Source: Escherichia phage EC_OE_11. Taken from it: DNA of 64,000 nucleotides. The stretch's first letter is position 1, and every line of letters begins with the position of its first letter. The position numbers and the translations under genes were made by a program. Positions 1 to 64,000 of the stretch are shown here, in pieces. Below the pieces are notes generated by a model. That model ran no database searches. It was not told where the DNA came from and saw nothing but the letters and a program-made list of their open reading frames with translations. The stretch lies in the sequence record OQ108497.1, one strand, 5' to 3'.

Positions 1-101
1 ACTGTTCTTAATTCAAAATCCCAAGTTTTTTACATGGGTAACGTACCTCTGAATGTCTTTTTACAAGATACAGTATATGTTTCTTCTTAAGGATCTCTAG
101 T

Positions 102-347
102 ATGAGAAAATTTTTAATAGGTATGTTTTGTACATATCCTGATAATAAAGTCAGTTCTACTAAAGTTTGGAATGCTATTGGTATGATTGTTATGTCCAGT
201 ATGTTTATTTATTTGGGAATTGATAAAGAAATTCCTGAATGGATGGGCTGGGCTTTTGTTTTTATGATCACACCATCCAGACTAATGAAGAATTTAATAG
301 ATTTACGTTGGGGCAGATCACCTGCCCCTGATAAGGAGGATAACTAA
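102..347 (+). CDS. hypothetical small membrane protein
   Basis: 81 aa ORF, AAGGA about 8 nt upstream of ATG, two hydrophobic segments; stop overlaps next start (ATGA-type coupling). Confidence 0.3.
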   Translation: MRKFLIGMFCTYPDNKVSSTKVWNAIGMIVMSSMFIYLGIDKEIPEWMGWAFVFMITPSRLMKNLIDLRWGRSPAPDKEDN

Positions 348-1834
348 TGGCAGATTATGGTTTAACAGATGCTGGTTTTGTCATTCCAACGTTTGATGAT
401 ATTTTAAATAATTATATGACAGCATTGAAAAACACTTTTGGTGCAGATACAGCTACATCTGAAGATACTGTCTTTGGTCAACTGTTCCGTATTATTGCAT
501 ATACAGATTACACCCTTTGGGAAGGTATGCAAGGTGTTTACAATACCCAAACCTTAGATGGTGCAGAAGGTATTTACCTTGATGAAATCTTCTCTAAAAG
601 AGGTTTTTATCGTAAAGCTGCTTCTGCTGGTAGTGGTTATGCTTATGTTAAATCTAACAATAAGGCAGCTTGGACTTATGAACTAAGCACAGATGTTTAT
701 TTTAATGCCGATAACGATTTGACATATTATGTCAGTGCACCAACAATGTTGAATGCTAAGATTGGAGCATATACCATTTCTAAAGCAAACGCAACAGCTT
801 CTGGTGAAACTTCTATTACTTTCTATATTCAAAGTGCTATTGATGGTGGTCTTAACAGTAAAACACTAAGTCCTAGCAATACAAACTTTATTGTAGATCT
901 CACGAATTTCATTAAAGCTAACGTATCAACAACAGATCGTGCTTTAGTATGGAATGATGCTAGTAATGTTTACATGGGTTATAATCCAGAAGATAATGTT
1001 AACCCAATAGGTCTAGTAACACCAGTGAAATTTTACGCATCTATTGCAATAGGTACAAAATGGAGTGAAATTCCAGTTACGTGTTCAGACGTTGGTTATA
1101 ATCCAGTAGGTACAGAAAGTATTACAGGTATTTCTTCAACGTTTACAGGCTTTTTAGATACAGGTAACTTCTACCCATTCTCTCCAGGTACAGATGTTGA
1201 AACAGATGCAGAATTCCGTTCTCGTTTCAATGATAATATGGATGAAGCTAATGCTGCTACTCGTGCTGCTATTGTTAAAGCTCTATTACTGACAGATGGT
1301 GTGACAAAGGTTAAGATTTATGATAACCCTACACTACACGATCAGGAACATGCTCCAGCTATGACATTCCAGACTATTGTGTATGGTGGTACAGCAGAAG
1401 AAGTTGCACAGGTTATTTATAATACTAAGCCTATTAACACCTTAACCTATGGTACAACAGCAATTACTATCATAACAGAAGATGGCGGTCAAGAAGTAAT
1501 TCGTTTTTCTCCTGGTGACAATGCTGAATATTCACTTAAACTGGTATATCAAACTGGCAATGGTAGTGTGTTAAGTACAACAGAAAGGGAAAATATTGTT
1601 TCTGCTCTTGCAAACTTACAGGCTTATTTTGAGTTAGGGTCAACAGTAACTAACGATCAGATAAAAGGTGTAATTTATTCTGCACTTGCGTTCGGACGCT
1701 TGACTTCTCTCCGTGTTTATGTTAAACTTAATACTGAGGATGACAGTAAATATAATGAGGGAGATATCACTCCAGCGTACAATGTTGTACCATCCTTTGA
1801 CCTTGATAATATTTCCTACGAGTACGGAGTCTAA
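347..1834 (+). CDS. baseplate J-like protein (baseplate wedge subunit)
   Basis: 495 aa; GGAGG RBS; N-terminal region resembles Baseplate_J/gp6-gp47 family by eye; followed by a small partner gene as in P2/Mu baseplate modules. Not HMM-verified. Confidence 0.55.
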   Translation: MADYGLTDAGFVIPTFDDILNNYMTALKNTFGADTATSEDTVFGQLFRIIAYTDYTLWEGMQGVYNTQTLDGAEGIYLDEIFSKRGFYRKAASAGSGYAYVKSNNKAAWTYELSTDVYFNADNDLTYYVSAPTMLNAKIGAYTISKANATASGETSITFYIQSAIDGGLNSKTLSPSNTNFIVDLTNFIKANVSTTDRALVWNDASNVYMGYNPEDNVNPIGLVTPVKFYASIAIGTKWSEIPVTCSDVGYNPVGTESITGISSTFTGFLDTGNFYPFSPGTDVETDAEFRSRFNDNMDEANAATRAAIVKALLLTDGVTKVKIYDNPTLHDQEHAPAMTFQTIVYGGTAEEVAQVIYNTKPINTLTYGTTAITIITEDGGQEVIRFSPGDNAEYSLKLVYQTGNGSVLSTTERENIVSALANLQAYFELGSTVTNDQIKGVIYSALAFGRLTSLRVYVKLNTEDDSKYNEGDITPAYNVVPSFDLDNISYEYGV

Positions 1835-1836
1835 AA

Positions 1837-2466
1837 ATGGCAGTGAGTGTTGACCATGTGACAACGTGGGATAGTATCAATGAAGATGTTAAAGACCTAC
1901 TGATTGAAGATTTTAAATCTTCTCCGAACATTGTCAAACTACTCTATATCATTTCTAGCGAAAAACAAAAGATAGATCAGGCAATGATCTATCTTGCCAA
2001 ACACCGCTTAATCTCTACTGCAACTGGTAAGTATTTAGATCTTATTGGTGAAGAAATGGGGATGGAAAGAAATGGTGCTACAGATGAAGAGTATCGTACA
2101 ATATTAAAAATCAGGGCTTATCGTGTTGCGTCTTCTGGTACGCGAGATGATATCATTGATATGTTCGCTCGTTTTACAGGAACAGAAAAAGAAACGATTA
2201 ATACATACGTTGGATTAAATAAAACATTCGACGTATTCTTTTATAATTTGTGTCTACAATCCGATCAGGCAGTAGCACAGTTACTTAACGTTTTCCCGAT
2301 CCTAAGTAGTTATCGCTTAGGTGCGAAAGCGGGTTCAGCCTTTGGTTTCACTTCCTATTATGCCACAAAGCCACCTCATGGTATAGGTGGTTTAGGTTCT
2401 CTTTACACAGAGGCTGAAGGAGATGATACAGGGCGAATGACTATGCTGATAGCTCAAATAGAATAA
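1837..2466 (+). CDS. putative baseplate/tail protein (gpI-like position)
   Basis: 209 aa, tightly coupled 3 nt after the baseplate J-like gene; call is by position only. Confidence 0.3.
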   Translation: MAVSVDHVTTWDSINEDVKDLLIEDFKSSPNIVKLLYIISSEKQKIDQAMIYLAKHRLISTATGKYLDLIGEEMGMERNGATDEEYRTILKIRAYRVASSGTRDDIIDMFARFTGTEKETINTYVGLNKTFDVFFYNLCLQSDQAVAQLLNVFPILSSYRLGAKAGSAFGFTSYYATKPPHGIGGLGSLYTEAEGDDTGRMTMLIAQIE

Positions 2467-2479
2467 GGAGTTACCCTTA

Positions 2480-3463
2480 ATGGCAAAGCCACAATACTAC
2501 CCTGACTGGGCGACACAAACAGTAACCCTCCCAGGAACGGGAAACACAAACAAGATTAGACCAAAAGAAACCATCCGTAATGTTGGTATGGACTTTGGTC
2601 AGATTATGACTTGTGAAGAAATGAACTGGATCTTAAACAATATTGGGTCTTGGATTCGCTATATGCAAGATGAATTCTTCCCAACATTGCCTATGACATA
2701 TCTTCCTATAGTCGGTACTAAAATTACAATGGCAGGTGATGCTACAGGTGAAGTTACATGGAATGGTAATGCTGCTGTAACATTGTCTATTCAAGTAGTA
2801 GATAACAGCCATAATCACTTATCAGCTAACATTACAGACGCAACATCAAACCAAGTTGTAGGGAATGTCCTTGTTAAGCGTGATAATGGTGGTGCTATCT
2901 ATGCAGGTGATATTTACACTTGTGGTACAAGTGCTACAGATCCTGCAACATTATTTTTTAGAAACTATAACGGACAAACAGTAGGCAATATGTCTTCTGA
3001 ACCAGGTGCAGGTGGTCAACTCTATATTTATAGAATAAATCCAGCTACTGGAAGAACATCTTGTGGAGTCCGTTTGTATGATGCAGGTTATGTTTTAATA
3101 GATAACCCTCGTTCTAATTCTGGTCAAGATACTGGTAATGGTAATGCTCTTGTAAGATTAGATTATCTTAACTCAAGACTAAACTCATTGCAAAGCACAC
3201 TGCAAAATAATATTAACAACGTTAATAGCAACTTGCAAGGCCAAATTAATAACATTAACAATAGAGTTTCTTCTGTTGTGTCTGCTATCCGTCTAGGAGC
3301 ACGTATCCAAGCTGGTGTATCTGAGTCTCGTTTCTATGCTGGTCACGTGATCACAGGTTGGGGCTTTGGTGATAAGAAAGAACTTCGTGGTGCTTGGTAT
3401 TGGTCAGCCCCGCTACAATATTATATTAATGGTAGCTGGATAACAGTAACCAACGTTTCATAA
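2480..3463 (+). CDS. putative tail fibre or baseplate-associated protein
   Basis: 327 aa; AGGAG RBS; Asn/Gln-rich coiled-coil segment (LNSRLNSLQSTLQNNINNVNSNLQGQINNINN) typical of fibre shafts. Confidence 0.3.
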   Translation: MAKPQYYPDWATQTVTLPGTGNTNKIRPKETIRNVGMDFGQIMTCEEMNWILNNIGSWIRYMQDEFFPTLPMTYLPIVGTKITMAGDATGEVTWNGNAAVTLSIQVVDNSHNHLSANITDATSNQVVGNVLVKRDNGGAIYAGDIYTCGTSATDPATLFFRNYNGQTVGNMSSEPGAGGQLYIYRINPATGRTSCGVRLYDAGYVLIDNPRSNSGQDTGNGNALVRLDYLNSRLNSLQSTLQNNINNVNSNLQGQINNINNRVSSVVSAIRLGARIQAGVSESRFYAGHVITGWGFGDKKELRGAWYWSAPLQYYINGSWITVTNVS

Positions 3464-3472
3464 GGAGAGTCT

Positions 3473-4024
3473 ATGAAAAAAGATGTTATTTTTACAGGTT
3501 TTGAATTGTACGAACCGGAATTAACAGAGGAAAACATTCTTTATCTTTCTGTTGGCGGTGGTTTTTTGCAAGACAAGGATGGTAATGATTGGTATCAACT
3601 TCAAAAAACTTTGATGGCTGAATATCCCGACGCTTATTTTATTACCTTAGATGATAATAATATTGTACGTGGTGCTACTAAAGATGTTACTACCTATTTC
3701 CCTGCCGGACAATCTATTTTAGTTACATATAATGCACCAGATAAAATAGAAGATGAAAGTAATATTGGCTCTTGGCAATATGTTGAAGGTAAATTTGTTC
3801 CTCACAATAGTCTTGCTATTGAAGATGCTACTCTTAAGTTAGAAAAGGAGTTAACTTGGGCTACGAATCAAGTGTCTGCGATTCAAGATTTAGAGGAATT
3901 ACAAGGTTTATCTGAAGAACAAAAAGATTGGTTAGGAAAAGTTAAACTCTATCGTGCAACATTAATTCAAATTAACGTTGAAGATGCACCTAATATAACT
4001 TGGCCTACAAGACCTAAGAAATAG
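3473..4024 (+). CDS. hypothetical protein (structural module)
   Basis: 183 aa ORF with AGGAG RBS in tail gene block. Confidence 0.25.
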   Translation: MKKDVIFTGFELYEPELTEENILYLSVGGGFLQDKDGNDWYQLQKTLMAEYPDAYFITLDDNNIVRGATKDVTTYFPAGQSILVTYNAPDKIEDESNIGSWQYVEGKFVPHNSLAIEDATLKLEKELTWATNQVSAIQDLEELQGLSEEQKDWLGKVKLYRATLIQINVEDAPNITWPTRPKK

Positions 4025-4033
4025 GGGTAATGT

Positions 4034-4375
4034 ATGGAGCTAACAGAAGTATGGGATATCGCTAAAGAGGCGATTATCCCTCTTATTGGCGTAATCTGGG
4101 TGGTCTTCAAACAGAAGATAGATGATATGGCAAGTGATTTGGACAAAATGGAAGAGAAATACCGTGAACTAGAAAAGAAGTTGGTGTTTGTTGAATCCAC
4201 TTATGCTACCAAAGCAGAACTTGCTCAAATGCTTAACCAGATCAACTCTACATTAATGGCAAATAATACTGCCTTAGAACAGAAGATTGAAAAAATAATG
4301 GATTTAAAAAATGCTCCTGTTCAATTAATGCTAGAGGAGATTACAAAGCGCACACAAAGTAAGGACAAAAATTAA
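4034..4375 (+). CDS. hypothetical coiled-coil protein with N-terminal hydrophobic segment
   Basis: 113 aa; hydrophobic IIPLIGVIWVVF then charged coiled coil; stop overlaps next start. Confidence 0.25.
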   Translation: MELTEVWDIAKEAIIPLIGVIWVVFKQKIDDMASDLDKMEEKYRELEKKLVFVESTYATKAELAQMLNQINSTLMANNTALEQKIEKIMDLKNAPVQLMLEEITKRTQSKDKN

Positions 4376-6789
4376 TGGCGAATTTTCCAACATATCCTGC
4401 TACGACACTAGAACAAGGTGTTGATCTGGTTATATTCTCGTCTAACCAGATGCATGATGTTATTAATGGGGATGCTACAGCAACTGTAGAAACCGAAACA
4501 GGTTTAATACCTACACTGCGTAAAGCACTTGTTGATAACTTCTTCTTTAAGAGTCCTGTTGCTTGGTCAGCAGGATCAACTGAAACTGTATTTAACCAGT
4601 TACGTTATTTTGAAAATGGTATCTTGAGTGGGTACTATTATGCTCCATCTGCCACTACTGCGAACCCTGTACCTATGCAGGGTACACCTGTAGGAGACAG
4701 TAACTGGACTCTGTACGCTCTTAAAACTGAACAGTTAGCTTCAGATGTGTATCCTTGGTATTTTAAAGGTGCTACAGGATATGAAACAGAAATCAGTCCT
4801 CCTTATATCTTTGATAATGCTATTGTCACCATTAACGGTGTAATTCAGATTCAAGGTGAAGCATTTACTATCAAAGATAGTAAAATTATTCTGGCAGAAC
4901 CATTAGGTTTAGATCCGTCTACTGGTCTACCTAACAAATTGTTTGCTTTTATTGGTAAAACAACAGCCTCTACTTCTTACGTAGAGAAAAACCTTTTGTC
5001 ATCTACTACTGGTGCAGCAATGGTTGGTCTTCCATCTGGAGGCAACCTGTTACAAGCTCAATACTTTGTAACGCCTGAGCAGTTTGGTGCAATTGGCGAT
5101 GGAGTTACCGATGATACTCAAGCAATTTTAAAAACCATTACTTTCGCTAACACGAATAACATTCAAGTACGTGCAGATAAGAATTATAGATTCACAAGCT
5201 CAATTGCTATGTCTGGTATTCGTTGGTATGGTGGTACATTCACTGGTAACGGTGGAACAATGATTTCTACTGTATCCTGCTGGATTGAAAACGTTCGCTT
5301 TGAAAAATGTTATGTTAAGATGTTAGGTGGGGATTGCCGATTCTATCGTAATATCTTCTCCAATGCAACATCTACAGCAGCATTCTTAATGCAAGCAATG
5401 ACTAGTGAAGGTACGTTGGACTTCAGTTACAACGAAATGTATGGTTGTAAATATGCGATCCTGCAACAAGGTACTGGAGAAGTAATGACCTATGGGCGTT
5501 ACTCTAACAACTATATTCACGATATCAAAGGTGATGCTATTGAACTTAATGTAGTTCAAAGACACTACACGGAAGGTTTGATTATCGAGAATAACCACAT
5601 TGCTAACGTAGATGCTTCTGGACAAGGTGCAAACTGGGGTATTGGTATTGGTGTAGCAGGTAGTGGCCCATATGGTGTTGATGCTCCTGATTCACAATAT
5701 GTACGTAATTTCAGTATCATTGGGAATAGGGTTTACAATTGCCGTCAATGTTTACACGTTGAAATGGGTAAAAACTTCACAATACGTGATAATGAAGTTT
5801 ATCCTAACACAGCAGTTTCAACAGGTACAGGTTTAACTACTTGTGGTGTTGCATTATACGGATGCCAAGACTTTGAAGTTGATGGTTTAACTGGTTATCT
5901 GCTTAATGATCCGTCTGTTTCAACACGCATGGTCTTTATTGACTGGGGTGTTAACGGTGGAAGATATGCGGGGCCACCAATTAACTTTACAATTAAGAAT
6001 TTGGATATTCCAGAATCTTCGATTGAGATTGCAACGGCTGGATCAGACGACTGGGAAAACTCTACAATTGTTAGTAACATCAATTGTAATGATTTTAAAT
6101 GGCGTGGGCTACCATCTAGCTCTACTTTTAATAATATTCGTTGCCGTAGTATTGACTTTATTGGTCAACACGGAAGCGGAGAAGGAAGTGGTGGCGGTTT
6201 CTATGCTCGCAGCCAATTCACGTATATGAAGTGGGTAGGATGTACAGCACTTAGCGGAGATGAAACAACAGTTTCTTTTGCTAAAATCTACACGGATCGT
6301 TGCGATCAGGTTGGAAATAACTTTGGTGTTCCAACTGCTGTTGATGGTACAGGTCATCGTGGGCCAGTCTTAACCACTATTTCTGAACAATATTTTACAA
6401 CTTATGATGAATTCCCAGGTGGGCGTGAATTCCCTACTGGAACAGTTATTCATTGTGCAAGCGGTAAAAAACATGTTGTTACAGTAGGTGGTGCTTTCTT
6501 TAGTGACAACGAGAAAATAAAAGCAACTGTTACAGGTCAAACCTATCTACAGTCTAATGCTTTAAACTGGGCTAGTAATAGCTACGCTAAAGCGGCAGGT
6601 ACTAAGATTGTTATTCCAGGTGCAGGAGCAAATGGTGGCGATCTTGTGACAACTATAGCACGTGCAACATATGTGACAAATAGTTTGTACACAATAGATA
6701 TTGCAGATCCAATTGTAACACCTACAGCAGAGAATACAAAAATTAAAGCTCTGAATCCTGTTACTTTTGTCACTGTCAATAATGCTTAA
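4375..6789 (+). CDS. tailspike/tail fibre with pectate-lyase-like beta-helix (putative polysaccharide depolymerase)
   Basis: 804 aa; motif FGAIGDGVTDDTQAIL matches the N-terminal signature of the Pectate_lyase_3 family; repeated NxxG/beta-helix-like rungs (NYIHDIKGDAIEL, IENNHIANVDASGQG). Confidence 0.65.
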   Translation: MANFPTYPATTLEQGVDLVIFSSNQMHDVINGDATATVETETGLIPTLRKALVDNFFFKSPVAWSAGSTETVFNQLRYFENGILSGYYYAPSATTANPVPMQGTPVGDSNWTLYALKTEQLASDVYPWYFKGATGYETEISPPYIFDNAIVTINGVIQIQGEAFTIKDSKIILAEPLGLDPSTGLPNKLFAFIGKTTASTSYVEKNLLSSTTGAAMVGLPSGGNLLQAQYFVTPEQFGAIGDGVTDDTQAILKTITFANTNNIQVRADKNYRFTSSIAMSGIRWYGGTFTGNGGTMISTVSCWIENVRFEKCYVKMLGGDCRFYRNIFSNATSTAAFLMQAMTSEGTLDFSYNEMYGCKYAILQQGTGEVMTYGRYSNNYIHDIKGDAIELNVVQRHYTEGLIIENNHIANVDASGQGANWGIGIGVAGSGPYGVDAPDSQYVRNFSIIGNRVYNCRQCLHVEMGKNFTIRDNEVYPNTAVSTGTGLTTCGVALYGCQDFEVDGLTGYLLNDPSVSTRMVFIDWGVNGGRYAGPPINFTIKNLDIPESSIEIATAGSDDWENSTIVSNINCNDFKWRGLPSSSTFNNIRCRSIDFIGQHGSGEGSGGGFYARSQFTYMKWVGCTALSGDETTVSFAKIYTDRCDQVGNNFGVPTAVDGTGHRGPVLTTISEQYFTTYDEFPGGREFPTGTVIHCASGKKHVVTVGGAFFSDNEKIKATVTGQTYLQSNALNWASNSYAKAAGTKIVIPGAGANGGDLVTTIARATYVTNSLYTIDIADPIVTPTAENTKIKALNPVTFVTVNNA

Positions 6790-6792
6790 TTA

Positions 6793-6814
6793 AAAAGGGG
6801 CGAAAGCCCCTTTA
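6793..6814 (+). terminator. rho-independent terminator-like hairpin
   Basis: GGGGC-GAAA-GCCCC stem-loop followed by TTTATAAAA, directly after tailspike stop. Confidence 0.5.
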
Positions 6815-6830
6815 TAAAAGGAGTAGTAAA

Positions 6831-8792
6831 GTGATTTTAACACGTCCAAATAGTGCCATTGCAGACATGGTAGAGTCTCGCTATAGAAAGCGTAGAAGTT
6901 TTGCAAGTGGTTTTACCTTAAGAGATGCTCGTGAAGCATTGCTCTTTGAAGCTGACGGTAACTACTATCAGTGGAAAGGTTCTCTACCTAAAGTTGTACC
7001 TGCTAACTCTACTCCTACATCGACTGGAGGGATTTCAGATACAGCTTGGAAAAATGTGGGTAATGCAGATGACATTGCTCAAATAGAATCAGAATTAGAT
7101 GCTATTGAAGCTGAAATTGAAGATCTTAGAGAATCCATCCCAGAAGCTGGTAAATCAGCTTACCAGATTGCCGTAGACAATGGTTTCCAAGGTACTGAGA
7201 CAGAGTGGTTGGCTTCTTTAAAAGGTGATCCAGGTGCTCCATTAAAGCTATTAGGAACGCTGTCTAATACCAACCAATTACCTACAACTGGAAACAATGC
7301 AGGGGATGCATGGATTGTAGGCGAGAATATGTATGCTTGGGATGGTACTGCTTGGAGAAAAGTAAACTCACAGGGGCCAGAAGGTAAATCTGCTTATGAA
7401 GTATGGCTTGCAGCAGGAAACGAAGGTACAGAACTAGATTATCTTGCCTCAATTAAAGGTGATAAAGGGGAGCCTGGCCCAGAGGGGCCACAGGGTGTGC
7501 CAGGTAACAATGCTAATGGTTTTGATTACCAAGGTGCAGCTAATTCCGTTTCAGATCTTCCTTCTGCATCTCCTGGAAACACATCTCAAGCATGGAGTGT
7601 TGGTACATATCTATACGTGTCAAACGGTGTAGAATGGATCAATATGGGTGCTATAGTGGGGCCAAAAGGAGATAAAGGCGACAAAGGAGATAAGGGTAAC
7701 ACTGGTGATTCCGCTTATCAAGTCTGGTTAAATGCTGGTAACGTTGGTACTATTGACGAATATATTGCCTCTCTGAAAGGAGAAAAAGGTGATAAGGGAG
7801 ACAAGGGTGATCAAGGTGAGCAGGGTATACAAGGCTTGACGGGGCCAACTGGCGCAGGGTTGACCATTATTGATATTCTGACTAACACTTCTGAACTACC
7901 ACAAACTGGAGAAGATGGTGATGGTTATCTGATCAATAATGAACTTTGGGTCTGGTTGCAAGGAGCCACAGAGTGGACAAATGTTGGTCGTTTAGCTGGT
8001 ACTCCAATCACTGCAAAAGGACACGTTGCGTCTGCAAGTGCACTTCCTCCTACAGCCAATTACGGTGATGCTTATCTGACGGAAGATACAGGTCATCTTT
8101 ACATTTACACCTATGATGAACAAACTCAAACTGCTGAATATGTAGATATGGGTAGTTTGAAAGGCGATAAGGGTGAAAAAGGTGACGCTGGTACTAATGG
8201 TACAGACGGTGCAACTTGGATTGTTAAAACAACAGATCCAATCTCTAGTGATGGTAAACAAGGTGATTATGCCTTTAATATCTCCACTGGCGAGGTGTTC
8301 TTAAAAACATCTGCAACTGTCTGGACTTCTCAAGGTACACTACCTAGCATTACAGATGCACCTAGTGACGGTAAAATTTATGCTCGTAAAGATGGAGCAT
8401 GGGAAGAACTCACTAGTTCTGTAGATGGTCAAGATATAGTTCCAACAAAAGTAACAACTAATTTTATAGAGGTTACAGCATATACCAACAATTCTGTTAC
8501 AGGTGACTGGACACCTCCAGGAACACATAACATGAATGTGTTGAATCTTACTGGTAACTCTACTATAAAAGCATGGCCTGGTGTCGAAGATAGCACAAAA
8601 CCTAAACCATTCTCTGCAATAGTTTATCTTATCCAAGATGCCACTGGAGGTCGTACTGTTACTTTAGATCCATCTTATAAAGTAATTGGTTCTAGTGATA
8701 TTAATACAGATCCTAACGGAGTAACAATACTACAACTAACATATTGTGGTGTTGGCGATTACGTGGATGCTATTGTTGCTAAACGCACATAA
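6831..8792 (+). CDS. tail fibre protein with collagen-like G-X-Y repeats and phage fibre repeats
   Basis: 653 aa, GTG start after AAAGGAG; GPKGDKGDKGDKGNTGD and GEKGDKGDKGDQGEQGIQGLTGPTG collagen-like runs; three copies of KSAYxxxxxxGxxGTExxxLASLKG, the known phage tail-fibre repeat. Confidence 0.65.
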   Translation: MILTRPNSAIADMVESRYRKRRSFASGFTLRDAREALLFEADGNYYQWKGSLPKVVPANSTPTSTGGISDTAWKNVGNADDIAQIESELDAIEAEIEDLRESIPEAGKSAYQIAVDNGFQGTETEWLASLKGDPGAPLKLLGTLSNTNQLPTTGNNAGDAWIVGENMYAWDGTAWRKVNSQGPEGKSAYEVWLAAGNEGTELDYLASIKGDKGEPGPEGPQGVPGNNANGFDYQGAANSVSDLPSASPGNTSQAWSVGTYLYVSNGVEWINMGAIVGPKGDKGDKGDKGNTGDSAYQVWLNAGNVGTIDEYIASLKGEKGDKGDKGDQGEQGIQGLTGPTGAGLTIIDILTNTSELPQTGEDGDGYLINNELWVWLQGATEWTNVGRLAGTPITAKGHVASASALPPTANYGDAYLTEDTGHLYIYTYDEQTQTAEYVDMGSLKGDKGEKGDAGTNGTDGATWIVKTTDPISSDGKQGDYAFNISTGEVFLKTSATVWTSQGTLPSITDAPSDGKIYARKDGAWEELTSSVDGQDIVPTKVTTNFIEVTAYTNNSVTGDWTPPGTHNMNVLNLTGNSTIKAWPGVEDSTKPKPFSAIVYLIQDATGGRTVTLDPSYKVIGSSDINTDPNGVTILQLTYCGVGDYVDAIVAKRT

Positions 8793-8794
8793 TC

Positions 8795-8820
8795 AAAGCC
8801 CCTTCGGGGGCTTATTATTT
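8795..8820 (+). terminator. rho-independent terminator-like hairpin
   Basis: AGCCCC-TTCG-GGGGCT followed by TATTATTT. Confidence 0.5.
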
Positions 8821-8831
8821 AAGGAGATTAA

Positions 8832-11660
8832 ATGTATCCTATTCCTTTATTTATGTCAACAACATCAGCTTCAGGAGTAACAGCTACATCTATAACCACT
8901 GCCTCTATTGGTATTGCAATAGTTGGTAGTAAAAAACAACTGACATACACAGTTTCACCGGAAGATGGTGCGTTATTTGATATAGCTTTTTCATCTTCAG
9001 ATAATACCAAAATGGTTATAGATAATAGTGGTATGATGGAGTTTGTTGCTGAAGGTGGTTTTGATGCAATAATGACAGCTAAAAATAATTTAGGTGCTGT
9101 CTTAACTGATCAATCTGGTGGTTATGCTTCAGAATTAAGTGTGTACACTGAAAGTCTATCTGCTATGGATGTAGGCACTACTCAACAGTTGGTTGCTACA
9201 ATCAATCCAGAAGGTGCTAAAGACCTTCCAGATATGGTAATTACGTACACCACAACAGATCCAGAAGTAGCTACTGTAAGCCCTACAGGATTAATAACTG
9301 CTCTTAAAGATGGTAATTGCCGTATAGGTTGTACTGCAACGTATCAAGGAACAGTTGTGGCCTCTGATAGTTCTTATTTAGGTGTTAATGCTATTCCTGT
9401 TATTTCTAATGTAACAGCCGTGGCAAACAGCTATGGAGACGTTCGTGTTGCTTGGGATGTAGCTGATCCGCTAGATGGTGATACTTATACTGTAGAAGTG
9501 TTAGATTTAAGTAATAACAGTGTTCAGTGGACTACAACAACCACGAATACTCATGCTTACTTTGATATCTCTGACTCTATTCCTCTTTATGGGTTTGCTC
9601 CAACATACCTTAAAATTAGCGTTAAGAGCACCAAAGCAGCACCTGTTATCTTTAATAACTCAATAGCTACAGATGATTCGTTCATTAAAGAAGTTATTGT
9701 CTTTGCTGGACAAGATAACGTAAATGCGCACTTTACAGAACTATCTGGTGCAAATAAAGCAGCAATGAGTAGCACAACAGCCCGTAATGCATATGCTACG
9801 CAACGTGGTTTAGCAAATGCTGAAGTTCTTCCGTTAAATACAGCTTCTGGATCATCAGCAGCAGATAAATATGCTGACGATAAAGCTGGAACAGGTACAC
9901 CAGACAACTACTGGTATGATCTGGATAACACAGCAGATGGGCCATGCTTAACTAATTTTATCACTAAAGTCACACCTTATGCAAGTAAGGTTAAAGCAAT
10001 TATTTGGGGACAAGGTGAAAATGATGCTGTATCAGCATCTTCAACTGTTGCAGGTAGATACAGTAACACTACACGTTACCATGATGCTACAATAGCTATC
10101 TTTGATAAGATGCGTACAATAGTTCCTGCTTCTCAAGCAAAAATTGTTTGGCAGATCCTAGGACGTTCTTATTTATATGGTGTAGAAGTTAATGGTGTGG
10201 ATTGGCAGAAATACAGAAATGTACAAAGAGCCATCTCTACGGCACGTGATGATGTTATCATTGGTTCTTGGGTAGATGGTGCTGAACGTTACAGTGGCTA
10301 TGTTTATGAAGAAGGTATTGATGGTCGTATCCATTATGTTTCTTCTGTATACCAGACAGCAGCTACAAAACTTGCTAAATCAGCAGCAGACGGTACAGAC
10401 CTAACATCAACGTCACCTGTTTGGGTTGATATGGCTGTTCCAACTGGAGCAACAGCTACTTCCCAACCTAATCAAGATACAATTTTAGCATGGGATGCTC
10501 AAGGCTATAGTAAACACTACTTCCGTAATATTAACGTCTTAACAGCATCTGTATTAACTGAACAAACACTTAATACGAACAGCTATACGTTTACCTATGC
10601 AGATCAAGTAGCACAATATGGTTTTGCAGCAGGAACTACTATATTTGATGTTGCATATTATGACGAAGCAAATGATGTGTTATCTCCTTTAGTACGTTTT
10701 AATGTTAACGTTACAGCAGGAACCGAAGAAGATAAACCTGTCGTGATGGACTATGATTTGACGCAAGAAACTCTTCCATCAGATGTGCGCGTAAACAGGA
10801 GCAACCATTATGCTAGGGCTTCTGGAGATATCCTTGTACCGACAGAGGTTTCTGCTCCTGTAGCACCTTTAGAATATATTGGTACAACGCCACAAGGTAG
10901 ACGTGTTGTAGCAGCCAACCGTACATATATCTTTGTCAACAATAACTTGACAACAGCTTCCCCGTGGTTGAAGACGAACTTGACAGTTACAGCATCAACA
11001 ATCAACTCTCCGGTTGGAACTACAGCTAACACTTACAAGTTAACACCTTCTACAACTTCAGGACAACATATTTTATCAGCAGTGAATACAGCTTCTGATA
11101 TTACAGCAGGTAGGCAATGGGCTGCATCTGTATTCTTGAAGCCAGACGGGATCACTAAAGTGAAGCTCAAATTGACTTCAGGAGATGAGGTTAACGAAGG
11201 GACTTATGATCTTGAAGCTGGAACATTTACAGGCACAGATGCAAATATGATCGACATGGGGAATGGTTGGTATCGTGTAATCTTACATAAAGTAACGGTT
11301 GCTAAACAAGCCTCTATGACTTATGAGATTATAGCTTTGAATGCCAGTGGATCAGACACTTTTGCAGGAGATGGCACTGGAGGTCTTATTGCTTGGGTTC
11401 CACAACTTGAAATGGGCGATATGACAAACCCAGTTTGGGCGGGGACACCATTTGTTTGTACTTATGCACGAGATACAGATAGTGCTGCCACCTTCACTAT
11501 TCCTAAGAACGGACACACTGGCGTGGATATTTACCACACAGATGGAACTGTGCAAAGAGAGATTTTCACGGGCACAGCTACTACCTGGATGTTATCATTC
11601 AACGCCGCAAGTGCAGATTGGGGATCGAAATTCATCTCTGGTTTGAAATATTACGACTAA
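8832..11660 (+). CDS. tail fibre/tailspike protein with Ig-like (Big_2-like) and SGNH/esterase-like domains
   Basis: 942 aa; AAGGAG RBS; Big_2-like segment (VITYTTTDPEVATVSPTGLITALKDGNCRIGCTATYQG); central region with esterase-like motifs (VIVFAGQDNVNAHF ... IWGQGENDA). Confidence 0.45.
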   Translation: MYPIPLFMSTTSASGVTATSITTASIGIAIVGSKKQLTYTVSPEDGALFDIAFSSSDNTKMVIDNSGMMEFVAEGGFDAIMTAKNNLGAVLTDQSGGYASELSVYTESLSAMDVGTTQQLVATINPEGAKDLPDMVITYTTTDPEVATVSPTGLITALKDGNCRIGCTATYQGTVVASDSSYLGVNAIPVISNVTAVANSYGDVRVAWDVADPLDGDTYTVEVLDLSNNSVQWTTTTTNTHAYFDISDSIPLYGFAPTYLKISVKSTKAAPVIFNNSIATDDSFIKEVIVFAGQDNVNAHFTELSGANKAAMSSTTARNAYATQRGLANAEVLPLNTASGSSAADKYADDKAGTGTPDNYWYDLDNTADGPCLTNFITKVTPYASKVKAIIWGQGENDAVSASSTVAGRYSNTTRYHDATIAIFDKMRTIVPASQAKIVWQILGRSYLYGVEVNGVDWQKYRNVQRAISTARDDVIIGSWVDGAERYSGYVYEEGIDGRIHYVSSVYQTAATKLAKSAADGTDLTSTSPVWVDMAVPTGATATSQPNQDTILAWDAQGYSKHYFRNINVLTASVLTEQTLNTNSYTFTYADQVAQYGFAAGTTIFDVAYYDEANDVLSPLVRFNVNVTAGTEEDKPVVMDYDLTQETLPSDVRVNRSNHYARASGDILVPTEVSAPVAPLEYIGTTPQGRRVVAANRTYIFVNNNLTTASPWLKTNLTVTASTINSPVGTTANTYKLTPSTTSGQHILSAVNTASDITAGRQWAASVFLKPDGITKVKLKLTSGDEVNEGTYDLEAGTFTGTDANMIDMGNGWYRVILHKVTVAKQASMTYEIIALNASGSDTFAGDGTGGLIAWVPQLEMGDMTNPVWAGTPFVCTYARDTDSAATFTIPKNGHTGVDIYHTDGTVQREIFTGTATTWMLSFNAASADWGSKFISGLKYYD

Positions 11661-11663
11661 TAA

Positions 11664-11690
11664 AAAAGGAGCCATTAGGCTCCTTTTCTT
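11664..11690. terminator. bidirectional terminator hairpin between convergent genes
   Basis: AAAAGGAGCC-ATTA-GGCTCCTTTT, A-run and T-run on both sides; between plus gene stop 11660 and minus gene stop 11696. Confidence 0.6.
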
Positions 11691-11695
11691 TTATC

Positions 11696-12127
11696 TTAAT
11701 CAGTGAAAATTACGCTTACATCTTCTTTAGAAAAGAGTTTATGATCTTCACCTTTTGTCTCAAGAGTTTCATACAGGTTAAGAAGTTCTGAAACATCTTT
11801 CTCTACCAGTTTCTTCAATGTTGCAATTTTCTGTTTGCGATTCTTAATACGTTCAGCTACAACCTTACGTTGGTATCCGGCAGTACGATAACCGGAGAAA
11901 GTTACACCAGTGAGACTTGCAGTTACAGGATCGTAATGACGTTCAATCTGAAATTTATTAAAAGGTACAGCGTCATCACGAATAATCTTACCGCCATTAC
12001 TTACTTGACGAAGACCAGTAACTTGTTCCAGTCGTGCCATAGAAATCTTTGGAGACAGACCAGAGTCCAAGTTCATACCGTTGTTAATCAGTGCCTTCAG
12101 GGTGATTTTGCTGTTCAGTGTACTCAT
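11696..12127 (-). CDS. hypothetical protein co-transcribed with DNA methyltransferase
   Basis: 143 aa; start overlaps upstream MTase gene (alternative ATG about 12076); no recognisable motif. Confidence 0.35.
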   Translation of the reverse strand: MSTLNSKITLKALINNGMNLDSGLSPKISMARLEQVTGLRQVSNGGKIIRDDAVPFNKFQIERHYDPVTASLTGVTFSGYRTAGYQRKVVAERIKNRKQKIATLKKLVEKDVSELLNLYETLETKGEDHKLFSKEDVSVIFTD

Positions 12128-12815
12128 TTAGTCGTTCCTCCGCTTGCTTAAAAATATTTACATCGGCTTCACAGCCTAAGTATTCTCTACCTGTTAAAAG
12201 TGCCGCAACTTGTGTTGTTGCACTTCCAGAGAAGAAGTCTAAGACTACATCTCCTTCGTTGGTGTGTATATTAATAAGGTCACAAAACAAAGTCAAGTGT
12301 TTTTGTGTTGGATGAAAACGATCTGCTCCTTGATAGATAGGATACTCAAACACACCCTTATGGTAGGAAGCATTGAAGGTTGGCTTCGAACCTTTAACAC
12401 AAACAATAGCCATCTCTTTAGCGTTACTAAGGTAGTTAACACCACTGTTGATGGGTACAGGGTTGGTTTTAATCCATTCAATAGTACGGAACATACGAAA
12501 ACCAAGCGGTTCAAGGATTTCACGTAGTTCCTGGATCTTCCAGATATCATACCAAACTATGCAAGTACCACCTTTTCTAAGCACCCTATAGGCTTCTTTG
12601 AATACTTCTTTAAAGTAAGGAATATCTACAACATCCCAGTCACCAAAGTTGTAAGATACACGGAATCTATCCGTATCTTTTCCAGTAGGCTCTCCAGATT
12701 GAAAATTTGTGTCACGAGAAATAGCATATGGTGGGTCAGTAAGAATCAAATCTACACTGTTGCTTTCGAGGGTTTGCAGGTAGTTTAATGCGGTGTTGTT
12801 TACAAATTCGCTCAT
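12084..12815 (-). CDS. DNA methyltransferase (beta-class, N6-adenine or N4-cytosine)
   Basis: 243 aa; GAAGGAG RBS; catalytic DPPY motif (ILTDPPYAI) precedes AdoMet-binding FFSGSATT, the circularly permuted beta-class order. Confidence 0.85.
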   Translation of the reverse strand: MSEFVNNTALNYLQTLESNSVDLILTDPPYAISRDTNFQSGEPTGKDTDRFRVSYNFGDWDVVDIPYFKEVFKEAYRVLRKGGTCIVWYDIWKIQELREILEPLGFRMFRTIEWIKTNPVPINSGVNYLSNAKEMAIVCVKGSKPTFNASYHKGVFEYPIYQGADRFHPTQKHLTLFCDLINIHTNEGDVVLDFFSGSATTQVAALLTGREYLGCEADVNIFKQAEERLNEYTEQQNHPEGTD

Positions 12816-12830
12816 TATATCTCCTTCAAA

Positions 12831-12853
12831 GAAAAGGAGCCGTTAGGCTCCTT
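12831..12853 (-). terminator. terminator-like hairpin (near-identical copy of hairpin at 11664)
   Basis: GGAGCC-GTTA-GGCTCC with flanking A/T runs; lies between SSB-like stop and MTase start. Confidence 0.5.
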
Positions 12854-12875
12854 ATATTCACACAATATTTAATTA

Positions 12876-13823
12876 TTAGAAACAGTGCAGGAAGTTTCGA
12901 CCATATTGCAAACCAATAGGAGCAAATGGGATATCATCATCGAAATCTTGAACAACAGGTTCTGGTTCTTTCGGTGCTGGCTCTTTCTTCTCTACTTTCT
13001 TAGTTTCTTTCTTAACTTCTTGTACTGGGGTAGACATTCCACGGATAGCAGCAGCTACTTTATCAGACAAAGCAAGAACTTCACGAGCAGCTTCAATAAT
13101 CTCTTCTGCCGTTACAGTTTTACCTGTATGATCACGACAAGCATTAAGAATTGCGTGTCCAACTGAAGCACCAAGATCATAATCAGTCACGTCAACGCCA
13201 CGATCTTTAGCAATTTCAGCTTTCAGAGTAACAGTTGCAGATTGTACCACACCAGCCAAATCGAAAGCATCACCTTTCACACCAGCACGTAGAAGCTCCA
13301 GAGCGCCGTTTACAGCGTGTCCTGTTTCAATCCCTACGGTATCACGTTTTTTGTAGTTAGGCTTGCTACCGTCATTATTAGATGGCTTATTTCCACCTTT
13401 TGAAGAAGATTGTGCTTGCTGAACACCTTCTGTTGAAAGAATAGTGATTTTACCTTTAGAGGAATTGTAGTATGTTTTGCCATTCCATTCGGAAGGTTTA
13501 ACATCCATAGTTAGTTCTACACCTTTTTCAATAGTAACCCACTTATCACCATCTTTAACTTGCAGGTTTTCATGTTCTGGGTGCAGTTTAACTTCACCTA
13601 GACTAACCCAAACGCCTTTATCCTCAGCACCAGCACCTTTCTCTTTAATAAGCAGAGATGCTTTGTGAGTTGATTCAATTTTCTTATCTGGCTGACCTGC
13701 AACCTTAATATAAGAGACTTTCATTTCATCAAACTTATCTAGTTTGACATATTCGACAATACCTTCAGCCCAGAATGCTTCTTTTTTAGTACGGCGGTCG
13801 ATTTCAGAATTAATTACTGGCAT
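12876..13823 (-). CDS. putative ssDNA-binding protein with E. coli SSB-like acidic tail motif
   Basis: 315 aa; contains DFDDDIPF (the E. coli SSB C-terminal tip) but followed by 17 more residues; Gly/Ser/Asn-rich linker; N-terminal beta-rich region. Confidence 0.4.
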   Translation of the reverse strand: MPVINSEIDRRTKKEAFWAEGIVEYVKLDKFDEMKVSYIKVAGQPDKKIESTHKASLLIKEKGAGAEDKGVWVSLGEVKLHPEHENLQVKDGDKWVTIEKGVELTMDVKPSEWNGKTYYNSSKGKITILSTEGVQQAQSSSKGGNKPSNNDGSKPNYKKRDTVGIETGHAVNGALELLRAGVKGDAFDLAGVVQSATVTLKAEIAKDRGVDVTDYDLGASVGHAILNACRDHTGKTVTAEEIIEAAREVLALSDKVAAAIRGMSTPVQEVKKETKKVEKKEPAPKEPEPVVQDFDDDIPFAPIGLQYGRNFLHCF

Positions 13824-13839
13824 AAATTCTCCTCTATAA

Positions 13840-14238
13840 TTACATTACTTTAACACAAAACTCTCGTAAAAGAGTAGCGTCAGTTTCTTCCAACAGGTAT
13901 TTACCAAGACCAATACCAAAGCCTATTTCACCACTTTCAAAATGGAGAATTTGTATCTTTTCTCCACCAAGATTAATTACTTTTGCTTTTCCAGGATTAT
14001 CCAAAACATCTCGTATTGTATCCTGTAGTAGCATAAGCTCACGTTTTGTGATAGTGGTTTCAGATATCTCTTTGTTTTCTACTCTCACTGTTAAACGATT
14101 GTATCCACCAAAGAGACATAGTATTTGAATAAAAAAGGTATTATCTTGAGGTTCAACATCTTTTTTGGTTAGCTCAAGACGATTAGTTTCTCTGCTGTAG
14201 AACGTCTCGACTAAGATTTTAGAACGATTATCTGTCAT
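13840..14238 (-). CDS. hypothetical protein
   Basis: 132 aa ORF in replication block. Confidence 0.3.
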   Translation of the reverse strand: MTDNRSKILVETFYSRETNRLELTKKDVEPQDNTFFIQILCLFGGYNRLTVRVENKEISETTITKRELMLLQDTIRDVLDNPGKAKVINLGGEKIQILHFESGEIGFGIGLGKYLLEETDATLLREFCVKVM

Positions 14239-14281
14239 TCAAGTCCTCATAATAACACATAATTATAATGTTTGTCAACAC

Positions 14282-14875
14282 TTAAATTTTAAATTCTTCG
14301 TTGTTAAATGAATCCAGTGTACGTACTTCCGGTTCTTTGGGAATGAATACGTCTTTTACAAAGCGGAACATAGGGAAACGTTCTGCCATTTTACGGACGT
14401 GTGCTTCTTTACCTGTGTATCGGTGATTAATAGTGCAAATATTAGTCTTCAATGCAAATTCAAAATCTGGATGATATACATAGTTTTGACCATCCCAGTA
14501 ACACAGGCAAATAGCTACATCAAAGTTCCATACGATTTCACTACGTACACCTTCTTCCATGATCATAAAGTTAAACTTAAGGTCTTTATAGTATGCTTCA
14601 AATACCCATTTCAAATGTGGTAGTTCGGCATAAGTGTGTTCTGTTTGCTTAGTAAGTTGTTTCACATTACGTGCACCAACACCCAACATTAAAAATTTCT
14701 CTACTAATACGAGTGTATTGTGGTTAGGCATACGCAAGTAAATGTCAATGTCTTGTGCAGGTTTCTCTAATCGCCAATCACGTACAGCGCCGCCAGCAAC
14801 AATTGCAAACGGATCTACCAGTTGGCACATACGTAATACTTCTAAAGCTCGTACTTTTTGATCTTCAATATTCAT
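14282..14875 (-). CDS. Pol-beta superfamily nucleotidyltransferase (CCA-adding/poly(A) polymerase head-domain-like)
   Basis: 197 aa; motif AIVAGGAVRDWRL ... DIDIYL resembles the GGxVRD ... DxD head-domain signature of tRNA nucleotidyltransferases. Confidence 0.45.
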   Translation of the reverse strand: MNIEDQKVRALEVLRMCQLVDPFAIVAGGAVRDWRLEKPAQDIDIYLRMPNHNTLVLVEKFLMLGVGARNVKQLTKQTEHTYAELPHLKWVFEAYYKDLKFNFMIMEEGVRSEIVWNFDVAICLCYWDGQNYVYHPDFEFALKTNICTINHRYTGKEAHVRKMAERFPMFRFVKDVFIPKEPEVRTLDSFNNEEFKI

Positions 14876-15012
14876 ATTTTCTCCTATCTCTTATGGTCTT
14901 TGCGTTATTCTAGATGTTCAAACATCTAATTATGAAATGGTTTAAAAGTGCGGAACAACCTTGGCAATCACAGATTGTTCCACATAAAAACTCCTTTAAA
15001 ATCAAATAGATA

Positions 15013-17592
15013 CTAGTGACAACTGGCCCATGAGTTACCAACATCGTAACCAGCAGTGAGAGGTACATTAAGATTGTAATACTCACCAGCTTTATTAACA
15101 GCGATAGATGCTAATTCTCCAGCACGACTGTAGGCTGTAAACCAACCACCTTTTGGAGACTCATGTACGTTAGCCCAAATCTTGCCAGTACGTTTCTCTT
15201 CCTCTTCTTTCCAGGCATTAACTTTATCCAAACATTCTTTATCAATTTTCTTTTGTTCATCTGGATCATCAACTTGAGTCCAACCTAAAGATTCTTTAGA
15301 GAACCATTTAAAATGCACCAGATCACGAGTTACTTCAAGCTGTGCTTCATCGTGATATGCAATCATTTGTTGAACGAACGACTTATTTTTCCAGTCATCA
15401 ACAAAAAAGTCAACAGCTAATCCTTCTTCTTCGATAAGATCGTCGTAGATAACCATTGCTCTTTTTGCACAAATAACACCACCACTCTGAAACAGAGAGT
15501 TAAGTATTGCGTGTGCAGATCGTGTAGGTACTTTCCTACCATCAATACCAAGAATGTATTTCTTACCTGTTTTAACCCAAAAATCATGCAGACGTTCTTT
15601 AAGAAGAGCAAGAGGTTTTGCAGCTTCCCAGAAAGCATCGTATACAAGCTGTCCTGTATACATATCACTACCAATGGTTTTTGCTACTTTTGCAGCTTGA
15701 GCACCATAAGTAATACCATACTTAACAGATTTAGCAGGGCTTCGTTCAAACTTACGACCAATAGTATCAGAAATACGTCGAGCCATCATTGTATGAACAT
15801 CGTTAGGTTTTTCCAACAACAGAGCATTACAATATTCGTGTGGTTCCTGCTCGTACCGCCAACAGTAGTGTGATTCTATTTTTGCCTCAAGAGAATCAAA
15901 GTCATAACCAATTTGGAAGTATTTTGGAACTTCTACACCAAATAAGTTACGCATTTCATATCCGTACAGAGATGTTACACGTGGGATATTTGCTACTAAC
16001 CTGTGTTTCATACGAGACGTAGCTGCATCACACGTTGCAGCAGGAGTTGGTATACGACCATCAGCCCTTACTGCCGCCAGATAACCTTTATCATAATCCT
16101 CTTCATCTTCTTCCCAATCAGCACCACCACCTAGAATAGAGTTTCTACGATGTTTATACGTAAGATACTGCACAATCTGCGTAGCATAAGGAAACTTTTC
16201 ACCTAGTGCTTCCAAGTTAGGACAAATATCCTTCTCTTGCCCTTTTGTAAAGGAAGGGTTAGTAAGCACTTTAACACCACGACCTTTAGCTTTAGCAATA
16301 CGATCTCTTAGTTTCCATTCCAAAGTTTCTGGGGTGCACTCCAGATGATCACATCTGTCCTGGCAGAAGTTAGATGCTAATGTTTGATCAACATAGTCAC
16401 GAATAGCTTTCTCCATTTGTGCTTCATCTTTCTTAATCTTAGTGCCAGATTTAAGAGTGATATCTTTATCTTTATATTCAGATGGACTCCAACCTAAACC
16501 AACTAACCAATTTTTAATATGTGTAGTGTCGTCTAAAGTAGCAGGTACTGTAGGATCACAAATAGGTTCTTCTGCTGGAATAGGGAGTTTAAACTCTTTA
16601 CCTAATGCAAATAACCACCAACCATCTTCTTTTTGTACAAGTTCACCAGAATGTTTCTCTGCAAACTTTATCATGTTACTTGAAGGTTCACCATTCTTTT
16701 TAAACTGTAGTTTAGGTGGAATGAATGATTTCAAATAACCTTTAGTAGCAGGTTTAGGAGGTAGTACAGGTTCTGCCTCTAAACGACATGCTTCCATTCG
16801 AGCATCCAGATCACGAATATTATCTTCTGCTTGTTTCATATTGAAAGCAAAGCCACGGTGCTCTTGACGTGTAATAATATCAGCTACACGTTGTTCTAAG
16901 TTAAATGGTTCAGACCACTTACTATAATCGCCCCACTCTTCCATCAAATAACGGAACACTGCGGTGTTAGCTTTGTTATCGTAAATACAGTAATACAGCA
17001 TATCTGCTGCAAATGTTCTAAATCTTTCAGTTTCAGGGATGTTTTTTCTGAAATCAATTTTAACATCCCCTCCAGCTTTCTTAGATAACTCTGCCAGACT
17101 ATGACCACCGAAGCGATCAGGGTTTAGTGTCTTACTTAAGATCATAGTATCACAAATTTCAATGTTACTATTACCCCAAGTATTGTACTTAACACTGTAG
17201 TTGAGTTTAAAAAATAATTTAATTGCCAGTAAGTCGAAGTTAATGATGTTGTGTCCAACTACTTTGGTAATTTTATAGTTTGAATTACCTTTAAATTTAC
17301 CTGTTCCATTTACAAAATCAGGAAAATCTTTAAGAGGGAAATGGGTATATTCTAAATGCTCATATTCCTCCAGTCGGTATTCATACTTTCCGTCAGTCTC
17401 AACATACGGACGACCATCGAAAAGATATTTATCACCATCATGGAAAGCAATAATCTCTCCAGTATCATGACTTTCGCACACAATACAGTGCATTGCAAAA
17501 CTATCTTTTAAACGATATGGACTTGCCAAGTAATCTACACTTTCGTCATTAAGCAAGTTGTTACTTTCAATGTCGAAAGTAAAAGCTCCCAT
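15013..17592 (-). CDS. DNA polymerase, family A, with 3-5 exonuclease domain
   Basis: 859 aa; Exo I-like FTFDIESNN at N-terminus; motif B-like KSVKYGITYG; motif C-like IAYHDEAQLEV. Confidence 0.85.
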   Translation of the reverse strand: MGAFTFDIESNNLLNDESVDYLASPYRLKDSFAMHCIVCESHDTGEIIAFHDGDKYLFDGRPYVETDGKYEYRLEEYEHLEYTHFPLKDFPDFVNGTGKFKGNSNYKITKVVGHNIINFDLLAIKLFFKLNYSVKYNTWGNSNIEICDTMILSKTLNPDRFGGHSLAELSKKAGGDVKIDFRKNIPETERFRTFAADMLYYCIYDNKANTAVFRYLMEEWGDYSKWSEPFNLEQRVADIITRQEHRGFAFNMKQAEDNIRDLDARMEACRLEAEPVLPPKPATKGYLKSFIPPKLQFKKNGEPSSNMIKFAEKHSGELVQKEDGWWLFALGKEFKLPIPAEEPICDPTVPATLDDTTHIKNWLVGLGWSPSEYKDKDITLKSGTKIKKDEAQMEKAIRDYVDQTLASNFCQDRCDHLECTPETLEWKLRDRIAKAKGRGVKVLTNPSFTKGQEKDICPNLEALGEKFPYATQIVQYLTYKHRRNSILGGGADWEEDEEDYDKGYLAAVRADGRIPTPAATCDAATSRMKHRLVANIPRVTSLYGYEMRNLFGVEVPKYFQIGYDFDSLEAKIESHYCWRYEQEPHEYCNALLLEKPNDVHTMMARRISDTIGRKFERSPAKSVKYGITYGAQAAKVAKTIGSDMYTGQLVYDAFWEAAKPLALLKERLHDFWVKTGKKYILGIDGRKVPTRSAHAILNSLFQSGGVICAKRAMVIYDDLIEEEGLAVDFFVDDWKNKSFVQQMIAYHDEAQLEVTRDLVHFKWFSKESLGWTQVDDPDEQKKIDKECLDKVNAWKEEEEKRTGKIWANVHESPKGGWFTAYSRAGELASIAVNKAGEYYNLNVPLTAGYDVGNSWASCH

Positions 17593-17659
17593 TCTCCCTC
17601 CTTAAAATATTTCTAAAGTCTTAATTTGTTAATACTGTACCATAAATTAATTGTTTTGT

Positions 17660-17678
17660 AAAGGGGCTTTCGCCCCTT
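17660..17678. terminator. GC hairpin between DNA polymerase and upstream gene
   Basis: GGGGC-TTTC-GCCCC palindromic stem-loop with T-rich plus-strand tail. Confidence 0.4.
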
Positions 17679-17682
17679 CTTG

Positions 17683-18078
17683 TTATTTATTGTCAGCACT
17701 TAATTGTACTTTAATAAGGCAATTAGGGACACCATTGGTATTTCTCAAGCCTACACGGTCAATTTTAACTGTTCCTGTTAAGCCACTAAAAGTGGAAACA
17801 ATGTTATTAATGTTTTCATCCTTACTAGCGATATCAAGAACAACTTTATCACTAACATTTTTCAGCATACGATCTACAAGCTCTCCCACAAAACCACTGG
17901 TAGTTTGAATGAGAAGGTATAGGCAACCATCCTCAAACCACAAATGTTCACCATAAGCATAACCATATGGTTCTAACTCCGATCCATCTTGAAATTTAAA
18001 CTTAGCAACAGTTTTCGTATAATCATACCCTAACGCAGAAGGGGATACCCCATAGAGGATGTTTTCGTTGTCTTTCAT
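17683..18078 (-). CDS. hypothetical protein
   Basis: 131 aa ORF between primase-helicase and polymerase. Confidence 0.3.
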   Translation of the reverse strand: MKDNENILYGVSPSALGYDYTKTVAKFKFQDGSELEPYGYAYGEHLWFEDGCLYLLIQTTSGFVGELVDRMLKNVSDKVVLDIASKDENINNIVSTFSGLTGTVKIDRVGLRNTNGVPNCLIKVQLSADNK

Positions 18079-18087
18079 ATTTTCTCC

Positions 18088-19860
18088 TTAATAAGAACCA
18101 GCAGGAATATTCTCTGGGTTACTTGTGTATTGATCGTAATCGTGAAGTGTAGCTGTTTTAATCTCATAGAAGAAACTACCTGCTGCACCAGTCTCTGAGA
18201 ACTCACGATTCTTTAGAATGTAGCAATATGTGCGGTTACGTTCCATAGGATCTTCAGCTTGTTTATCACGCTCCAGCGCAATTGTGATACCAGCACCTTT
18301 AGCAAGGAAGCTACTACCCATTGCATCATCTTCTACAATATGTTCATTGCTATTGTTAGAAGACTTTTTAACGTGTGAAATTACAACAATGGTGATTGCG
18401 TACTCTTTCATAATGCGTTTGAGCCACGTCGCAAGTTCCTCTTGTTGTGACACGTCCATACCAGAAAGCAAGTCAGAATAAGGGTCGATAACAAGAATGG
18501 TTACTCCGAAATAAATAATCATTTCCAGAACCTTCTCTTTAATCACATCTACGTTAGCTCCACGATCATCACAAACATAGAAACGTGGTGTTCCATCTTC
18601 TCGTTCGTAAAAATCACGAATCTTTTCTTCATTATCTTTTAAAATCTTTTCCTTCTCTTCTTTCGTTTTACGGTGAAGAGGGATATGCAAGAATGAAGAC
18701 AGTAAGTTACGAGAATACTTCTTATACGTTGCCTCCAAAGATAAAATACCAAGAGTATGTTCTGGGTGTGCAAGAATAATGTGCTTCGTAATCTCGTTAA
18801 CCAACAGTGTCTTACCGATACTTGTTTTTGCAAGTATAACAGTAATTTCTTCTTCTACCAAGCCTCCACCTAACATATTAGAAGCAACACGCATGAATGG
18901 AGGAAGGGTGATCATTTTAGCTTCCAGGCATTCCAGGGCTGCTTCGTACAGTACGTTAGAAGCATAAACACCAGCAGGTGTGTACAGTTTAGCTTTGAAA
19001 AAGCGATCAATAAAGTGATCAATTTTTCCTTCTACTAACGCTTGGTTAGGATCTTTAACATCCGTTAGTTCCATCACGTAAACTTTATTACGTGGTAAGA
19101 TTTTAACACATTTCTCAACTGCTGCACGTCCAGCTTCATCATTGTCCATACATAGAACAATCTTTTTAAATTGATCTAAGAATTTATAACGATGTTGAAG
19201 CTGCTTATGCAGAGATGTTTCGCCACAAGTACCAGATACTACAGCAGGAACAGGATATTTACCACCCTTGTTATAATCTTTTAGCATCTGTGTTGCAGCC
19301 AGCATATCGTGTTCACCACCAACGATTAGAATAGTACCGCTGTGGTTACGATATTTAAACTCCCCAAAAAGATCACAATCCTTTCCTGTTTCACCGATAG
19401 GATGCGAAAAATCTTTTGGATCGATACGTTGTTTATACCCAGCAATATTGTAATCTTTAGTTGTAGGGTATAGTGTTGAAATTACTTCGCCAGTAGCTTC
19501 ATCGTACATATAGCGTACACCGAAAGGCTTAGAGATATCTTCACGAATACCACGATAACCTTTTGGATTAGTTCCAGTGCTGGCTTTTAGCTTATCATGC
19601 ACTTCTGGATTAAACTCACTACCCAAGATATCCTCCTCTTCAATTTCTTCGCCGTGTGCATTTAACCATTTTTGATCAGGGATAGTAAAGCCACAAGAAA
19701 AACAATGTGCGCCTCGATGGTCTTCATCGGCATCTAAGCCATATACCATTAAATTGTTTTGTGATCGATCACGTCCTCCTTTCATACAACGAGGACACCC
19801 AGTATGTCCTTCTTGACTTAGATCAATGTTATACCCATATTTATTTACAACATAAGACAC
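18088..19860 (-). CDS. bifunctional DNA primase/helicase (T7 gp4-like)
   Basis: 590 aa; N-terminal zinc ribbon (CPRC ... CFSCG), TOPRIM acidic motif (CMDNDEAGR), C-terminal DnaB-like helicase with Walker A (AKTSIGKT) and Walker B (LVIDPYSDL). Confidence 0.85.
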   Translation of the reverse strand: MSYVVNKYGYNIDLSQEGHTGCPRCMKGGRDRSQNNLMVYGLDADEDHRGAHCFSCGFTIPDQKWLNAHGEEIEEEDILGSEFNPEVHDKLKASTGTNPKGYRGIREDISKPFGVRYMYDEATGEVISTLYPTTKDYNIAGYKQRIDPKDFSHPIGETGKDCDLFGEFKYRNHSGTILIVGGEHDMLAATQMLKDYNKGGKYPVPAVVSGTCGETSLHKQLQHRYKFLDQFKKIVLCMDNDEAGRAAVEKCVKILPRNKVYVMELTDVKDPNQALVEGKIDHFIDRFFKAKLYTPAGVYASNVLYEAALECLEAKMITLPPFMRVASNMLGGGLVEEEITVILAKTSIGKTLLVNEITKHIILAHPEHTLGILSLEATYKKYSRNLLSSFLHIPLHRKTKEEKEKILKDNEEKIRDFYEREDGTPRFYVCDDRGANVDVIKEKVLEMIIYFGVTILVIDPYSDLLSGMDVSQQEELATWLKRIMKEYAITIVVISHVKKSSNNSNEHIVEDDAMGSSFLAKGAGITIALERDKQAEDPMERNRTYCYILKNREFSETGAAGSFFYEIKTATLHDYDQYTSNPENIPAGSY

Positions 19861-19872
19861 ATGATTCTCCTA

Positions 19873-20142
19873 CTAAAATGATTCGTTTGTCTCCATAATA
19901 TATTGCATTTCCAAATCTTCCATATGTTTCTTAAATTGGTAAACAATTTCCGATGGGGAAATATCTATATCAAAAAGTTCTTTTGTACCAGAATAAAACC
20001 TAATACCATCAACAATAAGACCACCATAATAATCCCAATCACTTTCTCGTGAGAAAGGATTAGGTTCTTCATAATAGTAATCTACTTCAACAATAATAGG
20101 TTCTTTATTATCTTGTTTATACTCAAAATCAAAAGTGTTCAT
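19873..20142 (-). CDS. hypothetical acidic protein
   Basis: 89 aa ORF. Confidence 0.3.
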   Translation of the reverse strand: MNTFDFEYKQDNKEPIIVEVDYYYEEPNPFSRESDWDYYGGLIVDGIRFYSGTKELFDIDISPSEIVYQFKKHMEDLEMQYIMETNESF

Positions 20143-21086
20143 TATAAATCCTCGATAAGCAGTCTGCGGGTTTCATTTAAATCATCAATATTGTAGTTAT
20201 CTCTTACATACTTAGCAAGAGCCAATCCTTTCTCAATACAAACATCAGGAGATTCGATTAAGTATTCTACAATATCTTTCCACTCTTTAACTGAATCAGC
20301 AAAGAAGATTAGATCTTTAAACTCTTCAGTATAATAGTTCTCTCGTGGTGAACAAACGAGTGGCAAACCTTTAGCACCAGCTTCAAGAATTTTTAAATTA
20401 CTTTTGGCATTATTAAAATGATTATTTACTAATGGAGCTATGGAGATTTGATGACCATCGTATGCTTCCATATAGCACTCATAAGGACGAATACCTTCGT
20501 AAACACAATCTGGTTGAATATCTTCTTTAATTTGCAACCATTGAGCACTACTTAACTCTTCATGATCTCTACGAAATCCACATAAAGTTAAATCTTTACC
20601 AAAACTAGGAAGAATAGCTAAATCATGTTTATGTGTTTCACTTCCCGCCCAAACCAGTGGACTTTTAGAATAACGATCTTTCGTAAGAACAAACTGTCCT
20701 TCATCAAAAGGTAGTCCATTAGGCACAATATGTACATTATCATTGTATTGGCTTAATTCAACCTTTAATGCTGGAGTTGTTGTAGTTACAAGATCGCTTC
20801 TTTCAAGGAACCATTTTAGATCATCTCGGATTTGATTTTCAAATAATCCTTCAAGCATATGTCCTTCAGGAATAATTAAAGAATCATCCAAATCCATTAC
20901 CAATTTAAACCCAAGTTGTTTAAGAGCCAGGAAACCTGGCTTTCCACGGGTTGGTACTCCATTGAACACAAAAATATTATGCTTAGGATTAATGGTCAGT
21001 TTGCGTTTATATGGCAAAATGATTCTATGAAAATCACATACACTATACTTTTCATTTCCGCGTGTGTCAAGAATAATATTAGGCAT
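20142..21086 (-). CDS. glycosyltransferase-like protein (GT-B-like), paralog A
   Basis: 314 aa; C-terminal KILEAGAKGLPLVCSP resembles the GT1 donor-binding motif; paralogous to adjacent gene. Confidence 0.4.
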   Translation of the reverse strand: MPNIILDTRGNEKYSVCDFHRIILPYKRKLTINPKHNIFVFNGVPTRGKPGFLALKQLGFKLVMDLDDSLIIPEGHMLEGLFENQIRDDLKWFLERSDLVTTTTPALKVELSQYNDNVHIVPNGLPFDEGQFVLTKDRYSKSPLVWAGSETHKHDLAILPSFGKDLTLCGFRRDHEELSSAQWLQIKEDIQPDCVYEGIRPYECYMEAYDGHQISIAPLVNNHFNNAKSNLKILEAGAKGLPLVCSPRENYYTEEFKDLIFFADSVKEWKDIVEYLIESPDVCIEKGLALAKYVRDNYNIDDLNETRRLLIEDL

Positions 21087-21097
21087 ATCGCTCCTTA

Positions 21098-22072
21098 TTA
21101 AAGACTTTCAATAACTTGACGACGCAGTTCATTGGCATCTGCAAGATTATAATTAAGACGAACGTGTTCTGCAAGCATCATACCACGATCTTCTGTGTAT
21201 CTAGGGTTTCTCATTAGCTTAACAACTTCATAATGCCAAGATGCTTTAGAGTCTGCATAGATAACAGCCTTTGCATCTACCGGATTGAAGTACGGCAGCA
21301 CAGGAGAACAGATAATAGGAAGACCCTTTGCACCTGCTTCCAAAATCTTCAAATTGCTTTTACAATTGTTGAAGTCGTTATCTACCAGAGGAGCAATTGC
21401 AATACTGTGACCGTCATACACAGACATATACTCACCTAAATTTTTAATAGCTGGTTTATACTGTGCATTTGGAATTTTACGTTTTACTTTAACCCACTCC
21501 GCAGTAGTTAGATACTGACTATTATTTCCAACAGGTGCAGAAGGATACACTTCATACCCTGCAATTGTCAATAGTGTATCATCAAATGTATTAGCTACAA
21601 GAGATAAATCAGGCTCATGGCTTGCTCCTCCAGCCCAAATAATAGGTGTGTCAGAATAACGGTCTTTTGTCAAAGTAAATTGACCTTCGTCGTAAGGTAG
21701 TGCGTTTCTAATAACGACAACATTACGATTTAAATGACGAATTTTGTAAGCTAGGTATTCTGTTGTTACTGTAACAACATCTGCTAACTTAACCATCTCT
21801 ACAATAGTCTTTGAATGATTAGTAAATACGCCAGCCATATAATGTTCAGGATTAAGTGAATAAAAGTCATCTAAATCAACAATAATCTTAACACCTTGTG
21901 CCTTCAGGCGTTTAACTTCGTCTGCCCCATGAGAATACACTCTATTAAAAACTAAAACGTCTTTCTTAGGTTTAAACGTATTTCCAGCAAATGGCATTAC
22001 AATACGATGGTAATCACAACCACTGCCTAACTTATTATCACACTTAAGTACAGGAGTATTAGGATTTACCAT
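21098..22072 (-). CDS. glycosyltransferase-like protein (GT-B-like), paralog B
   Basis: Start moved to ATG at 22072 (MVNPNT) behind GAGGAGG RBS (ORF track extends to 22111); aligns with paralog A including KILEAGAKGLPIICSP. Confidence 0.4.
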   Translation of the reverse strand: MVNPNTPVLKCDNKLGSGCDYHRIVMPFAGNTFKPKKDVLVFNRVYSHGADEVKRLKAQGVKIIVDLDDFYSLNPEHYMAGVFTNHSKTIVEMVKLADVVTVTTEYLAYKIRHLNRNVVVIRNALPYDEGQFTLTKDRYSDTPIIWAGGASHEPDLSLVANTFDDTLLTIAGYEVYPSAPVGNNSQYLTTAEWVKVKRKIPNAQYKPAIKNLGEYMSVYDGHSIAIAPLVDNDFNNCKSNLKILEAGAKGLPIICSPVLPYFNPVDAKAVIYADSKASWHYEVVKLMRNPRYTEDRGMMLAEHVRLNYNLADANELRRQVIESL

Positions 22073-22745
22073 ATTTTTGAGCCTCCTCATAAGAGATAAA
22101 AGTTTTACCATTGCGAAGATCCTCCAGTGATTGTTTATATTGTTCCCAGTTTACACCAATCCCCTGTTCTTTCTCTTCTTTTGACAGATTCGCAAAAGGT
22201 AAAGGATTGTCTCCAAACACATCGTCAGGATGGATAAACGCCATAATTCGAATAGGACATGGTACGCCTGGAATACCTCGGTTCAAACCTGCCAGCGGAA
22301 CGCGCTGAATCCACTCTGCATCTTCATACCCATAACCGTGGGTGTATGAGCGGAAATAGCCAGCTTTCTCAATAACTGCACGGGAATACATACCAAACTG
22401 GCACATCCCTAGTTCCCAAATAACCACTTCTCCTTCAATACCTTTTACTTTATCTTTAAAGTATTCAGGCATACCAAAGAAATCCCAACCATTTTCTTTT
22501 GCCTGTTTTACAAAATATGTTTCCCAACCTGGAACAACAGGATAACAATCATCATCAAAAATAAACCAGTAGTCATACCCTTCATCATAAAACTTTTTCA
22601 TCAGTTCATTACGGGCATATGCAACACCTTTTCGTTCCCGATCATACTGCACAACAAAAGTAGCATTAGGATCAGTCACAAGATAATCTTTAAGAGGACG
22701 CTTACCTACAGTAATAACACCAACACCGATTTTTGTATTTTCCAA
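22059..22745 (-). CDS. putative GT-A-like glycosyltransferase (DxD motif)
   Basis: 228 aa; WFIFDDDCYP resembles the GT-A DxD motif; low certainty. Confidence 0.3.
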   Translation of the reverse strand: MENTKIGVGVITVGKRPLKDYLVTDPNATFVVQYDRERKGVAYARNELMKKFYDEGYDYWFIFDDDCYPVVPGWETYFVKQAKENGWDFFGMPEYFKDKVKGIEGEVVIWELGMCQFGMYSRAVIEKAGYFRSYTHGYGYEDAEWIQRVPLAGLNRGIPGVPCPIRIMAFIHPDDVFGDNPLPFANLSKEEKEQGIGVNWEQYKQSLEDLRNGKTFISYEEAQKYGKS

Positions 22746-22754
22746 AATAACTCC

Positions 22755-23318
22755 TTAAATAATTTTATTCATGTCTTGACAATGTAAAAGGTGTGAAACA
22801 GCTTTCCTAGGATCATCACTACCTAAACGGTATGTGTGAAATAAATATAACCCACGTAATAAACCTAGCCTTTTGTTGTTAGCATGTAATGCTTTAGAGA
22901 AAATTATATCAAATTGTATTGACCTTTCCTCAAAAGGGATTTCATTCCACAGGCTCTTACGAAAGAGAAGAAAGAATCCTGCTAAGATAGCATCTGTAGG
23001 TACTTCCTCTATTGAGTTTCCCCATTCTAGATGTGCTCTTTTTGCAATTTCAATGTGGTGTAATATATTTGGATCTTCACTTCTTTCATTATTAAATAAT
23101 TGATATGTTGATCCCAGTCTATTACAAGATGCACCAAGAACATCAAAATCAGGATTTGAACGGACTATTGATTCCAACCAAGCAGGTTGTTCTGGAAGAA
23201 GAAACATTGTATCAATGTCTCTTAGGCAAATCCAACTATCTTCTGGTAAGACACTTATTGTGTCATTGATACCTTTTCCAATATCTCCAGAAAGATAGGG
23301 AGTTATGTGAAATATCAT
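22755..23318 (-). CDS. hypothetical protein (possible glycosyltransferase-associated)
   Basis: 187 aa; ICLRDIDTMF motif; same operon as GT-like genes. Confidence 0.25.
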   Translation of the reverse strand: MIFHITPYLSGDIGKGINDTISVLPEDSWICLRDIDTMFLLPEQPAWLESIVRSNPDFDVLGASCNRLGSTYQLFNNERSEDPNILHHIEIAKRAHLEWGNSIEEVPTDAILAGFFLLFRKSLWNEIPFEERSIQFDIIFSKALHANNKRLGLLRGLYLFHTYRLGSDDPRKAVSHLLHCQDMNKII

Positions 23319-23375
23319 ACTCCCTCCGTATTATTACTTTAGCATTTTTAGACTAAAAAGTCCAAATGGTTTTAC

Positions 23376-23570
23376 CTATTGATTACGTTTTGCGAGTTCC
23401 ATTTGGATAGCTAAACTGTGATCTCGTGCTTCCATATACTCTTTATATGTTTCATTAAGATGATCACGACAAACATCACGCAGTTTAATCAGTTTATCTG
23501 TAGGGATACCACTAAGATCATCCCAAGACTTTACAACTTCACCAGTATCATTGATCCCAATGGTTTTCAT
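23376..23570 (-). CDS. hypothetical protein
   Basis: 64 aa ORF. Confidence 0.25.
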   Translation of the reverse strand: MKTIGINDTGEVVKSWDDLSGIPTDKLIKLRDVCRDHLNETYKEYMEARDHSLAIQMELAKRNQ

Positions 23571-23826
23571 CTACAACCTCCTTAATTGCTACAGCACAGT
23601 TTTTGCAGATACACTGCCCTTTACCTTTAGAAATCTGGATGTAAGGTTCATTTTCATTTTCGCCCTTACGTGAGTCATATATTACAGAATTGAAGCACAC
23701 AACGCAAATATTTTTTAAGATTGTATACTTATCAACTTTCTTTTTTGTTTTAAAGTTAACTTCAATAACATCAGCCATCAGTGTAACACTCCCAGTATGT
23801 TGTTTTGTGACATAACCATAGAACAT
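23548..23826 (-). CDS. hypothetical Cys-rich (zinc-ribbon-like) protein
   Basis: 92 aa; CVVC ... CICKNC cysteine pairs. Confidence 0.3.
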   Translation of the reverse strand: MFYGYVTKQHTGSVTLMADVIEVNFKTKKKVDKYTILKNICVVCFNSVIYDSRKGENENEPYIQISKGKGQCICKNCAVAIKEVVDENHWDQ

Positions 23827-24056
23827 TCAACATTATCGTGACTACGTGAAAAACGTTCCCAAACATCTTCATCGACTCGTAAAGCTATACAAGGATAGAC
23901 GTTATCATTGATCATTTCAATTGAATAAACATCCACATTGTCTTCGTCTTCGATGAACATCATTGCAAACTGTTCTAAATGTTTCCTAATGTAATGTACA
24001 TCCTCTTCTGTAAGACCAATAACAAGATAACTTGCAACGATAACGCCATCTTTCAT
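23778..24056 (-). CDS. hypothetical protein
   Basis: 92 aa ORF. Confidence 0.25.
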   Translation of the reverse strand: MKDGVIVASYLVIGLTEEDVHYIRKHLEQFAMMFIEDEDNVDVYSIEMINDNVYPCIALRVDEDVWERFSRSHDNVECSMVMSQNNILGVLH

Positions 24057-24066
24057 CTATATCTCC

Positions 24067-24576
24067 TTAGCGATAGAATTGATGTTCTTTGTAGCGGTAC
24101 ACTAGAACCATATCTTTTTCCCAGTGTGCTTTTATTGTAGATTTTTTAAAGTATAATGCGCCTTTTGTAATATCTAATGCAATTCGTAATTCTGGAAAAT
24201 GGTTATCGAGATAAAGTAGACGTTCTGCTATAGCCTTAGCTTCCTTCCACTTATCGTGTTCCATAACATTGAATGTCTTCGTGTAAGAGAATTGTCCTTT
24301 TTGAAACAAAACTTCTTTTATAGTATCAGGGAAATATGAATCTCTCGCCCTATTCAATACTACATTACCAACAGCAGACATACCGCGCTTTCCTTGATTA
24401 CGACTTTCTGCATAGATTGCACAAGCTAATAGATTTTCTTTACTATCACGCTTTGTACACTTGTGAACTACTTTAGCAGTTTTTACGTTTGCAGCTTCGG
24501 CTTGCGCCACAACAGGTGTAAATGTAAAAGCAGTTAAGGATAGTAACGCAATTGCGACAAAGGTTTTTATTGACAA
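24067..24576 (-). CDS. SleB/CwlJ-like cell wall hydrolase with signal peptide
   Basis: 169 aa; N-terminal signal peptide (AIALLSLTAFTFTPVVAQA); LACAIYAESRNQGKRGMSAVGNVVLNRA resembles the Hydrolase_2 (SleB) core. Confidence 0.5.
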   Translation of the reverse strand: MSIKTFVAIALLSLTAFTFTPVVAQAEAANVKTAKVVHKCTKRDSKENLLACAIYAESRNQGKRGMSAVGNVVLNRARDSYFPDTIKEVLFQKGQFSYTKTFNVMEHDKWKEAKAIAERLLYLDNHFPELRIALDITKGALYFKKSTIKAHWEKDMVLVYRYKEHQFYR

Positions 24577-24639
24577 ACTTGCCTCCTATTTTGTTAAACG
24601 AACTTTTATTGTAACACAGAAGAGGCTGTTTTGCAAGTG

Positions 24640-24661
24640 GAGGGGGATAATCCCCCTCTTA
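24640..24661. terminator. GC hairpin
   Basis: GAGGGGG-ATAA-TCCCCCTC stem-loop in intergenic gap. Confidence 0.35.
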
Positions 24662-24668
24662 GACTCTG

Positions 24669-25283
24669 TTAGATATTGTAAACCTTTGTATGAGTTACTA
24701 CACCATCTTCTACAAAATCAATACGTTCTTGATCCGTAACTAGTGCAGACAACACTTTAAATTTAATTTTTACACGTTCAAAAGCTGGTTGACCATCTTT
24801 AAGATAATTATGTTCAGTTGTCACTGTCTTGTTTACAAAATCAACTTTTGCTTTACCGTTTTCGCGCAAATGGAATGTTTTCCCTGCTTTATACACAATT
24901 TCAACATTACCTTCAAGAGTAATTCCTTCAAAAAGTTCACCCTCGTCTTCATTTTCTTCTTCATTTTCTTCACTTTTGAACAGACGACGAAACTCTTCCA
25001 TATCAAGATAAACAACATCTTCAGAATGACTATCAGTAAGGTATGTCCTACCATCCATTAACCCGAAATATTGCCAGATTGCAGAATAAACATCACAAGT
25101 TGATCCTGCGGTTTCCTTTAGTTTAGTTCCACGGATTACTTCATAAACTTCAAAATTGAAACCAGATTGCAAAGCATTAAACAGTACATCACTAACCTCA
25201 AAAGCATAATCTTTATTGCTGTTAATATCTACAAGAAAATTGCCACTGCGAATAAGTTTTTTACCTTCTAAAGTAATACCCAT
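24669..25283 (-). CDS. hypothetical protein with acidic low-complexity stretch
   Basis: 204 aa; EENEEENEDEGE run. Confidence 0.3.
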   Translation of the reverse strand: MGITLEGKKLIRSGNFLVDINSNKDYAFEVSDVLFNALQSGFNFEVYEVIRGTKLKETAGSTCDVYSAIWQYFGLMDGRTYLTDSHSEDVVYLDMEEFRRLFKSEENEEENEDEGELFEGITLEGNVEIVYKAGKTFHLRENGKAKVDFVNKTVTTEHNYLKDGQPAFERVKIKFKVLSALVTDQERIDFVEDGVVTHTKVYNI

Positions 25284-25310
25284 TGTTTTCTCCTCTTTTA
25301 TTTCGAATAT

Positions 25311-25326
25311 GCGCCCCGAAGGGCGC
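25311..25326. terminator. GC hairpin downstream of TerD-like gene
   Basis: GCGCCC-CGAA-GGGCGC stem-loop. Confidence 0.35.
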
Positions 25327-25335
25327 TATGATTTA

Positions 25336-25932
25336 TTACTCGAACCAATCGTCGCCAGCGCCAAACGCTTTAACTACATCGTAAATGTCAAGCCCAGCTT
25401 TACCTACACCATATGCTTTCAGTTTCCATTCGCTATCTTCTCGCACCAGGGAGGCAACGTGGCAAATGGTGTTACCTGCAAGTTCTGGAGCCAAGAAGTC
25501 AAAGTCCAGCAGTTCAACATTACGTTCATCATCGAAGATTTTAAGGAAACCTTCGGTAGCGTGACCAAGGCGTTTCTTACCCGTTTCGTCATCAATAGTA
25601 ATTACGAATGCAATTTCCTGTGCTTCAGCAGAGATATTATCCAGTGTAACATCAATCTGCTCCATTTGTCCTACACCGTCACGAACATCTTCACCTGCAA
25701 AAGTAGAACGTTCAGGATCAAATTTCTGCGCGTAGCATACCAGGTGGCGAGGAGACAACAGTTCCGGCAGACCAGATGCGTTGTGTCGGCAAATCAGAGC
25801 ACTAACATCCAGATCCAGTTTTTCGTTAGATTTCCAAGAGAATTCCAGACGAATGCGTTTCAGTGCTGGTGCGATCTTTTTCAGAGAAACTTTTTCGCTA
25901 GAACCTTTTTTCAGGGAAATTTTCTGAGTCAT
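25336..25932 (-). CDS. TerD-domain protein (tellurium resistance TerD family)
   Basis: 198 aa, typical TerD size; N-terminal KISLKKG ... VSLKK; acidic Ca-binding-like segment FAGEDVRDGVGQMEQIDV; next to vWA, TelA-like and TerC-like genes. Confidence 0.6.
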   Translation of the reverse strand: MTQKISLKKGSSEKVSLKKIAPALKRIRLEFSWKSNEKLDLDVSALICRHNASGLPELLSPRHLVCYAQKFDPERSTFAGEDVRDGVGQMEQIDVTLDNISAEAQEIAFVITIDDETGKKRLGHATEGFLKIFDDERNVELLDFDFLAPELAGNTICHVASLVREDSEWKLKAYGVGKAGLDIYDVVKAFGAGDDWFE

Positions 25933-26004
25933 AATTTATTATCTCCTTTGTTGTTAATTTACGTTGTCTATTTTACTAATCTTTTCTACAAAGTCAAGCG
26001 TTTT

Positions 26005-26799
26005 TTACGCTTTTGCTCCAAATTTTTTAACCCACTCGCCAAACTCTTCGGATAACAGTTTATCGTAAAGTTCTTCATCAGACAAGGACAAATCTGCAAT
26101 ACCGATAAAATCAACATTATCGTACTCTTTTGCCAAGTCTTTCAGGAATTTAAAGTTTGCATTACCTACACCAACCATAAACCAGTAAACAGGTGTATTG
26201 CGGTGTTTGTTCAGCAAGCTACGTACTGCTGAAGTATCCATGTTCTCCCCGTCAGTTTGGAAGAAAATCATTGCAGGAGTACGATCAACTTGTGCATTAG
26301 TATCTACAACCTGTTCTACAACAGTACGTGTAACTTGTACAAGTTCTTTTTTACCAGTTAGTTTAGCAAGGAAACCTTTAGCCGGAACTTCTTCATACTC
26401 AACGACTTCGCGTGTAATATTTTTCATAGGTACACTGCCGAAGTATGTATCATAAATCTCTTGCATTACTGGAGCATAAGCTGTACCACCGTTGATGCAA
26501 ACATTAGACATGCAAGAGCCGACATAATCATCATACACATCAGCCGTTGCAGGAGGCAGTTCAAAAGAAGAACTATTGAAAGCCCACATGTCAATCTGTG
26601 CATTATCATCAAACTTCATACCAAACGGCAGCAGTTTACCTACAAAATCACTAACAGTGCCATCACGATACAGTTCACACATACTGCCCGAAATATCTAA
26701 GGCGCTACCGACACGAAGAACAACATCGTTAATCTTTTTCTTACGCAGAGATACAGTAAGAGTTTCTTGACGTTTTTTAAGACTGATTTTATTGGACAT
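26005..26799 (-). CDS. von Willebrand factor A (vWA) domain protein, TerY-like
   Basis: 264 aa; MIDAS motif LDISGSM; vWA-size domain; adjacent to TerD-like gene. Confidence 0.6.
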   Translation of the reverse strand: MSNKISLKKRQETLTVSLRKKKINDVVLRVGSALDISGSMCELYRDGTVSDFVGKLLPFGMKFDDNAQIDMWAFNSSSFELPPATADVYDDYVGSCMSNVCINGGTAYAPVMQEIYDTYFGSVPMKNITREVVEYEEVPAKGFLAKLTGKKELVQVTRTVVEQVVDTNAQVDRTPAMIFFQTDGENMDTSAVRSLLNKHRNTPVYWFMVGVGNANFKFLKDLAKEYDNVDFIGIADLSLSDEELYDKLLSEEFGEWVKKFGAKA

Positions 26800-26800
26800 A

Positions 26801-27070
26801 TTATTTCTCCTTTCTGAGTGTAATGTTAGTAACTTCTAAATCCACTTCTACTACTTCTGTATCATATAAAATACAGTTAAGTTGACCTCTTTGTGAACCA
26901 TTCAGACACATTGCTTGGTTTGTATTAACCTTAATAAACACTAAGTTTCTGAACGTATCTAAACCAGCATCTTGATAGGCAACATAATATACGAATGTAT
27001 CACCTGCGTCAAGTTCTCCAAAAGATTTAGGTTCATCTGATTTGTCGTCTTTGATATTAAATTTAAGCAC
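26801..27070 (-). CDS. hypothetical protein
   Basis: 89 aa ORF, 1 nt after vWA gene start. Confidence 0.3.
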   Translation of the reverse strand: MLKFNIKDDKSDEPKSFGELDAGDTFVYYVAYQDAGLDTFRNLVFIKVNTNQAMCLNGSQRGQLNCILYDTEVVEVDLEVTNITLRKEK

Positions 27071-27626
27071 TGTCTTCTCCTTTACCTGCTCTCAAGCCTA
27101 AATAGAAAGCCTCTCTGGTGATCTTTTGCAACTCGTTTAAAGAGATAGTTACAACTAAATCATCTTCAATTTCTAGCCTTGAGTCTTCTTCTGTCTCAAT
27201 GCAAGTATTATGCACTTTGTGGTAAGGATTGTCAACACGTTTAAATTTATTATTTTCAGTGCTGAAGAAGCAATCTGGATCTTCTTCTCCATCACCCCAG
27301 CCCTGGTTAGGGTCTTCTTCAGATCTTTCTGTTGGGATCTCACCTGTAAAGTGCTCTTCTAATACCAGAGCAATACCATCCCCAAGATCGGAAGAGAACA
27401 TCAAATTACAAACTTCTTCCCAAGGCATAGACCACTTGAATCTTTTACGATTGCCATGTTTATCTTCTTCGTTAGAGAAAACACCACCATAGCTATCATA
27501 ATTGCCATACATCTCTTCAACAACTTTACCACCTTTCAAAAGAAATAGGTAGCAAGGAGAGCCATCGAAAGAGGTAGAAAGAGCAGCATTACCAGACTCT
27601 TTGCACAAGAAACTAAAGCACCCCAT
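27063..27626 (-). CDS. hypothetical acidic protein
   Basis: 187 aa ORF. Confidence 0.3.
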   Translation of the reverse strand: MGCFSFLCKESGNAALSTSFDGSPCYLFLLKGGKVVEEMYGNYDSYGGVFSNEEDKHGNRKRFKWSMPWEEVCNLMFSSDLGDGIALVLEEHFTGEIPTERSEEDPNQGWGDGEEDPDCFFSTENNKFKRVDNPYHKVHNTCIETEEDSRLEIEDDLVVTISLNELQKITREAFYLGLRAGKGEDSA

Positions 27627-27826
27627 TATACACCAGCCTTAAGATCAATTAAAGCCAAAGTTGTTTCAGAATGTGTTTGCTCGTCTACAGGTGCAGTCAT
27701 ATGATAATACAAAAAGTCTTCGGCATCATACCAATCTGACTCTTGACCTTGTTTCCAACCATCAATGAAAGCATCTTCCATGATGGTTTGTAACTCTTCA
27801 CGAGTTAAGTGAATATCTTTACTCAT
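27626..27826 (-). CDS. hypothetical protein
   Basis: 66 aa ORF, translationally coupled. Confidence 0.25.
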   Translation of the reverse strand: MSKDIHLTREELQTIMEDAFIDGWKQGQESDWYDAEDFLYYHMTAPVDEQTHSETTLALIDLKAGV

Positions 27827-28059
27827 TACACATTCTCCTCTTTTACCAATTCCATCGTTGAACTATCAAAACCATCTTTAGAAGAATAGGTATAGACAGG
27901 ACGTAGTTCTCGCAGGACAGTGAATACATTAGGATCATCTAACCAAGCATCCTGGAGGAGAACATAACGATCTTCATTGTCGTACTGGACAGCAATCATA
28001 GAACCAGACAGTTTGTAAATTTTAATATTCATAATATATTTCTCCTTAAAGTAGACCAC
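27826..28059 (-). CDS. hypothetical protein
   Basis: 77 aa ORF, translationally coupled. Confidence 0.25.
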   Translation of the reverse strand: MVYFKEKYIMNIKIYKLSGSMIAVQYDNEDRYVLLQDAWLDDPNVFTVLRELRPVYTYSSKDGFDSSTMELVKEENV

Positions 28060-29149
28060 GTTTAACAGTTTGAATCATACCATCTTCAAGAGATTGTACT
28101 TCTTGGATGTAATCAATACGAGCAGCACGGGCTTCAGTGTTGATTCGGTTAGTTTCTTCCAACATTTTAACTAAGTTTTCTTGATCGCGACGTAGTGTTT
28201 CAATATCCAATACTTGACGATTAGCAAGTTGTGTAGCTTCAATTTGGTTTTGTGCAGCCAGATCACTACCCATTGCAATAGCAGCATTAAATTCATTCAG
28301 TACATTGTTCTGTGTATCGGCTGCTTTCTTCTGGCGTAGACTTTCAATATACATAGAAAAGTTTGCAGAGTAAGCAGGGATAACATTATTCACAATGTTA
28401 CGTGCTGATCGCATCAAACTTGCAGATACTTTCTGCATACTTTGTACACGTGGCCCCATCTGAACACACAGTAAACGCAAGGCTTTCAGGTCTGCAATAC
28501 GAATTTCAAGCAGATCCATAGTATCACGAGTACGTTGACGCTCTTCTACTTCATTTTCAGGTAGAGTATTAAGGCGAACTTCTTCTTTTTCATAAGTAGC
28601 TGTTAGAAGCTCTATATCCCTGTTTAAGCTAAGAGCATATTTTGCAATAGCCTCTTCTAAACGTTGCAGATATCGTAAAGAATCTTCTTCTTTTTTCAAG
28701 TCTGTTTGGAGTGTCTTTACCAAACCTTCAATACGATTATTGATGGTGTCAAACTCTCCAAACAAATCTTCTTTCATACCTAACACTTTCTTAACTAGCT
28801 TACCTAAACCTTTAGATTGTTTAATAGAATTAGGATCAAGTTGCTTTGCTTGCTTAATAAGTGCAGTTAAACGTTCACTCATTTCATCTCCCTGGGATGA
28901 ACGCTGGTGTTTAAGCACTTCAGCATTAAGGTTACGAAGAGTAAGTCCTGCATCAGCACCAACTTGTTCAATCTCTTCACGAGACATTGGAGGCAGCATT
29001 TGTACAGGTCGTGCAACAGCAGGTGCATATACAGGGCTTGCATCCATAGCACTTGGAGCAAACAAAGACTTACTCTTTTCTGTTGTTGCCGTGAATACAC
29101 TCATTTCAGACGGTTTGCTTTTTACGGCACTGATAAAAGGACTGGACAT
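28046..29149 (-). CDS. TelA-like (toxic anion resistance/KlaB-like) protein
   Basis: 367 aa, mostly helical/coiled-coil, size and composition like the TelA family; within TerD/TerC neighbourhood. Assigned by context and composition, not alignment. Confidence 0.4.
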   Translation of the reverse strand: MSSPFISAVKSKPSEMSVFTATTEKSKSLFAPSAMDASPVYAPAVARPVQMLPPMSREEIEQVGADAGLTLRNLNAEVLKHQRSSQGDEMSERLTALIKQAKQLDPNSIKQSKGLGKLVKKVLGMKEDLFGEFDTINNRIEGLVKTLQTDLKKEEDSLRYLQRLEEAIAKYALSLNRDIELLTATYEKEEVRLNTLPENEVEERQRTRDTMDLLEIRIADLKALRLLCVQMGPRVQSMQKVSASLMRSARNIVNNVIPAYSANFSMYIESLRQKKAADTQNNVLNEFNAAIAMGSDLAAQNQIEATQLANRQVLDIETLRRDQENLVKMLEETNRINTEARAARIDYIQEVQSLEDGMIQTVKRGLL

Positions 29150-29217
29150 TCAATTTCCTCCATATTCTTTAGTAGATGGTGATACCTCTGTACCACCATC
29201 ATAACACAAATTAAGTA

Positions 29218-30069
29218 TTAAACAAACATATCTAAATAATTTGTAGTAATAAATGCTCCATCTGCTTCCAGATTAACATAACCAGTAGCATTAGTGGTTA
29301 AGAAATCCAGATCGAAGGACTCTTTAACACCCCGTACCTCAACACGAGAGATATCGAATACAGGTAGTGTAACAGCCTCTTCGTGCAATACCGTACCTTT
29401 GTAGGTTGCCTTAATGATAAACTTGATATTACCCGTTCCAGCATCATACAAAACACTTTCAAACCCTTTGAGAGTATATTTATCACCAGAAGTGAAGTGC
29501 AAAGTTGCTTTGTTTACAGTACGTTTTTTACGAGGAGTTCCTTTCACACGTTTATGATCACTACGTTTTTTGTATTTAGGAATGAATACAAACGATACAC
29601 TCTCAAGAAAGGTATCAACATCAAGGATTTTAATATCCTCTGTTGCAGCAAATTTTGAAGTCGTTGCATCAAAATGCTTTCCCCTGCGATCATACATAAA
29701 GATATCAAACCGATCTTCTAAATCAAACAAATTATGTATCTTAATTTCAGAATGCTTGCACATTGCAGCAACCTTAAACTCTTCAAAACGTGGGTGTTCT
29801 ACCAGTTCTTCAAGTTTTACACCAAAGACAGTATATGGTTTCGAAGTTTTTTCTGGTGTTGGCATTACAGAAGCATAATCACCGATTGCGCTCTTAAAGC
29901 AAAATTGTTCTTGACCTGTATTTTTACCAACGAATTTACAGTATTCGTCATCGTGCATGCTTTCCTTGGTAGTACCAACAAACTCAAAACCATCTTTATT
30001 CTTCTCAAGAATTTCTTGATTAAAGATCCAACCTTCCAGGCGATACACTTTACCAACTTCTAGTTTCAT
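29218..30069 (-). CDS. hypothetical protein
   Basis: 283 aa ORF between TelA-like and lipoprotein genes. Confidence 0.3.
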   Translation of the reverse strand: MKLEVGKVYRLEGWIFNQEILEKNKDGFEFVGTTKESMHDDEYCKFVGKNTGQEQFCFKSAIGDYASVMPTPEKTSKPYTVFGVKLEELVEHPRFEEFKVAAMCKHSEIKIHNLFDLEDRFDIFMYDRRGKHFDATTSKFAATEDIKILDVDTFLESVSFVFIPKYKKRSDHKRVKGTPRKKRTVNKATLHFTSGDKYTLKGFESVLYDAGTGNIKFIIKATYKGTVLHEEAVTLPVFDISRVEVRGVKESFDLDFLTTNATGYVNLEADGAFITTNYLDMFV

Positions 30070-30104
30070 CTGTTTCTCCTTCTTGTTTAATCTGTATTAA
30101 ATTA

Positions 30105-30695
30105 TTAACGACGACGTGAGCTACTAAAACTACGTTTCGACGAAGAATAACTTTTCGAAGACTTACTATAAGAGCTAATAGGACTTGAGTAAGACTTACG
30201 AGCAGAGTAATCACTATTCACTTTTGTTGTTGATGGGCGTGAATACGTTTGTACACTTTGCTGCTTAATTGTGTTTTGTTTAGTGGTTGTATATGTATTT
30301 ACAGGTTTATCATAAAAACTACGCTTTTGTGTTGTATATGATTTACTGTTAGTTGTAGGAGCAGCATTGTTATTAATAATGGTTGTATTGCTACCACCAT
30401 CTCTATAACCACCACCGCCACTATTACCACTCAACATATGACCAAGAAGCATACCTGTAGCAAATTCACCTACACCAGAAGAACTACTACCGCCTCCTTG
30501 CACAACAACTGTTGAAGGTTGTGCAGGTGCTGCTTGAACAACTTGAGGTGCAGGTTGATTTACATATTGTTCATCTACCATCTGATTTGGTGTTTGTTGG
30601 TAACGTTGATTTTGTACATTTTCAGAATCATCACAACCTACCAGCAATACACTACCTAATACAACTGCAACAATAAAAGATTTAATGTTTTTCAT
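30105..30695 (-). CDS. lipoprotein with Ser/Gln/Tyr-rich low-complexity region
   Basis: Start set at ATG 30695 behind GAGAGGG RBS; signal peptide plus lipobox (SVLLVGC); long Q/S/Y/T-rich tail. Confidence 0.45.
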   Translation of the reverse strand: MKNIKSFIVAVVLGSVLLVGCDDSENVQNQRYQQTPNQMVDEQYVNQPAPQVVQAAPAQPSTVVVQGGGSSSSGVGEFATGMLLGHMLSGNSGGGGYRDGGSNTTIINNNAAPTTNSKSYTTQKRSFYDKPVNTYTTTKQNTIKQQSVQTYSRPSTTKVNSDYSARKSYSSPISSYSKSSKSYSSSKRSFSSSRRR

Positions 30696-30888
30696 TTGTA
30701 ACCCTCTCATTTAAAGTCTCAACACAATTTTTAAAATCCCTAGAGAAACAATACATCTGTTCTCCGTTCCTGTTGATAGTAATTGTATGATTATCAATGT
30801 ATGTTGTCAAGATAAAAATCAAACAAAATAACCCTAAAGCAAAACAAATATTTTCAAACAGAATCCAAAGAACACGTAAAACCACCAT
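30682..30888 (-). CDS. small membrane protein
   Basis: 68 aa with hydrophobic FALGLFCLIFILTTYI segment. Confidence 0.3.
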   Translation of the reverse strand: MVVLRVLWILFENICFALGLFCLIFILTTYIDNHTITINRNGEQMYCFSRDFKNCVETLNERVTNEKH

Positions 30889-30904
30889 CAGATCACCTCA
30901 ACAA

Positions 30905-30922
30905 AGCCCCCGAAGGGGCTTA
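30905..30922 (-). terminator. GC hairpin downstream of TerC-like gene
   Basis: AGCCCC-CGAA-GGGGCT stem-loop. Confidence 0.4.
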
Positions 30923-30927
30923 ATGAA

Positions 30928-31905
30928 TTAAGCAACAGCCTGGTCTTCTTTTTCAGGGAAGATTAAACTTGCAATGACACCCAGCCCCAGAGTACCTAAC
31001 ACAATATACATACTGATCGTCGGATCAATGTGTGCTGGCAGGAAACTCACTTTTGCGTGCAGAGTTTCTGCAAACGGGTGATACATCAGTTTTACACCCA
31101 CAAATACCAGGACTACGATAACTGCTTTCTCCAGATGAACCAAATATTTCAGTGCAACACTAAGGACAAAGAACAGAGCACGTAGACCTAAAATTGCACA
31201 CAGCATTGAAGAAAATACAAGCAGAGGTTCTTGTGTCACTGCAATTACTGCTGGAACAGAGTCTACTGCAAAGATTACGTCAACCATTTCCATTACAAAC
31301 ACACAAACCAGAGCCGGAGTTGCTACACGAACACCATTTTTGATTGTGAAGAACTTCTCACCATCCATCTGATCAGATACAGGGAACAGCTTACGAACAA
31401 TGCGAGTAGCCCAGTGTTTAGAGTAATCAACTTCTGCGTCATTATCTCCAGCGAATACCATTTTAGCTGCACAGAAAAGGATGACCGCACCGAAGAAGAT
31501 ATTAACATACCAGCCCAAACTCAACAAATAAGTGCCTACTGCTACAAACACACCTCGGAAGACAATCGCACCTGCAATACCCCAAAGTAGAATCTTGTGT
31601 TGCAAGTGTGTGCTTTTAATACCAAAACTTGCGAATACTGCCACAAATACTACTAAGTTATCTACAGAAAGAGATTTCTCCAACACATATCCACTCAAGA
31701 ACAAGCTCGCAAAATCAGCACCGTGCTGGAAGTATACAAAACCATAGTAGGCTAATGATACCCCAATCCAGAAAATTGACCAACCAATTGCAGATTTAAA
31801 TGAAATTTCTTTGTTTTCTCTGTGTCCAAAGAAATCAATACAAATCGACAACACTAAAATACCCACTAAAACAACCACATCAATAATTGGGAAACCCAGT
31901 TGCAT
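30928..31905 (-). CDS. TerC-family integral membrane protein
   Basis: 325 aa, multiple TM helices; duplicated TerC signature (LEKSLSVDNLVVF and EMVDVIFAVDSVPAVIAVT). Confidence 0.7.
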   Translation of the reverse strand: MQLGFPIIDVVVLVGILVLSICIDFFGHRENKEISFKSAIGWSIFWIGVSLAYYGFVYFQHGADFASLFLSGYVLEKSLSVDNLVVFVAVFASFGIKSTHLQHKILLWGIAGAIVFRGVFVAVGTYLLSLGWYVNIFFGAVILFCAAKMVFAGDNDAEVDYSKHWATRIVRKLFPVSDQMDGEKFFTIKNGVRVATPALVCVFVMEMVDVIFAVDSVPAVIAVTQEPLLVFSSMLCAILGLRALFFVLSVALKYLVHLEKAVIVVLVFVGVKLMYHPFAETLHAKVSFLPAHIDPTISMYIVLGTLGLGVIASLIFPEKEDQAVA

Positions 31906-31982
31906 TCTTATCTCCTCTTTAATGCGGAGGACAATCCTCCGCTCTATGTCTTATACTATAAACTGTTTTTAAAGAAAGTCAA

Positions 31983-32231
31983 CTAGTTCAGTTCTGTAAT
32001 TTTAAGTTTATCTTCTTTGTTAATGATAGGGAAAGCTACAGCATCACCTACGTCATCAATAAAGCAAATAGCAAGACCACCTTCCACTTTACTAATCTGA
32101 CCCTTAAAGGCGCGATACGGGGCAGGAACTTTATCTCCATCTTCAAGGATAATAGCCTCGTAAACCTTGCCGATAGTACAATCACGAGTGTTTCTAAATT
32201 TTTCAAGCACTTCAACATTTACTTTACGCAT
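31983..32231 (-). CDS. hypothetical protein
   Basis: 82 aa ORF. Confidence 0.3.
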   Translation of the reverse strand: MRKVNVEVLEKFRNTRDCTIGKVYEAIILEDGDKVPAPYRAFKGQISKVEGGLAICFIDDVGDAVAFPIINKEDKLKITELN

Positions 32232-32246
32232 ATAAAAAATCCTCTC

Positions 32247-32453
32247 TTATTTGTTAGATTGAAAGATACCACGAAGTACCGCAAGAATGAACGTCACACA
32301 GACTACACTCCAAAACGTTACAGGAACATGATGCCAGTCTAAACCGATAATGTCAATCATATAGTTGTATGCTAAAAGCAGCAGCCAACTAGGGATTAAC
32401 ACAATCAAAAACACAACAATAAAACAACCTAATACTGCTAAAACACCTGCCAT
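32247..32453 (-). CDS. small membrane protein
   Basis: 68 aa, two hydrophobic helices. Confidence 0.3.
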   Translation of the reverse strand: MAGVLAVLGCFIVVFLIVLIPSWLLLLAYNYMIDIIGLDWHHVPVTFWSVVCVTFILAVLRGIFQSNK

Positions 32454-32462
32454 ACTTTCTCC

Positions 32463-33179
32463 TTATTTCAGTTTGTAAACAATTACATTTAAACCTTTGT
32501 TTACTAGAGTTTCTTCGATCATAAGTTTTACAATATTCCAAGAACCTCCAGCCAAACCACAACCAAGCATTGGTAAACCTACAATTTTACCGCCTGAAGA
32601 TACAACATCGTCTCCCATACTATCTAGCGCATTGTAGATAGCTTCATAATTCAGATCACGCTTACCTTCCTCACGACTACTATAACCATATTGTCCATAT
32701 AAATTATAAATTGTCAAATTGTTTTCTGTATATTTGGTAAACGTACCTAATTTTTTATAATCACCACGTTTAGTGGCACAATCTGCTTTAAACGCACCAG
32801 GCCACTTGCTTTTAATTTTTGGTGCAATACCACTACCCATAGTGCAAAAACAGTTACAGCAGTGTGCTATAGCGTCTATATCGCCTCTCTCGGCTGCTGC
32901 TAAAAGATCACCGTATACCTCAACGATACCTGCTGGATAACTTGTTACAATTTCATCTTCCCAGTACATTTTCTCTACACCACCGATCAGTGCAAAGTTT
33001 TGTGTAATGCGATCATCAATATAGTTAAGACCTGAAACATACACAGCGTATTCATCCTGTGCTGTAATACCTTGCACACGAATTCTTAAGACACCATCTT
33101 TATCTGTTGCTACACGCCCAAAATCTTTTTCTGTAATATTGGTGATAGGATCTCCGAAAGTCATTACTTTATTAGACAT
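32463..33179 (-). CDS. macro-domain-like protein (ADP-ribose binding/processing)
   Basis: Start set at ATG 33179 (MSNKVM), 2 nt after PRTase stop; motif GDLLAAAERGDIDAIAHCCNCFCTMGSGIA resembles the macro-domain N-terminal core (DAIVNAAN ... GGGV). Confidence 0.45.
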   Translation of the reverse strand: MSNKVMTFGDPITNITEKDFGRVATDKDGVLRIRVQGITAQDEYAVYVSGLNYIDDRITQNFALIGGVEKMYWEDEIVTSYPAGIVEVYGDLLAAAERGDIDAIAHCCNCFCTMGSGIAPKIKSKWPGAFKADCATKRGDYKKLGTFTKYTENNLTIYNLYGQYGYSSREEGKRDLNYEAIYNALDSMGDDVVSSGGKIVGLPMLGCGLAGGSWNIVKLMIEETLVNKGLNVIVYKLK

Positions 33180-34029
33180 AATAATCCCCTTTAACATTAG
33201 ATTTGTTGATAATGTTGCTTTCAAAAAATTGACGTAGGAAATCAAAGTTCTCTTTGTATTTTTCAATGTTATTGTAGCCTTCTGCAAGGCAACCAAAGAA
33301 CAGTTGTTCTACATAATACAAAGGAAGCTGTGAAAGTGCAATTTTAAAATCAACTTCGCTTTGACTCATTAGATACTTAATAGGACGAACCAAACATTTA
33401 GCATCAGTTTCTTGCTTAATCATTTTAATAAAAGCTGCCAGGTTATTGATATAGTTGAAGTTAAGTGCAGCTTCGGTGTTGGCTTCTGTACCTTCATACT
33501 TTGCAAAGTACAGGAAAAACGTATCGTTTTCAACACCTTCTTTGTCTAAAATTTCAATAAGTTTTTCTTCGTGTGTTCCTGTAATATTAACATCATCAAT
33601 GAAAATCAGAGTTTTATTACCCCAGAAATCACGATTGATAGAGAAAGTGTCACCATCGATCAAAGCCTTACGATCTTCTTTGCTAAGAAATCCATAATCA
33701 TTGATATAGCTCACTTTACGATGAACGATATCCCACTCCACTGGTTTACCACCTTTGATAGAGATTAGGTAGTTGAGGTGATCTACAAAATGTTCAGATA
33801 ACACTGTAGCTGCATTTTTCACATAGTTATATGGAGATGGAATAACAACAAAACTTTCATTTACCAGTCGTTCTTCATACTTAGAAAAGAAACTTTCAGC
33901 CAGAATGCGCCCCATTCTTTTTGCTGCCTGGTTACTACCAAACTTTAGTTTGGAATAATCTGCAATGTTAAATTTTGCTTCCTTCAGGTTAGTAAAAGTA
34001 TTAGCAAAATGTTGAATTTGATTACGCAT
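33172..34029 (-). CDS. type I phosphoribosyltransferase-like protein
   Basis: 285 aa; PRPP-binding-like motif LIFIDDVNITGTHEE (hydrophobic run, DD, then T-G-T). Confidence 0.5.
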   Translation of the reverse strand: MRNQIQHFANTFTNLKEAKFNIADYSKLKFGSNQAAKRMGRILAESFFSKYEERLVNESFVVIPSPYNYVKNAATVLSEHFVDHLNYLISIKGGKPVEWDIVHRKVSYINDYGFLSKEDRKALIDGDTFSINRDFWGNKTLIFIDDVNITGTHEEKLIEILDKEGVENDTFFLYFAKYEGTEANTEAALNFNYINNLAAFIKMIKQETDAKCLVRPIKYLMSQSEVDFKIALSQLPLYYVEQLFFGCLAEGYNNIEKYKENFDFLRQFFESNIINKSNVKGDYYV

Positions 34030-34696
34030 TAATAAGTTCCTCTTTTTTAAGTTTAGCCAACAAGTTTTCTGGATTAATAATATGACAGAACTTCATCCCT
34101 ATGTCAACAGCTTTTCCATCATAGATCAAACTATCTCCAACGTGTAAGATCTCCTCTGGTGCGAGATCAAACGTTACCATTTCATCAAAAGAGAGTTTAA
34201 AAAACCTAGGATCTGGTTTACACAAGCAAAACTCATCAGAAAAATGCATAAAGTCGAATGGTAATTTTGTCAAGCCAGAATATACAGCTAAGAAACTACC
34301 AGGTACAAAATTGGTATTGCTCTTAATACTCAAAGAATAGGTTGAACTTAGCTCTTCCAACTTCTTGCAAAGTTCAGGGTTTAATGTTGGAGGATGTTTT
34401 ATAAACATTGCTAAACAGTCTCTTTTTAACCCATCCACCTTATCAAGATCAATGTTCAAATGAGCAGAAAGTGTTTCCCAAGCATTTCTAGATGTTCCAC
34501 AAATGCCTTTTTCTGCTTTTAAATCCAAGAGAGTTTTTACCTCTTTATATACGGTAGCTGCTTCTACCTCAGAACAAGAGGCATACTCGGCAATAACCTT
34601 GTTGCGTTCTTCTGCATACAAAGGATTAGCAGTAATAAGAGTATTCCATACATCAAAAGAAATATGCTTAACAGTCATTTTTAATCCTCCGTCCAA
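34022..34696 (-). CDS. HAD-superfamily hydrolase-like protein
   Basis: 224 aa in ORF track (true start probably the internal ATG at MTVKH); motif ISFDVWNTL resembles HAD motif I (DxDxT); C-terminal HVGDSLIYDGK resembles motif IV. Confidence 0.45.
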   Translation of the reverse strand: MDGGLKMTVKHISFDVWNTLITANPLYAEERNKVIAEYASCSEVEAATVYKEVKTLLDLKAEKGICGTSRNAWETLSAHLNIDLDKVDGLKRDCLAMFIKHPPTLNPELCKKLEELSSTYSLSIKSNTNFVPGSFLAVYSGLTKLPFDFMHFSDEFCLCKPDPRFFKLSFDEMVTFDLAPEEILHVGDSLIYDGKAVDIGMKFCHIINPENLLAKLKKEELINA

Positions 34697-34836
34697 AAGA
34701 ATATCATCTGCTTAATTTTATTGATCTCTTGATGTAGTAACTTTCCAGCATGTAATTGATCTTTAATATTGACAGCAAGAATTTCAAGCTCCGTCAGTTT
34801 TTCTTGGATAGCTTTATATTCATCATCTGTAAGCAT
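34681..34836 (-). CDS. hypothetical small protein
   Basis: 51 aa ORF (below ORF-track cutoff), AAGGGGAAGAAA upstream of ATG. Confidence 0.25.
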   Translation of the reverse strand: MLTDDEYKAIQEKLTELEILAVNIKDQLHAGKLLHQEINKIKQMIFFWTED

Positions 34837-34847
34837 TTTCTTCCCCT

Positions 34848-35051
34848 TTAGAATGGTAATCTTTGTATGTCACTTGTCCCCACACCAAGAAGTCTAGCAA
34901 TATCCTTATCTAAAAGCAACTCTTTTTGTTCTAAAATGTTAATCAGATCTCCTAATACTTCTTTAATGTCACGATCATTTTTAGCAACGTGACCACCTGC
35001 GGTATCAACTTTATCTTTAAAAATAAAATAATGATCCATAATACCCTCCAT
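34848..35051 (-). CDS. hypothetical protein
   Basis: 67 aa ORF. Confidence 0.25.
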   Translation of the reverse strand: MEGIMDHYFIFKDKVDTAGGHVAKNDRDIKEVLGDLINILEQKELLLDKDIARLLGVGTSDIQRLPF

Positions 35052-35058
35052 ATAAATA

Positions 35059-35080
35059 AAGGAGGCTTTCGCCTCCTTTT
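35059..35080 (-). terminator. rho-independent terminator-like hairpin after AAA ATPase gene
   Basis: AGGAGGC-TTTC-GCCTCCT, followed on minus strand by TTTATTTAT. Confidence 0.5.
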
Positions 35081-35085
35081 ATCAC

Positions 35086-36246
35086 TTAGTAAGAACGACC
35101 ACCAAACACATACTCTGTGTAGTTTTTACGTTCTTTGTTTTTAATAACAACTTCAATGTTGTTACCTTTATCATCGGTGAACATAAAGTGATAACCGTCA
35201 CCACCCATTGTACGGATGTGTTTTTCATCATACGTTAGCAAGATACGGTCTACACCCCAGTAGTAGTCACCTTCTTCATCTTTATCTTCTACGGTAACGA
35301 TCCCTTCCATTTCAGGAAGATGCTCTTCACCTAGTTTATGGTCTACAGCTACAACATAACGATTACCACTAAACAAACCTTGTGCTGTCATACCGTCAAT
35401 ATCGGTATCTGCCGAAACATCTCCTGTACGATCTACACCGTTAACTTTCAGAAGTTTAACCTCTTTTGCAGCATAGCGGTGTTCAGTAATACTGATACCC
35501 ATTAGTGCAAGTGCATCAGAGAATTTGTCATTAGGGTAACGGTTAAGTTCTTCTACTAATGACTGAACAATATCAAAGTTCAAATCCACGGAGAGATTAT
35601 AAAGCGTTTCAAAGTCTGGTAAGAAGGCTTTGTTCTCCAGATTTTTAGCCAGATAATCATCCATAGTAGCTTTAGGTAGTTTCTTATAGCTAAAACTGTA
35701 GAAAATACGGCTAGGACGATTACGCAAAAATTCTGATACATAACCATCATTTTTAGTCAATACAAACAGTTTGTCGTAGCCACCAACACCATCCAGCAGG
35801 GTAAGCAAACCATCTTGTGCATCTTTTTCAGCATACAGTTTATCAAATTCATCGATCATAATCATTACAGGTTGTGTGATTTTAGACATAAAATTGATAA
35901 AGCCTTCACCATTAAAAGCACTGCCGATAGAAATAGTAGGAATACCCATTTCACGAAGAGCAGAAGACAGCATTTTAGCTTGCAAAGTTTTACCGCTACC
36001 TTTCGTACCTTCAAGGAGAACACCTGTGTTTTTACCTTTGCGGCTAAGGAACGTTTTGATAATACGTTCTGATTTATCATCAGTATCACCGTATGTTACT
36101 GAAGGGACTTCCATATCGTTTTTAGGATACAGGAAGAACTCACCACTTTGAGTAACACCTACACCAAAAGTTCCTGCTGGAATTTCTTCAATATCTGTAC
36201 CAGATTTCTGACGCAGGAAGATTTGATTGCCGAATACTGTAAACAT
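35086..36246 (-). CDS. AAA-type ATPase (paralog 1)
   Basis: 386 aa; Walker A GTKGSGKT; Walker B-like IMIDEFDK; paralogous to 49973..51100 along most of the length. Confidence 0.5.
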   Translation of the reverse strand: MFTVFGNQIFLRQKSGTDIEEIPAGTFGVGVTQSGEFFLYPKNDMEVPSVTYGDTDDKSERIIKTFLSRKGKNTGVLLEGTKGSGKTLQAKMLSSALREMGIPTISIGSAFNGEGFINFMSKITQPVMIMIDEFDKLYAEKDAQDGLLTLLDGVGGYDKLFVLTKNDGYVSEFLRNRPSRIFYSFSYKKLPKATMDDYLAKNLENKAFLPDFETLYNLSVDLNFDIVQSLVEELNRYPNDKFSDALALMGISITEHRYAAKEVKLLKVNGVDRTGDVSADTDIDGMTAQGLFSGNRYVVAVDHKLGEEHLPEMEGIVTVEDKDEEGDYYWGVDRILLTYDEKHIRTMGGDGYHFMFTDDKGNNIEVVIKNKERKNYTEYVFGGRSY

Positions 36247-36266
36247 AGTTTTCTCCTCTATTTAAT

Positions 36267-36737
36267 TTAGTCAGATTCCCAAATGTTGTCTTTCTTAACC
36301 CACATTCGTTGATTATCTGAACCTCTATAACGTTTCGTTGTTGGTTGATTCATATCATACTTACCATCTATCACTATGTCAACCAGTTTTTTAATTTTTT
36401 CTGGAATTTCTTCAAAAAGATATCCTGTATATAAAACAATATCTTTTTTGTTTCCAAAACAATCTCTTACCTTCTCAAGAACATACTCTACAGTGTCAAT
36501 GTTCTCTTTGTCAAGAGGTTCACCACCTAAAACTGTTAATCCTTTAATGAAAGGTCGAGATAAATCTTCCAAGATAAGATCTAATGTTTCAGCAGTGAAC
36601 TCTTGTCCGTAGTTATACGACCAGGCTTTCTGGTTAAAGCAGCCACGGCAACCGTGGCTGCAACCGCTCACCCACAAAGAGCATCTTACACCGTCACCGT
36701 TGAGCATGTCAACAGGTTCATATCCGGCGTAATTCAA
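36267..36737 (-). CDS. nrdG: anaerobic ribonucleoside-triphosphate reductase activating protein
   Basis: 156 aa; radical-SAM cluster motif CSHGCRGCFN; directly downstream of nrdD with 4 nt overlap. Confidence 0.8.
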   Translation of the reverse strand: MNYAGYEPVDMLNGDGVRCSLWVSGCSHGCRGCFNQKAWSYNYGQEFTAETLDLILEDLSRPFIKGLTVLGGEPLDKENIDTVEYVLEKVRDCFGNKKDIVLYTGYLFEEIPEKIKKLVDIVIDGKYDMNQPTTKRYRGSDNQRMWVKKDNIWESD

Positions 36738-38533
36738 AAGTGTTTCTCCCTTTCTAGTACCTCTTGCATTTTACCTTTATTATAAGGGCGAGAGTTAGGG
36801 GCAGAAAGGTATCCTGACACTCTTCTGATCACAGATATGGATTCTTCTTCATGATTACCGCAACTTGGACACTCGAAGCCTTTAGCCGTTGCTTTAAATT
36901 CACCATGAAAACCACATTTGAAACACTGATCTACAGGTTGGTTCACGCCAAAATAAGGAATTTTGTTGTAGGCATAATCTACAAGAGTTTCCAGTGCTTG
37001 CAAGTTATTTTTAAGGTTTGGTGTTTCTACATAACCTATGTTCCCACCATTACTAATTTGTGCAAAACCTTCCTCATAATCCCATTTTTGGAACGGGGTA
37101 GTGTGCATCCATACAGGTTGATGGAAAGAGTTTGTCAAGTAGTCACGATCAATAGAACCAGGATAGCGATCATTTAACGCTTTGGCAAATTTATAGCACA
37201 AGGATTCTGCTGGTGTTCCATACAAACTAAAAGCTAAACCAGAACGTTCTTTAAATGTGCAACAGATATCCTTCATATATTGAAGGATGTTTTTACCCAT
37301 TGCTTTTGGATTGGTGTTATTTGGGTATAAAATTTCCATAGCTTCTGCTAAACCTACATAACCGATACTAATAGAGGCATAACCACCCTCAAATAGTTTA
37401 CCAATCTCTTCATTAGCTTCTAGTCGAGCTAAAGCCCCTTCCATAAACAATGTAGGGTTTTGAGATGCTTTGGTATGTCTAATACGGTTAACACGTAGCA
37501 TATGTGCCTTATACGCCATCTCCATATGTTGTTCCAACAGTTCAGTAAATAAGATGCCCTTTTCACGGGACTCTGCTGCAATGATAGGTAAGTTTAAAGA
37601 AACCACGCCTAAGTTGAAACGACCATCATATTTTTCACCTTGCTCTGTTGCATAATATGACAAGAAACTACGGCAACCCATGCTTGTGACGCGACCATCT
37701 GAAGATCCTGTAACTTCTTTGTTTAAAGGTACAGAGATAAAATCAGGATAAATGCGTTCAGCACAACACTCCATTGCCAGTTGCTTCAAATCATAGTTTG
37801 GATCGCCAGCTTTCATGTTAACACCATCTTCCAAGAAGAAGATAACTTTAGGAAACACAGGAGTTACCCTATCTTTTCCTAATCCTTGTTTGTGCACCAT
37901 TAGGTAGTTTTTAGTGATCATTCTACCAAAAGCAGAGGTATCCAAGCCTAAACTAATTGTTATAAAAGGTGACTGACCATTTACACTCATCAAGGTGTTC
38001 ACCTGGTAGATTAAAGTTTGCATTGCATCGTAAACCTGTTTATCTACCATACGCATAGCAATATCATAATCGCCAACATCGGCATAGATTTTATTAAAAC
38101 TTGCTTTAACGTATTGACTAAGCCCAGTATCAATATGTGCACAAGTTTGTCCACCATATTGGCTAGAAGCTACTGCTTGAATAATTTGAGTTAGGACAGT
38201 AGTTGCTACACCGATAGATTTTGGTTTTTCAATATGTGCATTACCAATACGGAAACCGTTCTCAAGCATATCTTGGTAATTTACCAGGCAACAATTAGTT
38301 AGAGGTGAGAGTAAATAATCTAAATCGTGAATATGACCATACCCACTTTTATGCCATTCTGCCAGATCTTCCGGTAAAATATGGGTCATTGCCATGTGCT
38401 TGCTTAGGATACCTGCTAGTAAGTCTCGGTGAGTATTAACAATCATTGCAGGTTTGTTTGCATTTTCACGAGTAAATTCTTCGGATGTTTGTTCGAGGAA
38501 TCCGATTACATCCTCATATAGTTTTTGGGTCAT
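36734..38533 (-). CDS. nrdD: anaerobic ribonucleoside-triphosphate reductase (class III)
   Basis: Start set at ATG 38533 (MTQKLYEDV) behind GGAGG RBS; C-terminal Zn-ribbon (CFKCGFHGEF ... CPSCGNHEE) and glycyl-radical motif RRVSGYL. Confidence 0.85.
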   Translation of the reverse strand: MTQKLYEDVIGFLEQTSEEFTRENANKPAMIVNTHRDLLAGILSKHMAMTHILPEDLAEWHKSGYGHIHDLDYLLSPLTNCCLVNYQDMLENGFRIGNAHIEKPKSIGVATTVLTQIIQAVASSQYGGQTCAHIDTGLSQYVKASFNKIYADVGDYDIAMRMVDKQVYDAMQTLIYQVNTLMSVNGQSPFITISLGLDTSAFGRMITKNYLMVHKQGLGKDRVTPVFPKVIFFLEDGVNMKAGDPNYDLKQLAMECCAERIYPDFISVPLNKEVTGSSDGRVTSMGCRSFLSYYATEQGEKYDGRFNLGVVSLNLPIIAAESREKGILFTELLEQHMEMAYKAHMLRVNRIRHTKASQNPTLFMEGALARLEANEEIGKLFEGGYASISIGYVGLAEAMEILYPNNTNPKAMGKNILQYMKDICCTFKERSGLAFSLYGTPAESLCYKFAKALNDRYPGSIDRDYLTNSFHQPVWMHTTPFQKWDYEEGFAQISNGGNIGYVETPNLKNNLQALETLVDYAYNKIPYFGVNQPVDQCFKCGFHGEFKATAKGFECPSCGNHEEESISVIRRVSGYLSAPNSRPYNKGKMQEVLEREKHF

Positions 38534-38553
38534 TAATCCTCCGTGGAAAATAA

Positions 38554-38576
38554 AAGCCAGCATTAAGCTGGCTTTA
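38554..38576 (-). terminator. rho-independent terminator-like hairpin
   Basis: AAGCCAGC-ATTA-AGCTGGCTTT; on minus strand followed by TTTTATTTTCC; between 38623 stop and nrdD RBS. Confidence 0.5.
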
Positions 38577-38622
38577 GGGTGGATCTTTATTTTAAATCTT
38601 TTTCGTAAGATTGTCCTTGATC

Positions 38623-39573
38623 TTAGTCAAGGTTTTTGGTAATACGTGTACAACCGTCAGAAGTCAAACCGTCAACTTGAGTTTCCCAAGTACCATGAAT
38701 ATTTCGGAACAATGTTGTTACACCTTTTGGTTCATTAATAATGATTGCCATAACAAGTTTAGGATCGATAACAGACATAATCTTTTCCTCAATACCCTCT
38801 GTAATAACGTTATTGCGCACAATATTAATTGCATCTTCTTGTACAGTAAGAACACTTACGTTCTTAAGAGTATATACCTGCTGTGTAGTGTAAATGATAC
38901 GAACATAACTTACAGAACGAGTAGGCACAGGTTTACGCGGTCGGCGAAAACGTGGTTTTGGTGAAGATTCAGTTTTACTTTCATCTTTTGAATAATACTC
39001 CTCAAACAGTTTAGTAAATGTTTTTACATCAACTACAAACCGATCTTTCCGATATGGAGAATTCTTATGTGCACCATTAATACCACTGTTTTCATCGAAG
39101 AAAGTAATGTTTTCTTCAGTTGAATACATTAGATAATGATCTGCATTGTTCCAATGTGGTTGTGGACAACGAGAATTACAAACGGAAAGCAGATAATTAA
39201 TATTTTCTTTCGTGGCCTCAGTATCCAGGAAACACGTATTATGCACAGTCAGTTGTACTTTTTCAGCCATATCCTTTTCTTTATCCCCATTGGTAAGATA
39301 TTCAGTACGAAGAATTTCCAGAAAATTTTCAGGTGTTACTTCCATAAATGTATATTCAGGATGAAGTTCCATATATTCAAATCCACAACCATCTAATTGC
39401 TGTAGAAAGTTAGGGTAGAAGAACAAATCATTAACACTGTGAATCAGATCATTGATTTCTGCTTCAGTTGTGTAACCAAAACTTTTGTGAATTGCCTCGT
39501 TAAGAGTATGCAGGATACCCATCTCTTCTGCTGCTTTTTTAACTTCCAGTTTATTAGCGTAAAATGCAATCAT
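38623..39573 (-). CDS. hypothetical protein
   Basis: 316 aa ORF; no recognisable motif. Confidence 0.35.
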   Translation of the reverse strand: MIAFYANKLEVKKAAEEMGILHTLNEAIHKSFGYTTEAEINDLIHSVNDLFFYPNFLQQLDGCGFEYMELHPEYTFMEVTPENFLEILRTEYLTNGDKEKDMAEKVQLTVHNTCFLDTEATKENINYLLSVCNSRCPQPHWNNADHYLMYSTEENITFFDENSGINGAHKNSPYRKDRFVVDVKTFTKLFEEYYSKDESKTESSPKPRFRRPRKPVPTRSVSYVRIIYTTQQVYTLKNVSVLTVQEDAINIVRNNVITEGIEEKIMSVIDPKLVMAIIINEPKGVTTLFRNIHGTWETQVDGLTSDGCTRITKNLD

Positions 39574-39590
39574 TATGTTCTCCTTCTAAA

Positions 39591-40025
39591 TTAGTTTAAA
39601 ATTTCTTTTGCAATGGTAGAAGCAAGTTTTCCATCATATTGATTCGGATACTCTGCTTTAAGGTGTTTCATCATATCTGGCATTTTCTTGCCTGTCAAGG
39701 CAAATTCTTCAGCAATAGCTCGAAGATCATCTTCAGATAGCATTTCTGGCAAATATTTTTCCAGAGCGGTGATATCACGCATAGCTCGCTCACATTTGCT
39801 AATGGAGGCATTAACTTTCTTAAGTGAGTCTAGTTCCTCTTTAGCGTGTGCAATACCAATCTTAACAATGTTAATCATAATATCGTCTTCTGATTTGTTT
39901 AGATTTGCCTTTTGAGTACGAGCAAGGTCAAACTCACCAATAATATTAGTTAACAAAGCAAAAGCACCCTTATCGGTTGTACGTGCTAAGATACGATCTG
40001 CTTTCATTTGTGTCACAATAGACAT
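39591..40025 (-). CDS. GatB/YqeY-domain protein
   Basis: 144 aa; pattern LEKYLPEMLSEDDLRAIAEEFALTGKKMPDMMKHLKAEYPNQYDGKLASTIAKEILN matches the YqeY family consensus. Confidence 0.55.
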   Translation of the reverse strand: MSIVTQMKADRILARTTDKGAFALLTNIIGEFDLARTQKANLNKSEDDIMINIVKIGIAHAKEELDSLKKVNASISKCERAMRDITALEKYLPEMLSEDDLRAIAEEFALTGKKMPDMMKHLKAEYPNQYDGKLASTIAKEILN

Positions 40026-40037
40026 TCTATTCTCCTC

Positions 40038-40610
40038 TTATTTGCTAATGCTTTGAGTTTTGTTTACAACACGGTTTATTGCCAGTGAAGCCCTAGGCTC
40101 TGCAATACCTGTTGCATAGATATAAGGATGACCTTTTGGAGACTCCCTCATACCGAATGAACCTAATTCTAAACCATATTCATCCTCTACGTCAACCCCA
40201 ATATTAGTGGGTACTAAATATGTTTTAACTCCATAATAAGTAGAGAAGAAACAGCGCATAGCGTTAGCATACTCTTCAATTGTAGCATCAGGGTAGAACT
40301 CAATCAACTCCAATTTCAAGAAAATATTAAAATGGGTATCATCTAAATTTTCTTCTGTACGGTAACATGGTGTTAGTGCCATATACGGATTACCTGCTGC
40401 AAATTCAAAACCATCCTTCTCCATTTGCAGGAAAGATTGTTCTGCACTAGCTACATAGTATTTACCGTTAGGATGCCCTAATGGGCGATCCTCTTTATTT
40501 TCTGGTAGTGTGTACGCCAGTATATCAGTATCCACGAGATATGGAACTTCTAACATTTGTGCAAATCGACCATAGTAATCAATAGCTTGAGCTATTACTG
40601 CAACATTCAT
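40038..40610 (-). CDS. hypothetical protein (possible class II aaRS-like core motifs)
   Basis: 190 aa; LTPCYRTEE (fRxE-like) and ATGIAEPR (GxGxxxR-like) are weakly reminiscent of class II aminoacyl-tRNA synthetase motifs 2 and 3; tentative. Confidence 0.25.
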   Translation of the reverse strand: MNVAVIAQAIDYYGRFAQMLEVPYLVDTDILAYTLPENKEDRPLGHPNGKYYVASAEQSFLQMEKDGFEFAAGNPYMALTPCYRTEENLDDTHFNIFLKLELIEFYPDATIEEYANAMRCFFSTYYGVKTYLVPTNIGVDVEDEYGLELGSFGMRESPKGHPYIYATGIAEPRASLAINRVVNKTQSISK

Positions 40611-40858
40611 GATCGACCTCCGTTGCGGAATGCACGTTTAGTAATGTTTGACATAGTGATCAAATCTTGAAGCGTCATATCAGGAAAATGCTGTTCAAGA
40701 ACACCCTCAACAGCGCCTACAATATCTGATAACTCAATAAGTTGCATCAGCTTGCAATCTTGATCAATAGCATCTTGAAGTTCATAAAGCTCTTCTTGAA
40801 TCTTAGCAACAGAACCATATTCCTCTTTGCTAATCTCCTTCAAATGATACCCTGCCAC
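40607..40858 (-). CDS. hypothetical protein
   Basis: 83 aa ORF overlapping next start by 4 nt. Confidence 0.3.
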   Translation of the reverse strand: MAGYHLKEISKEEYGSVAKIQEELYELQDAIDQDCKLMQLIELSDIVGAVEGVLEQHFPDMTLQDLITMSNITKRAFRNGGRS

Positions 40859-40868
40859 TTTAACCCCC

Positions 40869-42605
40869 TTAGTTTACCAGTTTATTTATGTCTGGTAAAA
40901 GATTTATTTCACCTAAAAAATCACCTTCACCTTCCTCTAGCCAACTCTCATATGCTTGTGCATGATTATAGTTACCATCAAAAGACTCTGCAACAAATTT
41001 TTCTACAGTTTTTCGAGATGTGCCAGCGCCAAATACACCAAGTTTAATACCATTGATCGGTAAAGTGGTGCTTGTAGGTACTTTCTCTGTTGCAACACGG
41101 TTGATATCTATAATCTCCTGTACGGTTGTGTTCCATTGTAAGCATTTAACACAACGGGTATGCGCTACATACAGTAGGTTTCGCTCTGCCTCTTCTAGTC
41201 CTACCCACTCACCAGTCTTTTTATCATAGTTGGAAGGAAAATCATTAGCAACAATAACCTGATCCCACTCCAAACCTTTAGACTTATGTGCTGTAGTCAA
41301 TGTGACTTTTGCTGTAGGAGAATTTCTATGCGTTCTAAGTGTATGTGCTATAGTGTTTGCCTTACCAGAAACTACAATGTTTAACAAGCGTTTAGCATCT
41401 GGATCAGCCTCTGCACACTCGACAAATTCATTCCAGTCTGCGTAAGGTAATACAGTTTCATGTTTTACTTTCTCAATATCTCCTCTCCGAAGAGCATTAA
41501 CACTATCTACCATAGAGATAAAATCCCTGGTATCTACGTTAATAATAATTTCTTCCCCATCTGCAATACGATCCATTGCCTCCATAAGCAAGGTTAAATT
41601 CTTGCGAAAGATGATGGTGTAAGGTTTTGTATAGTCTACAACATCTGATTTGTAGCTACCTACTACAGTATCAAAGCCTTTACCAACCAAAGGATGACGC
41701 AAAGGTTCTTTATCACTTAAAATCATATTCGCAATGTTTGCCACTTTGGGGCCAAAACGGAAGCAAGCAGTTAATGGAAGCTCTGCCCCATATGTAGAGG
41801 TTTCCTTCATCATATTTTGGCTTCCACGGAACTGGTAGATGCTCTGATATTCATCCCCCACCACCACTACTTGTTTTGCAGATTTAGCATTTCGCAGAAT
41901 AGACAAGAATGCAGGGTTAACATCCTGGAATTCATCCCCAAAAATAATGTCATAACCAAGATCAGCACCTGATAACTCAAACAATTTTACATAGGTGTCA
42001 TGAGTCATCAAAGTATCTGTGTTAGGATCAATGCGCTCTCGCCACAATTGTTTTGCATACTTAACTACTTCTGTAATTAGTTTGTGTTCGTTAATACCTT
42101 TTCTTTTAATATCTGCAAGATGTACACTAGGAAAATGTTTACGGCTGATAAAAGGATCATCCGAAAATTCAAACTTACCTACGGTTTGCTTGATCATTAA
42201 ACCAATCATAGCACGAGTTAAAAGTGTTTTCCCTCGTTTATCAATAAGATTATTAATCTTGAATTTCTTTGCTATCTCGCTACCTGTACCTGCAACGTTA
42301 ACATACTGTCCTTCTGGTCGTGACAGTTTTGCACGTAAACGATGATCCAGGAATTGATAGCAAATGGAATGCAATGTACGGCATTCTACATTTGGTGGCA
42401 TCTTACGCCGTGCTTCTTCTGCCATGCTTTTATTGAAAGCTAAGTAAAGAATGCGATCTTCTGTACTGTTAGCCAGCAAATAAAGTGTTGACGTTTTGCC
42501 TGACCCAGATTTAGCTTGGATAGTTAAAAAGCGATGATCTGGAAAAGCCTCCTTAATAGCTGTTTGCTCTTCTGTTGGAGTAAAACTCAACTCTTTCTTA
42601 GCCAT
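40869..42605 (-). CDS. UvrD/Rep-family (SF1) DNA helicase
   Basis: Start set at ATG 42605 (MAKKELSF) behind AGAGAGG RBS; Walker A AKSGSGKTST; motif II IFGDEFQDVNP; UvrD-like arrangement. Confidence 0.7.
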   Translation of the reverse strand: MAKKELSFTPTEEQTAIKEAFPDHRFLTIQAKSGSGKTSTLYLLANSTEDRILYLAFNKSMAEEARRKMPPNVECRTLHSICYQFLDHRLRAKLSRPEGQYVNVAGTGSEIAKKFKINNLIDKRGKTLLTRAMIGLMIKQTVGKFEFSDDPFISRKHFPSVHLADIKRKGINEHKLITEVVKYAKQLWRERIDPNTDTLMTHDTYVKLFELSGADLGYDIIFGDEFQDVNPAFLSILRNAKSAKQVVVVGDEYQSIYQFRGSQNMMKETSTYGAELPLTACFRFGPKVANIANMILSDKEPLRHPLVGKGFDTVVGSYKSDVVDYTKPYTIIFRKNLTLLMEAMDRIADGEEIIINVDTRDFISMVDSVNALRRGDIEKVKHETVLPYADWNEFVECAEADPDAKRLLNIVVSGKANTIAHTLRTHRNSPTAKVTLTTAHKSKGLEWDQVIVANDFPSNYDKKTGEWVGLEEAERNLLYVAHTRCVKCLQWNTTVQEIIDINRVATEKVPTSTTLPINGIKLGVFGAGTSRKTVEKFVAESFDGNYNHAQAYESWLEEGEGDFLGEINLLPDINKLVN

Positions 42606-42606
42606 T

Positions 42607-43083
42607 TCAACCTCTCTTAATTTGTTTAACAAGCATAGGAACAAAATCTCGTTTTAAAATTTGTTCAATAATGTGATCAGGTAGCTGTTGGAAATTATAA
42701 TTAAAAGCTACTGTTTCACCTTTAGGTGTTTCTACTCGCACATATAACATGTTGCGAAGTTTATCCACTTGTGCTGTATATTCTAAACCACGTAATTGAT
42801 GCATTGCAAACATCAAATCATCAGTTTCAGTTTGGAATCTATCCCTTGTCTGCATCAAGGATAAGGCAAAAGGTAGATTTTCCCTAAGAGCCACCTTCTT
42901 AGGCACTAGTGAAGGGAAATACTCCCCAATAACTTCCTGTGTAAGCTGAATACACTCTTTTTCAAGCTGGTTTTGTTCCTTGAGTTCACAAACACTTTTT
43001 TGTAAAGTGTTAACCTCTTTTTGCAAAGCTGCTAGTTGAGCACTTAACTTTCTTTTTTGATTACGACCAAAACGTTTAGACAT
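42607..43083 (-). CDS. hypothetical coiled-coil protein
   Basis: 158 aa. Confidence 0.3.
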   Translation of the reverse strand: MSKRFGRNQKRKLSAQLAALQKEVNTLQKSVCELKEQNQLEKECIQLTQEVIGEYFPSLVPKKVALRENLPFALSLMQTRDRFQTETDDLMFAMHQLRGLEYTAQVDKLRNMLYVRVETPKGETVAFNYNFQQLPDHIIEQILKRDFVPMLVKQIKRG

Positions 43084-43091
43084 ATTTCCCC

Positions 43092-43607
43092 CTAGTAAAA
43101 CCCCTTAACAATTTGTATTAACTCGGCACAACGGTTGACCAACTTTTCCTCGTACAATACACGTTGTGGCATATGTTGTATAATATACTCCATTTGCTCA
43201 TGCCATGTCCACTTTTCTTTTTTGTCTGGGATAACATCACTAGCACGAGAATTATCTTTTAATGTTTGTATAATCCAATTGCTTGGAAAGTGCTCTCCAC
43301 CTTTCTTAAATGGTTTATAGTGGCCTAGAGTGAATTGAGAATCCCCTGTTAGAGCACCCAATTTATTTAGATGGATAATCAAACTACGAAACACGTAGTA
43401 TTCATAGATGTTATCCACCGTATAGCAAGCATAATATTTCAAGATGCCCTTATCTCGCGGATACTTACCAACATCCAGATTACACCAGTTGACATTTTCT
43501 GGATCATAGTGGTGTTCCTTAAGCCATATTTCTCTTTCATCAAAGTCTGGATATATTACCGCCCTGCTTACAGAGTCAACAAGTGGAGATTGAGCATCAA
43601 AAAACAT
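43092..43607 (-). CDS. hypothetical protein
   Basis: 171 aa. Confidence 0.3.
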   Translation of the reverse strand: MFFDAQSPLVDSVSRAVIYPDFDEREIWLKEHHYDPENVNWCNLDVGKYPRDKGILKYYACYTVDNIYEYYVFRSLIIHLNKLGALTGDSQFTLGHYKPFKKGGEHFPSNWIIQTLKDNSRASDVIPDKKEKWTWHEQMEYIIQHMPQRVLYEEKLVNRCAELIQIVKGFY

Positions 43608-43628
43608 TATATTTTCCTTATTGGTTTG

Positions 43629-43994
43629 TTAAACGTTTTCTAAATCTTTTAAGGCATTACCCAACGTTAGAACAATAACATCGTTTGCTGCCTCTTCCCC
43701 ATTGATATTGGTGAAATTTGGTGTGACAAAAGTAACCATATAAAACTCGTCCACCTGGAAGATAGCAATAACACCATCCATCTTAACATCTTGACGAAAG
43801 GAAAAACCAATCATCTTCTCTTGCAAAGGCATATCCCCTTCCTTCATTACCGCCAGGGAGTTTTCAGGAATGTTATATTTATCTGCTCCGATGTAGATGT
43901 ACGTAATGTTATCTTTATCGTGATGATACAGGGTTGCTTTTTCCATGTCTAAACCTGACAGATCAAATACGTTAATTTCTTGTGTAGTCTTCAT
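43629..43994 (-). CDS. hypothetical protein
   Basis: Start set at ATG 43994 behind GGGAGGA RBS (ORF track extends to 44069). Confidence 0.3.
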   Translation of the reverse strand: MKTTQEINVFDLSGLDMEKATLYHHDKDNITYIYIGADKYNIPENSLAVMKEGDMPLQEKMIGFSFRQDVKMDGVIAIFQVDEFYMVTFVTPNFTNINGEEAANDVIVLTLGNALKDLENV

Positions 43995-44358
43995 AAATAT
44001 CCTCCCAAATCCAATAATCATCTGTGTAAGTAGGATGCCTTTTATCCCACTCTGTTCTAGCCCAAGCAACCGCTGCTACCAACACATCACCATGACAAGG
44101 TTGAGGTGAGCAGAAGCAAACTAAGTCTTTCCCTTCTAATTCTAACAAATCTTCAAGAGTGATTTTACCACAACGAATTTGCTCCCACAACCACTCTTTA
44201 TATCTTTGTATAGTTGATCCTCGTGGTTCATCATCCTTTAACTTGAAAGGATTTGCAAACTTTGAGGCTTTTAACCCCATATGAGGCATAGCTCTACCAA
44301 TGTACACTGCACCTTCAGGTATTACTTTACCTAAGTGGTAAAAATTTAATACTTTCAT
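43972..44358 (-). CDS. hypothetical protein (DUF4326-like Cys/His motif)
   Basis: 128 aa; motif CFCSPQPCHGDVL resembles the DUF4326 signature; tentative. Confidence 0.3.
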   Translation of the reverse strand: MKVLNFYHLGKVIPEGAVYIGRAMPHMGLKASKFANPFKLKDDEPRGSTIQRYKEWLWEQIRCGKITLEDLLELEGKDLVCFCSPQPCHGDVLVAAVAWARTEWDKRHPTYTDDYWIWEDIYEDYTRN

Positions 44359-44359
44359 A

Positions 44360-44710
44360 TTAACCCAAACACATCCGCGCGATCAAGCCTTGTATAAATT
44401 TATTAGCTTCTTTACTGTCGTAGTCAGTCTCTTCTGGATATCCATCTTCATCGTACACAACTGTACCTTCAATATACCCTGCCTCAATTAAGGCGCGGAT
44501 CATATCAAATTGCCAGCATGAGTTACCAAATGGACGTTTACCATTAAAACACTCTTCTTCTCTCCATAACGTAGAGAGTAGTTGTCGGAAATATTCCCGT
44601 ACAGTGACAGTACCAAGATCTGAATCCTCAAACATAACATCCAGAGCATCAGGATTGCTTTTCTCTACGTAAGGAATATATTTAACACCATTAATAGTTA
44701 CATCAAGCAT
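44360..44710 (-). CDS. hypothetical protein
   Basis: 116 aa. Confidence 0.3.
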   Translation of the reverse strand: MLDVTINGVKYIPYVEKSNPDALDVMFEDSDLGTVTVREYFRQLLSTLWREEECFNGKRPFGNSCWQFDMIRALIEAGYIEGTVVYDEDGYPEETDYDSKEANKFIQGLIARMCLG

Positions 44711-45073
44711 TTATTTCTCCTTATCATCATATTCTAGGAACATATCTGCACGATATGCTTTACGCTCTTCAAACTTAGCAGGATTTACAACAATAAGCAA
44801 TACAAGGTTAACATCTAAATACTTCTTAACAAATAGAAATAAATCTTTTCCACAGTTAAAACCTACACCAGTATAGGCATCCCCATATTGATCTACTGAT
44901 TTAATCTTCTTACTAACCGTACACTCTATGCTATTCTTTTCTTCTTGGTATAAGGCTTTCCCACCCCAATATGTAAAGAATTTAGTACCGTCAGCACCAA
45001 GTTTAAAACCTTCTGTTGCATGTCCAGCAAATGAAAGTAAACATAACCAAGTAATCATCAGGTACTTTAGCAT
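44711..45073 (-). CDS. hypothetical secreted protein
   Basis: Start set at ATG 45073 (MLKYLMITWLCLLSFAGHA signal peptide). Confidence 0.3.
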   Translation of the reverse strand: MLKYLMITWLCLLSFAGHATEGFKLGADGTKFFTYWGGKALYQEEKNSIECTVSKKIKSVDQYGDAYTGVGFNCGKDLFLFVKKYLDVNLVLLIVVNPAKFEERKAYRADMFLEYDDKEK

Positions 45074-45074
45074 T

Positions 45075-45557
45075 TTAACCACCCAATTGCAAATGTTTAG
45101 AAAGAACAATATCCCATTGATCACCACAACCGTTATCTATGCGGAACATAATGTACGTATCATCTTCTTCTACAACATACCGTACCTCATAGGAGTTACA
45201 ACAGCCTTCCCAATTTTTAACGGCTTCTGGTGTATGATGTGTAAGAATTTCATTACCATCATATGACCAAAACAAAGGGGTAAGGTTTTCGAAGGTCAGT
45301 GAAGTAGGGTTTACTTCATCTTTAACTGCTTCCTCATATTCCTTATGCGTTTGTACTGCTTTAGTTAGTGTACTCATGTCTATCTCCTTTTCTCCTTCTT
45401 GACTATGGAGGATAGCGAACTCTCTAAACTCCACCTCACGCCATGTTTTCAGGTAGTGCTTTATAATTTGATCAACATCTGCCTGTTCAACGTTACTTTT
45501 CAAGCAATAGTAGTCATGGTCTTCACCCATTCTACCCCATATGCTATACATTGTCAT
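45075..45557 (-). CDS. hypothetical protein
   Basis: 160 aa. Confidence 0.3.
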   Translation of the reverse strand: MTMYSIWGRMGEDHDYYCLKSNVEQADVDQIIKHYLKTWREVEFREFAILHSQEGEKEIDMSTLTKAVQTHKEYEEAVKDEVNPTSLTFENLTPLFWSYDGNEILTHHTPEAVKNWEGCCNSYEVRYVVEEDDTYIMFRIDNGCGDQWDIVLSKHLQLGG

Positions 45558-45825
45558 CTGATTGATCCTTCACATTGTTCTTGGCATACACAGGAATAAC
45601 ATCATGGTGATCTTTATTACTTTCGTCTGTTAAAGCCCAAAACAACTTACCTGCCGGATGTTTAAAGATGTAAGCAATAGGTTCCTCTTCCTGTGCTTCT
45701 TTGCTACGGATGCCATCCCGCCAGGCAAGCCAAGTGTAGATCATCATCTCTTGACGTTCTTCTTCATTAGGCCACAGATGGGGTAGAAAGTTTTTATCAA
45801 ACCATTGCTTAAACTCTTCAGTCAT
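45544..45825 (-). CDS. hypothetical protein
   Basis: 93 aa; AAGGAG RBS. Confidence 0.3.
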   Translation of the reverse strand: MTEEFKQWFDKNFLPHLWPNEEERQEMMIYTWLAWRDGIRSKEAQEEEPIAYIFKHPAGKLFWALTDESNKDHHDVIPVYAKNNVKDQSDDNV

Positions 45826-45835
45826 AGTCTACTCC

Positions 45836-46000
45836 TTAGCGTACAAAGTTAACTTCTGCTTCTTTCAGCTTTGACACTTCTACATAACCACCATGATCAT
45901 CTTTAATCCATTCTTTTCCTTTACGGATGATAACAGGATATGTAGAGTGAGTAAGTTTAGGTACAGATCTTTTTGTTTTAGTGATAGAAATGTTTTGCAT
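45836..46000 (-). CDS. hypothetical small protein
   Basis: 54 aa ORF (below track cutoff) with AAGGAG RBS. Confidence 0.25.
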   Translation of the reverse strand: MQNISITKTKRSVPKLTHSTYPVIIRKGKEWIKDDHGGYVEVSKLKEAEVNFVR

Positions 46001-46060
46001 AGTAATCTCCTTAGTAAATTTTACATAGAGTCTAGATTATTTAGTAGGTAGAGTCAATAA

Positions 46061-46327
46061 CTAATTACTGTTAGATCTGTACTCTGTCTTCCATTCACAA
46101 TGGTAAACTTCAACAGGTTCTAACTTCCAGTGTTCAGGAACTAGTTCAGGACAATATCTACAAAAGAGAAATAGATAGATAACTAAGACAGGTATTAAAT
46201 AGTAAAATGGTATACGATCATAACCATACTTACGAGATAACATGTAGACATATAGATAGGGTATAACAATTAATCCTATAACTATAAGTAAGAAGAGAAG
46301 TATAAACCTTAGTGTAGTAACATCCAT
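46061..46327 (-). CDS. small membrane protein
   Basis: 88 aa, two TM helices. Confidence 0.3.
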   Translation of the reverse strand: MDVTTLRFILLFLLIVIGLIVIPYLYVYMLSRKYGYDRIPFYYLIPVLVIYLFLFCRYCPELVPEHWKLEPVEVYHCEWKTEYRSNSN

Positions 46328-46491
46328 AGTATTCTCCTATACAGTAATATACTCTGTTCCTGCCCCTCCATGAGTGACAGGAACAATATCTATAGAGAAT
46401 ACTAACTCGCTTCGCTCGTCACCTTTCAGGTTTAGGGTAGCATGTTTTTCTGAAAAAGTCAATACTCTCCACAAAACTTTACAAAATACTT

Positions 46492-46764
46492 TTACATAGG
46501 TACAACAGAGTCTGTTTTGAAGTCGTACATATGATTTACACCTGTGATTTTTGACATAGAGATTGCACGTTTAACACCTGCAATTACCTGGTCTGTCTTC
46601 TTAATCTCTTCACGGAACTTACGCACAGTTAGAGAGAAGAAACGATGATCCATCCATTGACGATTCACACGATCACGCTTGAAGTGACGGAAATCTTCAA
46701 TCTGTTTATTGCGCAATCGGCGCAGTACATGCAATAATTTATAGTAAGGGTGTTTATTTTTCAT
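46492..46764 (-). CDS. hypothetical basic protein
   Basis: 90 aa. Confidence 0.3.
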   Translation of the reverse strand: MKNKHPYYKLLHVLRRLRNKQIEDFRHFKRDRVNRQWMDHRFFSLTVRKFREEIKKTDQVIAGVKRAISMSKITGVNHMYDFKTDSVVPM

Positions 46765-46767
46765 AAT

Positions 46768-47196
46768 TTATTCTCCAAATCGAAAATCGTCAATATCATC
46801 AAACCATACACAATGGTGAGTCCTTTCTTTTTCTGTTGCAGACATTGTTTCAACAGCTTTAGGACTAAGCACAACAGGAATGTAACGAATAGGTCGTTCA
46901 TAATAGTAGCCATACTTTTCTGTATTAGCTGCCTCAAAGACTTTACGGCGTTCTTCAAGATCTTCTATGGTGAATCCTACCATATAACCATCATATTTGC
47001 TACCCCATCCTTCCTCACTTTCAACAATCGGGATATAAAAGCCGTTACGCGTCCCTGACGCTGGTTCTTCTTGAGCCTGAAGGCAAGCCTCCCATCCTGC
47101 TTTAAAGACGTTATAGAGCGATTTACGCACGTTATGAGTGCCGCTTTCGCTTGCTGGATAGAGTTCATTAAATTTATCTTGGATTTGTTGTGTCAT
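46768..47196 (-). CDS. hypothetical protein
   Basis: 142 aa. Confidence 0.3.
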   Translation of the reverse strand: MTQQIQDKFNELYPASESGTHNVRKSLYNVFKAGWEACLQAQEEPASGTRNGFYIPIVESEEGWGSKYDGYMVGFTIEDLEERRKVFEAANTEKYGYYYERPIRYIPVVLSPKAVETMSATEKERTHHCVWFDDIDDFRFGE

Positions 47197-47339
47197 ACTC
47201 GCCCCTTAGTGATTATTTGACCAGCTAAACAAATAGCTTGTAGTACAATAAAGAAGTAGCCTAATTTTACACTACCCAATACCCAGAATGCAATGTTTGC
47301 AAACAAACAAAAAGCAATATTAAGTCTAAAGAATAACAT

Positions 47340-47606
47340 TTAATCCCCTTCATATTTAGGTAAAGGCATATATGCCACAATAGGAGGGTAATCAAAGTGA
47401 AAATGATGGTTCACCACAATAATCTTACCAGACATACTTTTATGCACTTCACAATACCCTTTTTCACCATCTTCCATTACCACCACATACTCACCTAGTG
47501 GGATATCGTATGGATCTTCTACTTTTACCCATTCTGTCATTTTGTAAACTCCTCGTAGTAAGGTAAAGCCTTGACCAGTTGTTCTGAAGTGCCATTTTGC
47601 ACCCAC
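47340..47606 (-). CDS. hypothetical protein
   Basis: 88 aa. Confidence 0.3.
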   Translation of the reverse strand: MGAKWHFRTTGQGFTLLRGVYKMTEWVKVEDPYDIPLGEYVVVMEDGEKGYCEVHKSMSGKIIVVNHHFHFDYPPIVAYMPLPKYEGD

Positions 47607-47685
47607 GTAACACCATTGTCAACAGAAACATACCCTTTTTTGTCAATAAATTTACGCAGACAGCCAGTGAACTTATTTTTGTAGA

Positions 47686-47853
47686 TCATTTCTTCTTTCC
47701 TTTTTGATTACAGCCCCCATCACTCTCTTGCCAAACTTCCGATCTGAATTCCATCTCAAACCACTCACCACCGCAAAAACGGTTATGTTCAACACGTCTA
47801 TCTTCCTTCATTGCTTCTTTAGCTTCGATAGAAGTTAGTTCGATGTTTTGCAT
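47686..47853 (-). CDS. hypothetical small Cys-containing protein (first gene of leftward block)
   Basis: Start set at ATG 47853 behind AAAGGAG (ORF track version runs into the divergent region). Confidence 0.3.
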   Translation of the reverse strand: MQNIELTSIEAKEAMKEDRRVEHNRFCGGEWFEMEFRSEVWQESDGGCNQKGKKK

Positions 47854-47905
47854 TTGTTTTTCTCCTTTCATTTGGTATGCGCTAATCTTAACAAAATAAA
47901 AATGT

Positions 47906-47927
47906 ATGTCAATACTTGATTTGACAT
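47906..47927. promoter_or_regulatory. palindromic element in divergent promoter region
   Basis: ATGTCAA-N8-TTGACAT inverted repeat containing a TTGACA -35 hexamer, between leftward and rightward gene blocks. Confidence 0.35.
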
Positions 47928-47971
47928 TAGTTTCTGGTACTCTGTGGGTATCGTAACAAAAGAGGTTAGAT

Positions 47972-48262
47972 ATGAACATCACACTAGCAACTAAGAATAT
48001 TACAGAAACTTTTGATGGTTTTGGCATTATTATTGCTGTTCATGGGCATAACGAAAAATGGTTAGCCTCTTTTGAAGAGGACAAAGAACGTAATGTACGT
48101 TTGAATGCACCAATCAAAGTTTTACACCAGGTAAGTGAGAATAAGAAACAATGGAGATCATACAAAGAGTGGAACATTACGAACGAGTTAATACACAAAC
48201 TTGACAAAGTGATAAACATGTTCGACAATGCACCAAGCAGTGCAAAACGTGTTTTACTATAA
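47972..48262 (+). CDS. hypothetical protein
   Basis: 96 aa; AGAGG RBS. Confidence 0.3.
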   Translation: MNITLATKNITETFDGFGIIIAVHGHNEKWLASFEEDKERNVRLNAPIKVLHQVSENKKQWRSYKEWNITNELIHKLDKVINMFDNAPSSAKRVLL

Positions 48263-48273
48263 AGGAGAGTGAT

Positions 48274-48627
48274 ATGAAAATTGTACACGATGAAATTCAA
48301 TTTGAAGAGAGTGATCTTCTTGATCTGGATGTGACACTAAGTAAACTGATCTACAACGCACTTTCTGCATATCGTGCAAAAGTGATAGCCACAAACAATG
48401 TTAAAATTCCTAGTGGGTTACTTCGTCGGATGTACCCACACGCTAAAGGTGACTATCTACCTTATATGGAAGAACGAGCAGCAGAACACTGGTTAGAAAT
48501 TCTTGAAAAAATGGAGTCCTCTTTTAAAGATTCAACTCCACCTGAAGAAGTTAATGAAAAACAACGGCAAGAGCGTTTAGAAGGTCGTATTTTGTTTGCT
48601 AAGTATTTCCATAATTTGTGGAGCTAA
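48274..48627 (+). CDS. hypothetical protein
   Basis: 117 aa; AAGGAG RBS. Confidence 0.3.
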   Translation: MKIVHDEIQFEESDLLDLDVTLSKLIYNALSAYRAKVIATNNVKIPSGLLRRMYPHAKGDYLPYMEERAAEHWLEILEKMESSFKDSTPPEEVNEKQRQERLEGRILFAKYFHNLWS

Positions 48628-48725
48628 ACATATCTGGTAAAATCACTTATATGTTCTTAGTATACTTGTGTAAAGAAGTTATCTAATAGGTGTTGAGTGG
48701 ACTATTAAATTAGGAGGGCTTTAAT

Positions 48726-49064
48726 ATGTTTAGTAAAGAAATGAGAGAAGTAATTGCCACTTTGGTAGTTGATCATGGTGTTGAAGTTGAGCGTCACGTT
48801 TGGAACGATGAACCTCCTTTCTTCGATTTGGCATCACGAGCTAAAAGTCATATGCACCTGCTGGAAGACGGTAATGAGTTTGTTCTCCGTATGCGTTATG
48901 ATCGAGAGTTTCGAATTCCGCTTGACACTGAACCAGATGGTGTAGTAATGTGGTTGGCAGAACATTTCGCATACGATGCACTACATGGAAGAAGTTTTGG
49001 TAATGAGCGTTGGGATGCCATTTGTCGTAAGCATAATATTGAACCAGAGTACGGAGTTTTATAA
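48726..49064 (+). CDS. hypothetical protein
   Basis: 112 aa; AGGAGGG RBS. Confidence 0.3.
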   Translation: MFSKEMREVIATLVVDHGVEVERHVWNDEPPFFDLASRAKSHMHLLEDGNEFVLRMRYDREFRIPLDTEPDGVVMWLAEHFAYDALHGRSFGNERWDAICRKHNIEPEYGVL

Positions 49065-49315
49065 TGTTAAGTATCAAACCTAAAATGATAACAGCAGATG
49101 AAGCAGACTTTATTTTCAAATGTGGACGTGTATGGAGAGAATTCACAAAAGGGAATGAAGTGGTTGTTGTTGTCGAACACAAGATATCTATCCAGGATCT
49201 GTTTGGACAATATGTTGATGTTATTAAATTAGGTATTGACAAGGGTTTAGTTGAGGTGTTAACATTAGATCAAGTTGAAGCAGAGCACCTCGATAAAGTG
49301 GTGGTTGAATTTTAA
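49064..49315 (+). CDS. hypothetical protein
   Basis: 83 aa, overlapping start/stop. Confidence 0.3.
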   Translation: MLSIKPKMITADEADFIFKCGRVWREFTKGNEVVVVVEHKISIQDLFGQYVDVIKLGIDKGLVEVLTLDQVEAEHLDKVVVEF

Positions 49316-49335
49316 AATACAGACGGGAGAAAGGT

Positions 49336-49509
49336 ATGAGTTTCTTTGTTACAGTATTTATGGCTATCTGGATTGTAGTCTCACTCGTTCTTTTCCTGGT
49401 GGGTTGTCTGGAAGAGATTAAGAAAGCAGTTATTTGCGGTTTCTTTGGCTTTATTATCTCTCCTGCCTGGATGTGGTTCTTCATTATGATTGGTTTCCTT
49501 AAAAGGTAA
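49336..49509 (+). CDS. small membrane protein
   Basis: 57 aa (below track cutoff), GGGAGAAAGG RBS, two hydrophobic helices. Confidence 0.3.
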   Translation: MSFFVTVFMAIWIVVSLVLFLVGCLEEIKKAVICGFFGFIISPAWMWFFIMIGFLKR

Positions 49510-49523
49510 GTGAGGAATAAAGA

Positions 49524-49961
49524 ATGAGTAAAACAAACGCAATCGCAGATAAAGCAACGGATGTACTTCTGAACATGGTTAACGTCACTATTCAAACAAT
49601 GAGTGATGTTGTGGAGTTTGGAAAACAACAAATTCCAGAAGTAATCCATCAATTACTAGTGTGGAAAGCAGTATCCGCAGGTTTATGGCAACTTTTTAGT
49701 ATTTGCTTTATGTTTATTACTTTTATTGCTGTGCGGAACCTCGTAAAAGCAATTAAAGATAAAGAATGCCTGTGGTCACGAGATCGCTATGGTGAAGTAT
49801 CTGCTTTACCTATTGTTGGTCTTGTTGTCTGTGCTTTCTTTTTCTTTTTAGGATTTGTTATTTTCTTTTCGAATTTTGATTGGCTAAAAATCATTATTGC
49901 ACCAAAAGTGTATCTGATTGAATTTGCTGCTGATTTAATTCGTTCATCTCAACAAAAATAA
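49524..49961 (+). CDS. membrane protein
   Basis: 145 aa with two long hydrophobic helices; function unknown. Confidence 0.3.
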   Translation: MSKTNAIADKATDVLLNMVNVTIQTMSDVVEFGKQQIPEVIHQLLVWKAVSAGLWQLFSICFMFITFIAVRNLVKAIKDKECLWSRDRYGEVSALPIVGLVVCAFFFFLGFVIFFSNFDWLKIIIAPKVYLIEFAADLIRSSQQK

Positions 49962-49972
49962 AAGGGGTTAAA

Positions 49973-51100
49973 ATGAAATACACGATTTATGGTGATATTG
50001 TAAGTGTAAATAAAGATATGGGTGTGGAATCTAATTATCTTCCACCTGGATTCTATACTGTTAGTCGTGATCCCCTTGGCAATTATTTTTTAAGCCGTGG
50101 TAATCTAACAGGTGTACCGGATGTTCTGTATGGTGAAACAGAAAAACGAGCAAATCACGTTATCCGTACATTCCATCGCCGGAGTGCACAAGGTAAAAAT
50201 ACAGGTTTGCTTCTGACAGGAACTAAGGGCAGTGGTAAAACTATGTTAGCCAAGCTCATTAGTCGTGACCTTGTAGAAGAAGGTATTCCAACTATTATGG
50301 TTACTCAAGCCTACAGTGATGCTAATTTCATTGAACTTATTAGCAAGATCACCGACAAAGCAGTGATTATTTTTGACGAGTTTGATAAAGTATATGAGAA
50401 GAAACAAGATCAAGAAGCACTTCTCACTTTGTTAGATGGTACTGGCAGTGGTAATAAACTGTTTATTCTAACTAAAAACAGTGGCTTTATCTCTGAATTC
50501 TTTCTAAATCGTCCTAGTCGTGTGTTTTATAATTTTAATTATGATAAAATCTCACTAGAAACTATGATTGACTATTTAGATAAAAACCTGGATAACAAAG
50601 CACACTTTGATAATTTCCAAAGACTTTGGGATGTAAGTTTAGAGTTGTCCTTTGATGTGATCCAAGGTATAGTAGAAGAACTTAATTTCTACCCTGATTT
50701 ATCCTTTAAAGAATGCATCTCTATGATGGGCGTTTCTTTGGGTGGTGGTAATAAATGGGATATCAGTAGCGTTATTATTAATGGAAAACTTCAGAAAGTT
50801 AGCTGGGTATCTAGTTGGCATAACTTTACACCTGCAATCTTTTTAGGTGGCTCGTGCACACTAGACGTGTACTTGTCATCTCCAAGTGATGCAGATTCTA
50901 AAGAAGCCCTTGCTAATAGCTCTTACGTGGTTTTTGATGATGAAGGCGATGCTCGAATTCCGTTGAATGCGACAAAAATGAAAGCAGACCTTATCACAGG
51001 CGGTAAAATCGTTGTGTTTAGTGATGATCCAGAAGATTCTTTCCGTATTGTTCTGGAACCAACTATCACCAATGGTGCAACTTTGGCAAGTGTGTTTTAA
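49973..51100 (+). CDS. AAA-type ATPase (paralog 2)
   Basis: 375 aa; Walker A GTKGSGKT; Walker B-like IIFDEFDK; colinear similarity to 35086..36246. Confidence 0.5.
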   Translation: MKYTIYGDIVSVNKDMGVESNYLPPGFYTVSRDPLGNYFLSRGNLTGVPDVLYGETEKRANHVIRTFHRRSAQGKNTGLLLTGTKGSGKTMLAKLISRDLVEEGIPTIMVTQAYSDANFIELISKITDKAVIIFDEFDKVYEKKQDQEALLTLLDGTGSGNKLFILTKNSGFISEFFLNRPSRVFYNFNYDKISLETMIDYLDKNLDNKAHFDNFQRLWDVSLELSFDVIQGIVEELNFYPDLSFKECISMMGVSLGGGNKWDISSVIINGKLQKVSWVSSWHNFTPAIFLGGSCTLDVYLSSPSDADSKEALANSSYVVFDDEGDARIPLNATKMKADLITGGKIVVFSDDPEDSFRIVLEPTITNGATLASVF

Positions 51101-51115
51101 GTAAGCCAGCAAATA

Positions 51116-51140
51116 AAAACCCGCTTCGGCGGGTTTTCTT
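51116..51140 (+). terminator. rho-independent terminator
   Basis: AAAACCCGC-TTCG-GCGGGTTTTCTT. Confidence 0.6.
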
Positions 51141-51174
51141 GTATTGATGCCAGATTTAATAAAAGGAGTAGTAG

Positions 51175-52347
51175 ATGGTAGCACTAAAATCATGGGAACA
51201 ATATAAAGAAGAATTAATACCCCTTGCTAAAAATCACAATATTCAAATCTTGGGTTATGTTGGTGAATGGAAAGGGAACAAGACTAAACTTAAGCTATCT
51301 TGCCCTAAACATGGAGAGTGGAACACCACGAACATTAATGATTTTAAGAAGGGACGTGGTTGTCCTATCTGTTCTGGTAAGAAGCCGTTAACATGGGAAA
51401 CAGAATTGCCGATCTTGGAAGAGATAGCACAGAAGAGGGGGTATCAGGTGTTAGGGTACGTGGGAGAATGGAAAGGGAATAAAACAAAACTTGATTTGTT
51501 GTGTCATTGTGGTAATAAATGGGATACTACAAGTATTAACAATTTTAAACGTGGTAGCGGTTGTCCACAATGTAAGAGGGAGAGACAAACAATGTCCGAC
51601 GATCAACATATTGCAGATTTCTTTTCTACAGGGGAATTTAAGGAAGGCACTATCTTCACCAATACAGGGAAACGTAACAAGCGTGATGCAGTATGGATGG
51701 TTGAGTGTCCTGTTTGCTCCCATGATGAATATGTTCAAGCAGGTGTTTGTGATGGTAAATTTTACTCTGCAGGACATAACCTTAAACAAGGGTATATTCC
51801 GTGTCGTTGTGGGAACTATCAGTATACAGAAGACCAGATCACCTATAGGGTAAAAAAGGAAGTAGAAGGGAAAGGGTATGTCTGGGTAGATTGGATTACC
51901 AAACCCTCTTCTATAGGTAAGTTTAAATATCTTTGTCTTGTGCATGGTGAGCAGATAGGGAGTGCTCGTAATTTATTAAGCCTCGGTCAAGGTTGTCCAC
52001 AGTGTGCTGGTCATAATCAACAGCAATTATATATTAATATTGTTAAAGATAATGATATTATAGTTGCTCTTAAGTTTGGCATAGCTAAAGATAGTGACAG
52101 GCGATTAAACAATCAAAATAGGCGTAATATGTTTTTTATGGAGCGTATTTGTTTATATGATTTTAGTACAGTGAAACAGTGTAAGGCTGCTGAAAGAGCT
52201 ATAAAGAAAAAACTAAAAACTGGTATTTTAACAGCAAGAGAGTTGAAAGATGGTTATACAGAAACAGTAAGTGTTTCTGATTTGGAAAATCTTCAAAAAA
52301 TTATTACACAATATGGTGGCAAGTTAGTATACAGTAAGGAGGTGTAA
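51175..52347 (+). CDS. zinc-ribbon repeat protein with C-terminal T5orf172/GIY-YIG-like domain
   Basis: 390 aa; two near-identical modules (GYVGEWKGNKTKLxLxC ... GxGCPxC) plus more CxxC pairs; C-terminal LKFGIAKDSDRRL resembles the T5orf172 family. Confidence 0.35.
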   Translation: MVALKSWEQYKEELIPLAKNHNIQILGYVGEWKGNKTKLKLSCPKHGEWNTTNINDFKKGRGCPICSGKKPLTWETELPILEEIAQKRGYQVLGYVGEWKGNKTKLDLLCHCGNKWDTTSINNFKRGSGCPQCKRERQTMSDDQHIADFFSTGEFKEGTIFTNTGKRNKRDAVWMVECPVCSHDEYVQAGVCDGKFYSAGHNLKQGYIPCRCGNYQYTEDQITYRVKKEVEGKGYVWVDWITKPSSIGKFKYLCLVHGEQIGSARNLLSLGQGCPQCAGHNQQQLYINIVKDNDIIVALKFGIAKDSDRRLNNQNRRNMFFMERICLYDFSTVKQCKAAERAIKKKLKTGILTARELKDGYTETVSVSDLENLQKIITQYGGKLVYSKEV

Positions 52348-52899
52348 ATGCGGATTACTGATAAGTATGTGTTCTTCTTCTCGGCAAAAGATGAATTTAG
52401 CAACTGGTATCTATCATCTTTTATTGAACCTTTAGCTCCCAAGTATAATAATTCTATTACAAGTTCTGTTGAATTTACTTGTGTGGAACAATATATGATG
52501 TGGAGAAAAGCATGTTTGTTTTATGATTACAACATTGCATCTTCTATTTTAACCGGAGATCTAAGATATACAGGAGAAAAAGAACAGGCATATTATAAGC
52601 GACTAGGTAGATTAGTTAAAGATTACGATGAAGCTACTTGGACTTCTTTACGGGAGAAGATTGTCAAGCGTGGTTTGTATCTTAAATACACACAAAATGA
52701 AGATCTCAAAAATAAACTTATAGCTTACGCAGATAAGGAGTTTGTAGAGGCAAGTCCTTATGATTCTATTTATGGTATCAAAATGGGGATGTGGGATCGG
52801 GACGTGGAAAATAAGGATTGTTGGAAAGGACAAAATCTTTTAGGAAAATGGCATACAGACCTTGCTGTTTATCTAAAATCACAATCTGATATTTCCTGA
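52348..52899 (+). CDS. NADAR-domain protein (YbiA-like, DUF1768)
   Basis: 183 aa; motifs FFFSAKDEFSNWY, EQYMMWRKA, LGR and YDSIYGI match conserved NADAR blocks (compare E. coli YbiA FYS ... FSNF, EHYFQAQKF). Confidence 0.65.
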   Translation: MRITDKYVFFFSAKDEFSNWYLSSFIEPLAPKYNNSITSSVEFTCVEQYMMWRKACLFYDYNIASSILTGDLRYTGEKEQAYYKRLGRLVKDYDEATWTSLREKIVKRGLYLKYTQNEDLKNKLIAYADKEFVEASPYDSIYGIKMGMWDRDVENKDCWKGQNLLGKWHTDLAVYLKSQSDIS

Positions 52900-53110
52900 T
52901 ATTTTGAAAATTTTTACTTTTATAAAAAGGGGTGTGGGTTTCATGTACGGAAATCCACCCTCTGAATAATATATCCAGAGTAAATATTATTCTGTACTCT
53001 GTTAATAAAGTATTTAATTTGTTTGTTGGACTATGGTATCTGATCTTTAAAAGGCATACTATCTCTTAACTACTATTTATAACAGAACAGTAAAATCATT
53101 TTTATAAAAA

Positions 53111-53320
53111 GGACAAAATTATTTAAAGTTTTTACAGATTTTTGGATACAAATTTTGAAAATGAAAAGTTCAAGTTTGGTCAAAATTATTTAAAGTTTTT
53201 GTACGTATTTCTATCCAGATTTTGAAAATGAAAACTTCAATTTTTTAAAAATTCCCCAGTTTATTTAAAGTTTTTTTGCCTTTTTCCGTAGAAAAATCAA
53301 AAATGAAAAGTTCAATTTCG
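53111..53320. repeat. three tandem ~70 bp AT-rich direct repeats (iteron-like)
   Basis: Each unit has ATTATTTAAAGTTTTT (at about 53118, 53184, 53260) and TTTGAAAATGAAAAGTTCAA (at about 53152, 53220, 53296); no ORF across 52900-53340. Confidence 0.6.
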
Positions 53321-53335
53321 TGTTTTTATAGGTGT

Positions 53336-53460
53336 GCGTATGATAATCATTCTCATTTGTAAATGAGAATCATTATCATTTAATTATGTAAGTGATAATC
53401 ATTCTCAGTAAGAGAATGAGAATCATTAGCAAATGAGAATTTTTCTCATTTAGAGAATAA
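53336..53460. promoter_or_regulatory. cluster of Fur-box-like palindromic operator sites
   Basis: TGATAATCATTCTCATT, AATGAGAATCATTATCATT, GTGATAATCATTCTCA, GAATGAGAATCATTAGC and the perfect palindrome AAATGAGAATTTTTCTCATTT; close to the enterobacterial Fur consensus GATAATGATAATCATTATC. Confidence 0.45.
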
Positions 53461-53684
53461 CGCGCAGGGGTGGTGTTTGTCTCGCGCTCCCGTGTCCCTC
53501 GCCATACAATAAGAATAGCATAACCAACAACAAAAGCAAGCGATTATTTTTATCTTTACATTTCTTTACAAATTTATTTTAGACGAGCTACCGGCGATCA
53601 ACCTTCCAACCAGTGCCCCTGGTATGTTAGCCCCGCCTTTACGCCGTGGGGGTGGCGCTTCCTCTTCTGTATGTAAAACAGTAT

Positions 53685-53724
53685 AAGCCCGATCCCTGGG
53701 CTTGTCAAGATTATTTTTTGTTTT
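53685..53724 (+). terminator. candidate rho-independent terminator in GC-rich island
   Basis: AAGCCCGATCCCTGGGCTT hairpin followed by TTATTTTTTGTTTT. Confidence 0.35.
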
Positions 53725-54087
53725 CTTGCCAGGAAAGGACACCTAACCAAAAATACATATCGCCCCGCGCCCCTGGCGGGATCTTGCTTTCCCCGCCGCC
53801 ACTGCAAGCCCATAAATAACCATCAGCGAACGGATCAAAATGTTCTATCTCTTCCACCTTATGATCGCCCAGGTTGAGAACGGTTTCAACCTTTAAGCCC
53901 GTTGCGCTTGCTACCTGGTGCACCGTGCCGCCTTGCCAGCCCAATGAGTGCATGAGATGTAAAGGAGTATTTGTCATGGTATCGCCCTTTCTTTGATGTG
54001 CGCCCTGGTTGGCGCGGTAGAAAGATAATAGCCGTTTCCTTTATAGATAGCAAGCAAAAAGAAATGAAAAAAAGATTAAAAAATGGT

Positions 54088-54116
54088 TGACGTTCCTCAC
54101 CTGGTAGCGTAGTATT
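54088..54116 (+). promoter_or_regulatory. sigma70-like promoter
   Basis: TTGACG - 17 nt - TAGTAT. Confidence 0.4.
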
Positions 54117-54242
54117 CATCTTGTCGAGGGGGGCAAGGCACAACGACAATAAACAATAGGCGGGTGCAATGCAGGACGGGCAAAGGTGAGGATCTCCACA
54201 ATCCACCGTCACAATAACATTACTTATAAAAGGTTGATAACG

Positions 54243-54338
54243 ATGATCAAGAAAGAAAACAGCTTGACGGTTGGAACGATTAACGCTATCATTCTAGCCG
54301 TTCCATTTTGGATTGTAGTAGCGGTTGTTATTTTCTAA
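54243..54338 (+). CDS. small hydrophobic peptide (31 aa)
   Basis: MIKKENSLTVGTINAIILAVPFWIVVAVVIF; AAAAGG upstream; about 120 nt structured leader from promoter at 54088. Confidence 0.3.
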   Translation: MIKKENSLTVGTINAIILAVPFWIVVAVVIF

Positions 54339-54347
54339 AAAATATTC

Positions 54348-54405
54348 TTGACAACGTTTTTTAATCTGATAAGATGTATCACATAGGGCGGCAATAGTGC
54401 CGCTC
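54348..54405 (+). promoter_or_regulatory. early promoter with leader hairpin
   Basis: TTGACA (54348) - 16/17 nt - TAAGAT, then CATAGGGCGGCAATAGTGCCGC hairpin about 25 nt before ATG. Confidence 0.5.
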
Positions 54406-54427
54406 ATAACAGAAGAGAGAAATAATC

Positions 54428-54700
54428 ATGGCATCATATAGCGCATCAATGATCGTAACGGGCATGACTGGTAAACCTATGCGCGGTGGCGGATCTTTCG
54501 CTAACATCAATATTGATGGGCGTTTATCCCTGGATGCAGCGATCACCGTGGCACGGGAAACATTTAAAAAAGAATGTAATTTCAATAAACAAGATTATCT
54601 CGGCTTCGTTATTGAAAAAACCGCGCGCTTTGTTGATTATAAAAGCCCGAAAATGATCGACACTACACTAAAAGCGCAAGATGTAGCATTTTTGCTTTAA
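54428..54700 (+). CDS. hypothetical early protein
   Basis: 90 aa ORF behind promoter-hairpin and AGAAGAGAGA RBS. Confidence 0.4.
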   Translation: MASYSASMIVTGMTGKPMRGGGSFANINIDGRLSLDAAITVARETFKKECNFNKQDYLGFVIEKTARFVDYKSPKMIDTTLKAQDVAFLL

Positions 54701-54703
54701 GGC

Positions 54704-54763
54704 TTGACACTGAAAAATAATTTAGTAATATATACCACATAGGGCGGGAAATGGTTTCCCGCC
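54704..54763 (+). promoter_or_regulatory. early promoter with leader hairpin
   Basis: TTGACA - 16 nt - TAATAT, then GGCGGGAAATGGTTTCCCGCC hairpin. Confidence 0.5.
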
Positions 54764-54785
54764 AAATCAAAGAAAGGGTAACACA

Positions 54786-55148
54786 ATGAGCAAGCAAATC
54801 AATACTATCATGTTAAACCTGGTATCTTTCCGCGATGACGTGAAAAATCTTTCGCGTGATGCAGTGGATGCACGGATCGAAAGCTATCGCACACAGATCG
54901 CGACATTACCGTTAAAACGTGATCAACATGCCGCTAATATGATGCTTGATGCTATGATTAAAAAGATGATTCAATGTGATCTTACCCTGGCTTATGAATA
55001 TGCTGGCGATCTTTTTGTAACGTATAATAAACCCGTTCCAGGTATGAGCACCACGGAAGAATTGCATGCCTTAAATCTGCGACAAGATGCATGGGATAAC
55101 ATGCGCCGTGTTATGGTATGGGTAGAAAGCGGTAAAATTTACGAATAA
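54786..55148 (+). CDS. hypothetical early protein
   Basis: 120 aa ORF behind promoter-hairpin. Confidence 0.4.
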   Translation: MSKQINTIMLNLVSFRDDVKNLSRDAVDARIESYRTQIATLPLKRDQHAANMMLDAMIKKMIQCDLTLAYEYAGDLFVTYNKPVPGMSTTEELHALNLRQDAWDNMRRVMVWVESGKIYE

Positions 55149-55154
55149 AAACGG

Positions 55155-55208
55155 TTGACATTGCACGAAAACCTGATAAGCTATCTTAAAGCGGGAATTG
55201 TTCCCGCT
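55155..55208 (+). promoter_or_regulatory. early promoter with leader hairpin
   Basis: TTGACA - 16 nt - TAAGCT, then AGCGGGAATTGTTCCCGCT hairpin. Confidence 0.5.
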
Positions 55209-55226
55209 TACATAGGATAAAACTTT

Positions 55227-55373
55227 ATGAAACAATATGTAATGAGTATCCACACCAAAAACGGCGCTACTGTTACGACTCCGGCACGGTTTGCACTTGT
55301 AAACCGTTGCAAGAGACTAAAACGAGAGTTAAAAAATAACCGTGCAACGGGCTTTAAACGCTGGGGAGGATAA
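55227..55373 (+). CDS. hypothetical small basic early protein
   Basis: 48 aa ORF (below track cutoff) directly behind promoter-hairpin. Confidence 0.3.
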   Translation: MKQYVMSIHTKNGATVTTPARFALVNRCKRLKRELKNNRATGFKRWGG

Positions 55374-55375
55374 TC

Positions 55376-55636
55376 TTGTTTTTTCTAAAAGTTTGTGATA
55401 ATGTGATCGCTTTTGAACATGCTACAACGTTCGACCTGGCGAGATACGCTATCAGGTTTAAAGATAATGTTTATCCCCGTGCTGGCGGCGGTTACACTAT
55501 TTTTAATCACCGTAACGCTCAATTAACGGATATAACTAATCCAGATCCTGGAGTGTATCGCATAGGCTGGCTACCGTCAAAAGACGCTGCAAGCATGTTT
55601 AAGGTGTGCAAACTACTAACAGAAGAGGCGAACTAA
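55376..55636 (+). CDS. hypothetical early protein
   Basis: 86 aa; TTG start in ORF track, GGAGG 6 nt upstream; an in-frame GTG downstream is an alternative start. Confidence 0.3.
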   Translation: MFFLKVCDNVIAFEHATTFDLARYAIRFKDNVYPRAGGGYTIFNHRNAQLTDITNPDPGVYRIGWLPSKDAASMFKVCKLLTEEAN

Positions 55637-55637
55637 C

Positions 55638-56192
55638 ATGGGGCGTGAATATGTGATCCAGTCCTGGGTAAAGCATGATGCTAATGATCCGCGCATAATA
55701 CCAGATGACATGATCGATCACATGGTAGGGTATAGCGGGGAGCAGATAGGAAATCGAGCGGCAAAGAGCAACGGCAACACCAGGACGCGATCCGTTCGCC
55801 CTGGATGGCTGGCGAATGGTAACGCTGACATTGCAAGCGCCGCAGATCCAAGCGATGACGCTAAAAATAATCCCTTATACAGCATTGATCCGGCTTTTAA
55901 GGTGTTAGAAGAGTATCCCGCTAAATTAGCCGCACTAGATAAGGCATACGAAGAAAAGCGCATGGCATGGACTGTATACAACACCGCTAAAATGGTGCTA
56001 GATGCAAAATTGATTAAAGCCCAGGAGAAGATCAATAAACTTGTTACCATAGCGCAAGAGGAAGACCAGGACTACCAGGAGGAAGCGGAAGAAATCATGC
56101 CTACTCTGGAAGAGGAAGAGATCCAGCCATACATGCCGACGGAAGAGGAAAAAAGACAAGCCCTAAAAAATTATGAAAATTGCATTGTGTAA
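55638..56192 (+). CDS. hypothetical early protein with acidic C-terminal region
   Basis: 184 aa; start overlaps upstream stop; Glu-rich tail. Confidence 0.4.
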   Translation: MGREYVIQSWVKHDANDPRIIPDDMIDHMVGYSGEQIGNRAAKSNGNTRTRSVRPGWLANGNADIASAADPSDDAKNNPLYSIDPAFKVLEEYPAKLAALDKAYEEKRMAWTVYNTAKMVLDAKLIKAQEKINKLVTIAQEEDQDYQEEAEEIMPTLEEEEIQPYMPTEEEKRQALKNYENCIV

Positions 56193-56195
56193 GGC

Positions 56196-56251
56196 TTGAC
56201 ATAGGCAAACAAGCCCCGTAATATGTACCACATAAAGCGGGGCAACGCCCC
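56196..56251 (+). promoter_or_regulatory. early promoter with leader hairpin
   Basis: TTGACA - 17 nt - TAATAT, then GCGGGGC-AAC-GCCCC hairpin. Confidence 0.45.
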
Positions 56252-56273
56252 ATAAGGTGAAATAAAAAATCAC

Positions 56274-56301
56274 TTGACACCTGAAATCAGTAAGCTATAA
56301 T
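56274..56301 (+). promoter_or_regulatory. early promoter (no hairpin)
   Basis: TTGACA - 16 nt - TATAAT consensus. Confidence 0.5.
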
Positions 56302-56338
56302 GCTTATATAGATTGAAACATTACTAAGGAATAAAAGC

Positions 56339-56518
56339 ATGGCTATTATTGCAAAGACTGAGATCGTAGGTTTAGATTCTATCATCCTGGCATATGAGGA
56401 AGCTATAGAAATGTATGTGGTTTCCTATGGTGATTATATCCGTGAATATAAATCTATTGATCTAGCTTTTGAATGCTATATTCGCCAGGTCAATAAAGCA
56501 TATGATGATTATCGTTAA
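56339..56518 (+). CDS. hypothetical small early protein
   Basis: 59 aa ORF (below track cutoff) behind tandem promoters. Confidence 0.3.
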   Translation: MAIIAKTEIVGLDSIILAYEEAIEMYVVSYGDYIREYKSIDLAFECYIRQVNKAYDDYR

Positions 56519-56537
56519 AAGTTTTAGTCTTGTGCTA

Positions 56538-56566
56538 TTGACAACGAACGATAGTACAAGCATAAT
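56538..56566 (+). promoter_or_regulatory. early promoter
   Basis: TTGACA - 17 nt - CATAAT. Confidence 0.45.
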
Positions 56567-56613
56567 AACTTTTATCGGGAATACTCCTAACTAATCAAAA
56601 GAGATTAAAGACT

Positions 56614-56979
56614 ATGGCTAAAAATATCAATGTTTCTGCTTATGCTACCCTGGCTAACACTGCTAAAATTGAACTATCCAGCATTGAAGCGGTACATATT
56701 AGCGCCCGTCGCTGGTTTCAAAAGTCTTATGGTAATACTTATTTCTCTTTGATGGTTGACGTTGAGATCGGCGGTAAACTGATCGAAGTAGTTAACGTTC
56801 CGTTTCAATATGGTTATGGGGATCATTTTGATACCGTTGCCCTAGAAGAGTTTAGCAAGGTTATCAACCTGGAAGGTAAAGACTTTTCAAATTATGCTTA
56901 CCTTTCCCGCTTTTGCCGTGATAATGGGATCGCTGTATACAGTCATGCAAGCGATGTAAAACGTAAAAAAGATTTATAA
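56614..56979 (+). CDS. hypothetical early protein
   Basis: 121 aa. Confidence 0.4.
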   Translation: MAKNINVSAYATLANTAKIELSSIEAVHISARRWFQKSYGNTYFSLMVDVEIGGKLIEVVNVPFQYGYGDHFDTVALEEFSKVINLEGKDFSNYAYLSRFCRDNGIAVYSHASDVKRKKDL

Positions 56980-56985
56980 AAAGCA

Positions 56986-57044
56986 TTGACAGCACGAATA
57001 AAAAGCATATAATACTTATATCGAGAGCGGGAATAGTTCCCGCC
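56986..57044 (+). promoter_or_regulatory. early promoter with leader hairpin
   Basis: TTGACA - 16 nt - TATAAT, then AGCGGGAATAGTTCCCGCC hairpin. Confidence 0.55.
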
Positions 57045-57067
57045 TCACTGAAAAAGAGATTAACATC

Positions 57068-57307
57068 ATGGCTAAATCTAAAATGTACAACGGTCACAAA
57101 AATAAAACTCATTGGAATGTAAGCCTTTGGATTAATAATGATGAATCGTTATACTTATACGCTGTAGGTTTAATAAATGAGTGCGGCAATAAAGATAAAG
57201 CGGCGGATCTGATGTGCTACAGATTAAAACAGGATGGAATCACTCATACACCTGATGGTTTCAAGTATAGTAAAACTGCAATCCGTGCCGCTATGGTAGG
57301 AATGTAA
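57068..57307 (+). CDS. hypothetical early protein
   Basis: 79 aa. Confidence 0.4.
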   Translation: MAKSKMYNGHKNKTHWNVSLWINNDESLYLYAVGLINECGNKDKAADLMCYRLKQDGITHTPDGFKYSKTAIRAAMVGM

Positions 57308-57316
57308 TAAAAGCAG

Positions 57317-57376
57317 TTGACAACGTTTTTTAATCTGGTATAGTTTATCGCATAGGGCGGGAAATGGTTTCCCGCC
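57317..57376 (+). promoter_or_regulatory. early promoter with leader hairpin
   Basis: TTGACA - 16 nt - TATAGT, then GGCGGGAAATGGTTTCCCGCC hairpin. Confidence 0.55.
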
Positions 57377-57398
57377 AAATCAAAGAAAGGTTATCATT

Positions 57399-57626
57399 AT
57401 GGCTATCGTTATTGTTCGCGTATCCGGCACGGTTGGAATCTCCCAGGTAGTAGCAGTTATCACCGAGAAGAAAGGGGATGATCTTCACTCCTCATTGAAT
57501 AGCTGGGCGGTCGCTAACTTTGGGCAATGGTCGAGCGTTGAGTACATCGAATCCTACCAGGTGCCAACGATTAGCCTGACCGATCTCAACGTTGATCGTC
57601 TGTTATGCCTGGATCAATTAAACTAA
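57399..57626 (+). CDS. hypothetical early protein
   Basis: 75 aa. Confidence 0.4.
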   Translation: MAIVIVRVSGTVGISQVVAVITEKKGDDLHSSLNSWAVANFGQWSSVEYIESYQVPTISLTDLNVDRLLCLDQLN

Positions 57627-57635
57627 AAATAATAT

Positions 57636-57692
57636 TGACAAGACAACTAAAATTAGTAAAATGTAATTCATAGGGCGGCAATAGTGCCGCCC
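57636..57692 (+). promoter_or_regulatory. early promoter with leader hairpin
   Basis: TTGACA - 16 nt - TAAAAT, then GGCGGCAATAGTGCCGCC hairpin. Confidence 0.55.
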
Positions 57693-57713
57693 CTAGTAAG
57701 AGAGATTATCAAA

Positions 57714-57929
57714 ATGGCTAATATCCGCACCTTGTTAAAAAATGCAAAGCAAGTTTTATTTTCAGATGACGAGTATTTCAACAAAGACATTACAGGCGTG
57801 AAAAATTTAAAAGACGTGAAGGATGTTATCGGTATCCGTGGATCTTTACGTAAAGGTGACATATACGGTAACAAGGTGCAATATAAACTGTCAAAAGATT
57901 ATGATTTTACTTTGACAATTATTTCATAA
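57714..57929 (+). CDS. hypothetical early protein
   Basis: Start set at ATG 57714 (MANIRTLL); ORF-track start 57684 lies inside the leader hairpin. Confidence 0.4.
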   Translation: MANIRTLLKNAKQVLFSDDEYFNKDITGVKNLKDVKDVIGIRGSLRKGDIYGNKVQYKLSKDYDFTLTIIS

Positions 57930-57974
57930 AACTACTTGTAAACCTGGTAAAATAAAGTAAACTATATTCATCAA

Positions 57975-57996
57975 GGCGGTGGAATAGCCCACCGCC
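57975..57996 (+). promoter_or_regulatory. leader hairpin (promoter unclear, possible extended -10)
   Basis: GGCGGTGG-AATAG-CCCACCGCC; upstream TGGTAAAAT may be an extended -10; no clean -35. Confidence 0.35.
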
Positions 57997-58020
57997 TAAC
58001 AAAGAGAAGAGGAAAATATC

Positions 58021-58191
58021 ATGATCACTTTCGCTACCCGTGAAGCCGCTCGCAACGTTGCACGTAAAGTTAACGCCGCAAACCTGGGCGCTACGCTTAA
58101 AGCCCCGGTGAAAGATGAATCAGGAAAATGGATCTTTCCTGGTCTGCGTCACGCTGATAAGCTGGGAACATTAACGTTAAAAAATAAATAA
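58021..58191 (+). CDS. hypothetical small early protein
   Basis: 56 aa ORF (below track cutoff). Confidence 0.3.
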   Translation: MITFATREAARNVARKVNAANLGATLKAPVKDESGKWIFPGLRHADKLGTLTLKNK

Positions 58192-58198
58192 TATCCGC

Positions 58199-58257
58199 TT
58201 GACAGTAGCATCATTTATAAGTAAAGTAACAACAACGGCGGGAAATGGTTTCCCGCC
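58199..58257 (+). promoter_or_regulatory. early promoter with leader hairpin
   Basis: TTGACA - 17 nt - TAAAGT, then GGCGGGAAATGGTTTCCCGCC hairpin. Confidence 0.55.
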
Positions 58258-58277
58258 ATCAATAAAGAGATAAGATT

Positions 58278-58637
58278 ATGAAATCAGTAAAAGCAATTAA
58301 AACTTACATTGTGTCGGCTATTTCTTTTGATGGTACTACAACCGAAAAAGAAAAAATCACCGAACTGATGCGCCGTTTTAACTCTGAATACTGGTATCAA
58401 TCTAATCGTGATCGTTATAATAACAATATGGTACAAGCTGTTAAAAGCTGGTTGCAAGGTTTACCGTCAGATATCAATATCGCTTTTAATTATAACGAGA
58501 TCGATCAATTATTAATTGAATGGAAGTACATAAAAGAAACAAGCAAAGAAACAACCGTTACCCGTGAGCGGGAAAATTATTGGTTATATATTGCAAGCAT
58601 GATCGTAACTTTGGCAAAATATCATAACGTAGCGTAA
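58278..58637 (+). CDS. hypothetical early protein
   Basis: 119 aa. Confidence 0.4.
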   Translation: MKSVKAIKTYIVSAISFDGTTTEKEKITELMRRFNSEYWYQSNRDRYNNNMVQAVKSWLQGLPSDINIAFNYNEIDQLLIEWKYIKETSKETTVTRERENYWLYIASMIVTLAKYHNVA

Positions 58638-58651
58638 TCGAGAGGAAAAAC

Positions 58652-58789
58652 ATGAACGCATCACAGCAGATCGAAAAATTCAACCGCAACAAAGCGCGTA
58701 AAGATTGGAACGAAGAGATCACCAAGAAAGGCGACAAGCGGAACAAAACAAAGAGAGATCGCAGCAGCAAAAGATACTGGAACGAATAA
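58652..58789 (+). CDS. hypothetical small basic protein
   Basis: 45 aa Lys/Arg-rich ORF, GAGAGG RBS, followed by terminator. Confidence 0.3.
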   Translation: MNASQQIEKFNRNKARKDWNEEITKKGDKRNKTKRDRSSKRYWNE

Positions 58790-58791
58790 CA

Positions 58792-58817
58792 AAAAAGGGC
58801 GCAATAAGCGCCCTTTT
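58792..58817 (+). terminator. rho-independent terminator
   Basis: GGGCGC-AATAA-GCGCCC then TTTT. Confidence 0.6.
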
Positions 58818-58907
58818 AGCTTATATAGGGGCTTGTTAGTTATAGGCAATGGTAACGCCAGGATAAGCCTATAAACCACGTTAGACAGCTTTACAGGAGC
58901 TTTAAAA

Positions 58908-59090
58908 ATGAAATTAGACGAAATAAGCAAGGCACTAGCCCAGGGGCAAAGGTTATGCGCCCGATATCGTGATCAATATGGCTTTATAACTAGCGGCGTG
59001 ATCCTGGGGATTGAAGACAATAAAATTTTTATTGACACGTGGAAAAACGTTGTATATAGTGACAATATAATCTCAATAAAACATATATGA
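58908..59090 (+). CDS. hypothetical early protein
   Basis: 60 aa; AGGAG RBS. Confidence 0.3.
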   Translation: MKLDEISKALAQGQRLCARYRDQYGFITSGVILGIEDNKIFIDTWKNVVYSDNIISIKHI

Positions 59091-59098
59091 GGCAAGAA

Positions 59099-59500
59099 AT
59101 GAAAAAATTATTGATCGCTGGTTTACTCTCTTTTGGTATGGTTGGAACATCTAGCGCGGCGATATCCTCCACAGTAGCAGAATTAAGCGCCGTTGATGCA
59201 ATGGAAAACGTCATGATCATTAATAATGCGATCCCCGATGAAATCATGGAGGATTCACACATGATCGCTTATGGTGCTATTACACAACTGACGGCAAAAA
59301 TAGATAAATCTATTGTTAATGGCTTAAATGAAGATGTACCATGCGAAATTATTACCAGTGTGCTCACTACTCAAAATTTTACGCCGTGGTTAAAAAGTAT
59401 TCAAAAAGTACACAGTACAGCCGCAGATCGTAGCAATGAAAAACTAGTGTCAGCACTTGCAACGTATACCCTAGCAAAATGTACTGAAATAAAAGATTGA
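59099..59500 (+). CDS. hypothetical secreted protein
   Basis: Start set at ATG 59099 (MKKLLIAGLLSFGMVGTSSAA signal peptide). Confidence 0.4.
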   Translation: MKKLLIAGLLSFGMVGTSSAAISSTVAELSAVDAMENVMIINNAIPDEIMEDSHMIAYGAITQLTAKIDKSIVNGLNEDVPCEIITSVLTTQNFTPWLKSIQKVHSTAADRSNEKLVSALATYTLAKCTEIKD

Positions 59501-59525
59501 CAACATAGAAAGCACGTTATAAGAT
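59497..59525 (+). promoter_or_regulatory. early promoter
   Basis: TTGACA - 17 nt - TAAGAT. Confidence 0.45.
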
Positions 59526-59547
59526 ACACACAACAAAGGAGAACTAC

Positions 59548-59850
59548 ATGAACGGCATAGCTAAAACGTTTTTTCTTTTTTCTGGTGTAAATGATCCATC
59601 AATAAAAGTCGATAGCGTAAAAGAAAACAATACTATCACCGCTAAATTATTTCAAGATGAAACAAATAACGTGCTAATCATTAATCTTAAAGAAATAACA
59701 AAAGGTTATTATACTATTGCTTACCATGCGATCTATAATGCTGATACTAGTGAGGAAGTGCAAACAAGCAACAACGAAAGCGCGGCGCTACCTGGTGATC
59801 TGGTGCTGGGCGTTATCAGTTTAATTGTCAATGATTTTTTTAAGGAGTAA
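59548..59850 (+). CDS. hypothetical early protein
   Basis: 100 aa; AAAGGAG RBS. Confidence 0.4.
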   Translation: MNGIAKTFFLFSGVNDPSIKVDSVKENNTITAKLFQDETNNVLIINLKEITKGYYTIAYHAIYNADTSEEVQTSNNESAALPGDLVLGVISLIVNDFFKE

Positions 59851-59854
59851 AACC

Positions 59855-59950
59855 ATGCCCTATTTACATTTATTTTTCGGTATCTTATTGACAGGATCTT
59901 TTTTCTTCTGTATGCTTGTTTCTATTGTAAACCACGTTTTAAGACATTAA
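59855..59950 (+). CDS. small hydrophobic peptide (31 aa)
   Basis: MPYLHLFFGILLTGSFFFCMLVSIVNHVLRH with GGAG RBS; below track cutoff. Confidence 0.3.
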   Translation: MPYLHLFFGILLTGSFFFCMLVSIVNHVLRH

Positions 59951-59959
59951 GGAAACAGC

Positions 59960-60079
59960 ATGAAAATTATTCCCGTACAGTATAGCGTAATAAATCCAGC
60001 ATATGAGGAAGGAAGGAAAACAAGCATGGCTTTATGTTGTATTGCTACTATAACCATGTTGTTATACATTGTGTTTTAA
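59960..60079 (+). CDS. small peptide with hydrophobic C-terminus (39 aa)
   Basis: MKIIPVQYSVINPAYEEGRKTSMALCCIATITMLLYIVF; AAGGAAAC upstream. Confidence 0.25.
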   Translation: MKIIPVQYSVINPAYEEGRKTSMALCCIATITMLLYIVF

Positions 60080-60108
60080 TAGGTTTTATAGTTGTACGCT
60101 TTAAAGGC

Positions 60109-60136
60109 TTGACAATTTTTTGTTATGCTTTAAAAT
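60109..60136 (+). promoter_or_regulatory. early promoter
   Basis: TTGACA - 16 nt - TAAAAT. Confidence 0.5.
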
Positions 60137-60179
60137 ATATCTTGAAAACGGCAAAGGCCGCAAACAAAAGGGTAAAATT

Positions 60180-60503
60180 ATGAAATCTGTGATCGGTGTT
60201 TATTTGGATAACTCTGATTTTTTCTATCATCGCGCTCGTTTCCTTGATGCGATTGAAATGATAGAATCAGGCTTTAAAGAGTATCGCCTTGCACATGATG
60301 ACCTGGAAGCATTACAGGACAATAGTGTTTTTACATTGCAAGCTAAAGCACTATGCAAAAGCCGGATCGACATTGCAAGCAAAAAGATAGAACGCGGCAT
60401 GTCCTGGTTGCGCACCGCAGAAATCAACATGGGGCAATGGTACGGCGAAAACTTAGAAAATAAACACACTTTTGTAAATGTAGAAAATATTAAAGATTAT
60501 TGA
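60180..60503 (+). CDS. hypothetical early protein
   Basis: Start set at ATG 60180 (MKSVIGVYL). Confidence 0.4.
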   Translation: MKSVIGVYLDNSDFFYHRARFLDAIEMIESGFKEYRLAHDDLEALQDNSVFTLQAKALCKSRIDIASKKIERGMSWLRTAEINMGQWYGENLENKHTFVNVENIKDY

Positions 60504-60566
60504 TTGACAGCACACCTGATAAGTAATATATTGTATCTCATAGAGCGGGGAAATGGTTTCCCCGCC
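60504..60566 (+). promoter_or_regulatory. early promoter with leader hairpin
   Basis: TTGACA - 17 nt - TATATT, then GCGGGGAAATGGTTTCCCCGC hairpin. Confidence 0.55.
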
Positions 60567-60585
60567 TTAACAGAAGAGATAAGAT

Positions 60586-60870
60586 ATGAAGATCACAAAA
60601 GCACTTTCCAACTATGCAGCACGTCGCGGCTTATGTTTAACCGTTGAAAACCTGGGGAAAGAAGATTTTTTGTGCTTTTGGGAGCTTGAGAATGATAATG
60701 AGTGGATCTTCTCTTATTCTATCTGCGAAGATCAAAACGGTTGTTTATTAACCTGGCGCGGTAATATCTATTTACCGCAAGAAATCAAAGAGGAACTACC
60801 AGGCACGATCATGACTGAGAAACAGCTTAAGGAAGTGATCAATTTTGTAGGGCAAAACATTAAAAAATAA
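60586..60870 (+). CDS. hypothetical early protein
   Basis: 94 aa. Confidence 0.4.
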   Translation: MKITKALSNYAARRGLCLTVENLGKEDFLCFWELENDNEWIFSYSICEDQNGCLLTWRGNIYLPQEIKEELPGTIMTEKQLKEVINFVGQNIKK

Positions 60871-60871
60871 T

Positions 60872-60931
60872 TTGACACTAGGCAAACAACGTAGTAAAGT
60901 TTATCACATAGGGCGGGAAATGGTTTCCCGC
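60872..60931 (+). promoter_or_regulatory. early promoter with leader hairpin
   Basis: TTGACA - 17 nt - TAAAGT, then GGGCGGGAAATGGTTTCCCGCTC hairpin. Confidence 0.55.
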
Positions 60932-60954
60932 TCACAGTAGAAGAGAAACAAATC

Positions 60955-61125
60955 ATGATCCCAACTATGTTTTATGTATCGCGCAAAGGTCACAATATTT
61001 TTTGGTCTGAAGATTTAAATGAAGCCATGACGTTTGCCCGTGATCGTGTTGCTATTGGTGGCGTTAATATCACTGTAACCGATGAAAATGGCATTGAATA
61101 CTATAACGGCGACGATGAAGAGTAA
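60955..61125 (+). CDS. hypothetical small early protein
   Basis: 56 aa ORF (below track cutoff). Confidence 0.3.
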   Translation: MIPTMFYVSRKGHNIFWSEDLNEAMTFARDRVAIGGVNITVTDENGIEYYNGDDEE

Positions 61126-61132
61126 TTAATGA

Positions 61133-61154
61133 GGCGGGGGGAGTATTCCCCGCC
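61133..61154 (+). promoter_or_regulatory. leader hairpin without recognisable promoter
   Basis: GGCGGGGGGAGTATTCCCCGCC directly upstream of RBS of ORF 61174; no TTGACA/TATAAT pair. Confidence 0.4.
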
Positions 61155-61173
61155 GTCAATAAAGAGATAAATC

Positions 61174-61443
61174 ATGAAAATATCATTAGACGTTGCAATC
61201 AAGGCCATCGAATCCGGTTACATCCTGGTAAAAGATGATAAGGCTAAAACCGTGCACCACGTTAACAAGGAAACAGGCGAAAGCATGATCACATATAAAG
61301 CCGCCTACTTTCTCCAATCAGTAGCAGATCCGCGCGTACAACGCCAGGTTACAGCGGCTATTGCTAAAAAATTATGTGCTTTACAGGGCACAAGTTTTAA
61401 CGAGATCGCCCCGTGTTTTGACTGGTCGAGCTTGAAAAAATAG
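61174..61443 (+). CDS. hypothetical early protein
   Basis: 89 aa. Confidence 0.4.
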   Translation: MKISLDVAIKAIESGYILVKDDKAKTVHHVNKETGESMITYKAAYFLQSVADPRVQRQVTAAIAKKLCALQGTSFNEIAPCFDWSSLKK

Positions 61444-61444
61444 T

Positions 61445-61500
61445 TTGACAACAATTATAAATCGGGTAGAATGTATTTCGTAGGGCGGCAATAGTGCCGC
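61445..61500 (+). promoter_or_regulatory. early promoter with leader hairpin
   Basis: TTGACA - 16 nt - TAGAAT, then GGCGGCAATAGTGCCGC hairpin. Confidence 0.55.
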
Positions 61501-61523
61501 TCACAACTAAAAGAGAAATCATC

Positions 61524-61718
61524 ATGGCGCTTAAAAAATTAACAAGCAATACTCGTTGGGATGAAATCGACGGGGAAGTATACATTTTCGCCCGTAAACC
61601 AGGTGATCAAAAATGGTCAAAGGCTTTTACTTGCCACCCTGCAACAATAGATCTAATAAAAAGTAAAGGTTTACGTGAAGCAGTAGCAAGGAGCTTACTG
61701 ATCCCTTATAAAAAATAG
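61524..61718 (+). CDS. hypothetical early protein
   Basis: Start set at ATG 61524 (MALKKLTSN). Confidence 0.4.
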   Translation: MALKKLTSNTRWDEIDGEVYIFARKPGDQKWSKAFTCHPATIDLIKSKGLREAVARSLLIPYKK

Positions 61719-61719
61719 T

Positions 61720-61781
61720 TTGACAATACGCGGTTATCTGGTAAAGTGTACGACATAGGGCGGGGCAATAAGGCAACGCCC
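61720..61781 (+). promoter_or_regulatory. early promoter with leader hairpin
   Basis: TTGACA - 16 nt - TAAAGT, then GGGCG-GGGCAATAAGGCAA-CGCCC hairpin. Confidence 0.5.
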
Positions 61782-61799
61782 ACTAATGAGGGTAAAATC

Positions 61800-61904
61800 A
61801 TGTTAGAGAAAATTTTCACGGTTGTAGTAGTGGGCCTGGCGTTATCGGTTGGAGTGATTGCAACTATGGCTAACATGATCCTATCTTCCCACGGTATTGG
61901 ATAA
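61800..61904 (+). CDS. small hydrophobic peptide (34 aa)
   Basis: MLEKIFTVVVVGLALSVGVIATMANMILSSHGIG, single predicted TM helix. Confidence 0.3.
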   Translation: MLEKIFTVVVVGLALSVGVIATMANMILSSHGIG

Positions 61905-61914
61905 GGTGAATCAA

Positions 61915-62130
61915 ATGATCACGAATAAGACAGGTAAAACAGAATTTTTACGCGGCTTGCAAATAGGTAAACCTGAAATCTGGCATTGCACTAAAACACC
62001 ACGTGACGAAATGAAAGATTTCACCGCTACTTTACAACGTGTTAAAATATCTATCACACAGAAAAAAGCCTTGTTAGTAGTAGAAAACGAGATCCCGCAA
62101 ACCATTATTATTGTTGAGCGTACAGCATGA
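61915..62130 (+). CDS. hypothetical early protein
   Basis: Start set at ATG 61915 (MITNKTGK) behind AAGGTGA. Confidence 0.35.
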   Translation: MITNKTGKTEFLRGLQIGKPEIWHCTKTPRDEMKDFTATLQRVKISITQKKALLVVENEIPQTIIIVERTA

Positions 62131-62513
62131 AAACAGAAATCATTATTGAAATCATCAACGGTTATAAAGAAGCCTTTATTTTTGCTGAATCCGCCAGGGA
62201 TCATGAAGGTAATTTTATTGATAACTTAGACGATTATGATTTTTCAGATCAAGCCCATCAGCGGATTATACGTGACGTGGCGGCGTTTTGTGATGCCAAT
62301 GATGCCGCTATCTCTGAGGCAATGAGCGACGGCGCAACAGCCAACCAGATCGGGAATGATTTACATTTTACCCGTAATAGTCACGGCGTAGGCTTTTGGG
62401 ATCGCCCTGAAATATACACTACTAACACCGCCAACCGCTTAACTAATGCAGCTAAATTGATGCCATCGGTGCATGCTTACATTGGTGAAGATAATTTGAT
62501 TTATATTGAATAA
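62127..62513 (+). CDS. hypothetical early protein (acidic)
   Basis: 128 aa; ATGA overlap with upstream gene. Confidence 0.4.
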   Translation: MKTEIIIEIINGYKEAFIFAESARDHEGNFIDNLDDYDFSDQAHQRIIRDVAAFCDANDAAISEAMSDGATANQIGNDLHFTRNSHGVGFWDRPEIYTTNTANRLTNAAKLMPSVHAYIGEDNLIYIE

Positions 62514-62519
62514 AAAGTA

Positions 62520-62578
62520 TTGACACCGATCCCCAATATGGTATGATTTACCACGTAGGCGGGAAATGGTTTCCCGCC
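62520..62578 (+). promoter_or_regulatory. early promoter with leader hairpin
   Basis: TTGACA - 16 nt - TATGAT, then GGCGGGAAATGGTTTCCCGCC hairpin. Confidence 0.55.
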
Positions 62579-62601
62579 AGGTAATCAAAAAGGTAAATAC
62601 T

Positions 62602-62991
62602 ATGCGCAACCTGGTTTCTGTTTCTAACGTTGAAAAATTTCAATCCTTGCAGGGTATCGTTAACAACGTAGCGCCTTTTTTAGTCAATGGCTTGATTGCA
62701 AAGATGAAGAATAAACATCATGCGGCATGGTCTGCTTACTGCTTTGATAATGATGAAAAAGCGGCTGAAATGATGTTAAATATGCTGTTAGATAGTGTAG
62801 AATCATCTTTACCGGAAAACATCGCAGAAGAGATCACCTATCGTTATAATATGGCGATCACTTACCAGGAAGTGGCGCAATTTAATATGATGGATGATGA
62901 CGAACAACAGGATCAGGAAATTTTCTGGGAGTATGCAGATCGTCAATCAGCTTTTGATGAAAAATTAGCGATGTATTATAACGAATATTAA
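62602..62991 (+). CDS. hypothetical early protein
   Basis: Start set at ATG 62602 (MRNLVSVS); ORF-track start 62566 lies inside the hairpin. Confidence 0.4.
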   Translation: MRNLVSVSNVEKFQSLQGIVNNVAPFLVNGLIAKMKNKHHAAWSAYCFDNDEKAAEMMLNMLLDSVESSLPENIAEEITYRYNMAITYQEVAQFNMMDDDEQQDQEIFWEYADRQSAFDEKLAMYYNEY

Positions 62992-63005
62992 TACACGGTA
63001 AAAGA

Positions 63006-63031
63006 AAGGGGCGCACTAAGCGCCCTTTTTT
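63006..63031 (+). terminator. rho-independent terminator
   Basis: GGGCGC-ACTAA-GCGCCC then TTTTTT. Confidence 0.65.
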
Positions 63032-63377
63032 GTATTCTTTTTTTCACGATGGAAACAACACGTAAAGAATAGGCGTAAAGGTGGCGTAAAACCATCTAAA
63101 ACCGACTGTAACCGCTTAAACAAGGTAGGAATGATTAATCACCTTACCAGGATGAAAAAGCTGTTAGAGAGCTATTCAGAGCGTTTAAAGCACATAGGAA
63201 ATAATTTGCTTTTTATCTTGCCTTTTATCCTGCTTTTGATTATTATTATGGAACGGGCGGCACCTGGGGACAGGGGAAGATAATCACCGGAAGATCCCGC
63301 TATATATTAATAGCTAATACCTATTAAACAACAAAACATCAAAGGTATAAACTATCAAATCTTTACAATTCTACCTA

Positions 63378-63406
63378 TTGACACCGGATCACGCTTACAC
63401 TATTAT
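63378..63406 (+). promoter_or_regulatory. early promoter (degenerate hairpin)
   Basis: TTGACA - 17 nt - TATTAT, then CACGTAGGGC remnant of the leader motif. Confidence 0.45.
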
Positions 63407-63452
63407 TTATCACGTAGGGCAAATCATTTTAAACGGTAAACGAGGAATCACC

Positions 63453-63836
63453 ATGAGCAATATCATCAACCTGGCAGCGACTGTAAACGGTAAAGACTTT
63501 AACGGCGCTGTAGACCGTGATCCTATGTGGTGCTTGTCAGTGTTTAAAGGCGATCTGGTTGAAGTTAGAACAACCGAAGGTTATAGCGACGATTATAAAT
63601 GCGAGATCCATTTACATAACTGGTACACGGGGAAAACTTATGCGCTGAATCACGCGTTTATCGGGAAAATTGAATATCGCGAGATGATCGACGAAGAAAC
63701 GGGGCAAGATTTTAGCGATTATGTTTATATCCGTTCAGAAACATTAGCCGAACGTTTGATCGAGAAAATGAAAGCAAAAAATAAAATTAATTTATCTCAT
63801 TGGATTGATATAACAAACGATCCTGCTTATCAGTAA
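63453..63836 (+). CDS. hypothetical early protein
   Basis: Start set at ATG 63453 (MSNIINLAA); ORF-track start 63378 is the TTGACA hexamer itself. Confidence 0.4.
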   Translation: MSNIINLAATVNGKDFNGAVDRDPMWCLSVFKGDLVEVRTTEGYSDDYKCEIHLHNWYTGKTYALNHAFIGKIEYREMIDEETGQDFSDYVYIRSETLAERLIEKMKAKNKINLSHWIDITNDPAYQ

Positions 63837-63851
63837 ATAACATTTCATACC

Positions 63852-63879
63852 AGGGCGCACAAAGCGCCCTTTCTTTTTA
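63852..63879 (+). terminator. rho-independent terminator
   Basis: GGGCGC-ACAAA-GCGCCC then TTTCTTTTT. Confidence 0.6.
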
Positions 63880-64000
63880 CCTAAATAAAGATGATAGCTT
63901 TTACCTATCAAAAACGTTCACCGAAAAAAGTGAATAGATCGCGGTATCGAGCTAATCAAGGAGCAGATGAACAACCATACCATGAAGATCATAAGGCGCT

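Follow-up and report, generated by a model that had tools for sequence, protein, structure and literature searches.

What do four glycosyltransferase-like genes in the replication block of the phi92-like Escherichia phage EC_OE_11 modify? The genes lie in a window of 64,000 nucleotides (OQ108497.1), the whole stretch of DNA analysed here. The window shares 99% identity with our reference genome, that of Escherichia phage JohannJBalmer/Bas62 (Justusliebigvirus). Four back-to-back ORFs occupy positions 20142–23318 of the minus strand, exactly the limits drawn by an earlier sequence-only reading, which suggested that they may glycosylate DNA bases for anti-restriction. Our analysis upholds its description of the block: ORFs, motifs and neighbours are all as described, the gene coordinates place the cassette between the primase-helicase (18088–19860) and nucleotide-metabolism genes, and the window holds no thymidylate synthase or hydroxymethylase homologue. 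DNA polymerase (15013–17592) and a class III ribonucleotide reductase (about 36.7–38.6 kb) are encoded in the same window. Between the replication genes and the reductase lies a Ter-like gene set with ComF-like PRTase, HAD, macro and NADAR genes, 2–12 kb upstream of the cassette on the same strand. The proposed enzyme class is also confirmed, by AlphaFold2 models and Foldseek searches for the 314-aa and 228-aa proteins and by matches of all four proteins to PHROG 'glycosyltransferase' families. Three of the genes encode sugar-transferring enzymes and the fourth (187 aa) probably does, in line with public records: JohannJBalmer/Bas62 records carry glycosyltransferase annotation for the cassette genes.

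Two of the four genes encode related enzymes of GT-B fold. Paralog 1 (20142–21086, minus strand) specifies a soluble protein of 314 aa with a pI of 5.2, and paralog 2 (21098–22111, minus strand) reads 337 aa from its first ATG. The start of paralog 2 is probably the third in-frame ATG, at 22072, which has an AGGAGG 9 nt upstream and would give 324 aa, in agreement with the 322–324 aa of homologues and with the length of about 324 aa first estimated. The two adjacent genes had been called paralogs, and at 40% identity over 324 columns (BLASTP, E = 7e-82) their similarity is far beyond chance. Every shared motif quoted for them is present: CDFHRI or CDYHRI near the N termini and, in the C-terminal halves, NLKILEAGAKGLPLVCSP in one and ...GLPIICSP in the other. 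Against Pfam Glyco_trans_1_2, paralog 1 scores 26.8 bits (cut-off 25) and paralog 2 scores 14.9 bits; despite that score, sequence comparison makes paralog 2 an unambiguous paralog. None of the residues invariant in the GT-B family is missing from it (R21, D67, D68, K228, S229, K232 and E235, with H20 nearly invariant), and both proteins match PHROG 7162 'glycosyltransferase' (E = 4e-145 and 7e-149 for paralogs 1 and 2).

The AlphaFold2 model of paralog 1 (pLDDT 94.5) has two Rossmann-like halves of alternating beta-alpha structure, and as modelled the protein is a GT-B fold enzyme. Foldseek returned 269 PDB matches at E ≤ 0.001, and the best 50 are nearly all GT-B glycosyltransferases, led by TreT, GlgM, SdgB, BshA, MshA and PglA (E about 1e-9 to 1e-10), with TarM, GtfC, Gtf3 and a tetrahydrobiopterin glucosyltransferase also among the fold neighbours. 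CAZy family GT4 is typically marked by an E-x7-E motif. In the phage paralogs this motif is incomplete: E235 is invariant, but in place of the first Glu, eight residues earlier, paralog 1 has Ala227 and paralog 2 has Cys, so that the motif reads K-S-x-x-K-x-x-E. This is a small family, nearly all of it viral: 57 clusters among 5.8 billion proteins. Annotators of Bas62 named the paralogs 'disaccharide synthase', and one paralog is labelled 'RfaG' in a public record.

The third gene (22059–22745, minus strand, TTG start) encodes a 228-aa protein of GT-A fold. The DxD-type motif FIFDDDC noted in this protein is present within YWFIFDDDCYP, and its DDD (D64–D66) is invariant in the family, as are R16, E141 and D142. 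The family has 1,475 representatives at E ≤ 1e-3. The AlphaFold2 model (pLDDT 86.9) predicts a GT-A fold enzyme with a single Rossmann-like domain and a DxD-type metal site; its Foldseek matches include STIV A197, TarP, COLGALT1, LH3 and RmlT, and fold matches in BFVD include GT-A proteins of megavirus, pithovirus and marseillevirus. The protein matches PHROG 2456 (E = 2.5e-79), and among 61 distant relatives Pfam detects GT2 in 39, Glyco_transf_7C in 26 and TAGT in 10 (best TAGT E = 1.6e-5), placing it among GT2-like enzymes. The fourth gene (22755–23318, minus strand) encodes a small DxD protein of 187 aa, in which the reported DID motif is found as CLRDIDTMF with D34 and D36 invariant. The wider invariant set of its family is D34-x-D36-T37, N66-R67, H161, Y163-R164 and H176. 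This protein matches PHROG 14179 'glycosyltransferase' (E = 1.5e-112) and PHROG 26101 (E = 1.9e-23), with no sequence match in Pfam, NCBIfam or the PDB. Alignment of the family to a GT-A profile with hhalign puts the motifs in register at a probability of only 7.7%; judged from its sequence, the protein is probably a minimal GT-A-like transferase.

The GT-A and GT-B genes form a conserved module. Of 14 diverse viral loci with the GT-A gene, 10 also carry a GT-B homologue; in the other 4 the GT-A gene occurs without a GT-B partner. The 228-aa enzyme is the probable initiating transferase. The two genes adjoin each other in three lytic relatives (L006, L007 and L009), where the primase-helicase is their neighbour, and also in lambdoid Pseudomonas prophages, where terminase genes flank the pair and NinG or antiterminator Q genes lie close by. 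These surroundings in temperate-type phages would fit late expression of the pair. Further sugar-related genes accompany the transferases in several related loci: an epimerase/dehydratase in L006 and L009, an epimerase/dehydratase together with a DegT aminotransferase and a radical-SAM enzyme in L010, and, in L011, a hexapeptide-repeat protein adjoining a GT2 gene. In L008, a homologue of the 187-aa protein lies between terminase and portal with a UDP-galactopyranose mutase, a deacetylase and two Methyltransf_24 genes. Both non-prophage bacterial GT-B homologues examined adjoin autotransporter adhesins, one an inverse autotransporter (L005) and the other a pertactin-type autotransporter together with three more glycosyltransferases (L016). 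Outside the window, the reference genome supplies a complete dTDP-L-rhamnose pathway (rmlABCD), all four enzymes of which score above NCBIfam equivalog cut-offs.

Our preferred reading, to which we give a probability of about 40%, is a soluble cytoplasmic cassette for building a glycan. Tentatively, we place its acceptor outside DNA, with phage (structural) proteins as the likeliest candidates. The metal-dependent GT-A enzyme with its DDD motif would probably start the glycan by linking a sugar to a hydroxyl of the acceptor, and both GT-B paralogs, together with the small DxD protein, would probably extend or branch it, an order that we infer. Donors would be host nucleotide sugars and dTDP-L-rhamnose from the phage rmlABCD genes, assuming that the cassette uses rhamnose. 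If the acceptors are structural proteins, the outcome would be virion glycosylation as in mycobacteriophages, and we put forward only tentatively that no phage with a Gram-negative host was known to have such a system before. Cluster-F mycobacteriophages encode a 536-aa glycosyltransferase, in Bobi gp102, whose N-terminal domain falls within the wider GT-A family (hhalign probability 100%; tblastn E about 5e-7). The Bobi gene lies in a locus equivalent to that holding gp108–110 of the sister Cheoctovirus Che8, where gp110 is reported to be essential for capsid glycosylation (PMC12363180). The cassette is thereby tied only indirectly to virion glycosylation in mycobacteriophages, and Che8 gp108, gp109 and gp110 themselves have no specific similarity to any cassette protein (hhalign probability <1%). 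Other hints of a protein acceptor are the two bacterial contigs with autotransporters, the protein O-glycosyltransferases SdgB, GtfC and Gtf3 among the fold neighbours, and the terminase-side position in temperate-type phages, although a late DNA modifier could sit there as well. The acceptor cannot be read from the fold, as transferases for small molecules, lipid-linked substrates and teichoic acid (MshA, BshA, PglA, TarM and TarP) are among the neighbours too. Also against a protein acceptor, the cassette lies in the replication block of this phage and not in its structural block; we found no literature report of glycosylated phi92-type virions.

The same fold neighbours bear on the host envelope. 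The cassette could remodel, at the cytoplasmic face of the membrane, an envelope glycan such as the LPS core, enterobacterial common antigen (ECA), the NGR glycan or another Und-PP-linked intermediate, and so mask receptors, block superinfection or keep progeny off debris. TarP, a prophage-encoded teichoic-acid glycosyltransferase, is among the best PDB matches of the GT-A enzyme, and TarM and PglA are among those of the GT-B fold; surface glycans (NGR/ECA and LPS core) are the receptors of the phage genus, rhamnose is typical of envelope glycans, and the 'RfaG' label points the same way. Temperate prophages, which often bring about surface conversion, carry the pair too, but its terminase-side position there suggests late lytic expression and not expression in the lysogen. 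We found no transmembrane segment, flippase or Gtr-type membrane partner for the cassette, a lytic phage has little time for surface renewal, and the literature reports no such phenotype. We consider envelope remodelling unlikely.

Glycosylation of the phage DNA itself, possibly with rhamnose, would require sparse or sequence-specific sites, or a precursor from an unrecognized enzyme, and might guard against other defences. This idea is not new, as Olsen et al. 2020 had proposed rhamnosylation of hydroxymethylated nucleotides. The cassette lies between replication and nucleotide-metabolism genes and adjoins the primase-helicase, a synteny kept in lytic relatives. The R...DDD...ED residues of the GT-A enzyme are those described for phage 5hmC glycosyltransferases and JGT, TarP is a best PDB match of this enzyme as it is the top PDB match of the 5hmC enzymes, and about 65% of glycosyltransferase contigs in the same preprint have no base-modifying gene nearby (bioRxiv 10.1101/2023.12.21.572611). 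Two weak matches, one with Pfam TAGT (E = 6.8e-5) and one with PHROG 842, a beta-glucosyl-HMC-alpha-glucosyltransferase (E = 5e-5), point in the same direction. However, the TAGT (PF20691) score of 23.3 bits is below the cut-off of 27.5 and covers residues 16–75 only, and the distant relatives are GT2-like (39 of 61, as against 10 of 61 for TAGT). The R...DDD...ED motifs argue little for TAGT membership, because similar motifs occur in other GT-A families.

Base glycosylation for anti-restriction is not supported; findings against it include the absence of a known hydroxymethyl-base pathway, of a match to T4 glucosyltransferases, and published susceptibility to RM systems. Inspection of the rest of the genome, a check proposed with the sequence-only reading, turned up neither a ThyA-type hydroxymethylase nor a TET/JBP or 2OG oxygenase in the reference genome, but only a ThyX-type enzyme, outside the window (annotation plus Pfam on 73 further ORFs of at least about 110 aa). 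HMM and structure searches likewise gave no likeness to T4 alpha- or beta-glucosyltransferases, whose families are absent from the Pfam matches of the four proteins at E ≤ 1 and from the best 50 of the 269 Foldseek PDB matches of paralog 1. Phi92-like phages, unlike T-even phages, are susceptible to the six RM systems tested, and were called 'exceptionally susceptible' despite their 'putative dTDP glycosylation machinery' (Maffei et al. 2021, PMC8594841). Defences that the authors of PMC13463889 take to sense unmodified DNA protect against phi92-like phages. The GT-A/GT-B pair occurs in lambdoid prophages, and no base-modifying gene was found by Pfam among the ORFs scanned in a representative Pseudomonas locus; across the 14 viral loci, no TET/5mYOX, C5-methyltransferase or ThyA-type partner is among the 25 most frequent of 72 neighbour families. 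Three of the four cassette proteins are acidic (pI 5.1–5.6), which also counts against a DNA acceptor. We found no literature report of nucleoside analysis of phi92-type virion DNA. Bulk phage DNA is most likely not the acceptor, and we consider DNA glycosylation by the cassette in any form quite unlikely. One version of it, a sparse or sequence-specific rhamnose-containing glycan supplied by the phage rhamnose pathway and placed on DNA or its precursors without ThyA- or TET-type hydroxymethylation, would escape the notice of the six RM systems tested, but is very improbable.

The cassette may instead glycosylate a small molecule, nucleotide or RNA, for example a proposed nucleoside-like product of the Ter/PRTase/HAD genes or a host immune signal, as the GT-B neighbours MshA, BshA, TreT, GlgM and tetrahydrobiopterin glucosyltransferase, the 'disaccharide synthase' annotation, the Ter-like set upstream and the recurrence of Ter genes close to the pair in related large phages might suggest. 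However, simple conjugation needs fewer than four transferases, and in small temperate-type contigs the pair is flanked by terminase, portal, NinG and Q rather than Ter genes. We consider this reading distinctly improbable.

What the cassette glycosylates matters for phages that are among the coliphages of broadest host range and are therapy candidates (phi92-like and Phapecoctavirus phages). The investment is about 3 kb for four glycosyltransferases and about 3.3 kb for the full rhamnose pathway. If virion proteins are the target, phage self-glycosylation would extend from actinobacteriophages to enterobacterial phages, and since the glycans of mycobacteriophage virions protect them from antibodies, this would have consequences for how fast the immune system clears therapeutic phages. 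An envelope target would mean a new superinfection or receptor-masking device, and a DNA target a new modification chemistry. For annotation, position in a phage replication block does not by itself make glycosyltransferases DNA-modifying.

Known systems resemble the cassette in different parts. GT4-type GT-B enzymes (TreT, MshA, BshA, GlgM, PglA, SdgB, TarM and GtfC) share with the paralogs a two-Rossmann-domain fold, solubility, a Pfam Glyco_trans_1_2 or 1_4 signal and the conserved Glu of the C-terminal nucleotide-sugar helix (E235 in KILEAGAKG), but are only 12–17% identical and, at 370–500 aa, longer than the 314 aa of paralog 1. The T4 alpha- and beta-glucosyltransferases are likewise GT-B enzymes encoded among DNA-metabolism genes of a lytic myophage, yet there is no sequence-family match, the reference genome has no dCMP hydroxymethylase, and T-even phages are RM-resistant whereas the phi92-like phage is RM-sensitive. 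Phage DNA glycosyltransferases associated with TET/5mYOX (Pfam TAGT) and trypanosome JGT share the GT-A fold, the R...DDD...ED motifs and the TarP neighbour with the 228-aa enzyme, and secondary glycosyltransferases and sugar epimerases often adjoin both TET/5mYOX-associated enzymes (Pyle et al. preprint) and the cassette family. The 228-aa enzyme differs in its sub-threshold TAGT score and its GT2 and Glyco_transf_7C relatives, and no TET/5mYOX, C5-methyltransferase or ThyA-type partner was found in the reference genome.

Giant viruses carry their own sugar-nucleotide synthesis, rhamnose included, and several glycosyltransferases for capsid or fibril glycans. This phage likewise encodes a nucleotide-sugar pathway including rhamnose and several glycosyltransferases, whereas giant viruses infect eukaryotes and use different enzymes, and the likeness is at the level of fold only. 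Mycobacteriophage virion-glycosylation systems (Che8 gp108–110, Corndog and Myrna; Freeman et al. 2023, cited through PMC12363180 and PMC11256854) rely on several phage transferases of GT-A type acting together. The present system differs in its Gram-negative host, its GT-B enzymes and its own dTDP-rhamnose pathway. Che8 gp108 and the related viral cluster L008 have a Methyltransf_24 domain in common, and the 536-aa Cheoctovirus glycosyltransferase, encoded at a virion-glycosylation locus, belongs to the wider family of the 228-aa enzyme.

Four minus-strand genes, each separated from the next or overlapping it by a few bases, fill window positions 20142-23318 and form a putative glycosyltransferase (GT) cassette encoding two GT-B paralogs (20142-21086, 314 amino acids (aa); 21098-22111, 337 aa), a GT-A protein (22059-22745, 228 aa) and a small DxD protein (22755-23318, 187 aa). 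The paralogs share 40% identity over their full length (E 7e-82), in line with the adjacent paralogs described in the sequence-only reading, and every motif that it quoted is present in the cassette open reading frames (ORFs). For paralog 2, we favour the ATG at 22072 as the probable start, because AGGAGG lies 9 nt upstream and the resulting 324-aa product matches the length of most homologues. Directly downstream of the cassette, on the same strand, come an acidic ORF of 89 aa, the primase-helicase gene and the DNA polymerase gene. Promoter-like matches (41 versus 34.2 ± 5.8) and terminator-like matches (5 versus 5.1) occur at chance level, with no convincing terminator within the cassette, and do not define the transcription unit. 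Window 19800-23600 is 99.0% identical to the reference genome Bas62 (Escherichia phage JohannJBalmer, MZ501084; subtracting about 24,408 from a Bas62 coordinate gives the window position), classified as Justusliebigvirus, Stephanstirmvirinae. In all, 55 phage records, phi92-like E. coli phages with few exceptions, reach 95% identity or more. Four or five GenBank records named as Campylobacter phages (host C. jejuni) likewise share 95% identity or more with this E. coli phage genus in the region compared, and one of these 'Campylobacter phages', MG065639.1 (A150), shows 98.7% identity at the protein level; these host labels are probably wrong.

All four proteins match PHROG families labelled glycosyltransferase (E 1e-79 to 1e-149) and none matches NCBIfam; none has a transmembrane segment, and three of the four are acidic. 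The 314-aa paralog passes the Pfam Glyco_trans_1_2 cut-off, and AlphaFold2 on a 42-sequence alignment yields a confident two-domain model (pLDDT 94.5) whose best PDB neighbours (E about 1e-9, TM about 0.6) are GT4-type GT-B enzymes with very diverse acceptors: TreT, GlgM, MshA, BshA, PglA, SdgB, TarM and GtfC. These matches bear out the enzyme class and GT-B fold proposed earlier. The KILEAGAKG motif corresponds to the C-terminal nucleotide-sugar helix, in which a Glu is invariant; the paralogs lack the first Glu of the GT4 E-x7-E motif, and their small family of 57 clusters is almost wholly viral. The 228-aa protein is modelled as a GT-A fold (pLDDT 86.9) with STIV A197, TarP, COLGALT1 and LH3 as the nearest solved structures, and a PDB sequence search returns only chance-level matches. 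Searching 1.84 billion representatives with a profile recovers 1475 relatives. Invariant residues of the 228-aa family are R16, DDD64-66 and E141-D142; model and invariant DDD together uphold the predicted DxD-type transferase. Its distant relatives match Pfam GT2 (39/61), Glyco_transf_7C (26/61) and TAGT (10/61, all weak). The 187-aa protein carries an invariant DxD-T motif, and an alignment to the GT-A profile brings the motifs into register, though at low probability. With no Pfam, NCBIfam or PDB match for the protein and no PDB match for its family profile, it is called a putative transferase chiefly on the strength of its PHROG label. The cassette is thus real and its enzyme class correct, yet already annotated in public records: Bas62 labels two of the genes 'putative disaccharide synthase' and two 'putative glycosyltransferase', and genes 164 and 165 of RefSeq phi92 are named glycosyltransferases. 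The 'disaccharide synthase' label is probably a mere echo of the fold match to the trehalose synthase TreT.

Sugar-nucleotide enzymes accompany these genes in changing combinations. Bas62 encodes rmlA, rmlB, rmlC and rmlD, each above its NCBIfam equivalog cut-off, at Bas62 113,945-117,205, beyond the window. In some distant relatives, other such enzymes are found beside the GTs: an epimerase/dehydratase in lytic phage loci L006 and L009, an enzyme of this type together with a radical-SAM enzyme and a DegT aminotransferase in L010, and a hexapeptide-repeat protein in L011. In L008, the 187-aa homologue adjoins two Methyltransf_24 genes and genes for UDP-galactopyranose mutase and a polysaccharide deacetylase. 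Such variability in sugars is characteristic of gene sets for glycan synthesis. Of 14 diverse viral contigs with a relative of the 228-aa protein, 10 have an adjacent GT-B homologue, 4 also have the 187-aa protein, and 4 have GT-A alone. From this co-occurrence, we infer that the GT-A enzyme would form the core of the module and probably transfer the first sugar, and the GT-B paralogs and 187-aa protein may extend the glycan.

The GT-A/GT-B pair recurs in two settings. In large lytic phages the primase-helicase adjoins it, and Ter genes and a SleB-like hydrolase occur in the vicinity; in temperate-type phages it lies beside terminase and portal genes, in stretches also carrying NinG or antiterminator Q. 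In the representative Pseudomonas prophage locus L019, the pair follows the replication genes and NinG and immediately precedes terminase. In the lambdoid prophages of the Pseudomonas chromosomes L018-L021 (for example, L019:6625-8924), a 213-aa Big_2 Ig-like protein directly precedes the pair, and phage metallopeptidase and terminase genes follow it; the Ig-like protein is conceivably an acceptor or virion decoration protein.

Several neighbouring genes merit description. A Ter-like ('tellurite resistance') set, found here in a lytic phage, occupies 25336-36246 on the minus strand and includes TerD (25336-25932), a vWA-TerF-like protein (26005-26799), TelA (28046-29149), membrane TerC (30928-31905), a ComF-like PRTase (33172-34029) and an AAA protein (35086-36246). 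Reference-genome ORFs also include macro and HAD domains, which the Bas62 annotation puts near window 32.5-33.2 kb and 34.0-34.7 kb, and related large phages likewise have TerD, TelA and vWA-TerF genes in the vicinity of the GT pair. A 169-aa protein with a SleB-type cell-wall hydrolase domain (24067-24576, minus; Pfam Hydrolase_2, E 4.5e-20) has an N-terminal segment resembling a signal peptide; its gene sits among early/replication genes, is distinct from the endolysin annotated elsewhere in Bas62, and has Hydrolase_2 counterparts near the pair in three related viral loci. The very acidic 89-aa ORF (19873-20142, minus; pI 4.1; PHROG 4240) between the GT-B gene and primase-helicase has an 83-85-aa ORF at the equivalent position in three distant lytic relatives (L006, L007 and L009), and could be a replication accessory or DNA mimic. 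The reference annotation also includes an intein-containing UvrD/Rep helicase (window about 40.9-43.6 kb, minus; Bas62 65272-68046) and several small 'aminoacyl-tRNA synthetase-like' proteins. Sirtuin, NAMPT and PRPP synthetase genes annotated outside the window look like an NAD+ salvage set.

Our favoured reading is that the cassette builds a glycan on a non-DNA acceptor; we rate an acceptor other than bulk DNA at a probability of about 0.8. Among individual targets, phage structural proteins lead, a tentative choice among several. Host envelope glycans rank second and are an unlikely target, although TarP and TarM among the fold neighbours are compatible with envelope remodelling. Glycosylation of phage DNA for anti-restriction, proposed by the sequence-only reading, is more doubtful still, with both gene content and published phenotypes arguing against it. 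Olsen et al. 2020 had already proposed DNA as a target for the rhamnose genes (PMC7552041), and this speculation and BASEL phenotypes are the only literature we found on glycosylation or DNA modification in this genus. The TAGT match of the 228-aa protein is sub-threshold and generic, which counts against DNA; its R...DDD...ED motif and TarP neighbour are nevertheless shared with proven phage 5hmC glycosyltransferases (bioRxiv 10.1101/2023.12.21.572611), so this argument does not exclude DNA. The T4 alpha- and beta-glucosyltransferase families yield no Pfam match and are absent from the top fold matches, and a Pfam scan of 73 further Bas62 ORFs for base-modification enzymes detects only a ThyX-type thymidylate synthase, and neither a ThyA-type enzyme nor any oxygenase of the TET/JBP or 2OG kind. 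That synthase (L003:6762-7733, in a part of Bas62 outside the window; 323 aa, Pfam Thy1 E 3.9e-9) scores 35.8 bits, so far under the NCBIfam thyX cut-off of 87.9 that it is predicted to be a divergent flavin-dependent enzyme. The GT-A/GT-B pair also occurs in lambdoid Pseudomonas prophages, and the scanned ORFs of L019 include no base-modifying gene; the neighbour-family count near the pair covers 25 of 72 families and is no proof that relatives lack ThyA or TET. Across six restriction-modification systems measured by Maffei et al. 2021 (PMC8594841), phi92-like phages were 'exceptionally susceptible'. Druantia III and ARMADA II, thought by the authors of PMC13463889 to recognize unmodified DNA, protect against both Bas61 and Bas62. 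Sparse or site-specific DNA modification is possible. Least probable is a small-molecule acceptor, for which MshA, BshA and TreT fold neighbours and nearby Ter/PRTase/HAD genes can be adduced.

For phage structural proteins, the closest comparison is with mycobacteriophages. A tblastn search of the 228-aa protein against 50,697 phage genomes recovers relatives in coliphages and Klebsiella phages, followed by 51 mycobacteriophage records, nearly all M. smegmatis phages among the matches listed. Direct homology to Che8 gp108-110 was rejected; these enzymes have no specific similarity to any cassette protein. In the mycobacteriophage chosen as an example, Bobi (Cheoctovirus), the match falls in the N-terminal domain of gp102, a 536-aa GT that aligns with the wider GT-A family profile at 100% probability. 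The gp102 gene lies at the right genome end beside a GT25-like gene equivalent to Che8 gp110, which passages in PMC12363180 and PMC11256854 cite as essential for capsid glycosylation. Both bacterial non-prophage GT-B homologues examined (n = 2) adjoin autotransporter genes: an inverse autotransporter in Burkholderia dolosa (L005), and a pertactin-type autotransporter with three more GTs in L016. A scan of genome contigs gave 7 loci, 4 of them near-identical Pseudomonas prophage loci, too few to lend this association statistical weight. Weakly and indirectly, the mycobacteriophage and autotransporter associations point to protein glycosylation.

Follow-up and report, generated by a model that had tools for sequence, protein, structure and literature searches.

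The R478 ter genes are cited in the literature for phage and colicin resistance, and proteins of the TerC family have been described as Mn2+ exporters that also serve the metalation of exported enzymes (PMC10197570, PMC10550928). In phages, the ter cluster of phi92 has been noted in the literature, Ter systems with phosphoribosyltransferase (PRTase) and HAD genes were described in 2021, and a role for such systems in superinfection or competition has already been hypothesized (PMC7824862). Our literature search turned up no experimental study of a phage Ter gene.

The window analysed here, a stretch of 64,000 nucleotides from Escherichia phage EC_OE_11 (OQ108497.1), is that of a Justusliebigvirus (phi92-like), with 98.6% identity to sequenced phages. 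Its ter genes are already known rather than new: they have been annotated in the phi92-like group since 2012, and several GenBank records label them ter. The original prediction had called such a block unusual for a phage, which does not hold in view of the phi92 cluster, the 2021 description and the numbers of deposited phage records with TerD (147), TerC (176) and PRTase_3 (156). What this study adds is a fixed HAD-to-PRTase_3 cassette, an Alx-type TerC, a HAD enzyme lacking the Asp+2 residue, a degenerate TerD loop, and the reassignment of a macro-domain gene. We propose, with a probability of roughly 0.4, that the block is a phage-borne, reduced Ter system that conditions the membrane and divalent metals and thereby protects the infected cell. 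Its features are as follows.

25336-25932, minus strand: single-domain TerD protein (Pfam 5.1e-28, 98 bits, cut-off 25)
25933-26004, minus strand: intergenic gap upstream of terD with a sigma-70-like promoter, TTGACT-16-TAAAAT (consensus match only)
26005-26799, minus strand: vWA protein of the TerF C-terminal type (Pfam vWA-TerF-like 7e-39)
26801-28032, minus strand: four small ORFs between telA and the vWA gene (27826-28032, 27626-27826, 27063-27626, 26801-27070)
28046-29149, minus strand: TelA-family protein (Pfam TelA 5.1e-34; PHROG 5890, 'tellurite resistance')
29218-30069, minus strand: 283-aa protein (PHROG 27504), partially conserved between genera
30105-30695, minus strand: 196-aa lipoprotein, lipobox LLVGC with Asp at +2
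30682-30888, minus strand: 68-aa single-pass membrane protein with one hydrophobic segment, subfamily-specific
30928-31905, minus strand: TerC, Alx subfamily (Pfam TerC 1.2e-38)
31906-31982, minus strand: terC intergenic leader with a sigma-70-like promoter, a hairpin and then a Shine-Dalgarno sequence
31983-32231, minus strand: 82-aa ORF, lineage-specific filler (dN/dS 0.43)
32247-32453, minus strand: 68-aa protein with two hydrophobic segments, conserved in EC_OE_11's subfamily only
32463-33179, minus strand: macro-domain protein (Pfam Macro 1.9e-7, 31.5 bits, cut-off 22)
33172-34029, minus strand: PRTase_3, a ComF-like type I phosphoribosyltransferase (Pfam PF15610 1.5e-41)
34022-34678, minus strand: HAD-superfamily hydrolase, 218 aa (Pfam Hydrolase 5.1e-6, 27.5 bits, cut-off 26.4)

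The seven domain genes of the block lie on one strand, the minus strand, at the coordinates first given for them, and the Pfam profile search bore out the domain assignments made by eye, with seven of seven ORFs exceeding the curated cut-offs (TerD, vWA-TerF-like, TelA, TerC, Macro, PRTase_3 and HAD). Given their E-values, these matches are not due to chance. The neighbourhood of replication and nucleotide-metabolism genes was also recognized correctly: the block is situated between nrdD/nrdG upstream and glycosyltransferase, primase/helicase and DNA polymerase genes downstream.

TerC scores 322.8 bits with the Alx model TIGR03718 (cut-off 246.4), shares 37% identity with E. coli Alx, and has nine hydrophobic segments. 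The duplicated signature that had been predicted is found at residues 75-83 (LEKSLSVDN) and 206-216 (EMVDVIFAVDS), and the five acidic residues on which Mn2+ export by Alx depends are all present, as E76, D82, E206, D209 and D215, according to the list of essential residues established for the E. coli protein (PMC10197570). In the terC leader, the promoter TTGACT-16-TATAGT is followed by a hairpin (31924-31942); five divergent lineages all have TTGAC in the -35 element, and the hairpin stem shows covariation among them. No Rfam riboswitch was found in this leader. Thus, the phage protein shares its export residues with E. coli Alx, whereas its gene is without the Mn2+ riboswitch.

The vWA protein has an intact MIDAS (DxSxS...T...D; D-I-S-G-S ... 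GGT ... TDG in the alignment), as predicted, and in EC_OE_11's subfamily it carries an insertion of approximately 40 residues. TelA is all-helical with very long predicted helices; its AlphaFold2 model is of low confidence (pLDDT 56), and no PDB relative was found by sequence. TerD matches the Klebsiella TerD structure 2KXT (8.6e-15) and retains the first Ca2+-site motif, LDLDVSA. However, an alignment of phage and bacterial TerDs showed a shortened, degenerate version (GEDVRDG--VGQME) of the canonical acidic loop GDNRTGEGDGDDE, most of whose acidic residues have been lost in EC_OE_11's subfamily; this weakens the case for TerD as a simple metal sensor. A hairpin (25311-25326) follows terD, and at the position of the terD promoter Phapecoctavirus has a gap of merely 15 nt. 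Judged by sequence, the membrane set thus comprises an Alx-type TerC as predicted Mn2+ exporter, a MIDAS vWA protein, a long helical TelA and a TerD beta-sandwich.

These properties raise the possibility that the block is a purely auxiliary metabolic set, with no role in conflict, that tunes Mn2+ or other divalent cations for phage enzymes such as ribonucleotide reductases and glycosyltransferases. The complete set of export residues, the metal-binding nature of the vWA MIDAS and TerD modules, and the location of the block, with nrdDG directly upstream and four glycosyltransferase genes downstream, are all consistent with it, as is the occurrence of TerC alone in many 70-90 kb phages. Nevertheless, we regard this explanation as doubtful, because Mn2+ export would starve rather than feed Mn2+-dependent enzymes of the cytoplasm, the Ca2+ loop of TerD is degenerate, and TelA and the conserved HAD-PRTase_3 link are left unexplained.

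Small membrane proteins and a lipoprotein are interspersed in the block, as had been noted: hydrophobic segments occur in the products of 32247-32453, called 'holin' in one record, and 30682-30888, and a lipobox in that of 30105-30695. Together with TerC they make four predicted membrane- or periplasm-facing products. For the lipoprotein gene, the more probable start is ATG 30695, and the 30682-30888 ORF overlaps the beginning of this gene. The +2 Asp rule is established for E. coli lipoproteins, and the Asp at this position therefore predicts inner-membrane retention. The mature protein is of low complexity, rich in Q, P, S and T, and is conserved in EC_OE_11's subfamily and in lineage L017 (dN/dS 0.23). 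The 283-aa protein has no match in Pfam, NCBIfam or PADLOC. Of the four ORFs between telA and vWA, the one of 187 aa is a member of a widely distributed phage family; elsewhere this family shows no link to Ter genes, and one close relative has a deletion of the ORF.

The smaller gene set compared with bacterial loci, the degenerate TerD loop and the unrelated small ORFs scattered within the block could be taken as signs of a captured bacterial operon decaying without current function. The selection data refute this reading, which is hardly credible: dN/dS values within the genus are 0.01 for TerD, 0.02 for TerC and TelA, 0.05 for the vWA protein and PRTase, and 0.07 for HAD, versus 0.2-0.6 for several filler ORFs. 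Moreover, the ORFs are unbroken in 54 near-full-length records, catalytic and ligand motifs are retained, and comparison with related phages, as the original prediction had suggested, showed that Justusliebigvirus, Phapecoctavirus and related contigs share the gene order, with 65-81% protein identity. The six core proteins are therefore under strong purifying selection, with family motifs intact and gene order kept across EC_OE_11's subfamily.

The cassette begins with the HAD gene, for which ATG 34678, with GGAGG 8 nt upstream, appears a likelier start than the TTG at 34696 chosen at first. Its motif I, FDVWNT, has no Asp+2 general acid. Alignment of 25 sequences gave [FL]D-x-[WY]-x-T for this motif throughout, with motifs II-IV retained. 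The general acid is universally missing from the cassette's HAD enzyme, and a 'nucleotide to nucleoside' conversion is therefore not assured. NCBIfam models of HAD-IA subfamilies and haloacid dehalogenase type II match at 2e-8 to 4e-9, all below their cut-offs, and PDB 2om6 (2.2e-8) shares the DVWNT motif. The PRTase_3 gene overlaps the HAD stop by 8 nt. Its product has an intact PRPP loop, LIFIDDVNITGT, and an additional C-terminal helical domain; all 306 homologues belong to PF15610, with DDV-ITG-HE-K invariant. The best Foldseek matches of its AlphaFold2 model (pLDDT 91.3) are HGXPRT (1.2e-6), ComF and PyrR, which indicate only a type I PRTase and not the acceptor.

HAD is directly upstream of PRTase_3 in 24 of 24 phage loci and in both bacterial loci. 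Ter genes lie within 10 kb of the pair, in differing orders, in eight lineages outside EC_OE_11's subfamily (L007, L008, L013, L017, L019, L021, L022 and L026). The only recurring neighbours are vWA, TerD, TelA and TerC/DUF475, plus macro, lipoprotein and RNA ligase genes (4-5 cassette loci each). In XaC1 and CcrColossus the Ter genes are not adjacent to the cassette, but TerD is encoded elsewhere in the genome. On a Hymenobacter plasmid, the pair adjoins a classic Ter locus with three TerD and two vWA genes, PP2C, a kinase and DUF475, which upholds the predicted likeness to bacterial Ter neighbourhoods. HAD-PRTase_3 is thus a fixed pair found repeatedly among the Ter genes of unrelated phages and beside a bacterial Ter locus. 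As six sequence types retain it without a Ter gene inside 10 kb and many smaller phages carry TerC alone, the parts can work separately, and neighbouring genes in the accessory regions of phages may be kept together by co-expression and not by a common function.

The macro gene had been assigned to the PRTase/HAD chemistry, and this part of the prediction was not sustained. Although co-transcribed with the cassette, it is not a conserved member of it: it adjoins the cassette only in EC_OE_11's subfamily and is absent from the other cassette loci except L003 and L013, where it lies 7-8 kb away. Its domain (residues ~85-238, after an 85-aa genus-specific extension) matches SCO6735 (5E3B, 2e-15), TARG1 (3e-10) and DarG (NCBIfam 3e-13, PADLOC 5.7e-14), equivalents of the catalytic Gln85 and Asn27 of SCO6735 are conserved, and dN/dS is 0.16. 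T2 Tk.4 is 30% identical (E 9e-18), and the family, T-even Tk.4 included, occurs in 2,972 phage records; T4 Tk.4 is the anti-DarTG2 factor AdfM according to a 2025 preprint. The protein is therefore likely an anti-DarT2 enzyme, probably an independent DNA/protein ADP-ribosyl glycohydrolase of the Tk.4/AdfM and SCO6735/DarG type, and its gene probably stands outside the Ter module.

Alternatively, HAD, PRTase_3 and macro proteins might act jointly in counter-defence, salvaging or destroying a molecule derived from ADP-ribose or NAD; this would be a third route beside the known phage NAD+ reconstitution pathways, with the Ter genes as mere neighbours. The three genes overlap (by 8 nt) and are adjacent in both main genera. 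Prs-like and Nampt-like genes precede a homologous macro gene in two Pseudomonas phages, phiPsa397 and HJ01, and in phiPsa397 this set lies just upstream of telA, terC and terD, the position of HAD-PRTase_3 here. We consider this alternative unlikely, however, as the cassette co-varies across lineages with Ter genes and not with macro, whose family far outnumbers the 156 PRTase_3 records. In addition, sequence and fold searches detected no similarity of PRTase_3, a type I enzyme, to the Nampt or Prs families, and PADLOC models match neither PRTase_3 nor HAD.

In the reduced Ter system that we favour, the block would be expressed together with replication and nucleotide-metabolism genes from host-type promoters, placing TerC, vWA, TelA and TerD at the inner membrane with the two-enzyme cassette alongside. 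TerC, free of host Mn2+/pH control, may move Mn2+ or a related cation from the cytoplasm or pass Mn2+ to exported proteins, and vWA, TelA and TerD may assemble beneath the membrane. PRTase_3 would couple PRPP to a base-like acceptor, and the atypical HAD could turn the product into a small ligand working with the Ter proteins. In this way the module would condition the envelope of the infected cell and its metal state, so that the cell stays productive and is refractory to further envelope-directed insults such as superinfecting phages and colicins. The original prediction had put forward counter-defence, ion homeostasis and superinfection exclusion as possible roles. The macro enzyme would act as a separate counter-defence, stripping ADP-ribose from DNA or protein after DarT2-type attack.

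The database names suggest instead tellurite resistance, and Iyer et al. mentioned possible xenobiotic resistance in pseudolysogeny (PMC7824862). Such a benefit to the bacterium is very improbable as the function of the block: both deposition and use treat these phages as lytic, so that it would be transient, TerB and the TerZ/A/E/F paralogues found in the resistance operon are missing, and for a related phage with an incomplete set the describing authors considered tellurium resistance unlikely. Of the components of bacterial systems, TerB, ATP-grasp, the additional TerD paralogues and the TerY kinase/phosphatase are absent from the block, and bacterial phenotypes may therefore not transfer. 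The effect proposed for the phage module mirrors both phenotypes of plasmid ter loci, the inhibition of phages and the resistance to colicins.

The stretch of the window between positions 25336 and 34696 carries a compact minus-strand set of Ter genes. All seven domain assignments of the original prediction were borne out, each scoring above its curated Pfam cut-off, and searches of PHROGs, NCBIfam and PDB sequences gave concordant assignments.

25336-25932, minus strand: TerD (PF02342, 5.1e-28; 98 bits against a cut-off of 25.3)
26005-26799, minus strand: TerF-like vWA protein (PF10138, 7e-39)
28046-29149, minus strand: TelA (PF05816, 5.1e-34, residues 57-362)
30105-30695, minus strand: lipoprotein with lipobox LLVGC and Asp at +2 after the Cys
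30928-31905, minus strand: TerC (PF03741, 1.2e-38)
32463-33179, minus strand: macro-domain protein (Pfam Macro, 1.9e-7)
33172-34029, minus strand: ComF-like PRTase_3 (PF15610, 1.5e-41)
34022-34678, minus strand: HAD enzyme (Hydrolase, PF00702, 5.1e-6)

The small membrane proteins and lipoprotein said to be interspersed among these genes were also found, as two membrane ORFs and one lipobox ORF. The HAD and lipoprotein starts are better set at ATG 34678 and ATG 30695, respectively, matching the deposited annotations. The gene order, nrdD-nrdG followed by HAD-PRTase-macro-x-TerC, TelA, vWA and TerD-cell-wall hydrolase-glycosyltransferases, is kept in Phapecoctavirus ESCO13 and related metagenomic contigs.

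What did not hold is the description of the block as unusual. Over its full length it shares 98.6% identity with Escherichia phage KKE7M and 98.5% with the BASEL phage JohannJBalmer, a member of the phi92-like genus Justusliebigvirus (subfamily Stephanstirmvirinae), and at least 80% of it is covered in 54 phage records. GenBank entries of several relatives already carry the labels tellurite resistance, TerC, vWA, phosphoribosyltransferase, macrodomain and HAD. An ‘alx-like ter cluster’ is mentioned for phi92 in the literature, Ter genes in PhiPsa374 and PhiKp34 have been reported, and Iyer et al. (2021, PMC7824862) described phage Ter systems, one of them with PRTase and HAD enzymes, proposing competition with superinfecting phages as their role. 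As the genes are both labelled in records and described in papers, the observation is true but known: the Ter block of phi92-like phages is already annotated and discussed for the genus Justusliebigvirus. The labels might be read as meaning that the block makes the host resistant to tellurite. This role is unlikely, and ‘tellurite resistance’ on a phi92-like phage should not be taken as a resistance risk. Four records filed under ‘Campylobacter phage’ (GenBank MG065639, MG065645, MG065656 and MG065689) are 97.8% identical to the full block; their host label looks doubtful.

The core genes are under purifying selection and their motifs are intact. Among four close genomes of the genus, which are not independent of one another, dN/dS was 0.01 for TerD, 0.02 for TerC and TelA, 0.05 for vWA and PRTase_3 and 0.07 for HAD, with 0.16 for the macro gene and 0.2-0.6 for several small filler ORFs. 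That the block is a decaying remnant is an unlikely explanation beside these values.

TerC falls in the Alx subfamily (TIGR03718, 322.8 bits against a cut-off of 246.4), and its 325 residues are 37% identical to the 321 residues of E. coli Alx. Residues E76, D82, E206, D209 and D215 align with Alx E86, D92, E213, D216 and D222, which mutagenesis showed to be needed for Mn2+ export (PMC10197570); proteins of the TerC/Alx family export Mn2+ and supply exported enzymes with metal (PMC10197570, PMC10550928). Upstream of the gene lies a short leader.

31906-31982, minus strand: terC leader, 77 nt, with a sigma-70-like promoter and a 19-nt hairpin

The -35 element TTGAC of this leader does not vary among five divergent lineages, in which the hairpin stem carries compensatory substitutions. 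The leader takes the place that the Mn2+ riboswitch has in bacterial alx, and it may serve to stabilise the mRNA, as a processing site or as a terminator. Neither the yybP-ykoY Mn2+ riboswitch nor any other Rfam family attained its gathering score at any point of the window. The TerC proteins of phages Mt1B1_P17, tuntematon and phiWec188 are 94-95% identical to that of the window, their PRTases only about 65%, and the TerD of Mt1B1_P17 about 81%; the high TerC and low PRTase identity suggests, as a sequence mosaic, a recent exchange of terC between genera.

Klebsiella TerD binds Ca2+ (PDB entries 2KXT and 2KXV), reportedly through a canonical loop GDN(R/L)TG(E/A)GDGDDE. Phage TerD matches 2KXT at 8.6e-15 in the PDB sequence search, and in the alignment its loop reads GEDVRDG--VGQME, with two residues deleted, GDD changed to GQM and a largely non-acidic character; the canonical loop is kept in other phage lineages and in Hymenobacter, whereas it is degenerate in the subfamily. 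The terD gene has a G+C content of 45%, against 29-41% in the other block genes, a difference that could stem from a foreign origin or from codon use tied to expression. The MIDAS motif of the vWA protein (DxSxS...T...D) is conserved in 15 of 15 aligned sequences. TelA, modelled with AlphaFold2 from a 23-sequence alignment, reached a pLDDT of 56; Foldseek returned nothing below E 0.01 for this model, listing generic long-helix bundles (BAR domains, AhlC/ClyA). PDB sequence searches with TelA, vWA and PRTase_3 gave no usable match, and a literature search for a connection between TelA and PspA gave nothing relevant.

Our preferred reading, to which we give a probability of roughly 0.4, is that the Ter set conditions the infected cell, acting on its envelope and metal state, and protects it against secondary attack. 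The phage would make an unregulated Alx-type exporter, alongside which vWA, TelA and TerD would form a sub-membrane set; the HAD-PRTase_3 cassette would add a small ribosylated metabolite, and the three contributions together would leave the infected cell protected. The same TerC evidence could be accommodated by pure metal housekeeping on the part of the block, which we regard as rather unlikely.

Homologues of PRTase_3 were found among hundreds of metagenomic proteins and in 156 records of phages of Escherichia, Klebsiella, Xanthomonas, Rhizobium, Brevundimonas and Caulobacter, and HAD lies directly upstream of PRTase_3 in 24 of 24 phage loci (about 18 distinct sequence types). Eight lineages outside the subfamily have Ter genes no more than 10 kb from the pair, in an order that differs each time, e.g., TerC-x-x-TerD-x-vWA-x-x-HAD-PRT, TelA-HAD-PRT-vWA-..-TerD and TerD-TerD-DUF475-HAD-PRT. 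This corresponds to 8 of 14 sequence types; the other six have no Ter gene within 10 kb, and Xanthomonas phage XaC1 and CcrColossus, with no Ter gene near the cassette, encode TerD elsewhere. All-against-all clustering of cassette neighbours gave few recurrent families: vWA, TerD, TelA and TerC/DUF475 were frequent, and macro, lipoprotein and RNA ligase genes recurred in only four to five loci each. The likeness to bacterial Ter neighbourhoods, also part of the original prediction, extends to a Hymenobacter plasmid on which the pair stands beside three TerD genes, two vWA genes, PP2C, kinase and DUF475. On Rhizobium plasmids the pair stands alone, and tblastn with the PRTase found no match on IncHI2-type plasmids. 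The linkage between Ter genes and the cassette is recurrent across lineages.

The PRPP loop LIFIDDVNITGT (four hydrophobic residues, two acidic residues and x-x-T-G-x-T) is invariant in 81 PRTase_3 sequences. The AlphaFold2 model (pLDDT 91) consists of a type I PRTase core with an extra C-terminal helical domain, and Foldseek matched it to HGXPRT (6-oxopurine PRTases), ComF and PyrR at E values of 1e-6 to 1e-4; the modelled fold is that of a type I PRTase, and the model leaves the substrate unassigned. A role as a defence-type PRTase toxin was considered and set aside, as PADLOC gave no match. In the HAD superfamily, the Asp at +2 of the DxD motif is the general acid/base. The phage enzyme has the nucleophilic Asp of motif I and retains motifs II (SNT), III (K) and IV (GDxxxD); the +2 position is Trp or Tyr in 25 of 25 phage and bacterial members, and among the nearest NCBIfam models is the haloacid dehalogenase type. 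A cassette-centred reading would have the pair make, during infection, a dedicated ribosylated small molecule that switches an assembly formed by TerD, vWA, TelA and TerC, changing the metal content and permeability of the infected cell's envelope as a ‘fortification’ against competitors; with the usual phosphatase acid/base residue missing from its HAD enzyme, the pair would then carry out something other than plain nucleotide dephosphorylation. We consider this unlikely.

The macro gene had been predicted to take part in the PRTase/HAD chemistry, and this part of the proposal was not sustained. The best relatives of its product are Streptomyces SCO6735 (2e-15), human TARG1 and the DarG antitoxin (PDB, NCBIfam and PADLOC searches). 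SCO6735 removes thymidine-linked ADP-ribose from DNA via Gln85, positioned by Asn27; the phage motifs YGQYG and CCNCF align with IGQHG and VCNDL of SCO6735, conserving both residues, and the Lys/Asp dyad of TARG1 is absent, as in SCO6735, although Lys89 of SCO6735 is not conserved in the phage protein. The family spans 2,972 phage records and includes a T2 homologue (30% identity, E 9e-18) encoded between vs and tk, i.e., Tk.4; according to a 2025 preprint, T4 Tk.4 (AdfM) is needed for DarTG2 resistance. The T-even Tk.4 and Phapecoctavirus homologues lack the 85-aa N-terminal extension of the window protein. The macro gene adjoins the cassette only in the subfamily, and between the two main genera it is 49% identical, against 65% for PRTase and 81% for TerD. 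A NADAR gene lies elsewhere in the window, and its counterpart in BASEL Bas60-62 (AdfN^Bas60) has been reported to be an active anti-DarTG1 factor.

51175-52347, plus strand: 390-aa protein, four CapR-homology repeats (3e-43) plus T5orf172 domain; its gene lies immediately upstream of that for the NADAR protein
52348-52899, plus strand: NADAR-domain protein (Pfam 2.3e-36)

Given its weak conservation, subfamily-only adjacency, kinship with Tk.4 and the NADAR gene in the same window, we read the macro gene as probably coding for an anti-ADP-ribosylation enzyme in its own right, linked to the cassette only by co-transcription; ‘Tk.4/AdfM-like ADP-ribosyl glycohydrolase’ would be a better label. 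Macro and NADAR proteins together would cover thymidine- and guanine-linked DNA ADP-ribosylation.

The neighbourhood of this macro family also bears on the idea that the block serves as a ribose/NAD counter-defence route. Pseudomonas phages have their homologous macro gene behind Prs-like and Nampt-like genes, which in phiPsa397 lie just upstream of telA, terC and terD, and for this neighbourhood we keep the idea at a low probability; however, the block itself has no match to a Nampt- or Prs-type family.

Several features of the layout bear on where the module ends and how it may be expressed. The genes form two tight or overlapping groups, from HAD to an 82-aa ORF and from telA to vWA, and wider intergenic gaps precede terC, telA and terD. 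A promoter and terminator scan gave overall counts equal to chance expectation, and our use of its sites was confined to those in intergenic gaps and to the conserved terC leader. An AAA ATPase gene (35086-36246) is missing in ESCO13 and related contigs, and a hairpin lies between it and the block; for both reasons we place it outside the module. The lipoprotein gene overlaps the preceding gene for a 68-aa membrane protein; the mature region of the protein is long and of low complexity, with many Q, P, S and T residues and a basic tail, and the +2 Asp predicts inner-membrane retention. Two further ORFs lie within or beside the block.

24067-24576, minus strand: cell-wall hydrolase of the SleB type (Pfam Hydrolase_2, 4.5e-20); hydrophobic, signal-like segment at the N terminus
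27063-27626, minus strand: 187-aa ORF of a large phage family without a Pfam model

The hydrolase gene is just downstream of terD, and Pseudomonas phage HJ01 has a similar one near its macro/NAD genes. As the genomes of the genus have a separate endolysin annotated at another place, the protein may be an exported, non-lysis hydrolase. The 187-aa ORF has 293 matches, with a 130-145-aa core at 50-65% identity; it was rejected as a hidden Ter component, its family being widespread and, in marine phage contigs, located beside replication genes rather than Ter genes, and the ORF being deleted in a close relative (locus L009). Over the window, the sign of the GC skew flips at about 12 kb and about 48 kb, matching the succession of plus-strand tail-fibre genes, the minus-strand replication and Ter block, and plus-strand small early-type ORFs.

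Few bacterial stress and phage-resistance genes without a known mechanism are as widespread as the Ter genes, and here a minimal six-gene version under strong selection is carried by an E. coli phage that is virulent and open to genetic work. With the near-identical BASEL phages Bas60-62, it provides a compact test system for the action of TerC, TerD, TelA and vWA, for the identity of the PRTase/HAD product and for the question whether phages turn these genes against rival phages or colicins. Interest will grow only if that product and its tie to the Ter proteins are worked out.

Compared with bacterial Ter systems (terZABCDEF/telA), the phage block has TerD, TerC, TelA and a TerF-type vWA protein in common, and a Ter ‘hub’ with PRTase/HAD is mentioned by Anantharaman, Iyer and Aravind (2012); plasmid ter loci are described in the literature as conferring phage inhibition and colicin resistance. 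In contrast to the bacterial systems, it lacks TerB, several TerD paralogues, ATP-grasp and the TerY kinase/phosphatase triad, and lineage-specific small membrane proteins are interspersed. Among 27 ORFs scanned between 22755 and 36737, none had a TerB (PF05099), ATP-grasp, kinase or PP2C domain and a single one had a TerD domain. R478/O157 terZABCDEF comprises TerZ, A, D, E and F with TerB and TerC, and enterobacterial TerF has an N-terminal TerD domain that the phage vWA protein lacks. Recent capture from an E. coli host was rejected on the distance of the enterobacterial proteins (37% identity to Alx; Klebsiella TerD at only 8.6e-15) and the confinement of plasmid matches to Rhizobium and Hymenobacter. 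Phage TerC shares with E. coli Alx the above-cut-off subfamily score, near-equal length and five acidic residues, but its gene is embedded among Ter genes and has a sigma-70-like promoter and short covarying leader hairpin where alx is riboswitch-controlled.

NARP1, which pairs the Prs-like Adps with the Nampt-like Namat, is likewise a ribose-phosphate transfer pair in a phage accessory region near a macro gene, and it borders Ter genes in phiPsa397. However, NARP1 and NARP2 (Nampt and NMNAT) belong to families different from the type I fold PRTase_3 and HAD of the cassette. Phage Ter operons have been described in phi92, Acinetobacter phage ME3, Caulobacter jumbo phages, PhiPsa374 and PhiKp34. 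PhiPsa374-like phages have Prs-like and Nampt-like genes nearby in place of HAD-PRTase_3. The subfamily as a whole differs from the other phage operons in the macro gene directly after the PRTase and in its own filler ORFs, neither difference being categorical, and phi92, of the same genus, has the same gene set as the phage studied here.

Follow-up and report, generated by a model that had tools for sequence, protein, structure and literature searches.

A macrodomain gene beside the HAD-phosphoribosyltransferase pair of a phage-carried Ter cluster: probably two functional units rather than one pathway

Three adjacent genes of Escherichia phage EC_OE_11 (sequence record OQ108497.1), encoding a HAD-family hydrolase, a phosphoribosyltransferase (PRTase) and a macrodomain protein, raise the question of whether their products serve one pathway or belong to different systems. 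We addressed this in a window of 64,000 nucleotides, that is, the whole stretch of phage DNA analyzed, in which every feature given below lies on the minus strand. With a probability of roughly 0.6, we favor the reading that the gene block combines two neighboring functional units: a macrodomain of the AdfM type, and a HAD-PRTase pair that forms the synthesis arm of a tellurite-resistance (Ter) system. The source is a phi92-like Escherichia coli phage of the genus Justusliebigvirus with 98.8% identity to PaulScherrer/Bas60, and macrodomain, phosphoribosyltransferase and HAD-like are labels that these genes already bear in GenBank.

The macrodomain gene (32463..33179) is an open reading frame of 238 amino acids whose start at 33179 is well supported by a Shine-Dalgarno sequence, AAAGGGGA, 6 nt upstream; the PaulScherrer GenBank record uses another ATG as the start, which lies 18 nt farther upstream and has no Shine-Dalgarno sequence. 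A first-pass annotation had put the macrodomain ATG 2 nt past the PRTase stop, but the start instead overlaps that stop by 8 nt in an ATGnnTAA arrangement (ATGTCTAA), and the 2-nt gap sits at the junction between the HAD gene and the 51-aa gene ahead of it. The junction of the HAD and PRTase genes is built alike, with an 8-nt ATGnnTAA overlap of the HAD stop and the PRTase start (ATGCGTAA), so that the proposed translational coupling of the macrodomain gene to the PRTase gene, and of the PRTase gene to the HAD gene, stands with an overlap at each junction. The block is tightly packed and probably co-transcribed.

The first-pass annotation had also proposed the macrodomain itself from a macro-like motif at residues 102-119 (DAIAHCCNCFCTMGSGIA), and both HMM and structure comparisons bear this out. 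The Pfam model PF01661 (Macro) matches residues 106-217 at 31.5 bits, above its gathering threshold of 22 (E 1.9e-7), and the best PDB sequence matches are SCO6735 (2e-15), BT1257 (1e-14) and TARG1 (3e-10), alongside matches to the DarG models of PADLOC (5.7e-14) and NCBIfam (3e-13). An AlphaFold2 model of the protein has a pLDDT above 90 over residues 85-238 and presents the three-layer alpha/beta/alpha macro fold, with TARG1 (4j5r) recovered by Foldseek at an E-value of 8e-12 and a TM score of 0.88. That search returned 196 PDB matches at E<=0.001; all 50 of the matches listed are macrodomains, and TARG1, BT1257, DarG and SCO6735 are the nearest folds among them. These profile matches and the predicted structure confirm residues 86-238 (32466..32924) as a real macrodomain, far beyond chance, and its closest relatives in sequence assign it to the TARG1/DarG/SCO6735 (ALC1-like) class.

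Within this class, the phage protein is in sequence most like SCO6735 and BT1257 (PDB 5e3b and 2fg1), which are bacterial housekeeping proteins with about 30% identity to it. All three have the H, N, Q-x-G and GCGLAGG elements in common and all three are without the K84 and D125 of TARG1. Residues H106, N109, Q163, G165 and G206-C-G-L-A-G-G212 of the phage protein align with the catalytic-site residues H24, N27 and Q85 and the Gly-rich loop of SCO6735, while the catalytic lysine of TARG1 (K84; K80 in DarG) is replaced by Gln163 and D125 of TARG1 by Ala210, as judged against a TARG1 sequence that agrees with the known K84/D125 numbering. SCO6735 hydrolyzes thymidine-linked ADP-ribosyl (ADPr) DNA and requires Q85 and N27 to do so (PMC9411070), the residues that correspond to Q163 and N109 here. 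Both of the lysines that position DNA in SCO6735, K34 and K89, are serines in the phage protein, which counts against a role on DNA. The likeness to DarG is confined to the N-terminal 145 positions of both the NCBIfam (NF048014) and PADLOC models; against NF048014 the score is 49.8 bits, far from the equivalog cut-off of 250, and covers only model positions 4-147 of 338. Whereas the DarG antitoxin continues into a C-terminal DarT-binding domain and uses a catalytic lysine, the phage protein ends right after the macrodomain and has glutamine at that position. No DarT gene was found among the neighboring genes with Pfam and PADLOC and, given that the C-terminal domain is also missing, we rule out a full DarG antitoxin or DarTG cassette.

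A remark that closed the first-pass annotation, that macrodomains also occur as antitoxins in DarTG systems, nevertheless points toward the functional clue that we now consider strongest, the homology to phage T4 Tk.4. The macrodomain protein is 34% identical to Tk.4 of phage RB3 over 155 residues (E 4e-21), with identity to T4 Tk.4 itself at only about a third of residues, and the family has matches in 2987 records of the phage collection, T-even tk.4 genes throughout. Knockout of T4 tk.4 sensitizes the phage to DarTG2, for which the gene was named adfM (bioRxiv 10.1101/2025.11.20.689424), and AdfM of PhiKZ strips ADP-ribose from thymidine in DNA (PMC13309987). Like T4 Tk.4 and PhiKZ gp104, the protein is a phage macrodomain of the DarG/TARG1 class that stands alone, without a DarT partner, and it shares with Tk.4 a glutamine at the catalytic position (YNLYGQY here, YNLYTQY in Tk.4), whereas PhiKZ AdfM uses a DarG-like lysine, K78. 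It differs from AdfM in carrying an extra 85-aa N-terminal domain and in its location, as the Tk.4 gene lies near tk while the gene described here adjoins Ter genes. T4 also encodes a NADAR protein, AdfN, and so does the lineage of the macrodomain gene; no NADAR gene was found among the 10 ORFs of the window that were scanned. The AdfN of Bas60-62 counters DarT1 but not DarT2 (PMC11825919); as in T4, a macrodomain would make up for this.

From these homologies, we infer that the macrodomain protein is likely a T4-type enzyme that removes ADP-ribose from DNA and allows escape from DarT, with DarT2 as the probable opponent. During infection, this orphan member of the AdfM/Tk.4 family, DarG-type in its macrodomain, would bind thymidine that has been ADP-ribosylated in single-stranded phage DNA and would hydrolyze the bond between the ribose and the base, reversing the mark of host DarT2 so that replication could proceed. 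If the scheme of SCO6735 applies, Q163 would position the distal ribose, N109 would hold Q163 and the GCGLAGG loop would grip the diphosphate, so that catalysis would dispense with the lysine of DarG and TARG1. Should this be correct, the phi92-like BASEL phages Bas60-62 would resist DarTG2 by means of this gene, complementing their NADAR protein against DarT1, and the two-enzyme anti-DarT arsenal of T4 would extend to another phage family. It would also mean that some 3000 phage genes labeled 'phosphatase' deserve a better label.

The N-terminal domain of about 85 residues that is fused to the macrodomain (32925..33179) was recognized from its homology to a separate gene of relatives, namely to the N-terminus of a 184-aa gene (locus L002, 8844..9398; 29% identity, E 7e-7). 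In relatives, that gene lies between the PRTase and macrodomain genes, and the alignment shows a MazG-like motif in the relatives only (Pfam MazG 0.016). The domain is a remnant of this neighboring gene, whose MazG-like half has been lost. The same fused form occurs in P0122/L049. Otherwise the domain is rare, with only 6 matches among 1.84 billion representatives, 2 of which are repeat-protein artifacts; Pfam gave no match to it and its AlphaFold2 model is of low confidence (pLDDT 32-61). A likeness to the hemocyanin beta-sandwich in a PDB profile search (E 0.04) was treated as chance.

The other two genes form a conserved pair. The PRTase (33172..34029) is a type I enzyme with a ComF-like fold (Pfam PRTase_3, 1.5e-41) and an intact, invariant PRPP loop, LIFIDDVNITGTHE. 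It is 12% identical to ComFC of Helicobacter pylori (PDB 7p0h), from which it differs by a C-terminal helical domain and by having no competence context. The HAD gene (34022..34678), starting at an ATG at 34678 with the Shine-Dalgarno sequence GGAGGA, encodes a hydrolase of the HAD-IA family (Pfam Hydrolase 5e-6; NCBIfam HAD-IA subfamilies; PDB 2om6, 2e-8). It lies upstream of and adjoins PRTase_3 in all 21 loci from the genome collection and in all 18 viral loci, and is in this sense its obligate upstream partner. The enzyme keeps the nucleophile Asp and motifs II-IV, but its motif I, FDVWNT, is atypical: of 45 family members, 44 have Trp at Asp+2 and one has Tyr. Without the acid/base at Asp+2 a dephosphorylation step is uncertain, and that this holds across the family warns against the textbook reading of 'nucleotide to nucleoside'.

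The context of the pair, which the first-pass annotation did not mention, is a Ter cluster. Within the window, genes for a TerD-domain protein (25336..25932; Pfam TerD 5.1e-28), a vWA-TerF-like protein (26005..26799; Pfam PF10138 7e-39), a TelA-like protein (28046..29149; Pfam TelA 5.1e-34) and a TerC/Alx-family integral membrane protein (30928..31905; Pfam TerC 1.2e-38; TIGR03718, 322.8 bits, cut-off 246.4) all lie no more than 9 kb from the pair. Such genes usually accompany the pair: Ter genes are found within 10 kb of it in 12 of the 18 viral loci, and classical Ter clusters that hold the pair occur in Pedococcus and in Bacteroidales MAGs. The HAD-PRTase pair is thus a separate conserved unit of a phage-carried Ter cluster. 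A metabolite of Ter systems was reportedly proposed, as a computational prediction, by Anantharaman, Iyer and Aravind in 2012, and our literature search found no experimental paper on the Ter PRTase/HAD module or its metabolite. According to the Aravind group, a PRTase and a HAD protein together make up the biosynthetic arm of Ter systems, and phage-borne versions exist (PMC7824862); the modules that this group describes, in phage ME3 of Acinetobacter and in bacterial clusters, have the same composition of ComF-like PRTase_3 and HAD with TerD, TerC, TelA and vWA-TerF. Unlike those, the version described here is carried by a non-jumbo coliphage of about 148 kb and has a macrodomain gene (with a MazG-like gene as well in relatives) inserted between the pair and TerC. 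The enterobacterial ter locus differs further in having ATP-grasp, TRSP and lyase genes, none of which was seen in the phage cluster.

In this reading the pair would make a small molecule for the Ter system: the PRTase would move 5-phosphoribose from PRPP onto a base-like acceptor, after which the HAD protein would take off a phosphoryl group or pass it on. We infer that the product is a nucleoside-like compound and that it acts with the phage TerD, vWA-TerF, TelA and TerC proteins. The value of the pair is indirect: it bears on the product of the Ter PRTase-HAD module, a question since 2012, and touches on how ter genes inhibit phages, a question since the 1990s. A compact and conserved version in a genetically tractable phage that infects K-12 offers a convenient place for tests.

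The first-pass annotation had instead joined HAD, PRTase and macrodomain in a single pathway for the synthesis or breakdown of a ribosylated small molecule or adduct, in which, for example, the PRTase would build a phosphoribosyl compound, the HAD protein would dephosphorylate it and the macrodomain would process an ADP-ribose-like intermediate. The 8-nt overlaps at both junctions fit such a scheme, but overlaps and close packing are the rule across the whole block, genes of unrelated function included. Synteny of the three genes is kept in both Stephanstirmvirinae genera, Justusliebigvirus and Phapecoctavirus, and in unclassified relatives of about 150 kb, down to 65% identity in the PRTase and 50% in the macrodomain protein; it was not seen elsewhere. 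The relatives in which a further nucleotide-processing gene (N-domain plus MazG-like) stands between PRTase and macrodomain also agree with a common pathway, as does the fusion of that N-domain to the macrodomain in two diverged lineages, that of our phage and that of L049, and such lasting synteny together with fusions may indicate a functional tie of the macrodomain to the pair. Against this, the pair has no adjacent macrodomain gene in 13 of 18 viral loci or in 20 of the 21 loci from the genome collection, where a phage-like MAG contig (L007) is the one exception. The macrodomain family is, at 2987 phage records to 156, about 20 times more widespread than PRTase_3 and occurs in unrelated gene contexts in T4 and the Vequintavirinae, and a macrodomain would find no ADP moiety to bind in a product derived from PRPP. 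Given that the pair is a separate unit that belongs to the Ter cluster, the three enzymes probably do not form one dedicated pathway, and we regard this reading as clearly unlikely. A variant that we rate as quite improbable would make the PRTase, the atypical HAD, the N-domain/MazG-like protein and the macrodomain a writer-eraser set for a (phospho)ribosyl mark on a nucleic acid or nucleotide signal. The substrate of the PRTase, as of ComFC, would then be single-stranded DNA or a nucleotide instead of a free base, and the shared N-domain would guide the macrodomain to the mark so that it is edited or removed. If this is true, the Ter system would gain a first defined chemistry. NAD+ salvage, which had also been suggested, would have the three genes reconstitute NAD+ against NAD-depleting defenses, and phage pathways of this kind do exist (NARP1-3, some with a PRTase; PMC13464706). 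We reject it as exceedingly improbable because the PRTase is of the ComF-like type I and not of the NadV/NAMPT or Namat type, and because the block holds no adenylyltransferase, PnuC, NadR, Prs-like kinase or ADPR-pyrophosphokinase; the same pair is, moreover, found in bacterial Ter clusters.

A different doubt concerns the macrodomain on its own, which might hydrolyze soluble ADP-ribose derivatives and not DNA adducts, for instance ADP-ribose-1''-phosphate from NAD-dependent RNA repair, O-acetyl-ADP-ribose or ADP-ribose-based immune signals. Aravind and colleagues hold that viral macrodomains prefer soluble ADPr derivatives (PMC7824862, PMC9503650). Many family records carry the 'phosphatase' label, and the structural matches include the ADPr-1''-phosphatase Poa1p, although more weakly than TARG1, BT1257, DarG and SCO6735. 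The closest homologs in the Vequintavirinae overlap an RNA ligase gene, as in SSBI34, a hint of substrates that are RNA-related or soluble ADP-ribose compounds, and in jumbo phages the HAD-PRTase_3 pair is found near RNA ligase, 2H, CCA-adding and Nudix genes. However, neither KptA/Tpt1 nor a sirtuin was seen in the neighborhood scanned, and the only experimental data, on T4 Tk.4 and on SCO6735 as the closest solved relative, indicate thymidine-ADPr DNA. Soluble substrates therefore seem to us unlikely.

The remaining genes of the block are small. Downstream of the macrodomain gene by 9 nt, in a position kept in relatives (tblastn synteny), lies a gene for a hydrophobic 68-aa predicted membrane protein (32247..32453; phrog_16065), followed by an 82-aa gene (31983..32231; phrog_17459) that, from its spacing, is the last of the tightly spaced block. 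The TerC leader beyond it (31924..31982) contains a sigma-70-like promoter, TTGACT-16-TATAGT, and a perfect 8-bp hairpin, both from a consensus scan; a manganese riboswitch ahead of TerC was sought with Rfam, which gave no match within 24000..39000. At the other end, a terminator-like hairpin, AAAGGAGGC-gaaa-GCCTCCTTT, with a T-rich tail (35058..35079; a consensus match only) separates the block from the gene of an AAA+ ATPase (35086..36246; Pfam AAA 1.2e-6; phrog_2376 5.7e-104), whose position is kept in close relatives. Promoter and terminator matches occurred overall at chance frequency in these scans, so we drew the operon boundaries from gene spacing only. The first gene after the hairpin encodes 63 amino acids (34848..35039), with a Shine-Dalgarno sequence GGAGGG ahead of its ATG at 35039 and a match to phrog_17780 from residue 5 of the listed ORF. 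Between it and the HAD gene lies the 51-aa gene (34681..34836; phrog_24275), whose stop stands 2 nt before the HAD start and whose position is taken in relatives by a 200-aa gene.

The 5.4-kb stretch around the macro gene shares 98-99% identity with over 50 Justusliebigvirus Escherichia phages (phi92-like, Stephanstirmvirinae), with PaulScherrer/Bas60 the closest match (98.8%). The PaulScherrer GenBank record already names the products 'putative macrodomain protein', 'putative phosphoribosyltransferase' and 'putative HAD-like superfamily protein'. All genes discussed lie on the minus strand. The macro ORF (32463..33179) encodes 238 aa, residues 102-119 of which are DAIAHCCNCFCTMGSGIA. We prefer its ATG at 33179 to the GenBank start, an ATG 18 nt further upstream, because a good Shine-Dalgarno (AAAGGGGA) lies 6 nt upstream of the former. 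This ATG had been placed 2 nt after the stop of the phosphoribosyltransferase (PRTase) gene (33172..34029); instead, the two overlap by 8 nt (ATGTCTAA). An overlap of the same kind (ATGCGTAA) joins the PRTase start to the HAD stop, as had been noted. The HAD gene (34022..34678) begins with an ATG at 34678 preceded by GGAGGA, the stop of a 51-aa gene lying 2 nt earlier. The block thus ordered (63-aa gene, 51-aa gene, HAD, PRTase, macro, 68-aa membrane protein, 82-aa gene) has spacings of 11, 2, -8, -8, 9 and 15 nt, and is bounded by a terminator-like hairpin (35058..35079) and, before TerC, by a sigma-70-like promoter (TTGACT-16-TATAGT) with a perfect hairpin (31924..31982). Since promoter and terminator matches in this region occur at chance frequency, we rate the predicted co-transcription of the block as no more than plausible.

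The hairpin in the 77-nt TerC leader is GCGGAGGA-ttg-TCCTCCGC, and its CCTCC arm could, by prediction, pair with the downstream Shine-Dalgarno GAGGAG. The yybP-ykoY Mn riboswitch is a control element of bacterial Alx/TerC genes; no match to it was found here. At the other end of the block, the 51-aa gene (34681..34836) stands where relatives have a 200-aa gene directly upstream of HAD (homologous locus L002, 6745..7347).

The macro-domain-like core proposed in the first-pass annotation holds up. The gene product scores over the Pfam Macro gathering threshold, sequence comparison gives SCO6735 (2e-15), BT1257 (1e-14), TARG1 (3e-10), DarG (7e-4) and Poa1p (4e-3) as its best relatives of solved structure, and the PADLOC and NCBIfam DarG models match it only within its macro part. 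An AlphaFold2 model from 48 sequences has pLDDT > 90 over residues 85-238 and is grouped by Foldseek with TARG1 (TM 0.88), BT1257, DarG and SCO6735, so the predicted structure does have the macro fold. Profile matches and model together indicate that the macro domain is real.

As judged from the alignment, the window protein is a SCO6735-like macrodomain of the Gln type, with the aligned residues H106, N109, Q163, G165 and GCGLAGG (206-212) all present. SCO6735 does not have the catalytic Lys that TARG1 and DarG use, and its hydrolysis of thymidine-linked ADP-ribose on DNA needs Gln85 and Asn27 (PMC9411070). Both of these have equivalents in the window protein, whereas K34 and K89 of SCO6735 are not kept. 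By tblastn the family is found in 2987 of 50,697 phage records, T-even tk.4 genes among them, and the window macro is 34% identical (E 4e-21) to the RB3 Tk.4 ortholog, with which it shares the catalytic Gln. Resistance of T4 to DarTG2 requires a single gene, tk.4, which was named adfM (2025 preprint, bioRxiv 10.1101/2025.11.20.689424); the same role has been shown for the PhiKZ macrodomain, which removes T-ADPr from DNA directly (2026, PMC13309987). The earlier remark that macro domains also serve as DarTG antitoxins was a good lead. The macro gene is a new, unusually fused member of this phage family, for which work on T4 has only recently established the function. Bas60-62, the window's lineage, encode a NADAR protein, AdfN^Bas60, that neutralises DarT1 but not DarT2 (PMC11825919). 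T4 carries AdfN and AdfM together, and on that model the window macro would cover DarT2.

Most homologs are ~150 aa long and match only the C-terminal 63% of the window protein. Between PRTase and a short macro gene, ~150-kb relatives carry a stand-alone 184-aa gene that comprises the N-domain and a MazG-like part (L002 8844..9398; L033 9502..10062; L034 4024..4581). Residues 1-85 of the window protein are homologous (E 7e-7) to the N-terminus of the 184-aa product, whose C-terminus carries the MazG-like motif ETGECADW...GECADVIICALDLAL; the Pfam MazG match is weak (0.016), and JGI names two members of this family 'NTP pyrophosphatase'. The window phage has lost the MazG half, and its N-domain, an orphan, is joined in frame to the macro domain. 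Because P0122, a second, diverged lineage (53% identity), shows this fusion too, again in the same context, the fusion is maintained rather than accidental.

The first-pass annotation read HAD, PRTase and macro as one three-enzyme pathway. The phyletic pattern speaks against this unity: an adjacent macro is limited to Stephanstirmvirinae and close ~150-kb relatives (L002, L003, L007 [a phage-like MAG contig], L028, L031-L034, L036 and L049 among the fetched loci), and the pair occurs without one in Rhizobium, Ensifer, Bacteroidales, Pedococcus and jumbo phages, where a DUF2828 gene or Ter genes come next. The macro, for its part, overlaps an RNA ligase gene in Vequintavirinae and lies between vs and tk in T-even phages. 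By this pattern the macro is probably not part of the HAD-PRTase unit. A single pathway strikes us as quite unlikely. Still, the arrangement persists across the subfamily and the N-domain has fused to the macro, which allows for some lineage-specific link, with a small chance that the lineage-specific genes act on the product of the pair. NAD salvage, also proposed, does not fit, as the PRTase is ComF-like and the partner enzymes are missing from the block. The initial observation was largely right, and its reading right on the fold.

The Ter context of the three genes had been missed. Pfam assigns the PRTase to PRTase_3 ('ComF-like') at 1.5e-41, and its family is very conserved, with an invariant PRPP loop and a mean column identity of 56% among homologs from phages and metagenomes that share 44-82% identity with the query. 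A homolog of the HAD, a family IA member, lies directly upstream of PRTase in all 21 GTDB and all 18 viral loci fetched. The pair sits amid TerD paralogs, TerC/DUF475, vWA-TerF or TerY genes in Pedococcus and two Bacteroidales/Bacteroidetes MAGs, and Ter genes lie within 10 kb of it in 12 of the 18 viral loci. The window itself has TerD (25336..25932), vWA-TerF-like (26005..26799), TelA (28046..29149) and TerC/Alx (30928..31905) genes, all on the minus strand. This set, with the pair, matches the Ter system described computationally by Aravind and colleagues, in which a PRTase+HAD arm yields a nucleoside derivative alongside TerB/TerD sensors, TerC and TelA/TerF, and which is found in some jumbo 'and certain other related smaller' phages (PMC7824862). 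Our literature search found no experimental test of the nucleoside-derivative prediction; the HAD-PRTase_3 pair is a known module, so far described computationally.

Motif I of the HAD partners is SFD[VLF][WY]xT in 45/45 sequences aligned (34022..34678 of the window and 44 homologs from L002-L048). The nucleophile Asp is kept, as are motifs II-IV with the Mg-binding GDxxxxD, and position Asp+2 is Trp in 44 and Tyr in one; the window HAD shares its DVWNT motif with PDB 2om6. Asp+2 is the general acid/base of HAD phosphatases; in P-type ATPases and phosphonatase, which are HAD members, the leaving group does not have to be protonated. Loss of Asp+2 is reportedly typical of such cases or of dehalogenases (Burroughs et al. 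2006). Because Asp+2 is lost, the assumed nucleotide 5'-phosphatase step is uncertain.

The full phage-borne Ter cluster spans 25336..36246 (-), with TerD, vWA-TerF-like, TelA, TerC/Alx, HAD, PRTase_3 and an AAA+ ATPase; small genes without assigned function are interspersed, and most of the cluster is annotated as hypothetical in PaulScherrer. Two tandem PRTase_3 paralogs follow HAD in Pedococcus (L027 7908..9628) and a Peribacteria MAG (L026 1911..3604). A DUF2828/DUF7788 protein comes after the pair in jumbo phages (L004 8967..10562; L006 8941..10527), Xanthomonas phage XaC1 among them, where the locus has an RNA-repair-like neighbourhood with genes for RNA ligase, 2H phosphoesterase, CCA-adding enzyme, Nudix and YqeY. 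The window, too, has a YqeY-like (GatB C-terminal-like) gene a few kb upstream, together with a neighbour labelled 'putative tRNA synthetase' (39591..40610).

Elsewhere in the window, the UvrD/Rep-family helicase gene (40869..42644, 591 aa) is uninterrupted, and its PaulScherrer ortholog bas60_0082 has an intein. Finally, a row of glycosyltransferase-like genes (20142..23318, minus strand), named 'disaccharide synthase/glycosyltransferase' in PaulScherrer, includes a weak, sub-threshold match (6.8e-5) to TET-associated glycosyltransferase (TAGT) at 22059..22745.
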